Shown here: in pieces, positions 1 to 61,862 of the stretch
Layout: the number at the start of each line of letters is the position of its first letter
Position numbering within the stretch: the stretch's first letter is position 1
IMG/VR virus record: IMGVR_UViG_3300042937_000071
Location: 1 to 61,862 of that record
DNA: 61,862 nucleotides
Source of the DNA: a virus
Lineage: Duplodnaviria > Caudoviricetes
Strand: one strand, 5' to 3'
Notes under the pieces: generated by a model
Database searches by the model: none
What the model saw: the letters and a program-made list of their open reading frames with translations, nothing else
Told to the model about the DNA's origin: nothing
Position numbers and translations under genes: made by a program

Positions 1-1
1 C

Positions 2-322
2 CCCCTTGATGTATCGGATGGTGTTTTCTTTATTAAGGCCGATGGCTCTACTTCTGTAAGCCTAGTTGTCGAGAAGAACGGCACAGCAACTACGACCTCC
101 AGCGTGGCTACTATGGCTAACGATACTTTCGTTCGGCTTGGTTTCTTCTACGATGGTGCGTCTGCAATTGAGTATTCCGTAAATGGAGTAACCAAAGGAA
201 CTTCAGTGACCACCAATCTGGTTGATGACGAAGACTTGACTGTTTCGTTTGCAATCCAAAATGGTGAAGCCGTCGCTAAAACGATGACTGTTGATTACAT
301 CTTCGTTGCGAAGGAGCGTTAA
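2..322 (+). CDS. 3' fragment of putative virion protein (allele of 53591-54283)
   Basis: Near-identical to the C-terminal part of 53591-54283; truncated by the window start. Confidence 0.9.
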   Translation, partial: PLDVSDGVFFIKADGSTSVSLVVEKNGTATTTSSVATMANDTFVRLGFFYDGASAIEYSVNGVTKGTSVTTNLVDDEDLTVSFAIQNGEAVAKTMTVDYIFVAKER

Positions 323-324
323 TC

Positions 325-1494
325 ATGGGCCAATTCAAACCAATGGTCAAAATGATGACCACTGAACCGACCGTTGAGTTAAAACTCAAAAAGGGCGGTC
401 ATGTGAACATGAAAAAAGGCGGTAAAGCCGAGGCTGGTCACAAGAAGATGGCCGATGGTGGTGGTGCTATGGGCGCATTGGCAGGGACTCCAGCCTTAAT
501 TGGCCGTCCTGCCGTCAATGCTCCTGTTCGCGCCCCGGGCAAGCCCTCAATGGCCTCACGCCGCAAGGCAATGATGGCAAAGCCAGCAATGGCCTCCAAA
601 GCGCCAATCGGCAATCCTTCGATGCCTTCAACACCAATGAAAAACGGTGGCGAGTCTAAGGCAACGCACAAGGCTGAAATGTCGAAGATGAAGGGTCTTG
701 AAAAAGAACTGAAGTCTCACGAGTCTAAGCCTGCCAGCAAAGGCCATAAAGGTCTTGCAACTGGTGGTGTTGCACTTGGTCAAGGTGGCTACAAAAAGGG
801 CGGCAATGTCAAGAAGTACGCCAAAGGCGGCGTGGCTGGCAATGGAGTTATTCCTGAGTCTGCTTCTGCAAAAGGCGCTGGCCCTTATCGCAATACTGAG
901 ATGCACACTGCTGAGTACACTGGCAAGTCCAGTGGCAAAACAGGCGGCGTGAAGAACGGTAACGGCGGTGGCTACAAGACTGGCGGCGTTGCTCTAGGCA
1001 ATGGTGGCGGCTACAAAAAAGGTGGTGCCACAAAAAAAGCCTACGCGACGGGGGGTACTGTTGATTCAGGCAAACCCGTCGCGATGCCCCAAGGCTCTAA
1101 AAAGCCTCCAACACCAGTAAGCATCAATCGTCTGACAGGTACTTACAAAAGCGGTGGCAAGGTAACTCCTGCCCAAGGCCGCTTGCAAGCAAACTTCAAA
1201 GCGGAGAACGCTACGGCCATGAAAGAGGCCAAGGCTGATACCAACTTGAAGTACAGCAAGTACCAGAAGATGGCTGATGGTGGTAAGCCAGTGGATTTGT
1301 CCAAAGGTGCATACGATGCTTCTAAAAAGCACAGTATGGAACTAGAGGATGCTTTGAATCCATTGAGCATGGTGAAGGAACTTGCAGGCAAAGCGAAAGA
1401 CTACTTCATGCCCAAGGGTGAAAGTGTGACCAAGACGAAAGAGTCTGTAACGGTTGCACCAGTGCCCAAAAAGCGTGGCGGTGGCGCTTGTTGA
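325..1494 (+). CDS. Basic K/G/A/M-rich protein with repeated xxxGG motifs, ending in Cys
   Basis: 389 aa ORF with AAGGAG RBS; allele at 54286-55479; lies two genes downstream of the capsid gene in genome order. Confidence 0.85.
   Translation: MGQFKPMVKMMTTEPTVELKLKKGGHVNMKKGGKAEAGHKKMADGGGAMGALAGTPALIGRPAVNAPVRAPGKPSMASRRKAMMAKPAMASKAPIGNPSMPSTPMKNGGESKATHKAEMSKMKGLEKELKSHESKPASKGHKGLATGGVALGQGGYKKGGNVKKYAKGGVAGNGVIPESASAKGAGPYRNTEMHTAEYTGKSSGKTGGVKNGNGGGYKTGGVALGNGGGYKKGGATKKAYATGGTVDSGKPVAMPQGSKKPPTPVSINRLTGTYKSGGKVTPAQGRLQANFKAENATAMKEAKADTNLKYSKYQKMADGGKPVDLSKGAYDASKKHSMELEDALNPLSMVKELAGKAKDYFMPKGESVTKTKESVTVAPVPKKRGGGAC
1032..1083 (+). promoter_or_regulatory. Putative -1 ribosomal frameshift signal
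   Basis: In-frame A_AAA_AAA (1032-1038), 5-nt spacer, stem CGCGACGGG (1044-1052) / CCCGTCGCG (1075-1083); conserved at 54984-55035. Confidence 0.7.
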
Positions 1495-1500
1495 AAACGA

Positions 1501-1526
1501 GTGGGGGCTTCGGCCCCCGCTTTTAA
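1501..1526 (+). terminator. Intrinsic terminator (cUUCGg hairpin)
   Basis: GTGGGGGC-TTCG-GCCCCCGC followed by TTTT. Confidence 0.8.
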
Positions 1527-1541
1527 TTTAAGGAATAAGTC

Positions 1542-1946
1542 ATGGCCGATGCAGTCGCAAGTCAAACGCTCATAGATGGTGAGCGGATGGCAATCATGAA
1601 ATTCACCAACCTTTCTGACGGTACTGGTGAAAGCAAAGTTTTGAAGGTAGATGTTTCTGCTTTGACATCAAGTGCATCTGGTTTAGCCTGCACTGGCGTA
1701 ACTATTACAAAAATCCATGCCGCAACGCATGGCTTGGAAGTACAGATTTATTGGGATGCAACCGCAGATGTATTTTGCTGGTGTGTGCCACAAAATTCTC
1801 AATACACGATGGATTTCGATAAGTTCGGCGGTTTGACTAACAACGCAGGCGCTGGCGTAACTGGTGATGTATTGTTCAGCACTGCTGATGCTACTGCTGG
1901 TGACTTCTATACCATCGTCCTTGAGATGGTTAAATCTTACGGTTAA
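1542..1946 (+). CDS. Hypothetical beta-rich protein, probably structural
   Basis: 134 aa ORF with AAGGA RBS; replaced by an unrelated gene in copy B. Confidence 0.75.
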   Translation: MADAVASQTLIDGERMAIMKFTNLSDGTGESKVLKVDVSALTSSASGLACTGVTITKIHAATHGLEVQIYWDATADVFCWCVPQNSQYTMDFDKFGGLTNNAGAGVTGDVLFSTADATAGDFYTIVLEMVKSYG

Positions 1947-1948
1947 TT

Positions 1949-2473
1949 ATGCCAAGCAAATCACCTGCTCAACATCGTTTGATGGAGGCGGTAGCGCACA
2001 ACCCTGCGTTCGCCAAAAAGACAGGTATCCCTCAAAAAGTCGGCAAAGAGTTTGCCAAGGCTGATAAAGGGAAAGAATTTAAAGGAGGCGGTTTGTATGA
2101 AAACATTCATAAAAAACGCGAAAGAATCGCTGAAGGTTCTGGCGAAAAGATGCGCCGAGTGGGTAGCGAAGGTGCGCCAACGGCTAAAGCCTTCAAAGAA
2201 TCAGCAAAAACCGCCAAATTAAAAGATGGCGGGCCAAGTCTTGCCGTTGGTCGAGGTGAAAAACTTTCGACAAAAGAAGGCGCAGGGCTTACGCAAAAGG
2301 GCCGAGACAAATACAATAGAGAGACTGGGAGCAAGTTAAAGGCTCCACAGCCTCAAGGCGGCGCTCGAAAGGATTCTTTTTGTGCCCGTATGAGTGGCGT
2401 TGTAGAACATTCAAAAGGGGACGCTCCACGCGCCAAGGCATCGCTAAAGCGGTGGGATTGCCCCGGTTGGTAA
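1949..2473 (+). CDS. Basic modular protein; C-terminal RKxSFCARM...RWxC domain (DUF6321-like)
   Basis: Motif recalled from phage proteins; shorter allele at 56311-56694. Confidence 0.75.
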   Translation: MPSKSPAQHRLMEAVAHNPAFAKKTGIPQKVGKEFAKADKGKEFKGGGLYENIHKKRERIAEGSGEKMRRVGSEGAPTAKAFKESAKTAKLKDGGPSLAVGRGEKLSTKEGAGLTQKGRDKYNRETGSKLKAPQPQGGARKDSFCARMSGVVEHSKGDAPRAKASLKRWDCPGW

Positions 2474-2482
2474 GGAGTCAAA

Positions 2483-3544
2483 ATGGCGTATTCAGGAACC
2501 GTTGGTCAAACCGTCATCAATGTCCAAACATTGATTGATCACGGCGCTCGACGCTGTGGCAAGTTGGCCGAGGAGTTGACCTCTGAGCAGGTTCTGTCAG
2601 CACGCCAGTCTCTTTACTTCCTCTTGTCTGATCTAGGCAACCGAGGCATTCAATTTTGGACAATCACCAAGAAGGTTATTGGCCTAACCCCTGACAAGTA
2701 CATATACGACCTCCCAAAGGGTTCTATTGACCTCTGGAACACGCTATATCGCACGATGAGCCGTCCAAGCGGGTCATACACCACTTCTGCTGGCGGAACC
2801 GTTGCAAACGCGTATGACGGCGATGTAGACACCATTTGCACGCAGACATCAACCAACGGCAACATTTCGGTCAACTACGGCACATCAAACCCCATTTATA
2901 TTGGCTCAATTGGCTTGTTGCCTGCGTCCACTGGGACTTGGTCAATCATTTACGAATATTCAATTGACGGCACAACATGGAAGACTTTGGTTGACCTTGG
3001 CTCTGTTGCTGTTGTGGATAACGAGTGGATTTGGACTGACATCGTTGCAGGCCAGACCGTTCAATACTATCGTTGCCGTGTCTATAACGGCACCACGCTT
3101 TCTGTTCGCGAGTTGTACTTTGGGAACAATTCGCTTGAGGTGCAGATGTCTTCGCTCAACCGTGACGACTACACCAACCTGCCAAACAAAGATTTCACGG
3201 CCAATCAGCCGTATCAGTATTGGTTTAACCGCCAGATTCCAAACCCACAAATCTATATCTGGCCTGTGCCGTCTACTGCTTTTGTGCAGATGACTTGCTG
3301 GTACTCGCGCCAGATTGAGGATGTGGGCGCTTTGACTGACGAGTTGGAAATTCCACAGCGTTGGTATGAGGCTGTGCAGATGATGCTGGCTCACAAGATG
3401 AGCCTCGAACTGCCTCAAGTTGCGATGGATCGCATTGGCTATCTGGAGAAGATGGCCGAGAAACACCTCTACATTGCAGAGCAAGAAGAGCGTGATCGCT
3501 CACCAATTTATTGGGCACCGAACATTTCGGTGTACACAGCGTAA
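2483..3544 (+). CDS. Putative head-tail adaptor/tail tubular protein with inserted beta-sandwich domain
   Basis: 353 aa; helical N/C termini with IYIWPVP...LEIPQRWYEA pattern typical of podoviral adaptors; allele 56704-57777. Confidence 0.6.
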   Translation: MAYSGTVGQTVINVQTLIDHGARRCGKLAEELTSEQVLSARQSLYFLLSDLGNRGIQFWTITKKVIGLTPDKYIYDLPKGSIDLWNTLYRTMSRPSGSYTTSAGGTVANAYDGDVDTICTQTSTNGNISVNYGTSNPIYIGSIGLLPASTGTWSIIYEYSIDGTTWKTLVDLGSVAVVDNEWIWTDIVAGQTVQYYRCRVYNGTTLSVRELYFGNNSLEVQMSSLNRDDYTNLPNKDFTANQPYQYWFNRQIPNPQIYIWPVPSTAFVQMTCWYSRQIEDVGALTDELEIPQRWYEAVQMMLAHKMSLELPQVAMDRIGYLEKMAEKHLYIAEQEERDRSPIYWAPNISVYTA

Positions 3545-3918
3545 TGCCAATCTTTCTCGACACAACAGGACTGACTTCGATTGCCATCGGTGTATGCGAC
3601 CGATGCAAGATGAAACGCGCCTTTGTGCAACTGGGGCCAGACCCCAACTTCCCCGGGTTACGGGTGTGCGACCAAGGGTGCAGGGATCAATTTGACCCCT
3701 ATCGCCTTGCCGCCCGTAAGACCGAGCGTATCAACCTGCGGTTTCCTCGTCCTGATGTACCTATCGGTGCTGGCGACAATTACCTGATGACTGGCAGTCA
3801 ATCAATGGATGGCACAAGCCAGTTCCAGATTTCGACTGAGCAGAACACACAGACGCCAACATTGACAGGCAACAAAGATACGATTGCGCCGAACCCGCCC
3901 GACAATACGAGTACATAA
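3544..3918 (+). CDS. Small CxxC...CxxxC zinc-binding phage protein
   Basis: CDRC and VCDQGC motifs; TAATG coupling; allele 57777-58118. Confidence 0.75.
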   Translation: MPIFLDTTGLTSIAIGVCDRCKMKRAFVQLGPDPNFPGLRVCDQGCRDQFDPYRLAARKTERINLRFPRPDVPIGAGDNYLMTGSQSMDGTSQFQISTEQNTQTPTLTGNKDTIAPNPPDNTST

Positions 3919-6528
3919 ATGTCAGCACAAGTCGCCATTACCCAACTCCCAACCGCTGGTGCCATAACAGGCACTGAAGCGGTTCCTATCGTCCAAAATG
4001 GCGTGACCGTGCAGACTACGACGGGGGCTATTGCCGCTTCGCCGTCGCAGACTTACACATACCTGACCGTCAATCAAACCCCTCAGTTGCCCAATAGTCG
4101 TTATTTCGGGGCAACCAATGGCTTGTCGATTACTGACGGTGGTGCGCAAGGACTCTTCAATATAAGCACCACAGGCGCTTTATTGTCTTTGGTGAACTCT
4201 GGTACTGGGTTCCAAGTAAAAACCTCCTCTACGGCCATTACAGGCCGTTCTATTGCTGTTACTGGCGTTGGACTGGGAATTACCAACGGCGATGGCATTG
4301 CAGGCAACCCGACAATTGCTTTGGCAGGCCAAGTTTTGTCTTTGGCGAACCTTTCTGGCAATGGTTTGGTGACCGTCAACACGAGCGGGATCATCAATTC
4401 GACCAACATTCTGGGCACCGCAAACCAGATTTCGGTGGCAAATGGGGACGCTGTAAGCGGTGCGCCGACGGTTGCGCTGGCTGATAACGCGATATTGCCC
4501 GGTACCGCCTCGATGACCGTGCCTATTGGCACCACCCTGCAACAGCCTCTTGGCTCTAATGGTCAGTTCCGATTTAACAGCACCACCCAGACTTTTGACG
4601 GTTATTCGGCTGGTACATGGCGACAGTTCTCTCTGTCTGGCGGTGTAACGACCTTCAGTGGTGGTTCTACTGGCCTGACACCAAACACCCCAACTGGTGG
4701 TGCTGTGACCCTCGCTGGCACGCTGATTGTGCCCAATGGCGGTACAGGGGCCACAAGTTTGCTTGGCTATGTCTATGGCAACGGCACGGCCTCCATGACG
4801 GCCTCGACCACCATACCAACGACTGACTTGAGCGGTGTGATCACCAATGCTCAATTGCAAAACAGTTCTGTGACTTACAACGGCGTGACCGTTGCTCTTG
4901 GCGCGTCGGGCACGATTACAGCGACCGCATCAAATCCTTTGACAATTGGCACAGGTTTGACTGGCTCGTCCTACAATGGCTCCGCGCCCGTCACCATCAC
5001 GATTGACTCTACTGTTGCCACCTTGACTGGTGCGCAAACGCTCACAAACAAAACGATGAGCGGTGCAAGCAACACCTTTACAAACATTCCAAACGGCGCG
5101 TTGGACAACAGCACCATCTCTGGTGTGGCGCTGGGTTCCAACTTGTTTGCGTTGACCATCGGCACTGGCCTGACTGGCTCTTCGTACAACGGCTCTGGCG
5201 CTGTGACTGTTGCGATTGACTCGACCGTCGTGACATTGACAGGCACTCAGACACTGACTGGCAAGTCCATGTCTGGCTCGACCAACACATTTACAAACCT
5301 GCCAAACAGTGCGCTGACCAACAACTCGATCACGCTGGGCACAACCAATGTGGCGCTTGGCGGTACAAGCCTGACCCTTGGTGGATTGACTTCGGTTACG
5401 GTCACCCAAGACCCAGTAAGCAATTTCCAGTTGGCGACTAAGCAGTATGTTGATACCTTGGTTGCCTCTGGCATTCATTTCCATACGCCTGTTCGCGTCG
5501 AGTCTCCAACTCCGCTGAATGCGACCTACAACCAACCCGGGGGTGCTGGAGATGGCGTAGGCGCAACATTGACCAATGCAGGCACCCAAGCCGCTTTGGT
5601 GATCGACGGCGTAACCGTTGCGGTCAATGACCGCGTGCTGGTTTACACACAAACAAACGCCACTCAAAACGGCGTCTATGTGGTGACTGACACAGGCTCT
5701 GTTTCAACAAACTGGATTCTGACTCGCTCATCTGATACCAATACCTACGGGATTGTTGGCCCAACCACACTGAGCGAAGGCTCGACCTTCTTTGTTCAGC
5801 AAGGCACAACTGGTGCTGGTGAGACCTACACCTGCAATACGCAGGGTGTGATCGTTTTTGGTACGACCAACATCAATTTCGTGCAGATCAGTTCTACGCA
5901 GATTTATTCCGCAGGCACTGGTTTGACATTGTCTGGCACGCAGTTCAGCATCAGCAACACTGCTGTGACTGCTGGCGCATACGGTTCTGCATCGTCTGTT
6001 GGCACATTCACTGTGAATGCTCAAGGTCAGTTGACCTTGGCATCTAGCACCGCGATTGCAATCAACGGCAACCAGATTACCTCTGGCACTGTGGGTTCTG
6101 CGTACATCAGCGGCTCTTACACTGGCATCACAGGTGTTGGCACGCTGACCGTAGGCGCATGGAACGCTTCAACAATTGACGCAGGCTTTGGTGGAACAGG
6201 AATATCTACCTACACTGGTGGTGACTTGTTGTACGCCTCTGGAACCACAACGCTTGCCAAGTTGGGTATCGGCGCGGCCAATTATGTGCTGACCTCGTCT
6301 GGCACTGCTCCTCAGTATGTTGCTCAGTCAACCCTGTCTGTTGGCTCTGCGACAAACGCAACAAACGCAACGAATACCGCAATTACGGCTGACTCGACAA
6401 ATGCAACAAATTACCTAACTTTTGTCAATGCTACTACTGGAAATCTGGGGCAATTGGTAAACTCATCAATAACTTGCAATCCATCGACTGGCAAATTAAC
6501 AGGCGGGATCGCTGGAGGAACTTTCTAA
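3919..6528 (+). CDS. Tail fibre protein
   Basis: 869 aa G/T/S/N-rich, QTLTNKT repeats, ATKQYVD motif, ends GGTF. Confidence 0.8.
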   Translation: MSAQVAITQLPTAGAITGTEAVPIVQNGVTVQTTTGAIAASPSQTYTYLTVNQTPQLPNSRYFGATNGLSITDGGAQGLFNISTTGALLSLVNSGTGFQVKTSSTAITGRSIAVTGVGLGITNGDGIAGNPTIALAGQVLSLANLSGNGLVTVNTSGIINSTNILGTANQISVANGDAVSGAPTVALADNAILPGTASMTVPIGTTLQQPLGSNGQFRFNSTTQTFDGYSAGTWRQFSLSGGVTTFSGGSTGLTPNTPTGGAVTLAGTLIVPNGGTGATSLLGYVYGNGTASMTASTTIPTTDLSGVITNAQLQNSSVTYNGVTVALGASGTITATASNPLTIGTGLTGSSYNGSAPVTITIDSTVATLTGAQTLTNKTMSGASNTFTNIPNGALDNSTISGVALGSNLFALTIGTGLTGSSYNGSGAVTVAIDSTVVTLTGTQTLTGKSMSGSTNTFTNLPNSALTNNSITLGTTNVALGGTSLTLGGLTSVTVTQDPVSNFQLATKQYVDTLVASGIHFHTPVRVESPTPLNATYNQPGGAGDGVGATLTNAGTQAALVIDGVTVAVNDRVLVYTQTNATQNGVYVVTDTGSVSTNWILTRSSDTNTYGIVGPTTLSEGSTFFVQQGTTGAGETYTCNTQGVIVFGTTNINFVQISSTQIYSAGTGLTLSGTQFSISNTAVTAGAYGSASSVGTFTVNAQGQLTLASSTAIAINGNQITSGTVGSAYISGSYTGITGVGTLTVGAWNASTIDAGFGGTGISTYTGGDLLYASGTTTLAKLGIGAANYVLTSSGTAPQYVAQSTLSVGSATNATNATNTAITADSTNATNYLTFVNATTGNLGQLVNSSITCNPSTGKLTGGIAGGTF

Positions 6529-7629
6529 ATGTCACAAGCAGGATATACACCAATTCAACTGTACTACAGCACCACTGCGCTTGCTGTACCGACTGCTGGC
6601 AATCTTGCTGATGGCGAGTTGGCGCTCAACATCACTGACGGCAAGTTGTACTACAAAGACGGCGGCACGGTAAAACTGCTGGCCTCCAACGGTGGCTCAA
6701 GCCCTGTAACCTCGTTCCAGACTTCTTTAGGTGGCTTGACCCCATCCACGGCCACAACTGGCGTGGTGACCCTTGCAGGCACCTTGAACACCACTTCTGG
6801 TGGTACGGGCCTGACTTCATACACCGCTGGTGATCTGTCCTACTATGCGACGGGCACCACTCTGACCAAACTAGGCATTGGCTCTGCTGGTCAGATTTTG
6901 ACTTCGACTGGTGCCGCTCCGCAGTGGTCTACGCTGTCTGGCGTGGCTGTGACGACTTTCTCTGCTGGCACGACTGGATTGACTCCTGCGTCAGCAACTT
7001 CTGGCGCAATTACTTTGGCTGGCACTTTGGTGGTGTCAAACGGTGGCACTGGGTTGACCAGTTTGACCGCTGGCTACATTCCTTTTGGTGCTGGTACTTC
7101 TGCCTTTGGTAACTCTGCAAACCTGTTCTGGGACTCTGCAAACAACCGATTTGGTGTTGGCACTTCGTCCCCTGCGGTGACGGTGTCAATTTCCGCAACT
7201 GATGCGATTTTGTTGCCTGTCGGAACGACTGGTCAGCGCCCAACTGGCGCGACTGGTTATCTGCGATTCAACACAACGACTGCCGCTTTTGAGGGCTACA
7301 ACGGCACCTCTTGGACTTCTGTAGGTGGCGCGAATGTCACCAATGACACCACGACAGCGACGGCTCTGTATCCGCTCTTTGCAAATGTGACCACGGGCGC
7401 GGCGACCAATGTCTACACCTCAAACGCAAAACTGCTCTACACCCCATCAAATGGCGAATTGCAGTCTGCTGAGTTGTACGCAAACAATGGCGTGCTTACC
7501 CATGCGAATCAAGTTTCTACAAGTTACACCGTCCCAACGAATGCAAATGTGATTACGGTTGGCCCTTGGACAGTTGCGTCTGGCGCTACTTTCACTCTGC
7601 CTTCTGGTAGCCGTCAAGTTCTTCTGTAA
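6529..7629 (+). CDS. Tail fibre protein with N-terminal GELALNITDGKLYY anchor domain
   Basis: Fibre-type repeats; allele 60770-61810. Confidence 0.75.
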   Translation: MSQAGYTPIQLYYSTTALAVPTAGNLADGELALNITDGKLYYKDGGTVKLLASNGGSSPVTSFQTSLGGLTPSTATTGVVTLAGTLNTTSGGTGLTSYTAGDLSYYATGTTLTKLGIGSAGQILTSTGAAPQWSTLSGVAVTTFSAGTTGLTPASATSGAITLAGTLVVSNGGTGLTSLTAGYIPFGAGTSAFGNSANLFWDSANNRFGVGTSSPAVTVSISATDAILLPVGTTGQRPTGATGYLRFNTTTAAFEGYNGTSWTSVGGANVTNDTTTATALYPLFANVTTGAATNVYTSNAKLLYTPSNGELQSAELYANNGVLTHANQVSTSYTVPTNANVITVGPWTVASGATFTLPSGSRQVLL

Positions 7630-7638
7630 GGATAAAAA

Positions 7639-8736
7639 ATGTCAACGATACGCGCAGGAACAACTACTACAACCGCCCTACAGACTACGGGCGACACAAC
7701 TGGCAATATTGTTTTGCAACCAGATTCTGGGATTGCATCTATCAGCGCAACTGGCGCTTTAACAATTCCCGTTGGAACAACCGCTCAACGACCAGCAAGT
7801 CCTGCCTCTGGTATGACTCGCATGAACACTACGACTGGCTTTCCAGAGTGGTATGACACAGTCACATCTAATTGGGTGCAATTTAACAGCGCCCCAACTT
7901 ATACGATTGAGTATTTGAATGTTGCTGGTGGTGCAGGAGGCGGAAATAATGCAGGTGGTCATGCAGGTGGTGGCGGTGGTGCTGGCGGTTATTTGGCGAC
8001 ATCTGTATCTGGCGTATCACCATCACAGACATATACGATTGTTGTTGGAGCGGGTGGGGCAGGTGGTGGAACAAGCGGAACTGGACAAGGTTTTAATGGA
8101 ACAAACTCATCTATTTCAGGCCCCGCTATATCATCAACCTCAACAGGAGGTGGAGGTGGTGGTGGTGTAAATAACTTTGTACCCGGCACTGCTGGCGGCT
8201 CTGGTGGCGGCGGTTCTGGTCGTGGAAATACGGCTGGAGGTGCTGGAACTGTAGGTCAAGGTTTTGCTGGTGGATTTTCAGACCCAGACAACGCACCCGG
8301 TGAAAACGCTGGTGGTGGAGGTGGTGGTGCATCCGCAGTAGGTAGCAATGGTCAATGGAATAACGGTGGTATTGCTCGTGGTGGCGATGGCGGTAATGGT
8401 TTGAATTGGCAATCACTAGGTACTTACTATGCAGGCGGTGGTGGTGGCGGAGTTTCAAGCAACCAACCGGGCGCAACTTATCAAAACTCTTCTGGCGGTT
8501 TAGGTGGGGGAGGTACAGGTGGTACAGGCAACATGAATGGAATGACCGCAGGAACCGCCAATACTGGTGGTGGAGGTGGTGGCACTGGAGAGTCGGGAAA
8601 CGGAGCCGCAGGCGGTTCTGGTATTGTGATTCTTCGCTATTTATCAGCAAGCCAGCGAGGAAATGGGGGAACTGTGACAAATTCTGGTGGATATTACTAT
8701 CACACCTTTACGACTAGCGGGACTTACACATCGTGA
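7639..8736 (+). CDS. Glycine-rich fibre/receptor-binding protein 1
   Basis: GTTAQRP knob plus poly-Gly domain ending TFTTSGTYTS. Confidence 0.75.
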   Translation: MSTIRAGTTTTTALQTTGDTTGNIVLQPDSGIASISATGALTIPVGTTAQRPASPASGMTRMNTTTGFPEWYDTVTSNWVQFNSAPTYTIEYLNVAGGAGGGNNAGGHAGGGGGAGGYLATSVSGVSPSQTYTIVVGAGGAGGGTSGTGQGFNGTNSSISGPAISSTSTGGGGGGGVNNFVPGTAGGSGGGGSGRGNTAGGAGTVGQGFAGGFSDPDNAPGENAGGGGGGASAVGSNGQWNNGGIARGGDGGNGLNWQSLGTYYAGGGGGGVSSNQPGATYQNSSGGLGGGGTGGTGNMNGMTAGTANTGGGGGGTGESGNGAAGGSGIVILRYLSASQRGNGGTVTNSGGYYYHTFTTSGTYTS

Positions 8737-9338
8737 TTACCCACGCTTTATTCCCTACTGCTGTTACTTTTGAAACTCTTGAGCGTGAATTCACTCAAGA
8801 GGAAAAAGCATTTTTTGAAAAAATTTCAAAAGACACAAATAAAATTATTGGGAATTCTACAAGCAACAATACTTATGTTTTGGATGAGCCTGAGATGGCT
8901 GAATTAAAGTCATTCATAGGGCAAGGTGTGGCAAAGTACATCTCTCTTATCTGCCAACTTGCAGATGGTCACCAAATTGAGATTACTCAGTCTTGGCTAA
9001 ACTACACCGAAAAAGGTCAGTTCCATCATAAGCACCGTCATCCAAACAGTTTTCTGTCTGGTGTGTTTTATATCAATGCAAAAAAAGATTTTGACAAGAT
9101 TTATTTATTCAAGGACGAATTTAAGCAAATCAAGCCTGAGATAAAAGAGTTCAATATGTTTAACTCTGATTCTTGGTTTTTTAGTGTGGAGTCCATGCAG
9201 TTAGTTTTGTTTCCATCAAGCCTTGAGCATATGGTGCAGACTGTTGAGTCTGATGAAACACGAGTGAGTTTGGCTTTCAACACATTCTTTAAAGGAACTA
9301 TTGGTTCTAATAAAGGATTAACAGAATTGAAGATTTGA
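8733..9338 (+). CDS. Putative 2OG-Fe(II) oxygenase (TIGR02466-like)
   Basis: SWLN, HxHPNS..LSGVFY, LFPSSLEHMV and RVSLAFN motifs; GTG start overlapping upstream stop. Confidence 0.85.
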   Translation: MITHALFPTAVTFETLEREFTQEEKAFFEKISKDTNKIIGNSTSNNTYVLDEPEMAELKSFIGQGVAKYISLICQLADGHQIEITQSWLNYTEKGQFHHKHRHPNSFLSGVFYINAKKDFDKIYLFKDEFKQIKPEIKEFNMFNSDSWFFSVESMQLVLFPSSLEHMVQTVESDETRVSLAFNTFFKGTIGSNKGLTELKI

Positions 9339-9348
9339 GGAAAAGAAC

Positions 9349-10446
9349 ATGACATCAATCATCAAAGCAGACGACGGAGTTGTATCCGGCGTCACTGGTG
9401 TAACGACTACATCTGACAACAGCGGAACGCTAGAGTTTCAAGCAACAAGCGGCATTGTTGAAATGGACAATGTTACTGGTGCTTTGGCTATGCCCAAAGG
9501 CACTACTGCACAACGACCAGCATCACCAATTACTGGTCAACAAAGATGGAACACAACAACTTCCTCAATGGAGGTTTATGACGGAACTAATTGGGTTCTA
9601 GTTACTTTAACTTCATACAATTACACGGTAAATTTCCTTGTAATTGCTGGAGGCGGAGGCGGTGGCGCTGTTCGTGGAGGTGGCGGTGGTGCTGGTGGAT
9701 ACAGAACTTCTGCTGGAACATCTGGTGGGGGCGGCTCTGCTGAATCTTCAATTACTGTGGGGGCTGGCACAAGTTATGCAGTCACTGTTGGCGCTGGCGG
9801 TGCTGGCTCAACCTCAGAGAACAATAAAGGAACTAGCGGCTCAAACTCTATATTTAGCACCATAACTTCAACAGGTGGTGGTGGTGGCGGTTCGGCAAAT
9901 AATAGAGAAGGCGTTGCTGGTGGCTCTGGTGGCGGGGTCTCTCAAGTTAATACACTACCAGTCGCCGCAGGTACTGCTGGTCAAGGATACGCTGGAGGTC
10001 TTGGTTTTGACGGTGGTGGTTCAAACGAAGGTGGTGGTGGTGGCGGTGGTGCTGGCAGTGTTGGTGGTAATAGGGCTAACGCTGGAGCGGCGGGCGCTGG
10101 CGGTAGCGGAGTTTCATCAAGCATCACTGGCTCGGCTGTAACTCGCGGAGGCGGTGGCGGTGGTGGTGACAATGGTTACTCACGAGGGCCGGGTGGTTCT
10201 GGCGGTGGTGGTGATGGTGCATCAACTAATGGAGGAACCACCGCTGGTGCCGGAACAGCCAATACTGGCGGCGGAGGCGGCGGAGGCGGTCAAGTATCAA
10301 CTGCACAAGTAAACGGCGCACAAGGTGGTTCTGGCGTTGTGATTATTTCTTATGCTGGCGCACAACGAGGTACTGGCGGAACTGTCACAACATCAGGTGG
10401 TAATACCATTCATACTTTTACTTCATCTGGCACTTACATTGCCTAA
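9349..10446 (+). CDS. Glycine-rich fibre/receptor-binding protein 2
   Basis: Paralogue of 7639-8736. Confidence 0.75.
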   Translation: MTSIIKADDGVVSGVTGVTTTSDNSGTLEFQATSGIVEMDNVTGALAMPKGTTAQRPASPITGQQRWNTTTSSMEVYDGTNWVLVTLTSYNYTVNFLVIAGGGGGGAVRGGGGGAGGYRTSAGTSGGGGSAESSITVGAGTSYAVTVGAGGAGSTSENNKGTSGSNSIFSTITSTGGGGGGSANNREGVAGGSGGGVSQVNTLPVAAGTAGQGYAGGLGFDGGGSNEGGGGGGGAGSVGGNRANAGAAGAGGSGVSSSITGSAVTRGGGGGGGDNGYSRGPGGSGGGGDGASTNGGTTAGAGTANTGGGGGGGGQVSTAQVNGAQGGSGVVIISYAGAQRGTGGTVTTSGGNTIHTFTSSGTYIA

Positions 10447-10471
10447 TCAATCTTTTTAAGGAGCAATCAAC

Positions 10472-10828
10472 ATGGCACATTTTGCAAAAGTAGTCGACGG
10501 TAAAGTCTCTCAAGTCATCGTCGCTGAACCTGAATTCTTCCAAACCTTCGTGGACTCAAGCCCCGGCGAGTGGATTCAGACCTCGTACAACACACATGGT
10601 GGCGTTCACAAGAACGGTGGCACTCCATTGCGTAAGAACTACGCAGGGATCGGCTACACCTACGACCGCACTCGTGATGCGTTCATCCCTCCTCAACCCT
10701 TTGCTTCATGGACTCTCGACGAGCAAACTTGCTTGTGGAATGCACCAGTGGCTATGCCTGCTGATGGCAAGTTCTACAACTGGGATGAGGCTACAACTGC
10801 TTGGGTTGAAGTTCCTGCACAAAAATAA
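10472..10828 (+). CDS. Putative fibre-associated/chaperone protein (MAHFAK family)
   Basis: WIQTSYN, RKNYAGIGYTYD, W-rich C-terminus; usual neighbour of Gly-rich fibre genes. Confidence 0.65.
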   Translation: MAHFAKVVDGKVSQVIVAEPEFFQTFVDSSPGEWIQTSYNTHGGVHKNGGTPLRKNYAGIGYTYDRTRDAFIPPQPFASWTLDEQTCLWNAPVAMPADGKFYNWDEATTAWVEVPAQK

Positions 10829-10844
10829 TTAAGGAGACCGCGTC

Positions 10845-11780
10845 ATGGCGCAAATAATTTCAGGAACCGATGGAACGGTGTTTTCGTCATGGACGACTGC
10901 TGGTCGCCCTGTTTCTCCTTCTGTGGGCCAGCAAGGCTATAACACTACCCTTTCGTCAATGGAGTATTGGAATGGCACTCTTTGGGCGCAATTTGGTCAA
11001 TCATCCGCACCATCAGTAACTTATTTGGTTGTTGCGGGTGGAGGTGGCGGTGGTAGAAAAGGTGGAGGTGGTGGAGCAGGTGGATACCAAACATCTACTT
11101 TAGCCGTTGCATCAGGTTCTGCTTTAACTGTTACTGTTGGGGCAGGTGGCGCAGGCTCCAGTTCAACTGGCGCAAAAGGTGTAAATGGTTCTGATTCTGT
11201 TTTTTCATCAGTAACTTCAACTGGAGGCGGGGGCGGAGGTTCAGACCAAACAAGTTTCCAAAATGGAGCAAATGGTGGTTCTGGAGGTGGTGCGGCTGGT
11301 GGTGGATATTCTCCATCTGGTAGTGGCGGCTCTGGAACTGGAGGTCAAGGAAATGCTGGCGCAGGAAATATTGGAAGTTCTCCATTTAACGGAGGTGGCG
11401 GAGGTGGCGCTGGCGCGGCTGGTTCTACAAACGGCAACGGTGGTAATGGTTCAGCATCTTCTATATCAGGCTCTTCTGTAACTTACGCAGGTGGTGGAGG
11501 TGGCGGTGGAGACACTTCTCCTAGTGGCACTGGTGGAACTGGTGGTGGTGGAGCGGGTGGAGCGGGTGGCGGTGCATCTGTAGCGGGAACGGCTAATACA
11601 GGCGGAGGCGGAGGTGGAGGTGGTAATGCTTCAAATGGCTCTGCTGGAGGCTCTGGAATTGTTATTATTTCCTACGCTTCATCTTACAAACTTGCTACAT
11701 ACACTGGGACTTGCACTCAAACAACCTTTGGTGGAAATTACATCTTCACTTTTACAGGCTCTGGAACAATCACTTTCTAA
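10845..11780 (+). CDS. Glycine-rich fibre/receptor-binding protein 3
   Basis: Paralogue of 7639-8736. Confidence 0.75.
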   Translation: MAQIISGTDGTVFSSWTTAGRPVSPSVGQQGYNTTLSSMEYWNGTLWAQFGQSSAPSVTYLVVAGGGGGGRKGGGGGAGGYQTSTLAVASGSALTVTVGAGGAGSSSTGAKGVNGSDSVFSSVTSTGGGGGGSDQTSFQNGANGGSGGGAAGGGYSPSGSGGSGTGGQGNAGAGNIGSSPFNGGGGGGAGAAGSTNGNGGNGSASSISGSSVTYAGGGGGGGDTSPSGTGGTGGGGAGGAGGGASVAGTANTGGGGGGGGNASNGSAGGSGIVIISYASSYKLATYTGTCTQTTFGGNYIFTFTGSGTITF

Positions 11781-11789
11781 GGATAAAAA

Positions 11790-11936
11790 ATGGAAAAACT
11801 ACAAATTTCCGCACAACTTCTCAATTCACTTATTGGCTATCTAGGCACTCGTCCCTACCAAGAAGTTTTTCAATTGGTAGAGGCATTGCAAGCAGAGGCA
11901 AAGAACCAGCCAGTGGCGGAGAAAGCCGCTGAATAA
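11790..11936 (+). CDS. Small hypothetical protein, 48 aa (MEKLQISAQLLNSLIGYLGTRPYQEV...)
   Basis: Translated by hand; AAGGA RBS; fills the gap; TAATG coupled to next gene. Confidence 0.75.
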   Translation: MEKLQISAQLLNSLIGYLGTRPYQEVFQLVEALQAEAKNQPVAEKAAE

Positions 11937-12151
11937 TGGACGAAGTTCACGAACTTGCCACTGACACTGACAAGCGATTGAGCGTCCACGAGGCGGTCTG
12001 CGCACAGCGTTACGAAGGCATCCAAAATCGCTTTGACGACGGTTCTAAGCGCATGAACAGGATTGAATACCTCTTGTATGGGGTGATTGTGTGCGTGCTG
12101 TTTGGCCCCGGTGTCGCTGGCGAACTTATTAAAAAGGTGTTTGGATTATGA
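11936..12151 (+). CDS. Small membrane protein, possibly lysis-related
   Basis: Coiled segment plus one TM helix, upstream of endolysin. Confidence 0.65.
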   Translation: MDEVHELATDTDKRLSVHEAVCAQRYEGIQNRFDDGSKRMNRIEYLLYGVIVCVLFGPGVAGELIKKVFGL

Positions 12152-12417
12152 ATTGGAGCGATGTACTAAAGGCGGTAATCCCAGTGATCGTGGCGTCACT
12201 TGCTTGGCTGTTAGGGCAGGTCGCTGATTTTTCAACTCGATTGACAAAGATCGAGGGGGCAATGCCAGCCTTGATCACAAAGGAGGGCGTCCCAACAGAC
12301 AGTCCTATTTCTGCGGAGCGTCGCGCAAGTCAAAAAGAACAGTTGATGATGCATATTAACGAATTGCAGGTCAAGGTTCGTCTGCTTGAAGAACGCGAAA
12401 AACTGGGGAAAAAATAA
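12148..12417 (+). CDS. Small membrane-anchored coiled-coil protein
   Basis: N-terminal hydrophobic helix; ATGA overlap. Confidence 0.65.
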   Translation: MNWSDVLKAVIPVIVASLAWLLGQVADFSTRLTKIEGAMPALITKEGVPTDSPISAERRASQKEQLMMHINELQVKVRLLEEREKLGKK

Positions 12418-12914
12418 TGTTTGAAATGCTCGGCGGTGGAATTATTGGCTCTCTGCTTGGTGGTGTGTTCCGCCTTGTTCCTGAAGTCATCAAGTACTTC
12501 GATAAGAAAAATGAGCGCCAGCACGAGTTGGCAATGTTCGACAAGCAGTGCGACCTTGAAAAGGTGCGCGGTCAGATCAGACTTGAAGAGATCGGCGCCC
12601 AGCGTGACATGGCCGTCGATGTCGGCGTCATTGATGCCTTCAAGGCCGCTATCGACCAGCAGACCGAGATGGTCAAGGCCGCAGGGGGCTGGGTGGCCTC
12701 TCTGAGCGCTTCTGTGCGCCCGATGATGACCTACTACCTCCTGCTTCTTTACGGCGTCGCTAAGACCGCCGCAATCGTTTTGGCGTACCTTGCAGGCCAG
12801 CCTATGCTGGAAGTCTTGAAAGAGGCTTGGTCTGTTGACGACATGGCCCTGTTGTCTGGCGTTGTCAACTATTGGATTCTTGATAGGACACTGGCAAAGC
12901 GTGGACTTGCATGA
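12417..12914 (+). CDS. Putative holin
   Basis: Several hydrophobic segments, ASVRP motif, directly upstream of lysozyme. Confidence 0.55.
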   Translation: MFEMLGGGIIGSLLGGVFRLVPEVIKYFDKKNERQHELAMFDKQCDLEKVRGQIRLEEIGAQRDMAVDVGVIDAFKAAIDQQTEMVKAAGGWVASLSASVRPMMTYYLLLLYGVAKTAAIVLAYLAGQPMLEVLKEAWSVDDMALLSGVVNYWILDRTLAKRGLA

Positions 12915-13369
12915 ACTTAGACATCGCGACCGAACTTTGCCGGAGGTTCGAGGGTTATAAGGCTAAACCCTACCTCTGCCCCGCTGGCGTGCCCACGATT
13001 GGGTACGGCTCTACCTTCTACGGTGACGGTCGCAAAGTCACGCTACAAGACCCGCCCATGGATGAACCCACGGCGCGGGCTTTGCTCGTTTCTGAACTGA
13101 TGCATCGATATGCCCCCGGGACGATTCGGCAGTGCCCGATTCTCCTGACAATTGCTATGCAGACAAATGATTGGGGCAAACTGAATGCCATTGTGGATTT
13201 TGCGTACAACCTTGGTGTCGGCAGGTTACAGACCAGTACGCTCAAGCGCAAAATCAATGAACAAGATTGGGAAGGTGCCAAAGAGCAGTTGATGCTTTGG
13301 ACTAGGGGAGGTGGCAAAGTTTTGCCGGGCCTCGTGAAACGCCGTCAGGCGGAGTGCGCTGTGATGTAA
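12911..13369 (+). CDS. Endolysin, GH24 phage lysozyme
   Basis: FEG...YLCPAGVPTIGYGST catalytic pattern; GLVKRRQAE. Confidence 0.93.
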   Translation: MNLDIATELCRRFEGYKAKPYLCPAGVPTIGYGSTFYGDGRKVTLQDPPMDEPTARALLVSELMHRYAPGTIRQCPILLTIAMQTNDWGKLNAIVDFAYNLGVGRLQTSTLKRKINEQDWEGAKEQLMLWTRGGGKVLPGLVKRRQAECAVM

Positions 13370-13375
13370 ATAGCG

Positions 13376-13404
13376 TTGTCAATATGGAAGCCGAGGTTTA
13401 CAAT
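13376..13404 (+). promoter_or_regulatory. Possible sigma70 promoter
   Basis: TTGTCA-N17-TACAAT. Confidence 0.4.
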
Positions 13405-13576
13405 GAAAGATAAGCCCGTATGGGAAAAGAAGCGCCCAAAATCGCTGGGGAAGCCGAAGGAGTTGAGTCCTAATCAAAAAAAAGCCGCGAAGGCTTTTGC
13501 CCAGAAAACAGGAACAAAATACCCATCGCTCGTCGCGAATATGGCAGGTGCTAAAGCCAAGAAAGGTGGTTGGTAA
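13403..13576 (+). CDS. Small basic protein ending KKGGW
   Basis: GAGG RBS; TAATG coupling to next gene. Confidence 0.65.
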   Translation: MKDKPVWEKKRPKSLGKPKELSPNQKKAAKAFAQKTGTKYPSLVANMAGAKAKKGGW

Positions 13577-14205
13577 TGGCCGTCGTGATGACATACAACT
13601 CGCTCGTAACAGACATCCAGCAATATCTGGAGCGTACTGACGCCGAGACGATTGCCAAGATTCCTACCTTCATCATGTTGGCGGAGCAGGTTATCGCCGC
13701 AGAGATCAAGTTTCTCGGCAACCTGACGGTGAACACCAGCAACATGGTGCAGAGCCAGCCTGTCATCGAAAAGCCCGCCCGGTGGCATAAGACCGTGTCA
13801 ATGAATGTGACTGTCGCAGGTGTTAGACAGCCCATTCTCTTGAGAAAATACGAATACCTGCGCGAGTACTGGCCCAACCAAACCTTGGAAGGCGTCCCGG
13901 CTTACTACGCAGACTATGACTACACCCACTGGCTTGTTGCTCCGACCCCTGCGTCGGCGTACTCCTTTGAGGTTCTCTATTACGAGCGCGTCCAGCCTCT
14001 GGATGTGTCCAATCAAACCAACTGGTTCACCCAGTACGCACCCCAAGCATTGCTCTACGGCTCCCTGTTGCAGGCCATGCCGTACCTCAAGAACGACGAG
14101 CGCATTGCTATGTGGCAGGCTCAGTACGACGGCATCATGAAGGTGCTGAAGACTGAAGACATCCAGCGTATTGGAGACCGACAAGCGGCGGTACTTGACA
14201 CATGA
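13576..14205 (+). CDS. Putative head-tail adaptor protein
   Basis: IPTFIMLAE, APTP and LLYGSLLQA patterns of podoviral adaptors. Confidence 0.65.
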   Translation: MAVVMTYNSLVTDIQQYLERTDAETIAKIPTFIMLAEQVIAAEIKFLGNLTVNTSNMVQSQPVIEKPARWHKTVSMNVTVAGVRQPILLRKYEYLREYWPNQTLEGVPAYYADYDYTHWLVAPTPASAYSFEVLYYERVQPLDVSNQTNWFTQYAPQALLYGSLLQAMPYLKNDERIAMWQAQYDGIMKVLKTEDIQRIGDRQAAVLDT

Positions 14206-15440
14206 GTTATGTTTCCCCATTCACGGGCGATGTCATACAGCCCACCGATGTCTCGTACCGGACGGTAGCACTGTCGGCCAATACTCAACTGAATTGGCCT
14301 TCTAACAGCACCACCGCAACCGACTTCATCGCTCGAATCATGCAGGTCAACGCCTCATCGGCTGGCTTGCAATTGCGCGTGCCTGCCGCAAACGAAGCGT
14401 CGGTCGGTGAAGACTCGCTGATCCGAAATGTTGGCTCAAACTCGTTTACTGTTACAACCTTCGGTGGTGCGTCTACGATCATCACGGTTGCGCCGGGTGA
14501 AGCCAAGTACATCTACATCACTGACAACAGCACGGTCGCTGGTGTATGGGGCAACATCGCTTTTGGTGCAGGCTCTTCGTCTGCTGATGCGGCAACGCTT
14601 GCCGGGTATGGCTTGCTTGCAATCAGCACCACGCTAAATCAAAGCCACCCGACCTCGGCTCTGACCAACGGTTATACATATCTTGCCGCAGACCGCGCCC
14701 AAACCAAAATTTGGTCAAGCGGTTCTGGCACTTCTACACTACCTCTTGCATCGTCATTGGGTGATAACTGGTTCACGCTATTTAAGAACAACGGCACTGG
14801 AACCATGACCATTGGGACGACATCGTCCGAATTGATTGATGGCCTGACCACAAAGACATTCCAGCCCGGCGATGCCGCGTTCATCATTTGTACTGGGTCT
14901 ACCTATGTGACTGTAGGCTATGGCGCCAACACGACCTTTGCGTTTACTGCATTGGTCAAGCCTGTAGTCTCTGGAACTTATACGCTGACAACCAGCGAAG
15001 CGCAGAATGTGATCCAAGAATATGTTGGATCGCTCTCTGGCAATGTAATTGTGGTGTTCCCACAGGTGGTGACCTTGTATGTGATCTCAAACCAGACCAC
15101 AGACAACGGCTTCACGCTAACAATTAAGACCAGCGCGGCAGGCGCGTCGACCACAACAATTCCTCCGGGCCAGCAAGCAACGCTAGTGTGCGACGGCGTG
15201 AACTTCTTCAACGCCAATACCGTGCAGGCTGGTGCAACATCTTTGAACCTAATTAACGGTACGGTCGGAACTCCGGCTATTAACTTTGCCGCCGAAACAA
15301 ATTCGGGTATGTATCGTCCCGGTATCGGTCAGGTTGCTTTTGCAATTTTAGGAAGCCAGATTCTCAACATCTTGGCTACTGGTATCTCTGTCACTGGTGA
15401 AGGCAAATTTAGCGGTGGCGTTAAAGGCGGGACATTCTGA
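14202..15440 (+). CDS. Tail structural protein, ends GGTF
   Basis: 412 aa beta-rich ORF between adaptor and nozzle genes. Confidence 0.7.
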   Translation: MSYVSPFTGDVIQPTDVSYRTVALSANTQLNWPSNSTTATDFIARIMQVNASSAGLQLRVPAANEASVGEDSLIRNVGSNSFTVTTFGGASTIITVAPGEAKYIYITDNSTVAGVWGNIAFGAGSSSADAATLAGYGLLAISTTLNQSHPTSALTNGYTYLAADRAQTKIWSSGSGTSTLPLASSLGDNWFTLFKNNGTGTMTIGTTSSELIDGLTTKTFQPGDAAFIICTGSTYVTVGYGANTTFAFTALVKPVVSGTYTLTTSEAQNVIQEYVGSLSGNVIVVFPQVVTLYVISNQTTDNGFTLTIKTSAAGASTTTIPPGQQATLVCDGVNFFNANTVQAGATSLNLINGTVGTPAINFAAETNSGMYRPGIGQVAFAILGSQILNILATGISVTGEGKFSGGVKGGTF

Positions 15441-17431
15441 TGACACAAAAAGTCTTTGCTCTTGACACCAAGCCGGGCATCCAGCGCGACGGTACTATCT
15501 TCGACAAGGAGTTCTACAACGACGGTCGCTGGGTTCGTTTCCAGCGTGGCCGTCCTCGCAAGATTGCCGGGTATCGCGAGATTGTCAACGACATGGCTGG
15601 CCCATCTCGTGGCATCTATGTGATCCCTGAGAACAATTTCAATAACATCTACAACGGTTATTCTGATGGCCTGCAATTAATCCCAATCAACAATGTGGGT
15701 ATCGGCTCCGGTGTTACTGATCTGACGCTTTCTGACTTCACGCCAAGCCAATACAACCTGTGGCAGTTTGACTCTTTGTTTGACACCTCTGGTGGCGGCG
15801 ATGAATTGATTGTTGTTCATCCCGGACAGAATTTGTTGTTGATTGATAGTTCTACAAATACTCCGGTGCTTTCTGGCTCGACCTCTGGCACAACCTTCTC
15901 GGCAATCGGCGTCTTCACTGTTGCCGCAACACTAAATTCAACTGCCACGGTAACGGTAGCAAATACCAGTCTGTTGGCCGCAGGTCAATCTGTGACCGGA
16001 ACAGGGATACCTGCTAACACAACGATTGATTCAGTCACCAATACAACAACTTTTGTGTTGAGCGCCCCTGCAACGATTACTGGTGCCTCTACGCTAACCA
16101 TTGACAACAATGTGGATGTCTCTGGTGGTGTGGTGGTGTTGCACCCATATGTCTTTGTGTACGGAAACAATGGACTGATTCGCAACTGCGCCGCAGGCAA
16201 TCCAAACGATTGGGTCTCCGCTGACTCCAACGAGACCAATGTGGCCTCTACCAAGATTGTCAAGGGCTTGCCAGTGCGAGGCGGCTCGAACGCCCCGTCC
16301 GGTTTGTTTTGGTCTTTAGACTCATTGATCCGTGTGTCGTACAACCCGACCACCATCACGGTGGGTGGCACGCCTCAAACTTTCTTCTGGCGCTATGACA
16401 TCATCTCTTCTCAGTCTTCTATTCTGTCAAGCCAGTCTGTAATTGAGTATGACGGTATCTACTACTGGGCTGGTGTTGACCGCTTCTTGCTTTACAACGG
16501 TGTTGTAAAAGAGATTCCAAACACATTCAATCAGAACTACTTTTTTGACAACCTGAACTACGATCAGCGTCAGAAGGTCTATGCAACCAAGGTTCCTCGC
16601 TTTGGTGAAATCTGGTGGTTCTTTCCGTCTGGCAATTCAACCGAATGCAATGATTGCGTGATCTACAACATCCGCGAAAACTGCTGGTATGACCTTGGTG
16701 AAGCCTTGGGCGCCCGTCGCTCTGCCGGGTTTTTCTCTCAAGTGTTTCACTACCCCATCAATGGTGGATGGGAGACCAACAGCGTTGGTGGCGTCAATGC
16801 GTTCACCTTGACTTCTGGCGGAACTTTGTACACCAACGGCACCTATCTTGCTCAACCATTGACTGGCGGTACAGGAACTGGAGCAACGGCTGACATCACA
16901 GTTGCTGGCGGTATTGTGACTTCTGTCGTGATTGTGAACCGTGGACAGAACTACACCGTGGGCAATATTCTGTCTGCATCTATTCCGGTGGGTTCTGGCT
17001 TTCAGATCACGGTCAATACCTTGATGAACTTTGTAAGTCTCTGGCAACACGAGATTGGTACTGACGCCGTGCAGGGCGCGACATCAAACGCCATTGAGTC
17101 TTACTTTGAGACCAATGACCTTGGCTGGGTATCTGGTGGCCCATCGCAACCGTCTCCTGTTGGTGAGAACCGTTGGCTTCGCATTGAGCGCGTCGAGCCT
17201 GACTTTTTGCAGACCGGGAATATGGAGTTGTACATCACTGGTCGTCCTTTTGCTCAGTCAACTGACGAGACATCTACGGCATATGTCTTTGCGCCCAGCA
17301 CCAATAAAATTGACATGAAAGAACAGCGTCGTGAACTTCGTGTGAAGTTTGTCAGCAATGTGGCTGGCGGCGACTATCAACTCGGCAAGGTCTTGCTGAA
17401 TGCGACTATCGGAGATGTCCGTGGCTACTAA
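15440..17431 (+). CDS. Putative tail nozzle/DNA-stabilisation protein (beta-propeller type)
   Basis: N-terminal KPGIQRDGT...WVRFQRG, EIWWFFPS; size and position. Confidence 0.65.
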   Translation: MTQKVFALDTKPGIQRDGTIFDKEFYNDGRWVRFQRGRPRKIAGYREIVNDMAGPSRGIYVIPENNFNNIYNGYSDGLQLIPINNVGIGSGVTDLTLSDFTPSQYNLWQFDSLFDTSGGGDELIVVHPGQNLLLIDSSTNTPVLSGSTSGTTFSAIGVFTVAATLNSTATVTVANTSLLAAGQSVTGTGIPANTTIDSVTNTTTFVLSAPATITGASTLTIDNNVDVSGGVVVLHPYVFVYGNNGLIRNCAAGNPNDWVSADSNETNVASTKIVKGLPVRGGSNAPSGLFWSLDSLIRVSYNPTTITVGGTPQTFFWRYDIISSQSSILSSQSVIEYDGIYYWAGVDRFLLYNGVVKEIPNTFNQNYFFDNLNYDQRQKVYATKVPRFGEIWWFFPSGNSTECNDCVIYNIRENCWYDLGEALGARRSAGFFSQVFHYPINGGWETNSVGGVNAFTLTSGGTLYTNGTYLAQPLTGGTGTGATADITVAGGIVTSVVIVNRGQNYTVGNILSASIPVGSGFQITVNTLMNFVSLWQHEIGTDAVQGATSNAIESYFETNDLGWVSGGPSQPSPVGENRWLRIERVEPDFLQTGNMELYITGRPFAQSTDETSTAYVFAPSTNKIDMKEQRRELRVKFVSNVAGGDYQLGKVLLNATIGDVRGY

Positions 17432-17666
17432 TCAGTCGCTTCTCTATGACCCCCGATACCAAACATTTGAGGACTGGGCATCCCTCATGTGTGAGCAGTA
17501 CGCGGCTCAACAACTCTCTATTCCATCATCCGGCACAGACTGGAAGGTTTGGGGGGCTGGGCTGTTGGCAATTGATGTCTTTACAAACGAAGCGGCTCCT
17601 GATCCTTACCTGTACGATGATTGGAAAGATTGGGCGGCGGCTCTTTTAGCGGCGATGAATCCATGA
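17415..17666 (+). CDS. Small Trp-rich hypothetical protein
   Basis: Overlaps both flanking genes; start could be GTG 17421. Confidence 0.7.
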   Translation: MSVATNQSLLYDPRYQTFEDWASLMCEQYAAQQLSIPSSGTDWKVWGAGLLAIDVFTNEAAPDPYLYDDWKDWAAALLAAMNP

Positions 17667-17950
17667 TAAATTTTATTGAACTGTTCAACATGGTTTCGCA
17701 AGTGTCTCGTCCGGCTCACGCCAAAGAGGCTCCTGCGACATCCATGGAAGACAAATTGGCGGACATAGGAATTGATAGCCTTGATGGCTTGATCATGACG
17801 ATGTACTTTTGCGAACTCTACGGAATTCCAGAAGACGACGAAACCAAAGAGTGGCATCCGACCTCCGTTCAGGAGGTTTTCGATTATCTGATCAAGCGTA
17901 AAACGCAAGAGCCAGAATCAATCGAAGCGGCGAAAGAGGCGATCAAATGA
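17663..17950 (+). CDS. Acyl carrier protein
   Basis: 95 aa acidic helical protein with LADIGIDSLD phosphopantetheinylation motif; ATGA overlaps on both sides. Confidence 0.85.
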   Translation: MINFIELFNMVSQVSRPAHAKEAPATSMEDKLADIGIDSLDGLIMTMYFCELYGIPEDDETKEWHPTSVQEVFDYLIKRKTQEPESIEAAKEAIK

Positions 17951-19062
17951 TCTACCTCACCCACTACCGCACAGCGGCCACATCCAATGTGGAACTCTTT
18001 GAGGACATTGTGTTTCCCCAGAGGGTTCACTGGTTCCCTGAGACCTACAACCGCACGCAGACTGGGATGTTCTATGTTCCGCACAAATTGGCCGAGAAGG
18101 TGCTGGACGCCGATCTCATCAAGTATCTGCGCGAGAACCAAGTCGGCAAGACGGCGTTCATCCTTGCTGGTGGCAACGCACACTTTGCTGGTATCGGCCA
18201 AAGGGCATACAACAGCCGCCTGACCTATACCTACAAATTCCTGCCCTTCACGCTGACTCAAGTCTACGCTGGCCGTACCGCTCAGTCTTTTGGTGACATG
18301 GACTTAGTAACCACTGATGCATCGGCCTGCGCCAGCAGTCTAAAAGTGATGATGGATGTCGAGGTGCTGATGAAGCACTACGGCTTTGAGCGCGTTATTG
18401 TCCTGACGGTTGAAGACGGCGTGTCAAACGCTGTGTTGGAGTTCTTTGGTGAGTCCCGGGCTGTTTTAACGGCCAAGGAAGAGACCGAGACCGGGGTCAA
18501 TCCTTCGGCATTCGATAGCAAGAATCGCGGCTTCTATGTGGGTCAGGGCGCCGCCCTAGCGGTCTTTGAGAGCGAGTGGGCCGTCAACAAACTAAACCGC
18601 GACCCCCTAGCCCGTCTTGTGGGGGCCTATAGCGCCTCTGAAGCGTCTACCAATGCGATTGGGCAGTGTGAGGACGGCCAAGGCTTTACGAAGGCTATAG
18701 AGGGCACCTTGCGCTACAGCGGAGCATTGCGTCAGGACATCAAGATTGTCAAAGCGCATGGCACCGGAACCGAGTCAAACAATAAAGCAGAGAAGGCCGC
18801 GATCATGAGTGCGGGCCTATCAGATTTCGTTGTGACCTCTTACAAACAAAAAATAGGTCACACAATGGGTTCCTCTGGACTGCTGGAATCATTATTATTG
18901 CTGGAGGATATAAAAAAGGGATTCGTTCCTCCAATCGAAAATCGAACCGAATCCGATTCGGTTTTCTTGTCGGAACCAACGAAGCCACCAAAAGGGCTGG
19001 TGCTGAGTCTGGCGGCTGGGATGGGAAACATCTACAGCGCCGCAATATTTGAGGGGCTATGA
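17947..19062 (+). CDS. Beta-ketoacyl-ACP synthase (FabF/FabB-like)
   Basis: Cys-His-His triad motifs SACASS, KAHGTGT, KQKIGHTMGSSG; GFYVGQGAA. Confidence 0.92.
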   Translation: MIYLTHYRTAATSNVELFEDIVFPQRVHWFPETYNRTQTGMFYVPHKLAEKVLDADLIKYLRENQVGKTAFILAGGNAHFAGIGQRAYNSRLTYTYKFLPFTLTQVYAGRTAQSFGDMDLVTTDASACASSLKVMMDVEVLMKHYGFERVIVLTVEDGVSNAVLEFFGESRAVLTAKEETETGVNPSAFDSKNRGFYVGQGAALAVFESEWAVNKLNRDPLARLVGAYSASEASTNAIGQCEDGQGFTKAIEGTLRYSGALRQDIKIVKAHGTGTESNNKAEKAAIMSAGLSDFVVTSYKQKIGHTMGSSGLLESLLLLEDIKKGFVPPIENRTESDSVFLSEPTKPPKGLVLSLAAGMGNIYSAAIFEGL

Positions 19063-19063
19063 A

Positions 19064-19507
19064 ATGCTGGTAAATAGTAAAGAAAAACAACTTGGTGAGC
19101 AGGCGATCCTGATGATTGCCGCTGAAGAGACCAAGTCAAAATATTCTGCCGCGCAGGTGTACGCCGCGCTGGTTGCCGAAATGAATCTGCGTGGCACGAC
19201 CACCTATCGCGCTGGCAACACTATTTTTATGATGCATCACGCCAAGGGCCGCGTAGGCACTTTCCGCGCCCTCAATGCCGACACTGCCCGCAATTATTTG
19301 GAGAACTCCTACGAGTTTATTCAAGCCGCATACAAGATGGGTTTTGACACTCTAATGACCGAGTTTGAAGACCCGACCATTATCAACATCTTCAAAGCCA
19401 TTTCGCGCAACCCTCCCCGAGAGCAAATGGGCTACAAGGCCGAGAAGACTCAGACCGGGTATCGCGTCACCGTGAAACTTGGGCCAAAGCGGGAGGCTAA
19501 AGAATGA
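19064..19507 (+). CDS. Hypothetical protein, possible divergent GNAT-fold acyltransferase
   Basis: Apparent strand-strand-strand-helix-strand-helix order (AAYKMGFDTLMTEF; MGY); position before internal virion genes; fold is inferred. Confidence 0.45.
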   Translation: MLVNSKEKQLGEQAILMIAAEETKSKYSAAQVYAALVAEMNLRGTTTYRAGNTIFMMHHAKGRVGTFRALNADTARNYLENSYEFIQAAYKMGFDTLMTEFEDPTIINIFKAISRNPPREQMGYKAEKTQTGYRVTVKLGPKREAKE

Positions 19508-21360
19508 GCGCAGTCGTAAGTTTTGTTTCGGATGTTGTTGAGAGCGTCGTTGACGCTGTCGGTGATGTAGTTGATACCGTCGTCGATGTTGTAGAGGACG
19601 CGGTTGAATTTGTTGGCGACACCGTAGAGGCTATTGTTAATGACCCTCTTCCAACGCTGTTATCCATCGCTGGATCGTTTGTAGGTATTCCTCCGCCCGT
19701 GACCATGGCCGCCGTGACTGCGGCTCGTGGCGGCGACCTTGAAGACATCGTGCTGTCTGCTGGTGTGGCATATCTTGCCCCGCAGGCAAGCAACGCTCTG
19801 TCGTCTACTTTGTCGTCAACCATCGGAGGCGGAATCATCAATCAAACCGTATCCGATATTGTTGTTGATGGCGTGAGCAAGGGCCTTGTAAGTGGCACTA
19901 TTGCTGAGATACGCGGCGGCGACTTTGAAGACGGCTTTGCTGGTGGATTTACTGGTTCTATTGTGAATTCGTCTGTTGGCGAGTTTACCAATGAATTTAT
20001 TTCTCCCGGCGTACAAGATATGCTGGCTGATTCCGGATTAGATACCAGCACGATCAACTCAATTGTCAAAGAGGGCACACGGGCTGTGTCCGCTGGATTG
20101 ACCGCAGAGATTACTGGCCGTGGCGACTTTGATGATGCGTTCATCAACAGCGTTCAAAACTCGACCATCAATGTTGGAACCAACTACGCCGTCAATACGA
20201 TTGGTGATCAGTTCCGCTCGACCGAAGAAGGTCTGCAAACTGTAGAGAGAGAAAAAGAAGGCGAAAGCGATCTACTTAACTTCGACGATTATTTTGCGCT
20301 TGATACAACCCGCGATACCGACACCACTGGTGCGGGCATCGTTGACTCTTTGGTTGAAGAAGTTGCTGTGTCTGACACAGGCACCGACAGCGGCGCGACC
20401 ACTGACACGCTTGCAACCACTGGCATTGGCTCAACTGATTTTGGTAATCTTGAAACCACCTTTGGCTCAAAGAGTTTGGGGTCTGCTACCAACATTGACA
20501 GTTTGCTTGCAAGCACTGACGCAACTGAAATCATCGACGAGTTTGGTGGTGATGACGAGCCTCAAGGTTCTGTAACTGTAGAGGGTTTGCCGGGTGATGT
20601 TCAAGACTTGTATGCTGAGTATGGCATCGGTGATCAAGCAGAAGAAACTCCTGTAGAGGTTGCAAAAGAAACCGACTACGCCGACTACATCCCTACTGTC
20701 ACTCAGACTGATGCACAAGAACCTATTGGCGGCTTGACCACAATCAAGGCCGCAACAGAGTTGCCATCCGACATCACTGAAGAAGACATTGTGTTCTCTG
20801 GTGGCAAGGCTGACATTGATTCGGAAGAAAGTCTTGCAGATAAAAGTCAAGTGCTGGCTACTAAGAAAGCCGTTGACCCTTATGCTGGACTGGATGAGGG
20901 CATCACCAGCCTTACTGAAGACGGCACAGTTGATGTTGCTGGAGGTAAAACCCCGAACATCATTGATGGCGGCTTAAATGTCTTGAGCGACCTTGCAGGT
21001 AGAACTGGCTTGGTGGATAGCGGTGGCGGTATGTCAACTGACAAGTTGGTCACTGGCGCACTCAATCAATTCTTGCGGCCAGCAATCAAGACTGGTTTGA
21101 CAAAAGCAATCAAGGGCACACCTACAAAGACGCTTGTCAAGAGACCAGTGCAGAAAAAAGCACCGCTTACTGCATTGCAGGCTCAAAAAGTTCGTGGAGC
21201 AACACAGCCCCAACAGGCTCCTCGAAGCATTGATATGAGCAAGATCACTGGCAAACCTGTTGCCAAGGTCGCGCCACCTAAGAAGGTTGATGTCAAGACT
21301 CTGACACCGATCACCAATGTGGCAAGCCTCTCTTCAATTCTGTCTGGCGGCAAAGGATAA
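19504..21360 (+). CDS. Putative internal virion/ejection protein
   Basis: 618 aa; V/D/E amphipathic N-terminus, hydrophobic helices, acidic middle, basic tail. Confidence 0.6.
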   Translation: MSAVVSFVSDVVESVVDAVGDVVDTVVDVVEDAVEFVGDTVEAIVNDPLPTLLSIAGSFVGIPPPVTMAAVTAARGGDLEDIVLSAGVAYLAPQASNALSSTLSSTIGGGIINQTVSDIVVDGVSKGLVSGTIAEIRGGDFEDGFAGGFTGSIVNSSVGEFTNEFISPGVQDMLADSGLDTSTINSIVKEGTRAVSAGLTAEITGRGDFDDAFINSVQNSTINVGTNYAVNTIGDQFRSTEEGLQTVEREKEGESDLLNFDDYFALDTTRDTDTTGAGIVDSLVEEVAVSDTGTDSGATTDTLATTGIGSTDFGNLETTFGSKSLGSATNIDSLLASTDATEIIDEFGGDDEPQGSVTVEGLPGDVQDLYAEYGIGDQAEETPVEVAKETDYADYIPTVTQTDAQEPIGGLTTIKAATELPSDITEEDIVFSGGKADIDSEESLADKSQVLATKKAVDPYAGLDEGITSLTEDGTVDVAGGKTPNIIDGGLNVLSDLAGRTGLVDSGGGMSTDKLVTGALNQFLRPAIKTGLTKAIKGTPTKTLVKRPVQKKAPLTALQAQKVRGATQPQQAPRSIDMSKITGKPVAKVAPPKKVDVKTLTPITNVASLSSILSGGKG

Positions 21361-21363
21361 AAC

Positions 21364-24300
21364 ATGGCAATTCTAAAAAAACGCCGTTCACAGGCAAACC
21401 TCCCAGAGGTCACATCCGATAAGGGTGTGATCGTTTCGCGTCCGGGTGACAAGTTAACCAGCAAGGTTTCAAAGCCGCTGATGAGTACATCCGGCACCCC
21501 TGCTGGTCGTTTGACTAGCGCAGTCAAAGGTGAGGCTGTATCTACTCCCAAGGTTGGTGGTGGCGCTAATGTTACGCCCGCAAAGACTGCGGCCACAAAG
21601 ACTGCTGGTGCGGCCAAGCCTGCTTTAACTTCTGTTGTTGGTTCTCCTAAGAGCATCACCAACAAAACAACGGGCGCGACTCGTCCTACTGTTTCGACTA
21701 CTCAAGGAAAAACTGGAAGCACTTCTGGTTTGACAAGCGCAATCACTGGCGCTTTGACTGGTGCGGCTTTAGGTGTTGGAACTAAAGCCGTTTACGACAA
21801 ACTGACTGGCACCAAGAAGGTTGTTGATGCATCCAAGGTTCCCGGCGGAACCACTAAACCGGGCGGTACAACCACCAAACCCGGCGGGACGACAACAAAG
21901 CCCGGCACCAATGTCGGAACTCCTCCTTTTGTGCCCGGTGGCACAACCAAGCCGGGAGGGACTACAACTAAGCCCGGCGGTACTACGACCAAACCCGGTG
22001 GAACAACCACTAAGCCCGGTGGCACTACAACCAAACCGGGTGGTACGACTACCAAACCGGGTGGCCCAACCAAGCCTACTACTGGTGGCCCCAAGCCTCC
22101 CGTCACGCCTAAAGGCCCAACCAAACCCGGCGGCTCTACTGGTGGTACTGGCGGAACTAAACCGGGTACTGGCGCGTCTGGGTTTCCTGTTGGCGTCAAT
22201 CCAAATGCAACCGCAAACGAGGATGGCACTTACACCGAGACATTTGATGACGGCTCGACGATCACTTATGACGCCGATGGCAACATCATGTCAACGACTG
22301 ATGCCGAGGGTACTGAGACCGCAACAAACGATGACGGCACCACAACTTATACCTACGATGACGGCTCAACTGTTACCGTTGATGCAAACGGCAATGTGAT
22401 CTCTTCCACTGAAGCGGAAGATGAATTTGCGGCTGACTCTACCGACACTAAAGTTGATGAAGACGGCAACACTGTCTACACCTATGACGATGGCTCAACC
22501 ATAACCATTGACGAGGATGGCAATGTTATTTCCAGTACTGACGCCACAGACTTTGAAGAAGATGTTGTTGCTGAGGACGAGGTAACAGAAGACGAGGATG
22601 TTCTTGCCGAGGGCGCGACTGACGAAGAACTTGAAGAACTTGGTTACTACGAAGACGAGTACGGCAACATCTACGACAACAGTGGCGAGTTGGTTTATGC
22701 CGCCGATGACTACTACACTGATGAAGAAATTTCCGATTACATCTACACAGATGAATACGGCAATGAATACGACTACTACGGCAATATTGTGTCTGAGGCC
22801 GATCACTCCGACTACTTGTATACCGATGATGAAGGCTATCAGTACGATTGGGACGGCAATGTCGTGTTTGATCCTTATGCTGGCGCAGAAGATGAATACT
22901 ATTACGATGAAGAAATAACATACCCCGAAGACGAGTACGCTGAAGGAGAGTCTTATGACTACGGAGAAGAAGACTATTCTGATTTGGATGATTGGTGGGG
23001 TAAAAAAGGAGGTCTTGTGGCACTAATGAAAGACGGTGGGGTGCCCCACTTTGACGAAGGCGGCGAGGTCGAGATGTTTGACGACGGCTCCTATATCGTT
23101 TACTACGAAGACGGTTCGTCTATCACTTACGATGATTCCGGAGAAATCTATGATGTAACCGGAACCGAATCCGGTGACAGCATGGCCGAGTATGCGCTTG
23201 ACAATATGCAGATGCGTACATCTACAACTGGCTCTGATGAAGTCGCTGAAGAAGAGGTTGCTGAAGAAGAGACTGGTGAAGACTCCCGCTATTCTGTTGG
23301 CAACATTCAATACTTTGATGACGGCTCGTACATTCAGACTTTTGATGATGGCTCAACAATGACTGTTGATAGCGATGGAAATGTCTACGCTACAACCGAC
23401 GCCCCTGACTACAGCGTAACTGGCGCTGGTTCTGGTTCTGGCCGCACCAATTACTACAACACGCAAACTGGGTCAGAACGCGCAAGGGAGGCGGCTGAAC
23501 AAAAACAATTGGAGACAAAGTCTAAATCTGCTATAGACGAGTTGATGGGCAGTATCACTGGCTCTGGTTACCTTGGTGCTGGTGCCGCTGGCGCTGTGCT
23601 TGGCGCATTGCTTGGTAACTCCGACCTGTTCTCTGGTGGCTCTGGTACGCAGAACCAAGGCATCGATATGTCTAAGGTTGGCGTAATTCCTGCCCGCACC
23701 ACTGAGTTTGGTGTTGGCCCCGCAAACTATGTGACTTACGATCAGTACGCCGCTCGTGATGAGATGCCCGACATCTATGGCGACGAGTTGTATCGCAATC
23801 TAAATGCACCGGGCTTTAATCCTGTCAACGAAGGAGACTATGGATATGAAGAATCTGAAGCAGAAACTGAAGACAATACTGAGCAGGCTCCAGCAATGGC
23901 TGACGGCGGCTTGGCAGGCGGTTACTACACTTTTGGCAAAACTGTTGACCCGCTTCAAAACCTAACTAACCCACGCCCTGCCCAACAAACGCAGGTTCCT
24001 CAAATGGCGGGCGGATTGCCTCGTGCAGGTGGGTTGCCAAACTCTCCGGCCATGGTCTCACCGCAACAACCTTCTACACAGCAACAGATGCCACAGCAGG
24101 TACAAATGCCTCCCGCAATGAAGCGCGGTGGCTTGCCTGCGGTATCCAATGTGCCATTGGCTGAAGGTCGTTTGGACTTCCGCAAAGGTTCCGCTGTTCA
24201 TGGCCCCGGCGATGGACAGTCTGACGACATCCCCGCTATGCTGGCGGATGGCGAATATGTAATTGACGCAGAGACCGTGGCTCAAATTGGTAACGGGTCA

Positions 24301-24429
24301 ACAAAAGCAGGGGCACAGGCTCTTGATAAGTTCCGCGAAAACATCCGCGCACACAAGCGCTCTGCGCCTCTGAACAAAATCCCGCCGAAGACAAAGGCGT
24401 TGACCTCATACCTGAAGAAAGGAAAATAA
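21364..24429 (+). CDS. Large low-complexity virion protein; C-terminal GPGDGQSDDIPAMLADGEYV domain
   Basis: 1021 aa; GGTTTKP repeats, DDGS repeats, Y/D/E tract; C-terminal motif recalled from tape-measure/ejection proteins. Confidence 0.7.
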   Translation: MAILKKRRSQANLPEVTSDKGVIVSRPGDKLTSKVSKPLMSTSGTPAGRLTSAVKGEAVSTPKVGGGANVTPAKTAATKTAGAAKPALTSVVGSPKSITNKTTGATRPTVSTTQGKTGSTSGLTSAITGALTGAALGVGTKAVYDKLTGTKKVVDASKVPGGTTKPGGTTTKPGGTTTKPGTNVGTPPFVPGGTTKPGGTTTKPGGTTTKPGGTTTKPGGTTTKPGGTTTKPGGPTKPTTGGPKPPVTPKGPTKPGGSTGGTGGTKPGTGASGFPVGVNPNATANEDGTYTETFDDGSTITYDADGNIMSTTDAEGTETATNDDGTTTYTYDDGSTVTVDANGNVISSTEAEDEFAADSTDTKVDEDGNTVYTYDDGSTITIDEDGNVISSTDATDFEEDVVAEDEVTEDEDVLAEGATDEELEELGYYEDEYGNIYDNSGELVYAADDYYTDEEISDYIYTDEYGNEYDYYGNIVSEADHSDYLYTDDEGYQYDWDGNVVFDPYAGAEDEYYYDEEITYPEDEYAEGESYDYGEEDYSDLDDWWGKKGGLVALMKDGGVPHFDEGGEVEMFDDGSYIVYYEDGSSITYDDSGEIYDVTGTESGDSMAEYALDNMQMRTSTTGSDEVAEEEVAEEETGEDSRYSVGNIQYFDDGSYIQTFDDGSTMTVDSDGNVYATTDAPDYSVTGAGSGSGRTNYYNTQTGSERAREAAEQKQLETKSKSAIDELMGSITGSGYLGAGAAGAVLGALLGNSDLFSGGSGTQNQGIDMSKVGVIPARTTEFGVGPANYVTYDQYAARDEMPDIYGDELYRNLNAPGFNPVNEGDYGYEESEAETEDNTEQAPAMADGGLAGGYYTFGKTVDPLQNLTNPRPAQQTQVPQMAGGLPRAGGLPNSPAMVSPQQPSTQQQMPQQVQMPPAMKRGGLPAVSNVPLAEGRLDFRKGSAVHGPGDGQSDDIPAMLADGEYVIDAETVAQIGNGSTKAGAQALDKFRENIRAHKRSAPLNKIPPKTKALTSYLKKGK
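21841..22167 (+). repeat. Coding tandem repeat (PGGTTTK)n, 21-bp unit
   Basis: Visible in DNA and protein; synonymous positions vary between units. Confidence 0.9.
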
Positions 24430-24430
24430 A

Positions 24431-25444
24431 ATGGCTGGACTTTTTCAAGGTGATCCGTTACCAGCGCTAACAAAAACCACGGAGCAACAACAGGTTGCCC
24501 CAGAGTTTTATACCAATTACCTTCAGGACATTGCAAACCTAGGTCAAAACGCTGTTCAACAGGGTGGCGTTGCTGGCTTCTCGCCACTGCAACAGCAGGC
24601 TCTATCCATGGCGCCCAATGTGGCGTTCTCTGGAGCAGGTTCTCTGGGCGCGGCGTCTCAACTACTTGGCGAGGCTGGCGCTACAACGATGCCTGATGTT
24701 GTTGCGGACTACATGAACCCGTACACCAGTTCCGTGGTGAACGAGATGGCCCGCTTGCAACAGCGCAACATCCGTGAGAATGTATTGCCGAACCTCGGCG
24801 GTGCGGCTGTGGGCACGGGTCAGTTTGGTTCACGCCGTCAGGCTCAGGTAACTGGGCAGGCTTTGCGTGACCTCCAGTCTGATCTTATTGGCAAGCAGAT
24901 GGGCGCTCTACAACAGGGCTACACCGAAGCGGGTAAGTTTGCGCAGACTGATCTTGAGCGTGCGCTCAATGCTGGTCGCTCATTCACATCGCTGGGCCAA
25001 GAGCAACAGCAACTTGGTGTTGGTGGTTTGAAGACTTTGTTTGATTACGGTGGTCAAGAACAGGCCCTCGGCCAAAAAATGCTTGACTACCCTATGGCGC
25101 AGACACAAGCCTTTGCAAAACTCTTGCAAGGCTATCAAGTGCCAACCGGAACCGTACAGCAGACCACTGGCTCAGAAGGCTACAGCAATGCACCTCTGGC
25201 GCAGATTGCTGGCCTCTTGCAAGGTTTGGGTGCATTCTTGCGCTCAGAACCCGGCAAGGCAAACGGCGGCGTGATGCGCAAAGCAAAAGGTGGCGCACTG
25301 CGCAAACAACCCATGGCGGCGACAATGGCAGGAAAAGGCCGTCGCATGAAAATGGGCGGATATGCAGACGGTGGCGCTACGCCAATCGCTTATACCGATG
25401 GCGATGGCAATATTTATGACACCGATGGAAACCTAGTGGGGTAA
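24431..25444 (+). CDS. Putative ejection (DNA transfer) protein
   Basis: Q/G/A-rich with YMNPY and GQFGSRR motifs typical of podoviral ejection proteins. Confidence 0.65.
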   Translation: MAGLFQGDPLPALTKTTEQQQVAPEFYTNYLQDIANLGQNAVQQGGVAGFSPLQQQALSMAPNVAFSGAGSLGAASQLLGEAGATTMPDVVADYMNPYTSSVVNEMARLQQRNIRENVLPNLGGAAVGTGQFGSRRQAQVTGQALRDLQSDLIGKQMGALQQGYTEAGKFAQTDLERALNAGRSFTSLGQEQQQLGVGGLKTLFDYGGQEQALGQKMLDYPMAQTQAFAKLLQGYQVPTGTVQQTTGSEGYSNAPLAQIAGLLQGLGAFLRSEPGKANGGVMRKAKGGALRKQPMAATMAGKGRRMKMGGYADGGATPIAYTDGDGNIYDTDGNLVG

Positions 25445-25447
25445 GAG

Positions 25448-27379
25448 ATGGCAATACAACAACAAGCGTCACCCGGAGGTCTTAATCAAGTCGCTCGTCC
25501 TGCGGCCCCTGCCGCACCTGCGGCTCCTCCTCAGCCTCCTAAGCAGGAGAATCTTGCGGCTCGTGCCGCTGGCATGGAGCAAGAGGGAGAAGAGTCTCCA
25601 CAGGATTACTTCACCAAGACTCTGGAAGAGCGTCGTCGTCAATCTGAGGCGTTGATGTCGCAGATCGAGCGGCTCAAGTCGTCTCTTGATAGCCGCAAGG
25701 GATTGCCGTTTGACCCCGTGATGATGGCTGGTGCCGCTGGTTTCTTAAAGCCAACCAAAACCGGATCGTTTGGCGAGTCGCTTGGCTATGCCGCTGAGGG
25801 TATGTCAAGCGAGGCAGAGAAAGAATTTGCTCGTCGTCAGGCCATGCAGAAACTCGAACTTGAGTTGGGCGAGAAAGGGCTTGGTCTCATGACTAAGAAT
25901 CTTGAAGCCGCAGACCTCATGCGCCTGTCAGGTATGGGTGATAAAGCAATGGCCGCACCAAGAGTTGGCGCACCTGCTGGTGGCCCCGCCGGAGGCCCTG
26001 TTGGTGGCCCAGTAGGTGGCACTGCCGCTCCCGGCGCTCCCTCTGCCCCAGCCGCTGGCGGCGCACCTGCTGGCAGTGTTGGTCAGACTGGCGCACCAAA
26101 CCAAATGCGTCTGCTTACCGACGCGGACATTGCTCGTGCTTACAGCATCTCAAAAGAGCATGGCGACAAGATTTCAAACCTTGCAAAGATGCAACGCGAG
26201 GACATCATCTCCACACCGGAAGGCCCGTTCTCTCGCTCACAGCAACGATACCTCGAAGTCGATCCGCATCAGACCAAAATCATTGAGCGTGACTTCGGTC
26301 GCTTCATTGGCCCGAAAAAGGTGCCCGAGCGTCTGTCACGCGAGTACGACCGCATCCGCGCTCAAGCCGTCGAGAAGGACGATCCAGAGATTGAGTTCAA
26401 CTGGTTCCGTCGTCAAGGCTGGCTGGAAGGCAACATCAAACCCACGAAGGAAGAGATTGCCGCAGGCAAGGCCCCAACTACTGGCGCTGGCCCAAGCAAG
26501 CCTCCGTTGACTGTGCAAGAGCGCGAGACACAAGAGGCTCTGCGTAAGAAGCGTGGCGAGACAGAGATTGAGGAAGAGAAGACTCAGATCAGCAACATTC
26601 GCAACAATATGCAGAATGCTCGTGGCTTGACCAATATCGCTAAGGACATGACAACCTATGCGTCGTCTAATCCTCGTGCGTTCCAGTTGTTGCAAGACAC
26701 GACTATCAAAGACGCAATTTTCCGTGCGGCTGAAAAAGGCATTCAGGCTGGTAACCTTGGTTCAATTAGCCTACCAACTCGTGAGTTGGAGACTTACAAA
26801 CTTAGCCCGCAGGATCGTGAAGCGCTTCAGATGTTCATGCAGAAGTACGCTGAATTGACGGTGAACTTCCGTAAAGTTGCTCGTGCCCCGGGCGAAGGTG
26901 CTACAACCGAGAGCGAAGGCTTGCTCTTCTCGCAGTTGGGTGCATTGCCATCCGATACTGCGCGAGTCATCATTCTCAAGTCGCACGCCCTCGAACTCAA
27001 AGCAGAGTACGACAAGCAACTCTTCCGCGCATGGAACAAATACAAGGGTGAGAACAAGGACGCTTCCTACGGCGAATTCCTTGCGTCGGATGTCAAAGAC
27101 ACTCTGGACAACCAGTACGACGCGACCCTGCAAAAGGTTCGAGAGCGTAACGGCGATTTGTTTGGTGGAACTCGTCGCACAGAATCCAAGCCATCGACTT
27201 CTACGGCGCCCGCCGCACCAGCGGCTCCGGCCAATCGTCCGCCTGCGGCACCAGCGGCACCAGCCGCCGGGCCAGTGCGCATTAAAAACAAGGCTGATCC
27301 AGCGTTTAAGAATTTGCCTGTTGGCAGTGTTTACATCGATGTCGACGGTACAGTGAAAAGAAAAAAGGAAGGTGAGTAA
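25448..27379 (+). CDS. Putative ejection protein
   Basis: 643 aa helical protein with A/P linkers; operon position. Confidence 0.6.
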   Translation: MAIQQQASPGGLNQVARPAAPAAPAAPPQPPKQENLAARAAGMEQEGEESPQDYFTKTLEERRRQSEALMSQIERLKSSLDSRKGLPFDPVMMAGAAGFLKPTKTGSFGESLGYAAEGMSSEAEKEFARRQAMQKLELELGEKGLGLMTKNLEAADLMRLSGMGDKAMAAPRVGAPAGGPAGGPVGGPVGGTAAPGAPSAPAAGGAPAGSVGQTGAPNQMRLLTDADIARAYSISKEHGDKISNLAKMQREDIISTPEGPFSRSQQRYLEVDPHQTKIIERDFGRFIGPKKVPERLSREYDRIRAQAVEKDDPEIEFNWFRRQGWLEGNIKPTKEEIAAGKAPTTGAGPSKPPLTVQERETQEALRKKRGETEIEEEKTQISNIRNNMQNARGLTNIAKDMTTYASSNPRAFQLLQDTTIKDAIFRAAEKGIQAGNLGSISLPTRELETYKLSPQDREALQMFMQKYAELTVNFRKVARAPGEGATTESEGLLFSQLGALPSDTARVIILKSHALELKAEYDKQLFRAWNKYKGENKDASYGEFLASDVKDTLDNQYDATLQKVRERNGDLFGGTRRTESKPSTSTAPAAPAAPANRPPAAPAAPAAGPVRIKNKADPAFKNLPVGSVYIDVDGTVKRKKEGE

Positions 27380-29079
27380 TGGCTGAACAAAAAGCACCGC
27401 CAAAACAGAGCGAAAATGTTGCCTCGTTTGTTCAGCAGTATGGCCCTATAGCCGAACGAGTTGGAACAGAAATTGGCGTAGACCCCAAGATCATTCTTGG
27501 TCAATGGGGCCATGAGACTGGCTGGGGTTCTAAAGTCATTCCGGGCACCTATAACCTTGGCAACATCAAAGACCCAAGCAACAAAGGCCAGAAGGCATAC
27601 GATAAGCGCGAGAAGTCCAACGACGCATACCTGCGGTTTGAAGACCCAGAAGTGTTTGGCGATTACTACGCTGACTTTATCAAGCGGATGTACCCCAAGG
27701 CTGTAGGCGCTGGCTCTGATGTGTCCAAGTTTTCGCAAGGTCTCAATCAAGGTGTGCGTGGTGCCTATGCAACCGACGAGAACTATCCACTCGCTTTGCG
27801 ATCCGCTTACACAACGGTTTCCAACATCCGCCCGGCGGGTGAGGAAGTTAACCCATTTGATCGTGTTCAACCGCCATCGACCGAGACCTTAGATGCCGCA
27901 ACTGGTGATGGCGGGCCAATGCCTGAGCGTTCGCGCTCAACAGAAGACGCCGCCACAATTGGCACCCTTGTTGGTTTTGGTAAGGGTGTTTTAGAGCGCG
28001 GCGCAGAGGTCTACAAGCCTCCATCAACCGCCGCCGCAGAAGAGGGCCTTGCAAGGGCGCAGGATCGCTTCAGGATCGCTCAGGAGCGTTTGGCTAACCC
28101 GCCAGCCTCCGGAGTCAACATCGCCGATCTGGAGGCCGAATTCCAGCGTTCTCAGGGCGTTCTACAGCAAGCCGAGCGTGATTTAGGTGAGGCCCGCTCC
28201 AGAGCCGCCTCATTGAAGCCCGGTGCCGCCCCGGCTCCTGCCGCCCCCGGTGGGGGTGGTGGTATCCCAACCGATGCCCAGAACCAGCGCGTTCAATTGG
28301 GCACCGTGGATGAGTCCGGAACTACTGGTCGTCAGCGTATGGGCTTTAACGAGCGTACAGCCGCCGAAGCCGCACGCCGTGAAGAGGTTGCCAAAGTCCA
28401 GCAGGAACTTGTGCGTAAGGGCGTTTTAACTGACAAAAATGTGTTGGCCGAAGCGCCCGGCATGACCACCACCAAGGGAGGCATTCAGGTGCCTGCCAGC
28501 GCGGTCTATGAGGATGAGTTGGCCCAGCGCCAAGCCGACACTCGAACTGCAACTGAAAGAGCCGCCGCAGACGCCGAGGTTGAGCGTGTCAAGGCCGAGC
28601 AGAAGCGGGCCAGCATTGAGGCCAGCCAAAGGCGTAAAGCCGTGGATCAGGCCAAGCGGGCAGAACAACAGACCACCCAGCGTGCCACCCAGAGCGCGGC
28701 CAAAGCAGAAGATGCCTTGGCTGTAGCGCAGGCGGCGGCAGACCGCGCTCAAAAGTCTGGGCTGTCAAACTTCCAAAAGGCTGGCAAGTATGTTGCCAAG
28801 GCGCCCGTCCTATCAAATGTAGCCGGAGGTCTTGGGACTGGTTTGTCAGTTGATGAGGCCGTCAAACGGTATCAGGCTGGCGACTATTCTGGTATGGTTT
28901 TGGCTACGATTGAAGGCGCACTGGCGACTGCATCGATGGCTCCTCCAATAGGCCCTGCGGGTCTTGCGGCCAAGGGCGTGGGTACGGTCGGTGGTTTGGC
29001 TATGATTCCAGTTATGATTGCTCATGACTACTTCCGCAAGCGCGGAGCGTGGGCAGAGCCTGAGAAGGCCCCGCAGTAA
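27379..29079 (+). CDS. Ejection protein with N-terminal GH73/FlgJ-like peptidoglycan hydrolase
   Basis: QWGHETGWG, NLGNIK and YATDENY motifs; C-terminal hydrophobic helices. Confidence 0.8.
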   Translation: MAEQKAPPKQSENVASFVQQYGPIAERVGTEIGVDPKIILGQWGHETGWGSKVIPGTYNLGNIKDPSNKGQKAYDKREKSNDAYLRFEDPEVFGDYYADFIKRMYPKAVGAGSDVSKFSQGLNQGVRGAYATDENYPLALRSAYTTVSNIRPAGEEVNPFDRVQPPSTETLDAATGDGGPMPERSRSTEDAATIGTLVGFGKGVLERGAEVYKPPSTAAAEEGLARAQDRFRIAQERLANPPASGVNIADLEAEFQRSQGVLQQAERDLGEARSRAASLKPGAAPAPAAPGGGGGIPTDAQNQRVQLGTVDESGTTGRQRMGFNERTAAEAARREEVAKVQQELVRKGVLTDKNVLAEAPGMTTTKGGIQVPASAVYEDELAQRQADTRTATERAAADAEVERVKAEQKRASIEASQRRKAVDQAKRAEQQTTQRATQSAAKAEDALAVAQAAADRAQKSGLSNFQKAGKYVAKAPVLSNVAGGLGTGLSVDEAVKRYQAGDYSGMVLATIEGALATASMAPPIGPAGLAAKGVGTVGGLAMIPVMIAHDYFRKRGAWAEPEKAPQ

Positions 29080-29118
29080 AAAGTTTCTTTGCAGGAGGCA
29101 GTTGCCGCTCTCCTTCTT

Positions 29119-29144
29119 GACCCCTCTTCGGAGGGGTCTTTTTT
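29119..29144 (+). terminator. Intrinsic terminator ending the late operon
   Basis: GACCCCTC-TTCG-GAGGGGTC-TTTTTT between convergent genes. Confidence 0.9.
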
Positions 29145-29379
29145 ATGCGCTTCCGGCAGTACAAAGCATCAGCATTGCGGTTTGCTGGTGGCGTTTTTCT
29201 GAGTCAGTCACGCCGTGGTCAAACCCCGTCTCATAAGCCGCGACAATGAACTTGGCGATGATGCACTCTTCGTTATGCACACCCTCATCAAAGGCTGTTG
29301 CCATCTGTCTGATGATGTGCATATCGATTTCAAAGTTGCCTTTGCTGTCCGTTTTCATGGCTTGATGAAGGACTGACAT
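29143..29379 (-). CDS. Hypothetical protein
   Basis: Tiles with the leftward operon; GAGG RBS. Confidence 0.7.
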   Translation of the reverse strand: MSVLHQAMKTDSKGNFEIDMHIIRQMATAFDEGVHNEECIIAKFIVAAYETGFDHGVTDSEKRHQQTAMLMLCTAGSA

Positions 29380-29382
29380 AGT

Positions 29383-29604
29383 TCACCTCGGTGGGTAATG
29401 TTCCAGTGTTTCGCCTACTACGCGGTTCATATCTTTCACCATTGCAACACAACGGGCGTGTTCTTGCTTGGCAATTTCAAGGCGGGCCACGGCAATTACA
29501 TTCTCGGCAAACTGGACAATGTCCACCTCGTCAGCAAGAAGCGCGTCTTTGCGTGGATGATCGCTTTGAAAAAAGATTTGTTTGATCAGTTCTTCACTCA
29601 GCAT
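29383..29604 (-). CDS. Hypothetical protein
   Basis: Tiles with the leftward operon. Confidence 0.7.
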   Translation of the reverse strand: MLSEELIKQIFFQSDHPRKDALLADEVDIVQFAENVIAVARLEIAKQEHARCVAMVKDMNRVVGETLEHYPPR

Positions 29605-29809
29605 TTTTTACTTTCCATAGTTCCCAGTTGATGATTGTGTTTCGAGAAATAACGCGCTGTGGCCCAGTGTAGGGGTTCAAGTCGCTATCAAGAAACTCTT
29701 CGACGATCATGTCCTTTTTCAAGAACAACTCGTGGCGCTCGGCCTTGAGTTTGTCGTCAAAGAGTGACCCGTCACTTGTCTTAAAGGCTTGTATTTTTTC
29801 CATGATCAT
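29594..29809 (-). CDS. Hypothetical protein
   Basis: ATGA overlap with nuclease stop; AFKTSDGSLF motif. Confidence 0.7.
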   Translation of the reverse strand: MIMEKIQAFKTSDGSLFDDKLKAERHELFLKKDMIVEEFLDSDLNPYTGPQRVISRNTIINWELWKVKNAE

Positions 29810-30564
29810 TTGTGCTGATTTTTGGTTTGCCAGAAAGTCAACAACGCATGGAACATCTGCCAGCCACGAGCAAGGTCTGCCTGATCCCATTCAATGATCT
29901 TGACGAGGCCGGGCACATTGCGTGACACAAAGATGTTTGCGCATCGGGCGTCTGGCATACCCAGCCCAACACGGTAAGCAGACAACTGCACCATATGGTC
30001 GTCGTAGGCATCGACCTTGTCCGGATCAGTAAAGTCCTTGGTCTTGATGTCCACTACGATATTTTGGGCGTGCAGGTCGCACTTACCACCAAAGCCAATC
30101 TCATGACCGAAGGCGCGTTCAGCAACCCATGCCTGATGCCCAAAATAAGCCTGTAGGGCCTCCACACAGCCCTTGACATGGTCTTGGTGCTTCTCGGCCT
30201 GTACTCCCTCGTAGAACGACTGTATCGAAGCGTGGATGTCGGTGCCAAGGTCAGCGGCGGCGCGGCCCTGTTCCTTTGAATCATCCATGATGCGGGCGAT
30301 CCACTCATCCTCCGGCTCGTCTGGGCGCCTTGGAAGAGTCAATGCCGCCAGCAGTACCTGCCGCTGGAGCCACTGGTTCAGCGCTGGTTTGGCGGCGACA
30401 TTCAGCACTGTGGTCACTGAGGGAATTAGGCCCTCCTTGCGTGCGTCACGAAGGGTCGTGTTGCGCTCCTTGCCGTTGGCCCCCACCACGGTATACCGGG
30501 GCACGCCGTCGCGGGTGTACCAGTGATTTGATTCGCTGGCGCGGGGTTCTTTTGCTGTAACCAT
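29806..30564 (-). CDS. PD-(D/E)XK exonuclease
   Basis: PSVTTVL, GTDIH, GGKCD...VVDIKT, QLSAY motifs. Confidence 0.85.
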   Translation of the reverse strand: MVTAKEPRASESNHWYTRDGVPRYTVVGANGKERNTTLRDARKEGLIPSVTTVLNVAAKPALNQWLQRQVLLAALTLPRRPDEPEDEWIARIMDDSKEQGRAAADLGTDIHASIQSFYEGVQAEKHQDHVKGCVEALQAYFGHQAWVAERAFGHEIGFGGKCDLHAQNIVVDIKTKDFTDPDKVDAYDDHMVQLSAYRVGLGMPDARCANIFVSRNVPGLVKIIEWDQADLARGWQMFHALLTFWQTKNQHK

Positions 30565-30776
30565 TACTTTCTCCTTGCTGGGCGACCGGGGCGTTTTTTA
30601 GGCGTCCCGTCTTTTTTCAGGCCATACTTGGTCTGAGGGGCTGGCGCCGCCTGTGGTTGTAGTTGGGCTTCCACCTGCATGGACAGGCCCTCGATAATTG
30701 CTGTAGTGCGCAGTTTGATTGCCGCCACGATGAATGGGTAATCGTCTGCTTGTACTTGTAGGTTTAGGTAGTTCAT
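30564..30776 (-). CDS. Small protein with basic AT-hook-like tail
   Basis: YGLKKDGTPKKRPGRP; AAGGAG RBS. Confidence 0.75.
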   Translation of the reverse strand: MNYLNLQVQADDYPFIVAAIKLRTTAIIEGLSMQVEAQLQPQAAPAPQTKYGLKKDGTPKKRPGRPARRK

Positions 30777-30794
30777 TGCCGCTCTCCTTCTGCC

Positions 30795-30944
30795 TTAGAA
30801 GCAGGTTGTGTTGCAGTTCCCGTTGTAGCAACAGGTCGTACAGGTCACAAACTTGCCGCCGTAACTTACGGTGCTAGTGGTGCATTGGGCGTAGGCAACA
30901 GATGCAACGCCTGTAAAAAACAATCCAAGTAGTACTTTTTTCAT
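30795..30944 (-). CDS. Secreted cysteine-rich miniprotein, 49 aa
   Basis: Translated by hand: MKKVLLGLFFTGVASVAYA-QCTTSTVSYGGKFVTCTTCCYNGNCNTTCF; AGGAG RBS. Confidence 0.85.
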   Translation of the reverse strand: MKKVLLGLFFTGVASVAYAQCTTSTVSYGGKFVTCTTCCYNGNCNTTCF

Positions 30945-30960
30945 GATGCTCTCCTAGTGG

Positions 30961-31611
30961 TTAAAAGGGGATGTCGTCGTCCATGTCATCAAAGCCGGAA
31001 GACTTCGATGCACTTTCGTTTTTGGCGTACTGCTGGCCCTCGCGGGCTTGCCATTCAGGTGAACCCTGAATCTTTTGCTTCAAGCCATCGCTGAAGGTGT
31101 CGAACATGGTCATGTCCGGTTCGTCGATGGAGAAAATGCTGGGTTTGTTATGTCCCTCGGGAAGGCCAGCCTTCTTGACCTGCGGGGGCACCTGCATGAT
31201 TGCGGCAATATTGGTGTACTCCTTGCCGTTGTTGCCAGTGGACTTGATGACCGAAATCATTGCCCACGCGCCCAGCACATTTTTGAGTTCAAAGCCACGG
31301 AGTTCTTCCGCAGTGAATTCCCGTCCGCGCCAAGTCTGCAAGTCCTTGCGCAGTGTGGCTTTCTCGGCCAGCGACAGCGTGAAGTTTTTGCTGATGGTCA
31401 TGGGTTCGTTTTTGGCCGTGACGATCTGCTTTCCGTTTTCGTCTTCGCCATGCACCTCGAATTGCAACATCACCTTTGGCAGGTGCTTGACGGTTCCAAG
31501 GTATTCGGACTTTTGGGTTCCAAGGTCGACCACGCGATAGCATCTCGCAAGGTGCATTCCGGGTGGTACGGGGGTGAAGTTGCCTTCGCCTTCTTTCGCT
31601 ATTAAAGCCAT
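30961..31611 (-). CDS. Putative ssDNA-binding/recombination protein
   Basis: SSB-like acidic tail FDDMDDDIPF; near the exonuclease. Confidence 0.7.
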   Translation of the reverse strand: MALIAKEGEGNFTPVPPGMHLARCYRVVDLGTQKSEYLGTVKHLPKVMLQFEVHGEDENGKQIVTAKNEPMTISKNFTLSLAEKATLRKDLQTWRGREFTAEELRGFELKNVLGAWAMISVIKSTGNNGKEYTNIAAIMQVPPQVKKAGLPEGHNKPSIFSIDEPDMTMFDTFSDGLKQKIQGSPEWQAREGQQYAKNESASKSSGFDDMDDDIPF

Positions 31612-31787
31612 TATTCGCTCCTAGAGGTTTCAAGTTGAGATTGACGACTAGACACGCCGCATTCATAGCGGATCGTGGCCCAGTCATCGGGGGTAGCAAC
31701 GCCAGCCTCAGCCCGGTCAAGGGCCTGCTCTAGCATTTGCATTCTTTCAAGCATTGCTTGGTGAAATTCTGCTTCTCTGTCGTCCAT
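31611..31787 (-). CDS. Small hypothetical protein, 58 aa (MDDREAEFHQAMLE...)
   Basis: Translated by hand; first gene of the leftward operon; TAATG coupling. Confidence 0.7.
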   Translation of the reverse strand: MDDREAEFHQAMLERMQMLEQALDRAEAGVATPDDWATIRYECGVSSRQSQLETSRSE

Positions 31788-31815
31788 AGTTCGCTTTCAG
31801 GTTAAACACAGGCTG

Positions 31816-31877
31816 ACTGTACCATGTTTAACTTTAAGATACAACCCCCTTGACAAGGAATTTTTGTAGTGTATGAT
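31816..31877. promoter_or_regulatory. Divergent sigma70 promoters
   Basis: Leftward TTGTAT-N17-TACAGT (31844-31816); rightward TTGACA-N16-TATGAT (31850-31877); TTAAAC half-sites nearby. Confidence 0.7.
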
Positions 31878-31904
31878 CACCTTAAACCAACCCAAGGAGA
31901 GTGT

Positions 31905-32114
31905 ATGACCCTAGAAGAGTATTTTGCAGACAAACCGAGAGGAGCCAAGGTCGCTCTCGCGAACAAGTTGGGGGTGTCCAAAACATGGATGTCCCTGCTT
32001 GTAAGCGGGCGCGAACAGCCTAGTGCTGGCCTTGCTCTCATGATCGAAAAATTCACCAAAGGAGCCGTTACGCGCAAAACTTTGCGGCCCGATTTATTCG
32101 GAGAAATCAAGTGA
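31905..32114 (+). CDS. Cro/YdaS-like HTH regulator
   Basis: LANKLGVSKTWMS HTH, C-terminal LRPDLF; AAGGAG RBS. Confidence 0.85.
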   Translation: MTLEEYFADKPRGAKVALANKLGVSKTWMSLLVSGREQPSAGLALMIEKFTKGAVTRKTLRPDLFGEIK

Positions 32115-32746
32115 TCTGGTACAAATTTCACCTCGGTGATTACATCACCCACACACTGCACCTGTCGGATGCCGAAGACCTCGCATACCGTCGATTGCTA
32201 GACCTGTACTACATGAGCGAGAAAGCAATCCCGCTCAACACAGAGGAGGTGGCACGAAAAATTCGCCTTGATTTGGATATAACCGAATCGGTTTTGGGGG
32301 AGTTTTTTGAAAAGACCGAAACAGGGTATCGAAACAATCGTTGTGATGAAGAAATTGCAAAATATCAACATCAAGTGGCGACAAACCGATCCCTCGGAAA
32401 GCGAGGCGGCAGGCCGAAGAAAACCGAATCGGTAACCGAATCGAAACCCAACCATAACCCTAAGAAGATACAGAATAAGAATATATATACATCGTCGAAA
32501 TTCGACGAGTTCTGGTCGATATGGCCCCAAAGCAAACGCAAGGTCGGTAAAGCGGCTGTGCAGGCTAAGTGGCAAAAGCAGGGTTTGGATGAGGTTGCTG
32601 ATGTCATCGTTGCCCATGTTGAGTCGATCAAGTCATCGGAGCAATGGACAAGCGGCTTTGAGCCAGCGCCTTTGACCTACATCAACCAACGCCGTTGGGA
32701 GGATGAGTTGATGAGTGACATCCCACCCAGCCGGAGGGCCATATGA
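32111..32746 (+). CDS. Replication initiator (YdaU/DUF1376-like)
   Basis: YKFHLGDY...LAYRRLLDLYY; GKRGGRP; FDEFWSIWP...YINQRRWEDE. Confidence 0.8.
   Translation: MIWYKFHLGDYITHTLHLSDAEDLAYRRLLDLYYMSEKAIPLNTEEVARKIRLDLDITESVLGEFFEKTETGYRNNRCDEEIAKYQHQVATNRSLGKRGGRPKKTESVTESKPNHNPKKIQNKNIYTSSKFDEFWSIWPQSKRKVGKAAVQAKWQKQGLDEVADVIVAHVESIKSSEQWTSGFEPAPLTYINQRRWEDELMSDIPPSRRAI
32281..32493. other. Putative replication origin (iterons plus AT-rich tract)
   Basis: AACCGAATCG at 32281, 32422, 32434, then AT-rich 32461-32493, inside the initiator gene as in lambda. Confidence 0.65.
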
Positions 32747-33177
32747 CCCCAGTTGAGGGCATCCTGTCTCGACTCCAGAAGGTCAAGGGCAAGAACGGCT
32801 CTTGGACGGCCTGCTGTCCAGCGCACAACGACAAAGGCCCTTCGCTGGCAATCCGAGAGGCCGACGATGGTCGCGTTCTCTTGCATTGCTTTGCGGGGTG
32901 CGATGTCAACAGTGTGATTGGCGCTCTGGGCATGGACATGACAGACCTATTCCCGTCGGACAACAAGCGGCGTGACTATCCCGTCGAAGGTAAGCCAAGG
33001 CTCAAGCCAGCGTTTTATGCCAGTGACCTAATCCGCATCCTTTCGTTCGAGGCTCTGGTGGTCAGTATCTGCGCACATGACCTGCGTAAGGGCAAGGTTT
33101 TGAAGGACGAGGACTACGAGCGATTGAAAGTGGCACAACAGCGAATTGAAGAGGTAATGCACTATGCAAACATCTAA
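32743..33177 (+). CDS. Primase-type CHC2 zinc-finger protein
   Basis: CPAHND..PSL...LHCFAGC. Confidence 0.8.
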   Translation: MTPVEGILSRLQKVKGKNGSWTACCPAHNDKGPSLAIREADDGRVLLHCFAGCDVNSVIGALGMDMTDLFPSDNKRRDYPVEGKPRLKPAFYASDLIRILSFEALVVSICAHDLRKGKVLKDEDYERLKVAQQRIEEVMHYANI

Positions 33178-34168
33178 TGTCCAAGAGCGGGCAAAGGCTC
33201 TTGATGAGGCGCGGAAGGTGCGTTTGTTGAAACCTGAAGATGTCGATGTCGACAAGTACTTGCACGCGACAGACATCACAAACAAAGTCCGTGAGGTCGC
33301 GGGCCTGCTTGACGAGTTGCGAGATGAAATTTCCAACCCGACCAAAGAGGTTACGCACACCATGCCATGGCCCAAGACTGAACACGGCTTTCGTTTTCGT
33401 CCGGGTGAGGTAACGCTGTACGCAGGATCAAACGGCGGCGGCAAGTCTTTGATCACGGGCCAAATTGCATTGGGCCTGATTAAGCAAAAGCAAAAGATTT
33501 GCATCCAGTCGTTTGAGATGAAACCTAAGCGTACGCTGTATCGAATGCTCAGGCAGTTCGCTGGCGAGAACATTGAGTTCCCAAAGTTTATGTCGAAGGA
33601 AAAATATATCGGCAAGTTGCTAGATCGCTTCCACGACTATGCGGGCAACAAGATGTGGTTGTATGACCAGCAAGGCACGGTGACCACACAGCAAGTGATT
33701 GCGGTTACTCGCTACTGCGCGATGGAGTTGGGTATCGGCCATGTGTTCATCGACTCGCTCATGAAGTGCGTGCCCGGCGAGGATGACTACAACGCACAGA
33801 AGATGTTCGTTGACGAGATTACCGCTGTGGCCCGTGATCACAACATCCACATTCATTTGATACATCACATCCGCAAGTTGCAGAACGAAGAGTTGCAACC
33901 AAACAAGAATGACATCAAAGGCACGGGCGCGATTGCTGACCAAGTCGACAATGTTTTGCTTGTCTGGCGCAACAAGAAAAAAGAACACGACAAGCAGAAG
34001 AAGGGTGTGGCCGATGAGAAGTTGCCCGACACCATGCTGATGTGTGAGAAGCAACGCAATGGCGAGAGCGAGGATTGGTTTAATCTCTGGTATGACAAAG
34101 AGAGCCAGCAGTTTGTAGAAATGCCCGGCGCAGTTGCAATGCAATTTGATGCCGGAGGTTCTTTCTGA
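33164..34168 (+). CDS. SF4 (DnaB-like) replicative helicase
   Basis: Walker A GSNGGGKS, SFEM, FIDSL, IHHIRK, EKQRNG. Confidence 0.88.
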   Translation: MQTSNVQERAKALDEARKVRLLKPEDVDVDKYLHATDITNKVREVAGLLDELRDEISNPTKEVTHTMPWPKTEHGFRFRPGEVTLYAGSNGGGKSLITGQIALGLIKQKQKICIQSFEMKPKRTLYRMLRQFAGENIEFPKFMSKEKYIGKLLDRFHDYAGNKMWLYDQQGTVTTQQVIAVTRYCAMELGIGHVFIDSLMKCVPGEDDYNAQKMFVDEITAVARDHNIHIHLIHHIRKLQNEELQPNKNDIKGTGAIADQVDNVLLVWRNKKKEHDKQKKGVADEKLPDTMLMCEKQRNGESEDWFNLWYDKESQQFVEMPGAVAMQFDAGGSF

Positions 34169-34443
34169 TGCCGATCATCAAAGGGGATGTGCGTGAGTAC
34201 TACAGAAACTGGAAGGAGGGAGAGGGAGACGACGAACATCGTCACCGTTGTCTCGTTCGATGGGTTATCCAAAAACGGATTGAAGATCGCGATGGAGCGT
34301 ATCGATGGCTCAATGGTTACATTGACGACGCTGGTCGACATCACAAAGGATGGAATGACCTACATAAAGGATCACGGCTTGAACAAGATGTTCGAGATCA
34401 GTGGAGCAAAGGCAATCGTGGAACAGAAGGAGAATGGAAATGA
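34168..34443 (+). CDS. Hypothetical protein
   Basis: Coupled ORF; EHRHRCLVRW motif. Confidence 0.7.
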   Translation: MPIIKGDVREYYRNWKEGEGDDEHRHRCLVRWVIQKRIEDRDGAYRWLNGYIDDAGRHHKGWNDLHKGSRLEQDVRDQWSKGNRGTEGEWK

Positions 34444-34724
34444 GTAAAGTTGAATTGAGCGACTTCCAGCGGAAGTTTTTAGCGCAAGGCACCGGACAGA
34501 AGTTGTTTACCGAATTTGAGTTTGATCAAGCGCTGGCGCAGGCCAAGGCTGAGATCATGGCGGTAGCAATTCAAACCAGCAAGCAAGCCATCATGATTGA
34601 GCGGCAAGCGTGCGCAGAACTTGTGATTGCGCTGGCGCATGAAGAAGAAGAGGGGGAGACCTGCACTGCATTGAAAGACGCGGCTGAGGCAATTCTGAAT
34701 CGCATTCCGAGCCAGCGGCAATGA
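34440..34724 (+). CDS. Hypothetical protein
   Basis: ATGA overlaps; ERQACA motif. Confidence 0.7.
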   Translation: MSKVELSDFQRKFLAQGTGQKLFTEFEFDQALAQAKAEIMAVAIQTSKQAIMIERQACAELVIALAHEEEEGETCTALKDAAEAILNRIPSQRQ

Positions 34725-35071
34725 TTGATTTGACACTGCCATGGCCCCCAAGCGTAAACAGATACTGGCGGACATTTCAAGGCCGCATGATTATCAGCGC
34801 AGAGGGGCGCTCTTATCGCAAAGCAGTTGCGGATCAAGTGTTGATCCAGCGTGGAGCAAAACACTACGAGAAGAAGTTGCGCGTGGTAATCGAGGCATGG
34901 AGACCAGACAACCGGAGGAGAGATTTGGACAACCTGCTCAAAGCAGTGCTGGACTCATTGACCCACGCCGGGGTCTGGTCGGACGACGGAAACATAGTCG
35001 ACCTGCGCATCTACTGGGCGCCGGGGATTGCAGGAATGTTGAAAATTCACATACAGGAGGTACCCGAATGA
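34721..35071 (+). CDS. rusA: RusA-family Holliday junction resolvase
   Basis: LPWPPSVN, RRRDLDNLLKAVLDSL, DD motifs. Confidence 0.9.
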   Translation: MIDLTLPWPPSVNRYWRTFQGRMIISAEGRSYRKAVADQVLIQRGAKHYEKKLRVVIEAWRPDNRRRDLDNLLKAVLDSLTHAGVWSDDGNIVDLRIYWAPGIAGMLKIHIQEVPE

Positions 35072-35223
35072 AAGAACCAACTATGAAGCAAGTGTGGGCT
35101 GGACTCGCCATGCTGGCGTTGTTGACCCGCAGAGATTACGAGGGCGACTTTACAGATATTGCATCTGATGCATGGCGCATGGCAGACAAGATGGAACAAG
35201 AGGAGGAACAGCGTGACGAGTAA
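35068..35223 (+). CDS. Small hypothetical protein
   Basis: AGGAGG RBS; ATGA overlap. Confidence 0.65.
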   Translation: MKEPTMKQVWAGLAMLALLTRRDYEGDFTDIASDAWRMADKMEQEEEQRDE

Positions 35224-35452
35224 AGAAGCGTTTGAGTTCATCTTTGGGCAGTACGGCATCCATGATGCTGGCTACAAGATTTGGGAGGCCGCTGTGAAGT
35301 GGGAGCGTGCCGAATGTGAGGATGTAGCAAAGCGTTATGCCCAACGCAATGAAGGCATCAAAAGAGTTGCTGGCAAGTCAATCGCCAGTTCGATTAAACG
35401 CAGGACAAAAAAAGATCAATCAACCGTTGAAAAAGGAGAAGGCAATGTTTGA
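35213..35452 (+). CDS. Small hypothetical protein
   Basis: GAGG RBS, GTG start. Confidence 0.6.
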   Translation: MTSKEAFEFIFGQYGIHDAGYKIWEAAVKWERAECEDVAKRYAQRNEGIKRVAGKSIASSIKRRTKKDQSTVEKGEGNV

Positions 35453-35585
35453 ATCATTTGGAGATTTTTTCTGGTCGTTCATGGCGCTGTCCGGTGTTAT
35501 GTTCTGGGTGTGCGTTGTGATTTTTGTGATGATGGTTATTCGTCGCAATCGTCGCAAGTTTGGTTTTCGTAAAGACATTTACTAG
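35445..35585 (+). CDS. Small single-TM protein
   Basis: AAGGAG RBS; hydrophobic helix then basic tail. Confidence 0.65.
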   Translation: MFESFGDFFWSFMALSGVMFWVCVVIFVMMVIRRNRRKFGFRKDIY

Positions 35586-35593
35586 GAGCAAGC

Positions 35594-35713
35594 ATGGAGA
35601 CATTTATCAACATTGCCACGACAATATTTACATTGACTGGTGCCGTGGTGTGGTTCTTGGGCGCATTTGTTGTCACCTTCTTGTGGTTGTCACAGCGCCC
35701 ACCAAAAAATTGA
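35594..35713 (+). CDS. Small single-TM protein, 39 aa
   Basis: Translated by hand; AGGAG RBS. Confidence 0.6.
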   Translation: METFINIATTIFTLTGAVVWFLGAFVVTFLWLSQRPPKN

Positions 35714-35724
35714 AAGGATAAGTA

Positions 35725-36060
35725 ATGTCTACTGAAGACCGAGACCCACACAAGGCCGTTGACTACATCATCGTCAACGCAAAGAAGTTTGCCAAGGCGA
35801 AGGCAGAGCGCGTGTACCTTGAGGAGTATCGCAAGTCCCTCAAAGCAATACTCATGAAGCGCTCGATGGAAAACGCAATCGGTGCGCAAGAGCGTGAAGC
35901 ATACGCGCACGATGAATATGTTCAATTGCTCAATGGCTTGAAAGAGGCCATCGAGGTTGAGGAGAAACTCCGCTGGGATTTGATTGGTGCGCAGGCCCGG
36001 GTGGAGATATGGCGCACAGAGCAGGCGAATAATCGCGCTGAAGGAAAGGCGACGATATGA
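35725..36060 (+). CDS. Coiled-coil hypothetical protein
   Basis: 111 aa helical ORF with AAGGA RBS. Confidence 0.75.
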   Translation: MSTEDRDPHKAVDYIIVNAKKFAKAKAERVYLEEYRKSLKAILMKRSMENAIGAQEREAYAHDEYVQLLNGLKEAIEVEEKLRWDLIGAQARVEIWRTEQANNRAEGKATI

Positions 36061-36206
36061 ACGGCTACCAGTTGACGGTGATACATACCCTCGGCTGGGT
36101 GTTCGTTTTGTTTGACGGGTGGGAGTTGCATAGCCATTGGTTGGCAGGCATCGGGTTCATCATGATGATTGCGTCCATGTACCTCATCACCAAGAAAGGA
36201 GATTGA
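36057..36206 (+). CDS. Small two-TM protein, 49 aa
   Basis: Translated by hand; ATGA overlap. Confidence 0.55.
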   Translation: MNGYQLTVIHTLGWVFVLFDGWELHSHWLAGIGFIMMIASMYLITKKGD

Positions 36207-36208
36207 AA

Positions 36209-36451
36209 ATGGTAGCGAAAGTTGGAAGAAAAAAATTGGTTCTTGTTGCGGATATGTGCGTTGCTCCAGACAACGGTGATACCTACCGCACCCCTTGGGG
36301 CAAGGTATGGGTGCATGGGTCAGATGTTTTGACCACATGGAAAAATGTTGTTGTCAACGAGAGGACTGGCGAGAAGTGGCGCCCGCCCAGTGAGTATCGC
36401 AACGATTACTTATTCAAGATCAATCGTGATGCGGGGTACAAAAATGAATGA
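36209..36451 (+). CDS. Hypothetical protein
   Basis: AAGGAG RBS. Confidence 0.65.
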   Translation: MVAKVGRKKLVLVADMCVAPDNGDTYRTPWGKVWVHGSDVLTTWKNVVVNERTGEKWRPPSEYRNDYLFKINRDAGYKNE

Positions 36452-36698
36452 GACTGAACGCGAGATTGATTTGGCCCTTGGCAACGCCTTGATGGAGATT
36501 CGCCAGTTGCGCGAGTTGCTAGAGCGAGAGCGGGCGCGGGCACATCCCCAAGTTGAAATCAAAAGCATGGAAGACGCCTTTAACGATTGGGGCCACAGCG
36601 CCGACCCAATTCAGCATCACGCAGAGCGCAGGGCGTTTTCTGCTGGCTGGGCGGCTGGCGTTCGAAACCAGTGGGCCAAAGAGCGTGAGTGCGACTAA
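36444..36698 (+). CDS. Hypothetical protein
   Basis: Tiles with neighbours. Confidence 0.6.
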   Translation: MNETEREIDLALGNALMEIRQLRELLERERARAHPQVEIKSMEDAFNDWGHSADPIQHHAERRAFSAGWAAGVRNQWAKERECD

Positions 36699-36984
36699 AG
36701 CCGAAAAGAAGTACATGAGCCGGGTGGCCGACCTTGGCTGTGCCGTATGCCGCCGCATGGGGTATCCCGGCACCCCGGCAGAACTACACCATCCAAGGGC
36801 CGGAACGGGGGCCGGGAGACGCGCAAGCCACATGGATGTCATCCCACTATGCCCAGAGCATCATCGCGGCTCTACGGGCCTACATGGCCTCGGGACTAAG
36901 GGGTTCCCTAAGAAATGGGGGTTCGATGAGGCTGACCTGCTGGCCGACACCCGTCTTTTGCTGAATCAGGACATCCTAGGGTAA
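36685..36984 (+). CDS. Ref-like HNH nuclease
   Basis: CAVC, ELHH, IPLCPEHH, GLH motifs. Confidence 0.8.
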   Translation: MSATKAEKKYMSRVADLGCAVCRRMGYPGTPAELHHPRAGTGAGRRASHMDVIPLCPEHHRGSTGLHGLGTKGFPKKWGFDEADLLADTRLLLNQDILG

Positions 36985-37098
36985 ATCCCTAGAAAATATT
37001 TTGCAAAAAGGTGTTGACATGGTTTAAGTCTGGGTTATACTAACACCACTGACCAAGCAATTCCGCCGTCAGGTAACAACGAAAGCGAGTTAAACATG
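36976..37098 (+). promoter_or_regulatory. Early promoter cassette 1
   Basis: TAGGG-N5-CCCTA; TTGACA(37014)-N16-TATACT; GTTTAA-N7-TTATAC; leader hairpin; GAAAGCGA. Confidence 0.8.
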
Positions 37099-37383
37099 AA
37101 CACAATCACTACCACCCAAGTCGACACCCTCGGCCAACTCCTCGCTCAGATCGCTGATCTGACCAAGCAGGCTGATGCCATCAAGGATCAGTTCAAAGAC
37201 GACGCCTCAGCAGGCGGCGCCAAGGCAGTCGAAGGCGACTTGTTCAAAGCCACCTACATCGAGTCCAACCGCTCTACGGTTGACTACAAAGCCCTCTGCG
37301 CCGCTCTTGGCATCACTGCTGAACAGATCGCTGAGTACACCAAGACCACCGCTGTGTTCAGCGTCAAAGTAACCAGCCGTTAA
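37096..37383 (+). CDS. Hypothetical early protein
   Basis: Strong codon bias; follows promoter cassette. Confidence 0.8.
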   Translation: MNTITTTQVDTLGQLLAQIADLTKQADAIKDQFKDDASAGGAKAVEGDLFKATYIESNRSTVDYKALCAALGITAEQIAEYTKTTAVFSVKVTSR

Positions 37384-37396
37384 TCAAGGGGCCACC

Positions 37397-37615
37397 ATGA
37401 AATACAAACTCAATGTGGCCCGCGATGTCGACACCGACGAACCCGGTGTCTTCATCCTGAATCTGCCCGGTGGCTGGAAGTTCACGCACGACCCAATGGC
37501 CCTGTGTCATACCTACGCATACGATTCGATGAGCGAGTTGCGTGCGGACATCAAGTACTCGGTCGAGCCATGCGACTGTGCCGAGTGCAAGCGAATGACT
37601 GCTGAAGGCAAATAA
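37397..37615 (+). CDS. Hypothetical protein with CxCxxC
   Basis: 72 aa ORF followed by terminator. Confidence 0.7.
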   Translation: MKYKLNVARDVDTDEPGVFILNLPGGWKFTHDPMALCHTYAYDSMSELRADIKYSVEPCDCAECKRMTAEGK

Positions 37616-37618
37616 CCC

Positions 37619-37641
37619 GGGGGCTTCGGCCCCCTTTTTTT
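37619..37641 (+). terminator. Intrinsic terminator
   Basis: GGGGGC-TTCG-GCCCC with T7. Confidence 0.85.
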
Positions 37642-37653
37642 GATGGAGTTTTT

Positions 37654-38160
37654 ATGATTGATCAATTCGATATGTTTGACGGTGAGGGCGCGTTCCTTGC
37701 AAAGATGCGCCACGACTGGAACAAGGCCATCGAGAGCGAGGGCGCCTTCTGCCCTTGCTGTGGCAAGTGGGGGAAGGTTTACAAGATTAAGTTGAGCCAG
37801 CACCTCGCGTTGTGCCTGCGCTGGATTTCAATCAACGGTGACGAGGACGGCTGGGTCGATGTGCAGAACACGGCGCCCCGGTGGATGCTCAAGAGCAAGA
37901 CCTACCCACTGCTGGAGCATTGGGCCTTGATTGATTCGCAGGCCAAGCGCTCCGGTGTGTGGCGTGCCACCCTCAAGGGTCAAGACTTCATTAACGGTGT
38001 TACCACGATGCCTTCCGCCGTTCACATTTACGATAACAAGGTGTGGGGCTTTGAATCGGAAGAGGTCTCGTTCCGCAGTTGCTTTGGTAAGCACTTTGAC
38101 TTTGACGAGATGATGTCCGACCAGTTCCGCTGGGCCAACCTACAGGAGAAAAAGAAATGA
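37654..38160 (+). CDS. Hypothetical protein, CPCC zinc motif, possibly winged helix
   Basis: CPCCG; GVWRATLKG. Confidence 0.7.
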   Translation: MIDQFDMFDGEGAFLAKMRHDWNKAIESEGAFCPCCGKWGKVYKIKLSQHLALCLRWISINGDEDGWVDVQNTAPRWMLKSKTYPLLEHWALIDSQAKRSGVWRATLKGQDFINGVTTMPSAVHIYDNKVWGFESEEVSFRSCFGKHFDFDEMMSDQFRWANLQEKKK

Positions 38161-38324
38161 CCAAACCGTATACCCCGGAAGATGTGCAGTACATCAAAGG
38201 CTTCGAGGCCGGGTGCGACTACATCGTGGCCGAGATCGAGCGGTACATCGAGGTGTACCCCAGCAAGGAGTTTGTCCTGCATGAATTGCTGGCCCACCTC
38301 AAGATGGAAGATAAGCCGCAATGA
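38157..38324 (+). CDS. Small hypothetical protein, 55 aa
   Basis: Translated by hand; AGGAG RBS; ATGA overlaps. Confidence 0.6.
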   Translation: MTKPYTPEDVQYIKGFEAGCDYIVAEIERYIEVYPSKEFVLHELLAHLKMEDKPQ

Positions 38325-38515
38325 AGCGCAGGCATCCGCTGGCATGGGTGTTTGTCAAGAAGAAAACCGCCAAGCGATTCGACAAGACCAAGATGGCGTC
38401 ATGCAGGCGTAACCACCTGCGGCGCTGGGAGATGCTGGCGCGGTTTCTTCATGTCAGGCACCGGGCGTGGCAGTACAAGCCTGCCCGCAGTTACAGGGTG
38501 AAGCGCAATGGGTGA
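38321..38515 (+). CDS. Small basic hypothetical protein
   Basis: ATGA overlap. Confidence 0.5.
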   Translation: MKRRHPLAWVFVKKKTAKRFDKTKMASCRRNHLRRWEMLARFLHVRHRAWQYKPARSYRVKRNG

Positions 38516-38574
38516 GCCAATCAAGTCTCCCTTCTGGCACATCCTTCAGCGAGAAATCGAGGCCCGGAAGGCAT

Positions 38575-38695
38575 TAGGGAAAGTCCCTACAAATAAATCT
38601 CAAAAACCTGTTGACAAGGTTTAAGACAGTGTTAAACTACCATCACTGACCGCATGGTGTGGTCAGGCAAACAAATGAAAGCGAGTTAAACCATG
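38575..38695 (+). promoter_or_regulatory. Early promoter cassette 2
   Basis: TAGGG-N5-CCCTA; TTGACA(38611)-N16-TAAACT; perfect GTTTAA-N7-TTAAAC; hairpin; GAAAGCGA. Confidence 0.8.
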
Positions 38696-39550
38696 TACCA
38701 ATATGCCCGTTCTGCAAACCAGACATCTTTCCGCTCTAACGCTCCTTTGAGCAACGAGCAAATTGCCCAGTACGCCCCAAGCGTGTTGGCTGAGACTGCC
38801 CACGAGTCCCGTGGTGAGCGTTACACCTTCATTCCTACCATCAATGTTCTTGACGGCCTGCGCAACGAAGGTTTCCAGCCTTTCGAGGTTCGTCAGACCC
38901 GCGTCAAGGATCAATCCCGTCGCGAGTTCACCAAGCACATGGTGCGTCTGCGTCACGCCACCAGCATCGAGGCCGCTGTAGGTGAAGAAGTGCCTGAGAT
39001 CGTGCTGATCAACAGCCATGACGGCTCTTCGTCCTACCAGTTGCTGGCCGGGTTCTTCCGCTTGGTTTGCTCCAACGGCCTGATCGCTGGCGACATCTGC
39101 AACGACATCCGCGTGCGTCACTCCGGCAATGTGATCGACGATGTGATCGAGGGTTCGTTCCGCGTTCTGGACAATGTCGAGGAGATCGGCTCCCGCATCG
39201 AGACCTACAAGGCCATCGAACTCAAGCCAGAAGAGCAGTCCCTGTTCGCTAATGCGGCCCTGCAATTGCGTTGGGACGACAAGGCCCCTGTTGAGGCTGA
39301 CCGCATCTTGCGTGCCCGCCGCTGGGCCGACAACAAGACCGACCTCTGGACAACCTTTAACCGGGTGCAGGAGAACATGATCAAGGGTGGTGTGGCTGGC
39401 CGCTCCGCGACTGGTCGCCGTATGTCCACCCGCGCTGTTGGCGGCGTCAATGAGAATGTCAAGTTGAACCGCGCCCTTTGGACGCTGGCTGACGGCTTGG
39501 CCCAACTCAAGCAGGGCGCCGTGGACATCGAGGAATTGGTGGCCGCGTAA
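38693..39550 (+). CDS. DUF932/DUF945-family protein
   Basis: HESRGERY, TKHMVRLR, NSHDGSSS...RLVCSNG, WTTFNRVQEN motifs. Confidence 0.85.
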   Translation: MYQYARSANQTSFRSNAPLSNEQIAQYAPSVLAETAHESRGERYTFIPTINVLDGLRNEGFQPFEVRQTRVKDQSRREFTKHMVRLRHATSIEAAVGEEVPEIVLINSHDGSSSYQLLAGFFRLVCSNGLIAGDICNDIRVRHSGNVIDDVIEGSFRVLDNVEEIGSRIETYKAIELKPEEQSLFANAALQLRWDDKAPVEADRILRARRWADNKTDLWTTFNRVQENMIKGGVAGRSATGRRMSTRAVGGVNENVKLNRALWTLADGLAQLKQGAVDIEELVAA

Positions 39551-39553
39551 GGC

Positions 39554-39576
39554 AGGGGGCTTCGGCCCCTTTTTTT
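39554..39576 (+). terminator. Intrinsic terminator
   Basis: GGGGC-TTCG-GCCCC with T7. Confidence 0.85.
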
Positions 39577-39578
39577 AT

Positions 39579-39675
39579 TAGGGAAAGCACCTATAAAAAT
39601 ACTTTGACAATGTTTAATTTTGAGTTATACTAATCTCACTGCAATAAGCAGGTAACAGCGAAGGAAAGCGAAATG
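39579..39675 (+). promoter_or_regulatory. Early promoter cassette 3
   Basis: TAGGG-N5-ACCTA; TTGACA(39604)-N16-TATACT; GTTTAA-N7-TTATAC; hairpin; GAAAGCGA. Confidence 0.8.
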
Positions 39676-39885
39676 AAAAGCACATCATGGAAAAAAGATT
39701 TTGTAGTCGTAATGCATAGTGACTACGACAACACATGGACAGACAAGACTGTCCCTTGCACTCTGACGCAGGCCGTCAAGTTTGTGTACGCCAAGCGTTG
39801 GAACCTTGCCTTGGATAAGGGCACCGTTCGCATCGTGTCCCTTGAGGAGTTCGCCCAACTCCCTCAGCCCAAGGCAGTAGCCTAA
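39673..39885 (+). CDS. Hypothetical early protein
   Basis: Follows promoter cassette 3. Confidence 0.7.
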   Translation: MKSTSWKKDFVVVMHSDYDNTWTDKTVPCTLTQAVKFVYAKRWNLALDKGTVRIVSLEEFAQLPQPKAVA

Positions 39886-39905
39886 TTCAACCCAAGGAGA
39901 TCAAC

Positions 39906-40181
39906 ATGACCCATTTCGAAACCATGGACACCATCGTCAAGCAGTTCTTTGACCACCCGGCTTTCAGCCGCCCCAATAGCCTGCTGGCCTACTGCGATTA
40001 CATCGCTCGGGTTATCAGCAAGGAACTCAAGGCCAATGACACCGAGAAGATGCTTGCCAGCGTCAGCCGCCCCCAGTACGACCTTGGCGAGGACGGCTCC
40101 TTTCAGTCGACCAAGAAGACCATCATGGTCGAGGATCGTTTCGGCAAGCAGTACCGCGTAACGGTAGAGGAGGTCAAGTGA
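39906..40181 (+). CDS. Hypothetical protein
   Basis: AAGGAG RBS. Confidence 0.75.
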   Translation: MTHFETMDTIVKQFFDHPAFSRPNSLLAYCDYIARVISKELKANDTEKMLASVSRPQYDLGEDGSFQSTKKTIMVEDRFGKQYRVTVEEVK

Positions 40182-40409
40182 GCCACACCATGCAAGCCTT
40201 CGGGATTGTGTTGGCGCTCACCCTGTTCTGGGGCGCGGTGGTTGTGATCTGCGCTCAGGAAGAACCTGCCCCGGTGATCGAGCGGCCCATCAAACAAGAG
40301 CGGGTGATCTGGGTATGAGGGGCACATCGGTTTGGCAGTTGTACTTTGTGTGGAGCGTCTTGGCTGTACTGGCGCTCTGCGTTCTGGTTCTATTCAATTG
40401 GAGATGGCA

Positions 40410-40544
40410 ATGACTAAGCAAGAGATTGACGACATGATGAAAGACCTTCCCAGCCAGCGTGGCTGGCAGGAGGAGACTCTGTTGGAAAAAATCCTCGTGG
40501 GGTTGGCATTCGTGCTGTTCGTGGTTATGATTTGTTTTATCTAA
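40410..40544 (+). CDS. Small C-terminal TM protein
   Basis: GGAG RBS before MTKQEID; hydrophobic C-terminus. Confidence 0.55.
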   Translation: MTKQEIDDMMKDLPSQRGWQEETLLEKILVGLAFVLFVVMICFI

Positions 40545-40622
40545 AAAGCGAATGTATAGCGAACAGGTAGCGAACTCAAACCGAGTCGGTTACTCAAGGG
40601 GTGGTGACCCTCTACCAACACC

Positions 40623-40655
40623 GGAGGCCCGCACACGATGCGGGTCTTCCTTTTT
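40623..40655 (+). terminator. Intrinsic terminator
   Basis: GGAGGCCCGCA / TGCGGGTCTTCC with T5. Confidence 0.75.
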
Positions 40656-40712
40656 GTGGTGGTTGTGTTAAAATCTGAGTTACAATAAACCTAATAAAAC
40701 ATTGGAGCGGCA

Positions 40713-40943
40713 ATGGCCCAGCAGAGAATTTATTTGGTCGGTACGCCCGACAACAAAGTTCGCCTGATCAAGGCATCTTTGCGCCAGCAGGCAGTGAGTC
40801 ATGTGGCAAACACTATGCTTACCGTCCGCGTGGCATCGCAGGATGATCTGGTCAAGGCACTGACAAGCGGAATCGAAATTGAGCAGTACAACGCGCCTGA
40901 ACAGCAAGAACTGATCGAACACAGCGAATCACCCGCGAACTAA
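40713..40943 (+). CDS. Hypothetical protein
   Basis: GGAG RBS; 76 aa. Confidence 0.75.
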   Translation: MAQQRIYLVGTPDNKVRLIKASLRQQAVSHVANTMLTVRVASQDDLVKALTSGIEIEQYNAPEQQELIEHSESPAN

Positions 40944-41049
40944 ACCCTCGCACGGTTACCCGGCGCCGTAAGCCCGGGACAAAACCCTAGCGTATTGAAA
41001 GCGAATCGATTACACTAAACCGCATTCACTTTCAAGGGGATTAGGGGTA

Positions 41050-41652
41050 ATGCCTGAAACTATCGCCAAGCCGCGTAAGAAGGCCACCAAGGCCGTGAAA
41101 CCCGCCAAGACAGGCGGAAGTACCAGCGCCGCCCAAAAATCCGCCCAAGCCCCCAAAAAGAACCCTATTGGCGCTCCTACCACCTACAACGAACACATCG
41201 CTTCTGTCATCTGTATACGGATAGCAGAGGGAGAGAGTCTTAGGGAGATAGTGAAGGACGCAGGGATGCCAGATAGGTCGACGGTTTACGATTGGTTGTT
41301 GCGCCACCCCTCTTTTGCCGACCAGTACGCACGCGCACGCGAAGAGCAGGCCGACACGCTGGCTGATGAAATCATCGCCATCGCTGACGAACAGCCTGAG
41401 ATCATTGCGGTGACCGACAAGAAGACGGGCGCCCTGATCGAACACAAACTGGACGGTGCCTTCTTGCAATGGCAGAAGAACCGCATCGACGCCCGCAAGT
41501 GGACGGCCATGAAACTCAAGCCCAAGAAGTACGGCGACAAGATCGCGCTGGGTGGAGACGGTGACGCGCCCCCAATCAAGACAGAGGACACCGGGTCATC
41601 CCGCCTGTTCGAGTTGATCAAGAACATGGAGATGGTAAAGCGTGCTGGCTGA
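41050..41652 (+). CDS. Terminase small subunit
   Basis: IAEGESLREI...MP..STVYDWL...YARARE...RIDARKW; upstream of TerL. Confidence 0.88.
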   Translation: MPETIAKPRKKATKAVKPAKTGGSTSAAQKSAQAPKKNPIGAPTTYNEHIASVICIRIAEGESLREIVKDAGMPDRSTVYDWLLRHPSFADQYARAREEQADTLADEIIAIADEQPEIIAVTDKKTGALIEHKLDGAFLQWQKNRIDARKWTAMKLKPKKYGDKIALGGDGDAPPIKTEDTGSSRLFELIKNMEMVKRAG

Positions 41653-43048
41653 ACACCTAGACGAAGACCTAGCCCGGGAGTTTGACGCTGAGTCTCCCGA
41701 GAATCAGATCGCCGTCTTGGCCCACGCTGAGTGGGTTGCCAGTGCCCACAGATACCAGATACCGCCTCCGCTGGAGATGGACTACCTGTGCTGGCTCATG
41801 CTGGCTGGCCGGGGAGCAGGCAAGACCCGCTCCGCCGCTGAGGCTCTATGGTGGTGGGCATGGATCACGCCCGGCGCCCGCTGTCTGGTGCTGGCCCCAA
41901 CCAGCAATGACTTAAAGTTCACCTGCTTTGACGGCCAGTCTGGATTGCTCTCTGTGATCCCGCAGGAACTGATCACCGACTACAACAAGCAAGACCATCA
42001 CATCAAGTTGATCAACGGCTCCAGCATCCGGGGCATCTCAGCCGACTCATACGAGCGCCTGCGCGGCCCTCAGTTCCACTTTGCATGGTGTGATGAGTTG
42101 GCCGCATTCCACTACATCCAAGAGGCGTGGGACATGATGATGTTCGGCCTGCGTCTGGGTGACGCGCCCAAGGTCATTGTGACGACTACGCCGCGCCCCA
42201 AGGACTTGATCCTCGACCTCGTCGGGCGCGAGGGTGACGATGTGGTGATCGACCGCGCCAGCACCTACGAGAACAAAGAGAACCTTGCCGCAACCTTCCA
42301 AAAGCAGTTGGAGCAGTACAAGGGATCGAAGTTGTACCAGCAGGAGGTTCTGGGCGAGATCGTCGACCTCGAAGACGGCAAGGTGGTTTCCCGCGATATG
42401 TTCAAACTCTGGCCCGCTGACAAGGCGTTCCCCAAGTTCGAGTACATCATCCAGTCCTACGACTGCGCCTTCACTGACAAGACCCATAACGACCCGACCG
42501 CCATGACGACATGGGGCGTGTTCAAGCCCATGGATGGCCCGATGTCCGTCCTGCTGATTGATTGCTGGGCCGAACACCTGACCTTCCCCCAACTCAAGCC
42601 CAAGGTGCTGGATGAGTGGCGTGTGTCCTATGGTGAAGGCAAGGACGCCAAGCGCCCTGACCTGATCCTCGTGGAGGACAAGGCCGCAGGCATCTCACTG
42701 GTGCAGGAACTCCGCCAGATGCACCTGCCTGTCCGCCCATGGAACCCGGGCAACGCCGACAAGATGACCCGCCTCCAGATCACTGCATCCATCTTCACGA
42801 CCGGGCGCGTCTGGTTGCCTGAGTCAGGTGTCCGCAAGGGATATGTGAAGGACTGGGCCGAAGGGTTCTTAAGCCAGTTGTGTTCGTTCCCTGACTCATC
42901 GCATGACGACTATGTCGACAGCACGACGCAAGCAATTCGATTGCTGAAGGACATCGGTTATCTCGACATCAACCCAGAGCCTCGTTATGATGATGATGAT
43001 GACTACTTTGACGCTATGCCTAAGCGCGTCAATCCATACGCGGCGTGA
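41642..43048 (+). CDS. Terminase large subunit
   Basis: Walker A AGRGAGKT, Walker B AWCDE, TTTP, nuclease motifs SYDCA and HDDYVDS. Confidence 0.95.
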   Translation: MLAEHLDEDLAREFDAESPENQIAVLAHAEWVASAHRYQIPPPLEMDYLCWLMLAGRGAGKTRSAAEALWWWAWITPGARCLVLAPTSNDLKFTCFDGQSGLLSVIPQELITDYNKQDHHIKLINGSSIRGISADSYERLRGPQFHFAWCDELAAFHYIQEAWDMMMFGLRLGDAPKVIVTTTPRPKDLILDLVGREGDDVVIDRASTYENKENLAATFQKQLEQYKGSKLYQQEVLGEIVDLEDGKVVSRDMFKLWPADKAFPKFEYIIQSYDCAFTDKTHNDPTAMTTWGVFKPMDGPMSVLLIDCWAEHLTFPQLKPKVLDEWRVSYGEGKDAKRPDLILVEDKAAGISLVQELRQMHLPVRPWNPGNADKMTRLQITASIFTTGRVWLPESGVRKGYVKDWAEGFLSQLCSFPDSSHDDYVDSTTQAIRLLKDIGYLDINPEPRYDDDDDYFDAMPKRVNPYAA

Positions 43049-43059
43049 AGGGATAAAAC

Positions 43060-46000
43060 ATGGCGGACTACAAAAAGGCTGGTAAGAAATTCGCTGAGGC
43101 GTTTGCCAAAGCGGGGCAAGAGGCCGAGGCCGCAATGGCCGCACAGAAAGCCGCAGAAGACGCTCCCAAGATGGAGGCCATCCTCAAGTCTAAGCAAGCG
43201 CCAGCAACCACACCGAAGGGCACTGGCCTGCCATTGATGCCGCGTGACCAAGGGATGTACACGCCCGGCGTTGAGCAGAAAGACCTGCCTCGGATGCCGA
43301 TGGTTGACAAGGCCCGCGCTGAAGGTAAGTCGCCTAAGTACACGCCCCGGATGCAAGACCTACTTGACAGCCCGACCGCACGCAAGAAGGTCAACACGCT
43401 GATCGAGAAGGGTCAAGACCTCGGCATGACCGAGTGGTACGGCACCGAGCCGCTCAGACAGGTCGCCATGGACATTGGCATGAGCCAGAAGGAGTTCGAT
43501 ACCTTCCTCGCCCAGATGGCCTCAGCGTCACAGCGCAACCCGGTCGACCAGCAGAACAAGATGGGCAGTTACCTCTGGCACCTGAGCCAGACAGGCCAAT
43601 TGCCTGATGACGCATTCCTACTGACGAACAAGATCAAGAAGGGCAAGGAGGCCGCGCCCAAAGGCACTGCCATTGAGTTGCCGCCCGGCTATGGATCGCT
43701 GGCGCAGGGTGACATCTTCTCCCGGGGTAAGCAGATCGCCGCTGGTGACATTGAGGGCGCCCTACCTCCGGACAAGAAGTTGGGCACCTTCTACCGCAAC
43801 TACCAAGGCAACCTCAAGCCTGTGACTGTGGATGTCAACGCAGTGCGTGGCCCGATCATCGAGCGCGGTGATCCCCGCTGGCTGGCGTCTAAGTTGGTCG
43901 AGAAGGACGAAGAGGGCAATGTGATTGCGACTCACTTCCCCCGTAAGGATGTCGAGTCGGGCAAGATGAGCATGAAGCAGGCAAAGGAGCGCCCCGGTTT
44001 CTGGGAAGCCGCCCCCTCCGGTTCAGAGTATGCAGGCTTCGAAGACTTGTGGCAACGCGCCGCTAAACGCTATGGCATCAGTCCGGCAGAAGCGCAGGCC
44101 CTAGGTTGGTACGGCTCCGCTGATGTGACCGCACTCAAGACCAAGCCAGAACTCTACATCGACAACCTTGAGCGCATGATTCGACGCACTGCCGAGCAGA
44201 CGGGTGAGAACCCACGCAAGGTGATGGAGGATGTCCTGCGTGGCAAGAACTACCTCAAGAAGGACGGCGGCAATGTGAGTAAGGGTGATTATCAGGCCCG
44301 CCTCGATGCCATGCTGTCCAAGGCCACCGGGATGGCTGAAGGTGGATCGGTTGACGGCTACCAGAAGCGTCTGGACGCAATGCTTGCCAAGCACATGGGC
44401 ATGGCCGACGGTGGCGTGATCGACAATATGTCGCCCGACATCAGTGACAGTGGGGCAATGAACTACGGCGGTGAGTATGCTGATGGTGGCGCCGCATTCA
44501 AGAAGTTGCCCATGAATGCCGCAGGCGGAGAGATCAAGCCGATGCCATGGAAGGCCGCAGGTGGTGGCTGGGCCAAGGCCGCAAAGGCGATCCAGAAGGC
44601 CGCAACTGAGGCTGGTGCGGCTAAGGCGCCCCAGACCGCTGAGAAAGACCTGACGACCGTTCAAGACTTCCACACCTCTTTGATGGATAGTGTCCGCGCC
44701 CGAGCGCTTGAGGCACAAAAGCAGATGGACTCGTGGGAGTACAAGTACAAGCCCGGCCAGTATGTGTTCACTGAGCATGGCGCCAAGAACAACCTGCCTC
44801 CGCTCAAGATTCTGGAGAAGTCTCGCCATGGCTGGAACATCGTGCGCGAAGACCCCAACAATCCATTGAGCAAAAAGGTGATTGACCCAGAGACTGGCAA
44901 AGCCAAGCGCACACCCTACGAACCCGGCTATCGTGTCCGTCGCGAGATTGGTGACGACTGGTCTGAGTTCATCATCCCTGAGTCAATAATCAAGGGCGAT
45001 GTTGAAATGGCCCAAGGCGGAGAGATCAAGAGCCTGCCGTGGAAAGCCAAGCAAGGCGGAATTGCCAAGTTCGACGGTGGCGGCATGGCCGTGCAGTCGC
45101 CGGAAGAGGGCCTCACAATGCCATCCGATGGGCCAAGCAAGACACGCCTGATGGCAGAGATTCTGGCCCGCATGGCAAAGGAACAAGGCAAGGAAGAAGT
45201 GGCCTCCCTAAAAAAGCCCCGCGCCCTTACTGACCTAGTGAACCGGGGAATGATTGCCCCGCTGGTTGGTGCCCCAGTTGACATCATCAACATGGGGTTG
45301 GAGGGCGTCGACGCTCTGCGTGATTTAGCGAGTGGTAAGCGAGTCGAAAACCGATTGGCTTCTGAGAAACCTGTGGGTGGATCAGAGCAACTCAAAGACC
45401 TGATGAACCGTTTCAATGTGACGAGCGGTGAAGACCGTCCCATGATGGAGACGGGCCTGTCGTTGGTCTCTCCTGCTGGCGCAGTCAAGGGTGTAGCCAA
45501 GACCGGGCAGAAAGCAACGAGCGCCGCTGGAAAGTTCAACACAGAGTTAAACAAGTCTGGTACACTGTCCGTTCCCCTCACTGAGGCAAAGACGGCTACG
45601 ACCGGGACACCACAAGGAGCAAAGTATGCAACCAAGCAAGAAGGGCCTTACTTCAGAGTCAGGCCAACCGCCATTGAGCCGGGCAAGGCAAAAGGTAGCG
45701 GAACTAGAGAAACGACTGGGCTACCAAGCGAAGGGCCTGTCGGACAAGGATCGGGAGAAACTGGACTCGGACTTCCGCAACGCTATTCGCCGGAAGAAGT
45801 GGATCGAATAGTCGCTGACCCGAATCTTAACGAACCGCTTCGCATTGCCCAGCAGTACACCAAAGAGAACCTTGGCACCGACTTCGTCGCGCCCGACATT
45901 CCTTCGAGCAGTCTCGCCAAGCAGAGCGCGATTGCCCGCACGCATGAACTTGCGCTGACCGACAGCCCTGAGTACAAAGACGCTGTCTTCGGCGCCTATG

Positions 46001-47160
46001 CCCGCACCATGCCTGATGTGCTAGAGCAGGCTGGAGCGAAGGACTATGACGACCTGATGGAGAAGGCGTACCGCCAACTTGCCAAAGAGACCGACGCCCA
46101 GTTCCAAGCCATGCCGTTCAACTTCTCGTTCCATCGTGGTGGCGAGGGTAACTACAGCGGCACTCGTGAACTGCTAGAGGACATCCATGGCAACCGCCAT
46201 ATGTATGTTTTCCAAGGCGGCGACAAACATGACTTTCTAAACAAGGTCGACGATGTCACTGGCCTAAACGAGAACGAGAAGTTCCGCGCAGTGCATGACG
46301 CCATGGGCCACGCCATTTACGGCAACGAGTTTGGCCCGATGGGTGAAGAGAAGGCATGGGCCATCCACCAGCAGATGTACAGCCCGCTGGCCCGTCTGGC
46401 AATGACTGCCGAGACCCGTGGACAGAATTCGCTGGTCAACTACAGCCCGCTCAATGTGAACCTCAAGGACGAGGTTGCCAAACTGCGCGAGATGCAGATC
46501 GAGGCACGCCGTCGAGGCGACCGTGACGGTGAGCGCATCGCCACCGAGGCCATCCGCGACGCCTTCAGCGGTTTCCAATTCGCGCCCCAGAAGTCAATCC
46601 TTCTGCCGCCCGAGTTCACTGATCCCAAGTACCGTGGCGGGATGCCTGACTACATCCAGCCGCTGATCACACCAGCCGAAGGCACGACCACTAAGTCGGC
46701 TCTGACGCACTTCTCGCACAACCCAAGCCTGACTCAGACCGACCCAAGCAAGTACGGCTCTGGCATCAAGGGCGCGGAGAAGGCACGCCTTGAAGGCACC
46801 GACAACCCCATCGTGCCGCGCACTTACTTTTACGCTGGTGAACCCGGCGCAGTATCACCGGAACCCGGTCTAGGAACGAATCGTTACCGAACCGAATCCG
46901 AATCGCTTTACGACATCACCGCTGACCCGCTTAGGTTCCGTCCGCTGGCGCGTGAGTCGAATCGCACCCCATACACCTCGAAGTACAACGCAGGCATGAG
47001 AGCGCCAGAGCAAGAATTGACTGACATGGAGCGCATGATTCGCGAGTACGGTTACGAGGGTTACATTAACCCACAAGCAAGCAAACCCGCCGCAGTGGTA
47101 TACACACCTAAGCAAGTGGAGCGCCGTCGTAAGGGCGGGCTTGCACAGGCGAAAGCATAA
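43060..47160 (+). CDS. Large polyvalent protein (HhH-glycosylase-like, zincin-like and ART-like modules)
   Basis: 1366 aa; module motifs described in findings; domain calls are inferred. Confidence 0.6.
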   Translation: MADYKKAGKKFAEAFAKAGQEAEAAMAAQKAAEDAPKMEAILKSKQAPATTPKGTGLPLMPRDQGMYTPGVEQKDLPRMPMVDKARAEGKSPKYTPRMQDLLDSPTARKKVNTLIEKGQDLGMTEWYGTEPLRQVAMDIGMSQKEFDTFLAQMASASQRNPVDQQNKMGSYLWHLSQTGQLPDDAFLLTNKIKKGKEAAPKGTAIELPPGYGSLAQGDIFSRGKQIAAGDIEGALPPDKKLGTFYRNYQGNLKPVTVDVNAVRGPIIERGDPRWLASKLVEKDEEGNVIATHFPRKDVESGKMSMKQAKERPGFWEAAPSGSEYAGFEDLWQRAAKRYGISPAEAQALGWYGSADVTALKTKPELYIDNLERMIRRTAEQTGENPRKVMEDVLRGKNYLKKDGGNVSKGDYQARLDAMLSKATGMAEGGSVDGYQKRLDAMLAKHMGMADGGVIDNMSPDISDSGAMNYGGEYADGGAAFKKLPMNAAGGEIKPMPWKAAGGGWAKAAKAIQKAATEAGAAKAPQTAEKDLTTVQDFHTSLMDSVRARALEAQKQMDSWEYKYKPGQYVFTEHGAKNNLPPLKILEKSRHGWNIVREDPNNPLSKKVIDPETGKAKRTPYEPGYRVRREIGDDWSEFIIPESIIKGDVEMAQGGEIKSLPWKAKQGGIAKFDGGGMAVQSPEEGLTMPSDGPSKTRLMAEILARMAKEQGKEEVASLKKPRALTDLVNRGMIAPLVGAPVDIINMGLEGVDALRDLASGKRVENRLASEKPVGGSEQLKDLMNRFNVTSGEDRPMMETGLSLVSPAGAVKGVAKTGQKATSAAGKFNTELNKSGTLSVPLTEAKTATTGTPQGAKYATKQEGPYFRVRPTAIEPGKAKGSGTRETTGLPSEGPVGQGSGETGLGLPQRYSPEEVDRIVADPNLNEPLRIAQQYTKENLGTDFVAPDIPSSSLAKQSAIARTHELALTDSPEYKDAVFGAYARTMPDVLEQAGAKDYDDLMEKAYRQLAKETDAQFQAMPFNFSFHRGGEGNYSGTRELLEDIHGNRHMYVFQGGDKHDFLNKVDDVTGLNENEKFRAVHDAMGHAIYGNEFGPMGEEKAWAIHQQMYSPLARLAMTAETRGQNSLVNYSPLNVNLKDEVAKLREMQIEARRRGDRDGERIATEAIRDAFSGFQFAPQKSILLPPEFTDPKYRGGMPDYIQPLITPAEGTTTKSALTHFSHNPSLTQTDPSKYGSGIKGAEKARLEGTDNPIVPRTYFYAGEPGAVSPEPGLGTNRYRTESESLYDITADPLRFRPLARESNRTPYTSKYNAGMRAPEQELTDMERMIREYGYEGYINPQASKPAAVVYTPKQVERRRKGGLAQAKA

Positions 47161-47169
47161 GGAGAAACC

Positions 47170-49677
47170 ATGGCAACACAGATGCCCATCGACCCAGAAT
47201 TTGACCGCTTCATTGAAGGCTTGAAAGACACGCCCGAGGGAGGTCTTGAGGTCGAACTGCCTCCCGAAGACGCCAATGTCGAGGAGATGCCCGACGGCTC
47301 CGCTGTGGTAACCATGGAAGAGTTCAACGGCCCCAGCGAGAACGAAGACTTTTACGGCAACATGGCCGAGAACTATGACTTCTTTGAACTAGACAAGATT
47401 GCCCTGCGCTACATCGACTTGGTGGGCAAGGACAAAGAGGCCCGCAAGGAGCGTGACAAGCAGTACGAAGAGGGTTTGAAGCGCACTGGTTTGGGTAACG
47501 ACGCGCCCGGCGGAGCGCAGTTTATGGGCGCCAGCAAGGTTGTCCACCCCATCATGGCCGAGGCTTGCGTGGACTTTGCCTCTCGTGCAATGAAGGAGAT
47601 GTTTCCGCCTGATGGCCCAACCCGCACCAAGATTCTGGGCGAGGTCACCGAAGAGAAGACCGAGGTAGCCGAGCGCAAGCGCGACTACATGAACTGGCAG
47701 TTGACCGAGCAGATCGAGGAGTTCCGCGACGAGCAAGAGCAACTCCTGACCCAGTTGCCGTTGGGTGGTTCACAGTTCCTGAAACTCTGGTACGACGAGC
47801 AGAAAAAGCGCCCATGCGCTGAGTTTGTGCCTATCGACAACATCCTCCTGCCGTTTGCCGCAACCAACTTCTATACGGCCCAGCGTGCGACCGAAAAGCA
47901 AGAGATCACCGACTGGGAATTCAAAACTCGCATCAGCCGTGGCCTGTACCGCGATGTCTCCTTTATCCGAGCCACCGCAGAGCCTGAGCAAAGCGCCGCA
48001 GAGAAGGCCAACGAGAAGATCGAGGGTAAGCAATACCAAGACGGTTCTGACGGCCTGCGCACCGTTTTTCATATCTACACATGGCTGACGCTTGACGACG
48101 ACCAGTACAGCAAGGGCGAGAACGCGCCCTACATCTTGATGATCGATGAACTCGACAACAAGGTTCTTGGCCTATACCGGAACTGGGAAGAGGGCGACAC
48201 CACGATGACCAAACTGGATTGGATCATCGAGTACAAGTTCATCCCGTGGCGCGGCGCTTATGCTATCGGCTTGCCCCACCTGATCGGTGGTCTGTCTGCC
48301 GCGCTGACGGGTGCCTTACGCGCTCTCTTGGATACCGCACACATCAACAACAGCGCGACCATGCTCAAGATCAAGGGCGCCAAGATCAGCGGCCAGTCGC
48401 AGAATGTGGAGGTCACGCAGGTCACCGAGATCGAGGGTGCGCCGGGTGTGGACGATGTCCGCAAGATTGCTATGCCGATGCCGTTCAATCCGCCTTCGCC
48501 CGTCCTCATGGAATTGTTGGGTTGGATTACCAACGCCGCAAAAGGCGTGGTCACTACTGCCGAGGAAAAGATTGCCGATGTGAAGTCTGGCACACCTGTG
48601 GGCACAACGCAGGCTCTGATCGAGCAAGGCGCCGCAGTGTTCTCCAGCATTCACGCCCGCCTGCATGACAGCCAAGGCCGTCTGCTCAAGGTTCTGGGCC
48701 GCATCAACCGCTGGTATTTGGACGAGCAACGCAAGGGTGACATCGTCGCCGAGTTGCCTATCCGCCGCGATGACTTCAAACGCAACAGCGATGTGGTGCC
48801 TGTCAGCGATCCGCACATTTTCAGCGAGACCCAGCGTATCGCCCAGATGCAGGCCGTGATGCAGATGGCTCAAGCCTATCCGCAGATTTTTGACCAGCGT
48901 GCTGTAGTGGGCCGGATGCTCAAGCAGTTGAAGGTGCCCAATGTCAACGAACTGATCCCAAACGCGACAAAACCTGCCGAGATGAATGCCGCAGACGAGA
49001 ACAGCGCCATGGCTCTGGGACGCCCTGCGTTTGCATACCCTCGCCAAGACCAATTAGCGCACCTACAGTCGCATTTAAACTTCGCCCTAGACCCTATGCT
49101 AGGGTCGAACCCGTTGATCGCTCCAAAGTACATTCCGCAGGTTTTGGAGCATATCAAGCAACACATGATGCTCTGGTACACCAGCCAGATGTCTGGATAT
49201 GTGCAGGGCGGCTCGAATGCCAACTTCGACAAGTACGAAGACAACAAATTGGTCAAAGAGATCGACAAAGCCATTGCGCTGGCCTCAGACCATGTCAAGA
49301 TGGACACACAAGAAGTATTTCAAGGCGTCATGCCCGCACTGCAACAACTCCAGCAAGTCATGCAACAGTTCAAGCCACCAGCACCGCCTATGGACGGCGA
49401 GGCTCAGGCTGTGTTGCAAGCCTCTCTGGCCGAGACCCAACGCCGTGCGGCACGCGATCAAGCCGACATCCAACTCGATGGCGCTCGTCTGCAACAAGAC
49501 CAGCAAAACAAAGAATTGGATCGTCAGGTCAAGATTGCCATGAACGCCGAGAACAACCTTACGCAGGAGCGCATCAAGACCGCCGAATTGACGGTCGACG
49601 AGGCGAAACTGCAAAAAGAGCAGACGGAAACTGCAATCAAACTTAACGAAGCAACTCAACGCAACCTAGGAGGTTAA
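47170..49677 (+). CDS. Portal protein
   Basis: 835 aa; VVHPIMAEA, YMNWQL, PVGTTQALIEQG; Q-rich coiled C-terminus; position. Confidence 0.88.
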   Translation: MATQMPIDPEFDRFIEGLKDTPEGGLEVELPPEDANVEEMPDGSAVVTMEEFNGPSENEDFYGNMAENYDFFELDKIALRYIDLVGKDKEARKERDKQYEEGLKRTGLGNDAPGGAQFMGASKVVHPIMAEACVDFASRAMKEMFPPDGPTRTKILGEVTEEKTEVAERKRDYMNWQLTEQIEEFRDEQEQLLTQLPLGGSQFLKLWYDEQKKRPCAEFVPIDNILLPFAATNFYTAQRATEKQEITDWEFKTRISRGLYRDVSFIRATAEPEQSAAEKANEKIEGKQYQDGSDGLRTVFHIYTWLTLDDDQYSKGENAPYILMIDELDNKVLGLYRNWEEGDTTMTKLDWIIEYKFIPWRGAYAIGLPHLIGGLSAALTGALRALLDTAHINNSATMLKIKGAKISGQSQNVEVTQVTEIEGAPGVDDVRKIAMPMPFNPPSPVLMELLGWITNAAKGVVTTAEEKIADVKSGTPVGTTQALIEQGAAVFSSIHARLHDSQGRLLKVLGRINRWYLDEQRKGDIVAELPIRRDDFKRNSDVVPVSDPHIFSETQRIAQMQAVMQMAQAYPQIFDQRAVVGRMLKQLKVPNVNELIPNATKPAEMNAADENSAMALGRPAFAYPRQDQLAHLQSHLNFALDPMLGSNPLIAPKYIPQVLEHIKQHMMLWYTSQMSGYVQGGSNANFDKYEDNKLVKEIDKAIALASDHVKMDTQEVFQGVMPALQQLQQVMQQFKPPAPPMDGEAQAVLQASLAETQRRAARDQADIQLDGARLQQDQQNKELDRQVKIAMNAENNLTQERIKTAELTVDEAKLQKEQTETAIKLNEATQRNLGG

Positions 49678-49679
49678 TC

Positions 49680-49859
49680 ATGTCAGTAACTTTGAAAGAT
49701 GAGCAGTCTGAAGCCGTTCGCCAACAGCACCGCAATGCCACTGGCGCATGGATCAATGGAAGTCAATTGAAAGAGGAATCAAAAGCGACCCAGCCAAAAG
49801 CCAACAGCGACCATGGGAATTTCTCCCAAAACAAGGGCGTGGACAAGAAAAACGCATGA
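49680..49859 (+). CDS. Small hypothetical protein, 59 aa
   Basis: Translated by hand; AGGAGG RBS. Confidence 0.65.
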   Translation: MSVTLKDEQSEAVRQQHRNATGAWINGSQLKEESKATQPKANSDHGNFSQNKGVDKKNA

Positions 49860-50041
49860 GGTATGTATCCGACTTCATTGGCGCTGTAAAAGCGCGTAGA
49901 GCCGAGATTAGCGAGTCGATTGGCGCAGGCAACTGCGTCAATTTTGAGTCGTATCAAAGGCTGGTCGGTCAACTTCAGGGCCTTGAAGAAGCCCTTGTAA
50001 TCCTTAACAACCTATTGAAGGAAGAAGAAGATGACAACTAA
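49856..50041 (+). CDS. Small head-region protein
   Basis: ATGA overlap; YQRLVGQLQGL motif. Confidence 0.7.
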   Translation: MRYVSDFIGAVKARRAEISESIGAGNCVNFESYQRLVGQLQGLEEALVILNNLLKEEEDDN

Positions 50042-50456
50042 ACCGGAAGCGGGTAATGCCGCTGACATCGCTTGGGCATTTCCGAGCGTCGACCCCGGTG
50101 CCAAGCCCCTTGGTGGGCGAGTTTTGGTGCAACTGCGCCGCACAAAGAAAACTGTGACGAGTGCCGGGATTATTTTGGTCGAAGAGACCAAGGAAGCCGA
50201 GAAGTGGAACAACATGGTGGCCCGTGTCGTAGAGAACGGCCCGCTTGCGTTCAAGAAGAGGGACTCGATGGAGCCATGGCCGGAAGGCTCTTGGTGTGAA
50301 CCGGGCGACTTTATCCGCGTACCCAAGTGGGGCGGAGATCGCTGGGAAGTCGAGGTGGGTGATGACGAGGAAAAAGCCTTGTTCATGATCCTCAATGACC
50401 ACGAAATTATCGCCAGAGTTACTGGTGATCCACTTCTAATGAGGGCATTCGTATGA
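50031..50456 (+). CDS. GroES-like co-chaperonin
   Basis: PLGGRVLV, TSAGIIL mobile loop, ILNDHEIIA. Confidence 0.8.
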   Translation: MTTKPEAGNAADIAWAFPSVDPGAKPLGGRVLVQLRRTKKTVTSAGIILVEETKEAEKWNNMVARVVENGPLAFKKRDSMEPWPEGSWCEPGDFIRVPKWGGDRWEVEVGDDEEKALFMILNDHEIIARVTGDPLLMRAFV

Positions 50457-51460
50457 GTACAGACACGCAAGACAAAGAGCAGGTCGAAGTCATTGGAATT
50501 CAGGAGGAAAAAGACGGTTCCGCGACTATTGAACTACCTGCAAGTATCCCTTCTCCCGAGGCTGGTGAGGCTTCTGGGGCAGAAGACCACGATGTTGGCT
50601 CTGATGAGGACGATGAGGCCGCTAGACAGCGCGAAATGGCTGTTGGTGGTGAAGTCGACCCTGATGCGGAGCGTCTAAGGGAGCAAAAGCGTCAAAAACG
50701 CCGCGCCCGCAAGGACTATCACAAGCAAGTTGCCGCTGAAAAGGATGTCAAGTTGACCCTTTTAGAGCGTCAGAACCAAGAATTGCTTGAAAGACTGTCT
50801 GTTTTGGAGAAAAAGTCGCACGGTAGCGATATTGCACGCCTAAACAAGGCGCTGGAAGATCAGCACGCACGCATTTTGTTCGCCAAACAGAAAATTGCTG
50901 AGGCAACCTCTACCGGAAACGGTGAATTGCTCACCTCTGCGCAAGAAATGTGGTTTGAGGCCCGCCGTCAGTTTGAGGCGCTTGAGTCAATCAAGAAAAA
51001 GGCCGTCGCACCGCAAAAACAGCGCACCATTCAAGCACCCGATCCGCAACTTCAGCGGTTTGCCAATGCATGGATGAGCAACAACGGCTGGTACGACCCT
51101 CAAGGCAAAGACCCTGACTCAAAAGTCGCTTTGGCAATTGACCAAGCAATGGGCGAAGAAGGCTGGAATCCCAAGACAGCAGATTATTGGGAAGAACTTG
51201 ACAATCGCTTGCAAAAATATTTACCACACCGTTATACTGGTGAAACCGATGAGAAACCGATTCGGAACTCTAGACCGAGGAGCGCTGTGACTGGATCAGG
51301 CCGCGAGAATGCGTCAAGTAGTGGGGGTAGAAACACCTTCACGCTATCACCCGAACAGGTGAGAGCAATGAAAGACGCAGGAATGTGGGATGACGCAGAT
51401 AAGCGGGCAAAAATGATTCGTCGTTATGCCCTTGAAGCACGCAACAGTAACCAACGGTAA
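50453..51460 (+). CDS. Putative capsid scaffolding protein
   Basis: Acidic N-terminus, coiled coil; upstream of capsid gene. Confidence 0.65.
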   Translation: MSTDTQDKEQVEVIGIQEEKDGSATIELPASIPSPEAGEASGAEDHDVGSDEDDEAARQREMAVGGEVDPDAERLREQKRQKRRARKDYHKQVAAEKDVKLTLLERQNQELLERLSVLEKKSHGSDIARLNKALEDQHARILFAKQKIAEATSTGNGELLTSAQEMWFEARRQFEALESIKKKAVAPQKQRTIQAPDPQLQRFANAWMSNNGWYDPQGKDPDSKVALAIDQAMGEEGWNPKTADYWEELDNRLQKYLPHRYTGETDEKPIRNSRPRSAVTGSGRENASSSGGRNTFTLSPEQVRAMKDAGMWDDADKRAKMIRRYALEARNSNQR

Positions 51461-51472
51461 AGGAGTAGGAAA

Positions 51473-52012
51473 ATGGATTCTCGTTTAAAAAAATCATTGT
51501 CAGCAGGTGGACGCGAAAATCGCGCGAGTCTTGATAAAAGTCGAGAGGCACCTGAAGACAGTTTCGTGTCAGCCGATGAGCGTCGCAAGGCGTGGAAGGA
51601 TGAATGGACACAAAGAGCATTGCCAGAAGTTCCGGAGATACCCGGTTGGCATTTGTGCTGGTTGTCGACAACCAATAGTTACGACAGTATTGATAAGCGT
51701 ATTCGATTGGGCTATGTGCCTGTGAAAGCAGACGAAGTGCCCGGGTTCGAAAGTAATCGCGTAAAGTCTGGCGAACACACTGGTTTTGTGGCGTGTAATG
51801 AGATGCACTTGTACAAAATTCCTATGGATGTGTACCAAGAAGTAATGGCTCATTTTCACCACGAGGCACCGCTTGAGGAGGCGAATAAAATTCGTGTCCA
51901 AGCAGAGCAGGTTGCTGGTCGAGACAGTAAAGGCCGACAGTTGGGACAAATCGAAGGTGACGGTCTGGACAACATTGACAAACCGATCCCTGCACCCGCA
52001 TTCCAAGGGTAA
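51473..52012 (+). CDS. Conserved head-region hypothetical protein
   Basis: AAGGAG RBS; IPGWHLCWL...LGYVPV. Confidence 0.75.
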   Translation: MDSRLKKSLSAGGRENRASLDKSREAPEDSFVSADERRKAWKDEWTQRALPEVPEIPGWHLCWLSTTNSYDSIDKRIRLGYVPVKADEVPGFESNRVKSGEHTGFVACNEMHLYKIPMDVYQEVMAHFHHEAPLEEANKIRVQAEQVAGRDSKGRQLGQIEGDGLDNIDKPIPAPAFQG

Positions 52013-52042
52013 TGGGAGTTTAACTAAACAAGGAGTAAGACT

Positions 52043-52615
52043 ATGTCTGCAACTAACGCTCCGTTCGGTATGCGCCCTGCGTTCCATCCATCTGGTCTGG
52101 ATCGCGCTCAAGCGCTTGCCAACGGTATTGTGTCGGCGTATTCGTCCGACATTTTGAAGGGTCAACCCGTCAAGTATGTTACTGGTGGAACTATTGAAGT
52201 AGCCGCCGCTGGTGACCGTTTTGCTGGCGCTTTCGCTGGCGTTGAATGGACTGACACCACTGGTCGTCGTCGCGTATCAAACTACTGGCCTGCATCTACT
52301 GCATACCAAACTGGTTCTTGCGTGGCTTATTTCTACAACGATCCTTTGATCGTTTATGAAATTCAGGCTGATGGTTCTTTGACCCAAGCCTCTATTGGCG
52401 ATCAAGCCGATTTGAGCAACACCACTGCTGGTTCTTCGACTACTGGTCTGTCGCAAGCAACTCTGTCCACCACTTTGGCTGGTGCAGGTGCAAGCGCTCA
52501 GATGCGTATCGTTGACTTGGCTCCGTACCCCGACAATGCTTGGGGCGATGCGTACACGATTGTTCGCGCAACCATTAACGAGGCGCAGTTCCAAGCGTCC
52601 GTTAACGCCATTTAA
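52043..52615 (+). CDS. Putative capsid decoration protein
   Basis: APFGMRP N-terminus, beta-rich, immediately before capsid gene. Confidence 0.6.
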   Translation: MSATNAPFGMRPAFHPSGLDRAQALANGIVSAYSSDILKGQPVKYVTGGTIEVAAAGDRFAGAFAGVEWTDTTGRRRVSNYWPASTAYQTGSCVAYFYNDPLIVYEIQADGSLTQASIGDQADLSNTTAGSSTTGLSQATLSTTLAGAGASAQMRIVDLAPYPDNAWGDAYTIVRATINEAQFQASVNAI

Positions 52616-52629
52616 GAAGGGGGTAGATC

Positions 52630-53544
52630 ATGGCCGCTCCGATGCGAAGTACCGACTTTCGGTCGATTGTTGAACCCATTCTGAATGAGTGCTTTGATGG
52701 TGTATACGATCAGCGTACTGATGAATGGTCTCGGGTTTTTACCGAGCAAGAAGGCATTCCTCGTAATTACCACGAGGAACCTGTTTTGTATGGCTTTGGT
52801 GCCGCACCTCAACTTCCTGATGGCACTCCTGTGTCCTATCAGCAAGGTGGCGTGTTGTTCCTCAAGCGCTATGTCTACAATGTGTATGGCCTCGCCTTCG
52901 CATTGACCAAAGTGCTTGTGGAAGACGGTGACCATATCCGTATTGGTCAGGTGTATGCCCGTCACTTGGCTCAGTCTTTGATTGAGACCAAAGAAACTCT
53001 CAGCGCCAATGTGCTGAACCGTGCGTTCAACTCCGCTTATCCCGGTGGTGACGGCGTTCAGTTAAACAGCGCAAGCCATCCTATCGTTAACGGTACTTTC
53101 AGCAACTTGCTGTCGACCGCCGCGAACCTCAGCCAAACCTCTCTTGAGCAGATGCTGATCCAGATTCGTCAGGCTGTGGACAACAACGGCAAGAAGATTC
53201 GTTTGGTTCCACGCCAATTGGTCGTGGCTCCCGGCAATGTCTTCCAAGCCGAAGTGTTGCTCAAGTCCGTTCTGCGTGCTGGCAATGCCAACAACGACAT
53301 CAACCCAATCAAGTCTATCGGCTTGCTTGACGAAGGTGCCGCTGTTCTGTCGCGTTTGACTTCAGCCACCGCATGGTGGGTGCAGACTGATGCTCCAGAA
53401 GGCATGAAGTTGCTCATGCGCCGCAAACTTGAGAAGACCATGGAAGGCGACTTCGAAACTGACTCTATGCGCTACAAAGCGACTGAGCGTTACGATGTTG
53501 GCTTTACTGATCCCCGTGCCATGTATGGCACGCCGGGTGTTTAA
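52630..53544 (+). CDS. Major capsid protein
   Basis: 304 aa; GGDGVQLNSASHP, PRQLVVAP, YKATERYDVGFTDPR. Confidence 0.88.
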   Translation: MAAPMRSTDFRSIVEPILNECFDGVYDQRTDEWSRVFTEQEGIPRNYHEEPVLYGFGAAPQLPDGTPVSYQQGGVLFLKRYVYNVYGLAFALTKVLVEDGDHIRIGQVYARHLAQSLIETKETLSANVLNRAFNSAYPGGDGVQLNSASHPIVNGTFSNLLSTAANLSQTSLEQMLIQIRQAVDNNGKKIRLVPRQLVVAPGNVFQAEVLLKSVLRAGNANNDINPIKSIGLLDEGAAVLSRLTSATAWWVQTDAPEGMKLLMRRKLEKTMEGDFETDSMRYKATERYDVGFTDPRAMYGTPGV

Positions 53545-53553
53545 TCATGGATA

Positions 53554-53571
53554 GGGGGCCTCGTGCCCCCC
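53554..53571 (+). terminator. Hairpin/possible terminator after capsid gene
   Basis: GGGGGC-CTCGT-GCCCCC; weak U tract. Confidence 0.5.
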
Positions 53572-53590
53572 GTCTTCTTAGGAGAATGCA

Positions 53591-54283
53591 ATGGCAAATT
53601 TATTAGTAACTCGTTTCCCAAATGGTGTTACCAATGTGGGTGAGGATTCGCCGTTTGCTGATCTGGCAATGCCTGCTCCAACCTTGTTTCATACTTACTA
53701 TGAAGATTTCGACTACTATGTGGCCGCAAATTGGACGGTAACTGAGACTCAGGCTGGTGCTACTCAGGCTTTGACTGATGGCGACGGTGGTCTGCTTCTG
53801 CTTACCAACACTGCCGCAGATGATGATCTTGTTGCTTTGCAAAAAGTAGGCGAGTCATATCGCTTTGCTTCTGGCAAAAAACTGTTCTTTGAAGCACGCT
53901 TCAAGGTCAGTGACGCGACTCAGTCTGATGTGGTGATGGGTCTTCAGATCACAGACGCTACCCCCCTTGATGTAACGGATGGTGTTTTCTTCATTAAGGC
54001 CGATGGCTCTACTTCGGTAAGCCTATTGGTCGAGAAGAACGGCACAGCAACTACGACCTCCAGCGTGGCTACTATGGCTAACGATACTTTCGTTCGGCTT
54101 GGTTTCTTCTACGATGGTGCGTCTGCAATTGAGTATTCCGTAAATGGCGTGACCAAAGGAACCTCAGTGACCACCAACCTGCCTGATGACGAAGACATGA
54201 CTGTTTCGTTTGCGATCCAGAATGGTGAAGCCGTCGCCAAGACAATGACTGTTGATTACATCTTCGTTGCGAAGGAGCGTTAA
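53591..54283 (+). CDS. Putative virion protein, beta-sandwich
   Basis: TRFPNGVTN N-terminus; follows capsid gene; AGGAG RBS. Confidence 0.75.
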   Translation: MANLLVTRFPNGVTNVGEDSPFADLAMPAPTLFHTYYEDFDYYVAANWTVTETQAGATQALTDGDGGLLLLTNTAADDDLVALQKVGESYRFASGKKLFFEARFKVSDATQSDVVMGLQITDATPLDVTDGVFFIKADGSTSVSLLVEKNGTATTTSSVATMANDTFVRLGFFYDGASAIEYSVNGVTKGTSVTTNLPDDEDMTVSFAIQNGEAVAKTMTVDYIFVAKER

Positions 54284-54285
54284 TC

Positions 54286-55479
54286 ATGGGTCAATTTAAA
54301 CCAATGGTCAAGATGATGACCACCGAACCTTCAGTTGAGTTGAAACTGAAGAAAGGTGGCTCCGTCAAATCGATGACCAAAATGAAGTCCGGTGGCACTG
54401 GCTCCGGTCACAAGAAGATGGCTGACGGTGGTGGCGCGATGAGCGCAATCATGGGCACGCCTGCTCTGGTTGGCCGTCCTGCTGTCAACGCCCCTGTACG
54501 CACTCCCGGTAAGCCCTCTATGTCCGCTCGTCGCAAGGCGATGGCACCGAAGGCTAAGATGCCCGCAACCCCAATGATGAAGAAGGGTGGCGAGACTGAG
54601 AAGGAACACAAGGCTGAGATGACGAAGATGAAGGGTCTTGAAAAAGAACTGAAGTCTCACGAGTCCAAGCCTGCCAGCAAAGGCCATAAAGGTCTGAAGT
54701 CAGGCGGTATGGCCTGCGCTACTGGCGGTGTTACCAACGGTCAAGGTGGCTACAAAAAGGGTGGCAATGTCAAGAAGTACGCCAAAGGCGGACTGACTGG
54801 CAACGGCATCATCAATACCGAAAATCAAGGTGGCAAATATCGCGACACTTTGATGCACACCGCTGAATACACTACCAAAACTAGTGGAAAAACTGGCGGC
54901 GTGAAAAAAGGTAACGGTGGTGGCTATGCCACTGGCGGCGTCGCGCTAGGTAATGCTGGTGGCTACAAAAAAGGTGGCTCACCAAAAAAAGCCTACGCGG
55001 CGGGGGGTACTGTTGATTCAGGTCGTCCCGTCGCGATGCCCCAAGGCCGTAAGAAGCCTTCCACTCCTGTAAGCATCAACCAACTATCTGGCACCTTCAA
55101 GTCCGGCGGCAAGGTAACCCCTGCTCAAGGACGCTTGCAGAAGATGTTCGCTAAGGAAAACGCCCCGGCCATGAAAGCGGCCAAGGCACAATCCAACGAG
55201 GTCTACAGCAAGTATCAGAAAATGGCAAAAGGCGGTGAAGTTGAGGCAATGGAGCAACAAGCATCTAAGATGGCACAAGGAGAAAGTGGAATTCTTAGAA
55301 AGTTAAGGGAGCAATATCCTAACGATCAAGTCCATGATCTTTTGTATCGATTTCCAAAAGGATACAAGTTGCCAAAAGGTGTTGATGAGGCTCTAAAAGG
55401 GTTGGGATCAGTCACAGAAACTGAAAAGTCTGTAACAGTCTCACCAGCAGGAAAAAAACGCGGCGGACGCGCTTGTTGA
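54286..55479 (+). CDS. Basic xxxGG-repeat protein, allele B
   Basis: Homologous to 325-1494. Confidence 0.85.
   Translation: MGQFKPMVKMMTTEPSVELKLKKGGSVKSMTKMKSGGTGSGHKKMADGGGAMSAIMGTPALVGRPAVNAPVRTPGKPSMSARRKAMAPKAKMPATPMMKKGGETEKEHKAEMTKMKGLEKELKSHESKPASKGHKGLKSGGMACATGGVTNGQGGYKKGGNVKKYAKGGLTGNGIINTENQGGKYRDTLMHTAEYTTKTSGKTGGVKKGNGGGYATGGVALGNAGGYKKGGSPKKAYAAGGTVDSGRPVAMPQGRKKPSTPVSINQLSGTFKSGGKVTPAQGRLQKMFAKENAPAMKAAKAQSNEVYSKYQKMAKGGEVEAMEQQASKMAQGESGILRKLREQYPNDQVHDLLYRFPKGYKLPKGVDEALKGLGSVTETEKSVTVSPAGKKRGGRAC
54984..55035 (+). promoter_or_regulatory. Putative -1 frameshift signal, allele B
   Basis: A_AAA_AAA plus stem CGCGGCGGG / CCCGTCGCG (one G-U pair). Confidence 0.7.
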
Positions 55480-55485
55480 AAATGA

Positions 55486-55510
55486 GTGGGGGCTTCGGCC
55501 CCCGCTTCTA
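55486..55510 (+). terminator. Intrinsic terminator
   Basis: Same hairpin as 1501. Confidence 0.75.
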
Positions 55511-55529
55511 ATTTATTTTGGAGAGCCAC

Positions 55530-56309
55530 ATGGCAACCGTAATTTCATCTATTTCGCGTCAAGGCGCATATGAACCGTTCGAGTTGCAGGTCTCTCGCGG
55601 TCAAATTCAAGGCCACAGCACGGTCATCGTGTTTGGTTACAACCCAGATGTGGACACATCCGAGGAGTCCGTATGGCCTGCTGGCGGCACAGTCCCTCAC
55701 CCAACATCTGCATCAGTTTTGAAAATTAGTTCATCCAGCGCCGACGACGCGTCGGCTGGCACTGGTGCGCGAACCGTTTTTATTGAAGGCGTAAACGGCA
55801 ACTTTGCTGTGGTGAGCGAGACCGTGATATTGAACGGTCAAACAGAAGTCAACACAACAAACTCGTACCTGTATGTGAACAGTTTCTATGTCGCTACAGT
55901 TGGCTCTGGCGGTGCAAACGCAGGCAACATCAATGCTGGCACTGGCACGGTGACATCGGGTGTCCCAGCAGTTTTGTATGACATCATTGCAATCGGTTAC
56001 AACCAGCGCACCACTGGTCATTACTGTGTTCCAGCAGGCTTCACAGGTTATATGACAACGGGTTCAATTTCTGCTGGTCAAGCCTCTGGCTCGACTTCTG
56101 TCACTACCTTTCTAAAGCAACACGGCACAGACAACATCTTGCGTGTTGGTGCGGTTGCCGCAGTAAACAATAACGCCGCTGTGTTTGATTTTGTACAGCC
56201 TTACAAAATTCCAGAAAAGAACTGTGTCGGAGCATCTGCAATTGGAGCCGCCGCGAATAACGCAGTGAGTTCGTACTTTAACATCATCTTAATTAAAAAC
56301 GGCCCTTAA
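55530..56309 (+). CDS. Hypothetical beta-rich structural protein
   Basis: GGAG RBS; FGYNPDVD and GTGARTV motifs; unrelated to 1542-1946. Confidence 0.75.
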   Translation: MATVISSISRQGAYEPFELQVSRGQIQGHSTVIVFGYNPDVDTSEESVWPAGGTVPHPTSASVLKISSSSADDASAGTGARTVFIEGVNGNFAVVSETVILNGQTEVNTTNSYLYVNSFYVATVGSGGANAGNINAGTGTVTSGVPAVLYDIIAIGYNQRTTGHYCVPAGFTGYMTTGSISAGQASGSTSVTTFLKQHGTDNILRVGAVAAVNNNAAVFDFVQPYKIPEKNCVGASAIGAAANNAVSSYFNIILIKNGP

Positions 56310-56310
56310 T

Positions 56311-56694
56311 ATGCCAAGCAAATCACCTTCCCAGCATCGTTTGATGGAGGCGGTCGCACATAACCCTGCGTTTGCAAAGAAGGTTGGCATCCCTCAAAAG
56401 GTTGGCAAAGAGTTTTCTCGTGCCGATGAGGGTAAAAAGTTTAAGAGTGGCGGGTCATCGCTCTCTGTTGGTCGCGGCGAGAAGTTATCTACCGAACGCG
56501 GTGCTGGTTTAACAGCCAAAGGTCGGGCAAAATATAACCGTGAAACTGGTAGCAATTTGAAGGCCCCGCAACCGCAGGGCGGAGCGAGAAAAGACTCGTT
56601 TTGTGCGCGGATGTCGGGCGTTGTTGAAAACTCAAAAGGGGACGCTCCAAGAGCAAAGGCTTCATTGAAGCGTTGGAACTGCCCCGGATGGTAG
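56311..56694 (+). CDS. Basic DUF6321-like protein, allele B
   Basis: Homologous to 1949-2473 minus one internal module. Confidence 0.75.
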   Translation: MPSKSPSQHRLMEAVAHNPAFAKKVGIPQKVGKEFSRADEGKKFKSGGSSLSVGRGEKLSTERGAGLTAKGRAKYNRETGSNLKAPQPQGGARKDSFCARMSGVVENSKGDAPRAKASLKRWNCPGW

Positions 56695-56703
56695 AGGACT
56701 GTT

Positions 56704-57777
56704 ATGGCATATTCGGGAACCGTCGGCGAAACCGTCATCAATGTCCAAACATTGATTGACCACGGTGCGCGTCGTTGCGGAAAACTCGCTGAAGAATTAA
56801 CCTCAGAACAGCAACTGTCTGCGCGGCAGTCGTTGTTTTTTCTGCTGTCCCACCTCGGCAACAAAGGCATCAACTACTGGGCCATTGACAAGAAAGTTTT
56901 TGGCCTGAAGGCTGACCAGTACATCTACACAATGCCTCTAGGTTGCATTGATGTGTTGAATGTGCTGTATCGCACAATGAACCGCCCTACGGGCGACTAC
57001 TCGACTTCCGCTGGCGGCGTGATCGCCAATGTGTACGACAACGATGTTGACACTTGGTGTCAGCAAACTTCTGCCAACGGCAACATTTCGATTTTCTACG
57101 GCACCAACAATCCAATCTACGCTGGCTCTATTGGCATCCTGCCCTATGTTTCTGGCGGGGGCACGGCTACATGGTCAATCACTTTTGAGTACAGCGTTGA
57201 CGGCATTACATGGAACACGCTCGACAATTTAGGCGAGATCGTGGTGACCGACAATCAGTGGATATGGACTGACATTGATCCGGGCCAAAGCGTCATGTAC
57301 TACCGCGTTCGCGCCTACAACGGCACGACACTGGCTCTGCGTGAGTTCTATGTTGGAAACAACAGCCGCGAGATTCAGATGTCCCGCTTGAACCGCGATG
57401 ACTACACCAATTTACCGAACAAGAACTTTACGGCCAATCAGCCGTACCAGTTCTGGTTTGATCGCACCATTCCACAACCAACAGTCTATCTCTGGCCTAC
57501 GCCCTCCGACCCGTTCATTCAGATGACCGTGTGGTATCAGCGTCAGATCATGGATGTGGGCGCGTTGACTGATGAACTTGAGATTCCTCAGCGCTGGTAC
57601 GAAGCAATTCAATTTATGCTTGCACATCGCATGAGTTTGGAGTTGCCTCAAGTTGCCATGGATCGTGTTGGCTATCTAGAAAAGATGGCTGATAAGTACC
57701 TCTTTGAGGCCGAGCAAGAAGAGCGGGATAAGTCACCAATCTACTGGGCGCCGAACATTTCGGTGTACACACGCTAA
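56704..57777 (+). CDS. Adaptor/tail tubular protein, allele B
   Basis: Homologous to 2483-3544. Confidence 0.6.
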   Translation: MAYSGTVGETVINVQTLIDHGARRCGKLAEELTSEQQLSARQSLFFLLSHLGNKGINYWAIDKKVFGLKADQYIYTMPLGCIDVLNVLYRTMNRPTGDYSTSAGGVIANVYDNDVDTWCQQTSANGNISIFYGTNNPIYAGSIGILPYVSGGGTATWSITFEYSVDGITWNTLDNLGEIVVTDNQWIWTDIDPGQSVMYYRVRAYNGTTLALREFYVGNNSREIQMSRLNRDDYTNLPNKNFTANQPYQFWFDRTIPQPTVYLWPTPSDPFIQMTVWYQRQIMDVGALTDELEIPQRWYEAIQFMLAHRMSLELPQVAMDRVGYLEKMADKYLFEAEQEERDKSPIYWAPNISVYTR

Positions 57778-58118
57778 TGCCAATATTTCTTGACACGACT
57801 GGGCTATCGTCTGTTGCCATCGCTGTATGCGATAGGTGCAAGATGAAGCGCACCTTTGTGTCGATGATGGCCGACCCGAACTTCCCGGGTCTTCGTGTTT
57901 GCGATCAGGGTTGCAAGGATGAGTTTGACCCTTACCGCTTGCCCGCACGCAAAACCGAGCGCATCAATCTGCGTTTTCCACGCCCCGATGAGAGTGTTGC
58001 CGTTGATCCGGATGCACTGCTCACGAACGGCCCGAACAACTTTGAGATTACGACCGAAGGGAATACGGACACTCCGGAAAACAACGGCAATCTCGACAAC
58101 ATCGCACCGAGTCCCTAA
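57777..58118 (+). CDS. Zinc-binding protein, allele B
   Basis: Homologous to 3544-3918. Confidence 0.75.
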   Translation: MPIFLDTTGLSSVAIAVCDRCKMKRTFVSMMADPNFPGLRVCDQGCKDEFDPYRLPARKTERINLRFPRPDESVAVDPDALLTNGPNNFEITTEGNTDTPENNGNLDNIAPSP

Positions 58119-60769
58119 TGGCACAAGTACAGATTACCCAATTACCAGCCGCCGGGGCCATTACTGGCTCTGAGTTGGTGCCTATTGTCCAGAATGGCGT
58201 GACCGTCCGTACCACGACGGGCGCGATTTCCGCGTCTCCGTCGCAGGTTCAGACCTTCCTGACGCTTAATCAAGAGCCGACCCTACCCAACTCCCGTCGT
58301 CTGGCTGGTGGTACAGGCATTGGTTTGGTCGACAACGGCGCCCAAAGCACTCTACAGATCACTTTGAACGGCACTTCTGGCTCTTTGGAGACCGCTGGCA
58401 CCGGGATCATTGCAAAAAACTCGGCCAGCACGGTTGTTGGCCGCACCTTGACCGCCACTGGGGCTGGTTTTGGTATCACCAATGGTGACGGCGTCTCTGG
58501 GAACCCTACTTTTGGTCTGACCGGACTGCCTTTGGCCCTCGCAAACACTTCCGGAACCGGAATGCTTGCTGTTATAGGCGGTACTGTCATCGCTGGCCGT
58601 CAAATTTACGGCACAGCCAATCAAATTACCGTCGTTGATGGTAATGGATCAAACGATCCGACCATTTCGATCACCGACAATCCAAACATCCCGGGAACTG
58701 GCGCCATGCGGGTGCCTATCGGCACCTCTGCCCAGCAACCTGTTGGCGCAAACGGTCAAGTTCGGTATGACTCTGACTTAGGCGGCTTCTATGGTTACTC
58801 AGCAGGCTCTTGGAGGCAGTTTTCTCTGGCTGGCGGCGTTACCCTTGTCAATACTGGAACGGGCCTTACAGGTGGCCCTATCACGGCCACAGGCACCATT
58901 TCAATTGCCAACACCACGGTGACCGCTGGAACCTACGGTTCTTCGACTGCTGTTGGTCAATTTATTGTCAATGCGCAGGGTCAACTGACTTCTGCCACCA
59001 ATGTCACCATCACGCCGTCTTCAATTGGCGCCATCTCTACTGTCAACGGTACTGCCGCTGAAATTGACTCGTTGCAGGTCGGAACCGTTGTCACGCTAAG
59101 TTTGCCGACAAACATGACATTCACGGGCAAGACCGTGACTAATGGTACTTTTGTCACGCCAACCATTTCGTCGATCATCAACACTGGAACGCTGACGCTA
59201 CCGACCAGTACCGACACTTTGGTGGGCCGCGCCACGACTGACACGCTCACCAACAAGACAATGAGCGGCGCCAACAACACTTTCACAAACTTGCCAAATA
59301 GTGCGCTGACCAACAATTCAGTGACTTACAACGGCGTGAATGTGGCTCTTGGTGCGTCTGGAACAATTACTGCGGCCACAACCAACGCGCTGACCATCGG
59401 CACCGGATTGACTGGTACATCTTTCAATGGCTCTGCCCCCGTGACAATCGCCATCGATTCGACTGTTGCAACGCTGACTGGAACCCAGACGCTCACCAAC
59501 AAGACTTTGGATGGTGCGGTAAACACCTTTACCAACATCCCCAATAGCGCACTGGTCAATCAAGCCGTCACTGTTGGCACAACTGCTATCAACCTTGGCG
59601 CATCGTCTTTGACGCTTGGCGGGTTGACCTCAATCGCTCTGACGCAAGACCCTGTCTCTGCGTTGCAGGTGGCAACCAAGCAGTATGTCGACACCTTGGT
59701 GGCTTCAGGCATTCACTATCACACACCTGTCCGCGTTGAGTCTCCAACTCCGCTGAATGCAACCTACAACAACGGCACAGCCGGAGTAGGCGCGACTTTG
59801 ACCAACGCAGGCACGCAAGCCGCCTTGGTGATTGATGGCGTGACCGTCGCAGTCAATGACCGCGTGTTGATCTACACCCAGACCAACGCAACGCAAAACG
59901 GCGTCTATGTGGTCACCAACACTGGTTCTGTTTCAACAAACTGGGTTTTGACCCGCTCTTCTGATACCGACACTTACGGTATTGTTGGCCCAACAACACT
60001 GAGCGAGGGTTCAACCTTCTTCGTCCAACAAGGTGTGACAGGCGCTGGTGAGACCTACACCTGCAACACGCAGGGTGTGATCACTTTTGGTACGACCAAC
60101 ATCAACTTTGTGCAGATCAGCGCGGTGCAGATTTACACCGCAGGCACTGGCCTGACCCTTACTGGTACTGTATTTAGCCTGTCAAATACGGCTGTGACCG
60201 CAAACACCTACGGCTCTGCCGCTGATGTTCCTGTGTTTGCTGTAAACGCTCAAGGTCAATTGACCAGCGTCACAAACACGCCTATTTCAATCAACGGCAA
60301 CCAGATTACCTCTGGAACCATTGGCTCCGCTTATTTGAGTGGCTCTTATACCGGAATTACAGGTGTTGGCACGCTGACCGCCGGGACTTGGAATGCCAGC
60401 ACGATTGGCGTAGTTTACGGCGGTACTGGAATATCCAGTTACGCGGTGGGCGACTTGCTGTTTGCAAACACCACTTCGTCGCTGGATAGACTGACTATCG
60501 GCACCAATGGTTATGTGCTTGTTTCTAACGGCACTGCACCGGGCTATGTGGCTCAATCAACTTTATCTGTGGGCAGTGCAACGACCGCAGGATCGGCAAC
60601 AACTGCAACGACCGCAACAAACCTTGCAGGCGGTACGGCAAGTCAAATCCCTTACCAAACAGGCGCTGGGGCTACTGCATTCCTTGCAAACGGAACGGCA
60701 GGTCAGGTGCTTGTCTCTCAAGGAACAAGCGCACCACAATGGCAAGGAATATCTGGAGGAACTTTCTAA
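58118..60769 (+). CDS. Tail fibre protein, allele B
   Basis: Homologous to 3919-6528; ends GGTF. Confidence 0.8.
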   Translation: MAQVQITQLPAAGAITGSELVPIVQNGVTVRTTTGAISASPSQVQTFLTLNQEPTLPNSRRLAGGTGIGLVDNGAQSTLQITLNGTSGSLETAGTGIIAKNSASTVVGRTLTATGAGFGITNGDGVSGNPTFGLTGLPLALANTSGTGMLAVIGGTVIAGRQIYGTANQITVVDGNGSNDPTISITDNPNIPGTGAMRVPIGTSAQQPVGANGQVRYDSDLGGFYGYSAGSWRQFSLAGGVTLVNTGTGLTGGPITATGTISIANTTVTAGTYGSSTAVGQFIVNAQGQLTSATNVTITPSSIGAISTVNGTAAEIDSLQVGTVVTLSLPTNMTFTGKTVTNGTFVTPTISSIINTGTLTLPTSTDTLVGRATTDTLTNKTMSGANNTFTNLPNSALTNNSVTYNGVNVALGASGTITAATTNALTIGTGLTGTSFNGSAPVTIAIDSTVATLTGTQTLTNKTLDGAVNTFTNIPNSALVNQAVTVGTTAINLGASSLTLGGLTSIALTQDPVSALQVATKQYVDTLVASGIHYHTPVRVESPTPLNATYNNGTAGVGATLTNAGTQAALVIDGVTVAVNDRVLIYTQTNATQNGVYVVTNTGSVSTNWVLTRSSDTDTYGIVGPTTLSEGSTFFVQQGVTGAGETYTCNTQGVITFGTTNINFVQISAVQIYTAGTGLTLTGTVFSLSNTAVTANTYGSAADVPVFAVNAQGQLTSVTNTPISINGNQITSGTIGSAYLSGSYTGITGVGTLTAGTWNASTIGVVYGGTGISSYAVGDLLFANTTSSLDRLTIGTNGYVLVSNGTAPGYVAQSTLSVGSATTAGSATTATTATNLAGGTASQIPYQTGAGATAFLANGTAGQVLVSQGTSAPQWQGISGGTF

Positions 60770-61810
60770 ATGGCACAAAGCGGCTTCACACCAATTCAGT
60801 TGTACTTTAGTACAACCCCAAGTGCGGTTCCCACTGCGGGCAATCTTGCTAACGGGGAACTGGCAATCAACATCGTTGATGGCAAGTTGTACTACAAGGA
60901 CAACGGCGGCGTTGTTCGTTTGCTGGCGTCTCAAAGCGACCTGACAACGATCAGTTTTGGCTCCACTGGCCTGACTCCATCGACCGCTACTGGCGGCGCG
61001 GTAACGGTTGCCGGAACCCTTGTGGCTGGCAACGGTGGTACGGGCATCAACTCGTACAACGGTGGTGACATCCTGTACGCAACTGGCTCGACTACTCTTG
61101 CTCGTCTAGGTATTGGCACCAACGGTCAGATCATTACCTCGAACGGCACTGTGCCCCAGTGGACTTCTGGCTCGTCAATCTCTGTTGGCACGGCCACAAA
61201 CCTTGCAGGCGGCTCCGCAGGTTCGGTGCCTTACCAGTCCGGCGCAAGCACAACGACTTTCTTGTCGATTGGTACCGCAAATCAAGTTTTGACTTCAAGC
61301 GGCTCTGCCCCTCAATGGTCAACCAACTTATCAATTGGCGCCCTGACTGCGTCGTCTGACTCGACCTTCTCATCGTCTGGCGCATTGACGATTAGCAAAG
61401 GAAACACTGCCTCACGCCCCGGTTCTCCGGTCAGCGGTATGTTCCGCTTTAATACGACAGACAGCGCTTTTGAGGGCTACAACGGCACTTCTTGGACTTC
61501 TGTGGGTGGCGCGAATGTCACCAACGACACTTCAACCGCAACGGCTTTGTATCCGCTTTTTGCGAATGTAACAACGGGCGCGGCGACCAGCGTATTTACT
61601 TCTAACGCAAAGTTGCTCTACACGCCATCAAGCGGACAACTGCAAGCGTCAGCGTTATATGCGAACAACGGTGTATTGACTCACGCAAACCAAGTGACTT
61701 CGAATTACACTGTTCCAACGAATGCAAATGTGATCACGGTTGGCCCTTGGACAGTTGCGTCTGGCGCTACTTTCACTCTGCCTTCTGGTAGCCGTCAAGT
61801 TCTTCTGTAA
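60770..61810 (+). CDS. Tail fibre protein, allele B
   Basis: Homologous to 6529-7629. Confidence 0.75.
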   Translation: MAQSGFTPIQLYFSTTPSAVPTAGNLANGELAINIVDGKLYYKDNGGVVRLLASQSDLTTISFGSTGLTPSTATGGAVTVAGTLVAGNGGTGINSYNGGDILYATGSTTLARLGIGTNGQIITSNGTVPQWTSGSSISVGTATNLAGGSAGSVPYQSGASTTTFLSIGTANQVLTSSGSAPQWSTNLSIGALTASSDSTFSSSGALTISKGNTASRPGSPVSGMFRFNTTDSAFEGYNGTSWTSVGGANVTNDTSTATALYPLFANVTTGAATSVFTSNAKLLYTPSSGQLQASALYANNGVLTHANQVTSNYTVPTNANVITVGPWTVASGATFTLPSGSRQVLL

Positions 61811-61819
61811 GGATAAAAA

Positions 61820-61862
61820 ATGTCAACGATACGCGCAGGAACAACTACTACAACCGCCCTAC
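61820..61862 (+). CDS. 5' fragment of Gly-rich protein 1
   Basis: Identical to 7639-7681. Confidence 0.85.
   Translation, partial: MSTIRAGTTTTTAL

Follow-up and report, generated by a model that had tools for sequence, protein, structure and literature searches.

Introduction

The dnaX gene carries the slippery heptamer A_AAA_AAG two-thirds along its length, with an SD 10 nt upstream and a stem-loop on the 3' side, and termination follows one codon past the shift (dnaX passages of PMC5009743). For IS elements, PMC4066793 gives a cluster with A_AAA_AAA as one in which −1 frameshifting stimulated by a stem-loop is proven, and the share of IS elements with an SD is estimated at 56% (IS passages of PMC5009743). 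A run of seven A may also slip in transcription or mutate through indels, as PMC4066793 states in its remarks on such runs. Descriptions of phage frameshifts mostly concern tail-chaperone or capsid genes, as a first-pass annotation of the DNA studied here had remarked, and the phage cases treated in Atkins et al. 2016 (PMC5009743) agree with this.

Here we analysed the window, a stretch of 61,862 nt that makes up the virus record IMGVR_UViG_3300042937_000071. The source family is one of uncultured lake-water tailed phages, and the gene of interest is located in the head module. The sequence comparisons below indicate that this gene contains a dnaX-type programmed −1 ribosomal frameshift site, a reading to which we assign a probability of about 0.78.

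Results and discussion

Two copies of a basic head-module gene

The window holds the gene in two diverged copies:

325–1494, + strand: gene A, 389 aa, basic, pI 10.1, Lys 15.7%, Gly 16.5%
54286–55479, + strand: gene B, diverged second copy of gene A, 397 aa

The two proteins are 65% identical in amino acids by BLASTP and 72% identical in a separate comparison. The only Cys of the gene A protein is its last residue. The gene comes after the capsid gene and another that encodes 230 aa, and an adaptor-like gene follows it; the major capsid protein is encoded separately at 52630–53544. No tRNA genes were found in the window.

Eight members of the gene family were tested against Pfam and none matched a family. 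PHROGs returned nothing at E ≤ 0.001 for the gene A and gene B proteins, and a single weak match (E 0.0022) for one of 47 family members. A profile search of PDB sequences gave chance-level matches only (best E 0.17), and the ESM Atlas matched solely unnamed viral clusters, the top one being probably the query protein's own. The AlphaFold2 model of the gene A protein, made with 47 sequences, had a mean pLDDT of 44.9 and a pTM of 0.17, with helices chiefly at 282–361. As modelled, the Gly/Lys-rich, basic protein would be mostly disordered.

In one protein search 8000 database proteins were scored, and 4978 of them reached E ≤ 0.001. A tblastn search of the gene A protein against 50,697 phage records gave no match, which was a false negative for at least MW202545.1, where synteny led to a 449-aa homologue (32% identity, E 9e-33). 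The Caulobacter phages RW, RLK, KcrB and GB2A have the capsid protein in common with the window (77% identity), and no gene A homologue was evident in the RLK stretch examined. We found no description of the gene family or of the site in the full-text literature, a search that did not cover the supplementary candidate-cluster tables of PMC4066793 and PMC10885494.

Anatomy of the cassette

The features of the putative frameshift cassette in gene A (allele A) and gene B (allele B) are as follows:

1019–1025, + strand: SD-like AAGGTGG of allele A, within the KKGG motif; unsupported as a stimulator here
1032–1038, + strand: slippery heptamer A_AAA_AAA of allele A, in frame, ACA AAA AAA at 1030–1038
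1039–1043, + strand: spacer GCCTA of allele A, 5 nt
1044–1052, + strand: 5' arm of the stem of allele A, CGCGACGGG, 9 bp, rare codons GCG ACG GGG
1053–1074, + strand: loop of allele A, 22 nt, with the −1 frame Cys codon TGT at 1059–1061 and the stop TGA at 1062–1064
1075–1083, + strand: 3' arm of the stem of allele A, CCCGTCGCG
1038–1064, + strand: −1 frame tail after Lys-Lys in allele A, SLRDGGYC followed by TGA
54984–54990, + strand: heptamer of allele B, CCA AAA AAA at 54982–54990
54996–55035, + strand: stem-loop of allele B, arms at 54996–55004 and 55027–55035, with one G-U pair

The first-pass annotation had proposed a −1 frameshift from these elements, and its heptamer, spacer, stem, −1 tails, stops and C-termini were all recovered in both alleles. 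The slip site occupies codons 236–238 of gene A, about 61% along the gene. Read in the −1 frame from 1032, allele A gives KKSLRDGGYC before the TGA at 1062–1064 and allele B gives KKSLRGGGYC before the TGA at 55014–55016, so that the −1 stop is 8 codons past Lys-Lys in both. The full-length proteins end in KKRGGGAC and KKRGGRAC. As had also been noticed, allele B keeps its stem through a change of A-U to G-U while the loop codons differ (GGC AAA CCC in allele A, GGT CGT CCC in allele B). The predicted short isoform of gene A has 246 aa and 24.7 kDa, the full-length protein 389 aa and 39.7 kDa.

Runs of seven A are not enriched in the window, with 12 observed against 16.2 ± 5.3 in shuffles. The 54-nt segment of allele A folds at −23.3 kcal/mol (z −2.45, 2 of 200 shuffles equally good) and that of allele B at −27.6 kcal/mol (z −3.19, 0 of 200), and these energies are suggestive only. 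The case for the cassette rests on its conservation in homologues.

The heptamer is kept in all homologues

Homologues were retrieved with patterns placed outside the cassette. The window's clade comprised 162 loci, reduced to 115 distinct genes, and a deeper set comprised 80 viral, 6 MAG and 1 GenBank loci, reduced to 79 distinct genes, of which 77 span the site. A tree of 186 genes was built with FastTree with the cassette masked.

All 115 genes of the window's clade and all 77 of the deeper set had an in-frame A_AAA_AAR at the corresponding Lys-Lys, and this reached homologues of about 32% amino acid identity. The conservation claimed from two alleles extends to all these homologues, together with a nearby −1 stop in 161/161 distinct cassettes. 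We rejected ordinary Lys-Lys coding as the source of the heptamer: these genes contain 978 other Lys-Lys pairs, and no more than 19 of them form one. The preceding codon is TCA, GCA, ACA, CCA or TTA and changes at least 44 times on the 186-gene tree, always with A as its third base, while NCA codons have a share of 19.9% elsewhere in these genes. The first Lys of the heptamer is invariably AAA, although AAG makes up 55.5% elsewhere. The last base switches between A and G at least 14 times, each switch being permitted by the motif.

It had been suggested that suppressed synonymous variation should mark the site, and among 47 representatives below 90% nucleotide identity (taken from 74 full-length genes among 82 sequences) the deepest trough of the gene fell on the cassette, with observed/expected ratios of 0.11–0.35 at codons 238–250 against 0.68 gene-wide. 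There is a second near-invariant block at codons 120–135, where alternative alleles are present. Relatives of gene A vary in the number of N-terminal repeats and in their C-terminal parts, and the gene is a mosaic; given this and the second block, recombination may have raised the apparent conservation as well as the numbers of changes counted on the tree.

The stem covaries and is not universal

In the alignment of stems, 97.3% of 450 cells were paired, compared with 30–62% when the partner was slid. One pair joins the third base of an Ala codon to that of a Val codon, and it occurs as G-C, C-G, U-A and A-U. The stem covariation that was looked for is thus present, with a synonymous pair that covaries through all four Watson-Crick forms. 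The codons of the stem arm are rare ones in these genes (GCG 12.5%, ACG 13.2%, GGG 2.8%), and the spacer Ala codon is GCC in 81 of 81 cases of Ala, against 23.5% elsewhere.

A stem of at least 7 bp with a spacer of 4–6 nt was found in 104 of 161 distinct cassettes; 71 of them had a spacer of 5 nt, 31 one of 6 nt and 2 one of 4 nt. In the other 57, which belong to deep clades and to part of the KKVC clade, no stem of at least 7 bp was found, and the folding of many of these is matched by shuffled sequences. Hence the stem is not a universal feature. The core of the first-pass claim, a conserved heptamer and stem cassette with two predicted isoforms, is strongly supported by the comparison.

A pseudoknot between a G-run of the loop and the CCCC past the stem was considered and found unsupported, because the third base of the Pro codon varies freely (CCC 48, CCT 17, CCG 14 and CCA 8 of 88). 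Rfam contained no matching family, the best hit being at chance level (E 6.6, 11.5 bits against the 36.2 needed).

An SD-like element in some relatives

The AAGGTGG at 1019–1025 had been seen as an upstream SD-like stimulator. The motif is there, but we found no support for it as a stimulator in the window's alleles: it consists of ordinary Gly codons (GGT GGT or GGT GGC) of a recurring KKGG motif, and its GGTGG core stops 6 nt short of the heptamer, compared with about 10 in dnaX. This layout is shared by 62 of 115 relatives, with GGAGG in only 5. In 52 of 115 relatives a different layout, absent from the window, places GGAGG or GGGGG 9 nt upstream, and its first Gly codon is GGA or GGG in 52 of 52 genes against 9.7% elsewhere in the genes. 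Judged by this codon choice, a convincing SD-like element would be confined to the latter layout.

The −1 frame closes early, and often on Cys

The −1 frame meets a stop 2–9 codons past Lys-Lys in all 161 distinct cassettes, and this is reached through several codon solutions (TGA, TAA and TAG). By the same comparison the +1 frame stays open for 6 to over 60 codons. Among 104 genes with the standard register, no change was seen at the Val third base that makes the stop, and 3 were seen at the base that makes the −1 Cys codon, while adjacent synonymous sites changed 10–24 times. Taken together, the comparisons show that the heptamer, the stem pairing and the early −1 stop are under strong purifying selection, and they make a chance origin of the cassette very unlikely.

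Both isoforms had been expected to share a terminal Cys motif. For the window's clade this is borne out, since the −1 tail ends in Cys in 111 of 115 genes and the full-length protein in 113 of 115, although the GG-x-C spacing is lost in the KKVC clade (17/115). It does not extend to the family: in the deeper set the −1 tail has a terminal Cys in 31 of 77 genes, an inner Cys in 19 and no Cys in 27, and the tail Cys shows no link to the full-length terminal Cys (24:7 vs 19:7). In the window's clade the −1 tail looks selected to end in Cys.

One could go further and propose that the transframe peptide itself is selected, with the lone Cys at the end of both isoforms in the window's clade as a covalent virion anchor (disulfide or other thiol-based) and the frameshift setting the ratio of long to short form. 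Where a repeat further downstream also has the heptamer, with −1 tails KKV or KKVC, it would then be a second shift site giving a third isoform. We regard this extended proposal as tentative and somewhat doubtful.

Alternative explanations

The block could be conserved for another RNA or protein reason without productive recoding, such as a hairpin that serves mRNA stability, processing or pausing in translation, together with the conserved peptide KKAYATGGTVDSGKPVAMPQ, and the heptamer and the −1 stop would be by-products. That peptide indeed ranks with the best-conserved parts of the protein, covariation shows that the hairpin is real and it could have other uses, and GGG stays fixed even in cassettes without a visible 3' arm. 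Such a cause would leave unexplained why the codon before the heptamer holds its third A through all its changes and why the first Lys is never AAG. It also gives no reason why synonymous sites in the loop are frozen solely at the two positions behind the −1 Cys codon and the stop, why the −1 frame, and not the +1 frame, closes within nine codons everywhere by differing codon routes, or why the heptamer persists in the stem-less clades. We consider this explanation improbable.

Transcriptional slippage would lead to the same short protein: an extra A inserted into the A-run by RNA polymerase would bring some mRNAs into the DNA's −1 frame. The protein outcome being identical, the conserved −1 stop and Cys fit it equally well. 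Allele A and 84 of 115 genes of the window's clade have seven consecutive A, AAAAAAA is associated with slippage in the relevant part of PMC4066793, and slippage produces the short dnaX product in Thermus (Thermus passage of PMC5009743). The remaining genes have merely six A followed by G (31/115 in the window's clade and 29/77 in the deeper set, 60/192 in total). Moreover, slippage of the polymerase needs neither the kept X_XXY_YYZ frame nor the fixed third base of the preceding codon, and the covarying hairpin 5 nt on the 3' side and the SD-like motif 9 nt on the 5' side (52/115) are stimulators of ribosomes. Contigs from four RNA libraries span the site without gaps in relatives (e.g. 1018–1467 and 1018–1304) and show no indel in the A-run, but as contigs lose rare variants and are no proof of transcription, they have no bearing either way. 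Slippage by the polymerase is a quite improbable explanation of the cassette.

Spread of a near-identical stretch by module exchange among related phages, without selection, would suit the mosaic gene, the second near-invariant block and the RNA-library contigs of relatives that often end right before position 1031, but it is very improbable, as compensatory changes through four Watson-Crick forms at synonymous sites 33 nt apart need selection for pairing, and the heptamer and early −1 stop survive, with varied codon solutions, where the flanking nucleotides have diverged.

Proposed mechanism

Programmed ribosomal frameshifting would work as follows. Ribosomes translating the message of the 389-aa protein would reach ACA AAA AAA, where both Lys-tRNAs could re-pair one base back on A_AAA_AAA. 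The GC-rich 9-bp hairpin 5 nt downstream would stall the ribosome and raise the chance of a slip. The shifted ribosomes would then read eight further codons, SLRDGGYC, before TGA. The resulting 246-aa product would retain the basic, Gly/Lys-rich, disordered N-terminal part and lack the C-terminal 151 residues that carry the predicted helices. One gene would in this way give two proteins at a set ratio. That ribosomes shift here, how efficiently they do so and what the two isoforms do is inferred. Our guess is that the long and short forms are those of a basic protein associated with the virion, and the lone terminal Cys on both forms in the window's clade may be a covalent (disulfide) attachment point.

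By comparative criteria the cassette is a very well supported case of recoding, and the uncultured freshwater phages that carry it form a widespread family. The predicted short isoform escapes standard annotation, and MW202545.1 lists the gene as a single hypothetical-protein CDS. The family also forms a natural mutagenesis series, with A7 and A6G heptamers, strong, weak and absent stems, layouts with and without the SD-like element and varied −1 tails, which could be used to test the rules of bacterial −1 frameshifting outside E. coli. The head-module protein, basic and disordered and with its lone Cys at the end, appears worth isolating.

Comparison with known frameshift systems

The site has a zero-frame X_XXY_YYZ heptamer, a 3' stem and an early −1 stop that would give a truncated product, as in the dnaX-type class, where a stable RNA structure begins about 5–9 nt past the heptamer and an upstream SD at about 10 nt is an optional feature that the window's alleles lack. 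A truncating, dnaX-like shift is unusual beside the phage cases treated in PMC5009743, which mostly extend tail-chaperone or capsid proteins.

The likeness to E. coli dnaX (tau/gamma) lies in the in-frame A_AAA_AAR about two-thirds along the gene, the 3' stem-loop and the early −1 stop; in both, the early stop means that the shifted product is truncated and lacks the C-terminal domains. Some of the phage relatives also bear an SD-like element about 9–10 nt upstream, whereas the window's alleles have no well-placed SD. Unlike dnaX, the phage protein belongs to no Pfam family and is unrelated, the cassette matches no Rfam frameshift element, most copies have A_AAA_AAA and not A_AAA_AAG, the tail runs 2–9 codons past Lys-Lys instead of one, and the gene is part of a head module and is not a replication gene.

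IS3-family elements of the IS911 and IS150 type resemble the phage cassette at orfA-orfB in their A_AAA_AAR heptamers, the 3' stem-loop and, often, a 5' SD. However, in the IS elements the shift joins two long frames and so yields a longer transposase, while the phage −1 frame is soon closed, and PHROGs and Pfam gave no transposase homology for the gene A and gene B proteins.

The lambda G/GT tail assembly chaperone is similar as a conserved low-level −1 shift in a morphogenesis gene that sets a product ratio (lambda passage of PMC5009743). It differs in that G/GT extends into the next gene, between the tail tube and tape-measure genes, and in its slippery sequence; the phage shift described here would truncate, in a gene between capsid-side genes and a head-tail adaptor. 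Gene 10A/10B of T7/T3 and the capsid gene of Lactobacillus phage A2 likewise have a −1 shift in the head module with two products (capsid passages of PMC5009743), but there a C-terminal extension, often an Ig-like domain, is added to the major capsid protein, whereas here the shift would shorten a disordered basic protein and the capsid gene is separate.

Thermus thermophilus dnaX also yields a truncated product from an A-run with nearby stops in other frames (same source, PMC5009743, Thermus passage). Its mechanism acts at the level of the polymerase and is independent of frame; in the phage family, the ribosome is indicated by the placement of the heptamer in frame, by the A6G variants and by the downstream hairpin.

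The proposed frameshift cassette and its two copies

A gene that the virus record holds twice carries an in-frame A_AAA_AAR heptamer at a Lys-Lys pair, a 3' stem and an early stop in the -1 frame, together called the cassette here. We consider a dnaX-like programmed -1 ribosomal frameshift the probable explanation, at about 78%. Ribosomes would slip by -1 at the heptamer and make a predicted 246-aa isoform (24.7 kDa) alongside the 389-aa protein (39.7 kDa). The elements listed by the first-pass annotation (heptamer, spacer, stem, -1 stop and their equivalents in the second copy) were all found in place:

325..1494 (+), gene A, 389 aa
1032-1038 (+), heptamer of allele A, in frame, ACA AAA AAA
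following the heptamer, spacer of allele A, GCCTA, 5 nt
1044-1052 with 1075-1083, 9-bp stem of allele A, 22-nt loop
1062-1064, TGA ending the -1 reading of allele A, KKSLRDGGYC
54286..55479 (+), gene B, 397 aa, amino acid identity to A 65% (BLASTP) or 72% (second comparison)
55014-55016, -1 stop of allele B; all other equivalents are there, with one A-U to G-U change
52630..53544, major capsid protein, Pfam Phage_capsid_4

The evidence from a single sequence alone is weak. Runs of seven A were no commoner in the window than in shuffles (12 versus 16.2 +/- 5.3), and the folding advantage of the hairpins over shuffles was modest (z -2.45 for A, -3.19 for B). A further A_AAA_AAA lies in frame in allele B at 55452-55458 (GGA AAA AAA CGC), eight codons before the stop, which looks like chance because allele A has CCC AAA AAG there.

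The window is a complete IMG/VR record of 61,862 nt. Its ends (1-7681 and 53962-61862) are homologous and diverged, with 69-86% nucleotide identity in several blocks. We read the record as a probable over-length assembly combining two related strains, not one genome, which would be why the gene is present twice. Past the shared genes the versions differ, with 134- and 174-aa genes in A and 263- and 127-aa genes in B. The 174-aa product (1949..2473, two genes downstream of A) is basic, with pI 10.1, 15.5% Lys and a DUF6321 domain; in its place the B neighbourhood has the 127-aa basic protein.

The gene order is large terminase (41642..), a 1366-aa protein, portal (47170..), three small genes, capsid, a 230-aa protein and gene B. 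Directly past the cassette gene lies a protein with a sub-threshold SU10 adaptor match (25.5 bits, cutoff 27), followed by fibre-like proteins. Judged from sequence, the cassette gene belongs to the head module. Three further ORFs (7639..8736, 9349..10446 and 10845..11780) are rich in Gly (30-33%) and nearly free of Lys; they may encode proteins with collagen-like repeats that belong with the tail-fibre genes.

The protein and its relatives

The gene A protein is basic (pI 10.1, 15.7% Lys, 16.5% Gly), is built from loose KK-[YFM]-A-x-GG / GG[YF]K repeats and has its sole Cys as the final residue. We found no Pfam or PHROG family for it and no relative among solved structures, and its ESM Atlas neighbours were unnamed viral proteins only. 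The AlphaFold2 model (47 sequences) is mainly low-confidence coil with a mean pLDDT of 44.9, most of the predicted helices falling within residues 282-361, past the predicted shift site. The family is large: of 8000 proteins scored, 4978 reached E <= 0.001, every one of them from a metagenome or an uncultured source.

Among named records, the closest are the uncultured Caudoviricetes genome MW202545.1 (capsid 89.5% identical) and the Caulobacter phages RW, RLK, KcrB and GB2A (capsid 77%). MW202545.1 carries a full-length homologue at 32% identity, annotated as a single hypothetical CDS. A tblastn search with the low-complexity filter (query window positions 325-1491, phage collection) gave no match, though MW202545.1 is in the same collection; negative searches with the cassette protein are unreliable. 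In the stretch of RLK (OQ135106.1) examined no homologue or Gly/Lys-rich gene was evident; a 516-aa Cys-rich ORF follows the capsid there, and the 230-aa protein has its counterpart in the cultured Caulobacter phages, a homologue. Distant homologues lie on six MAG contigs, five labelled Burkholderiaceae, Burkholderiales or betaproteobacterial and one Hyphomicrobium; these binning-based labels are a weak hint to the host. The DNA runs holding the gene are labelled lake-water metagenomes.

Conservation of the heptamer and the -1 frame

Homologous loci were collected in three viral-contig scans and one genome-contig scan, using peptide patterns that all lie outside the cassette. The first 162 loci gave 115 distinct genes (the window's clade), each with A_AAA_AAR in frame at the homologous Lys-Lys (84 AAAAAAA, 31 AAAAAAG). 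From 87 loci that form a deeper set came 79 distinct genes, two without the region; the other 77 all have the heptamer (48 AAAAAAA, 29 AAAAAAG). Just before the Lys pair stands a codon for Ser, Ala, Thr, Pro or Leu whose third base is A in every case. On a FastTree tree of 186 genes of at least 300 residues, with the cassette masked, this codon changed at least 44 times without losing the A and the final heptamer base toggled between A and G at least 14 times; the gene is mosaic, and tree-based change counts may be inflated. Outside the cassette, NCA makes up 19.9% of NCN codons and AAA 44.5% of Lys codons, and only 19/978 other Lys-Lys pairs form such a heptamer. From these comparisons, the heptamer is under selection.

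MW202545.1 has a second in-frame A_AAA_AAG at 7070-7076, at a downstream KKFA[ED]GG repeat, and this recurs in many deeper-clade loci with -1 tails KKV or KKVC. More than one in-frame heptamer was seen in 19/115 and about 23/79 genes. The downstream heptamer may be a second shift site copied with the repeat unit.

The early -1 stop, like the heptamer, was conserved in further homologues as the first-pass annotation had supposed. In 161/161 distinct cassettes it comes 2, 6, 8 or 9 codons past Lys-Lys, reached via TGA, TAA or TAG in several different zero-frame contexts, while the +1 frame runs for 6 to more than 60 codons. In 88 standard-register genes, the second Gly, Asp/Asn, third Gly and Lys/Arg codons of the loop show free synonymous variation. 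The loop Val codon is GTT in 88/88 (background 32%), and the base before it is T in 86/88, even with Thr, Val or Leu as the residue. The Val third base and the base before Val show 0 and 3 changes on the tree (104 standard-register genes), their neighbours 10, 20 and 24. These two frozen bases are precisely the ones that create the Cys codon and the stop of the -1 frame. Conservation of the hairpin or peptide in the absence of recoding, which we regard as unlikely, explains neither them nor the invariant A that ends the codon preceding the Lys pair.

The proposal that both isoforms end in Cys held in the window's clade and not in the deeper set. In the former, the -1 tail is Cys-terminal in 111/115 (with an inner Cys in three of the remaining four), the full-length protein is Cys-terminal in 113/115, and 101/115 have exactly one Cys in the full-length protein. 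The KKVC clade (17 genes with that -1 tail) has a quite different tail that is also Cys-terminal, via TGA, TAA or TAG. The deeper tails have a terminal Cys in 31/77, an inner one in 19 and none in 27, and tail Cys is unrelated to full-length terminal Cys (24:7 versus 19:7). An inner tail Cys needs no more than a TAC/TAT or TTC/TTT choice and may have arisen by chance. In the window's clade the shared terminal Cys is real and probably selected; it is a clade feature and not family-defining.

Synonymous variation and the stem

Synonymous variation was measured in 47 representatives below 90% nucleotide identity, drawn from 74 full-length of 82 sequences (8 partial ones dropped). The observed/expected ratio was 0.68 gene-wide and reached its deepest trough, 0.11-0.35, over codons 238-250, so the suppression expected at the site did appear.

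In 82 cassettes (50 distinct), the 9-bp stem was paired in 97.3% of 450 cells, versus 30-62% with the partner slid 1-3 columns. Both-side changes occurred in six stem cells, reached by 0/500 shuffles, and spread over two stem pairs, a count also reached by 26/500 shuffles. One pair joins the third bases of Ala and Val codons, both synonymous sites, and occurs as GCG/GTC, GCC/GTG, GCT/GTA and GCA/GTT, all four Watson-Crick forms, with one G-U intermediate. The arms consist of rare codons (GCG 12.5%, ACG 13.2%, GGG 2.8%).

Stem conservation was confirmed in part: besides the covarying pair, an alignment-free search found a contiguous stem of at least 7 bp in 104/161 distinct cassettes (spacer 5 nt in 71, 6 nt in 31, 4 nt in 2), but only 4-6-bp stems at odd distances in the other 57, many folding no better than shuffles. 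These weak-stem cassettes comprise the deep VVDDGKAVKMPRHF-type clade together with some of the KKVC clade; they keep the heptamer and the early stop. The A6G form of the heptamer is more frequent in this group; strong stems accompany 85/110 A7 and 19/51 A6G heptamers. The split agrees with the idea that a heptamer more prone to shifting depends less on stimulation, though shared descent confounds it.

The rare Gly codon GGG at 1053-1055 (2.8% of Gly codons elsewhere) is fixed after the heptamer, also in homologous loci L164-L250; the stretch reads ACG GGG GG or ACG GGC GG, even in clades without a clear 3' arm. A second synonymous trough (0.25-0.46 versus 0.68) lies at 682-745, codons ~120-141 of gene A, and at ~54620-54690 in gene B. 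Its nucleotide block for MSKMKGLEKELKSHESKPASKGHKGL is near-invariant in most of the 47 representatives; in a few relatives the encoded peptide is similar but the codons differ at many synonymous sites, and others have DKAMIKKAFKQHDMQEHKGGKGT as an alternative allele. Mosaic exchange or another RNA element could account for the trough.

The upstream element and alternative explanations

The SD-like AAGGTGG had been listed as an upstream element. In the window's alleles and 62/115 genes the layout is Gly-Gly-x-x-Lys-Lys with ordinary GGY codons (GGAGG in only 5), and 5-6 nt separate the end of the G-rich core from the heptamer. In the remaining 52 genes the layout is Gly-Gly-Lys-x-Ser-Lys-Lys, with GGA or GGG as the first Gly codon in 52/52 (background 9.7%), giving GGAGG (21) or GGGGG (31) 9 nt before the heptamer. 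An SD-like stimulator is thus credible in the sister lineages and not in the window.

Transcriptional slippage would yield the same protein, but we rate it slightly below even the hairpin or peptide explanation, as it leaves the fixed frame, the A6G variants and the ribosomal stimulators unexplained. RNA-library contigs of relatives span the site with no indels; this neither proves that the gene is transcribed nor excludes slipped transcripts at low frequency. A recombination junction is very improbable and does not account for the compensatory pair changes.

Comparison with known systems

The programmed frameshift proposed here would resemble dnaX in mechanism but not by homology, and the cassette matched neither the DnaX family nor any Rfam element. 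In the accessible text of the review by Atkins et al. (PMC5009743), dnaX has A_AAA_AAG, an SD 10 nt upstream, near the 9 nt of the second layout, and a 3' stem-loop; its shift lies two-thirds along, with termination one codon later. In passages from the full-text literature, including PMC5009743, PMC4066793, PMC10885494 and preprint 10.1101/2025.10.02.679949, we saw neither this gene family nor this site described. The phage cases in the accessible review text (PMC5009743), namely lambda G/GT, T3/T7 gene 10, A2 and the Listeria phages, mostly extend a protein, whereas the shift in the cassette would truncate it.
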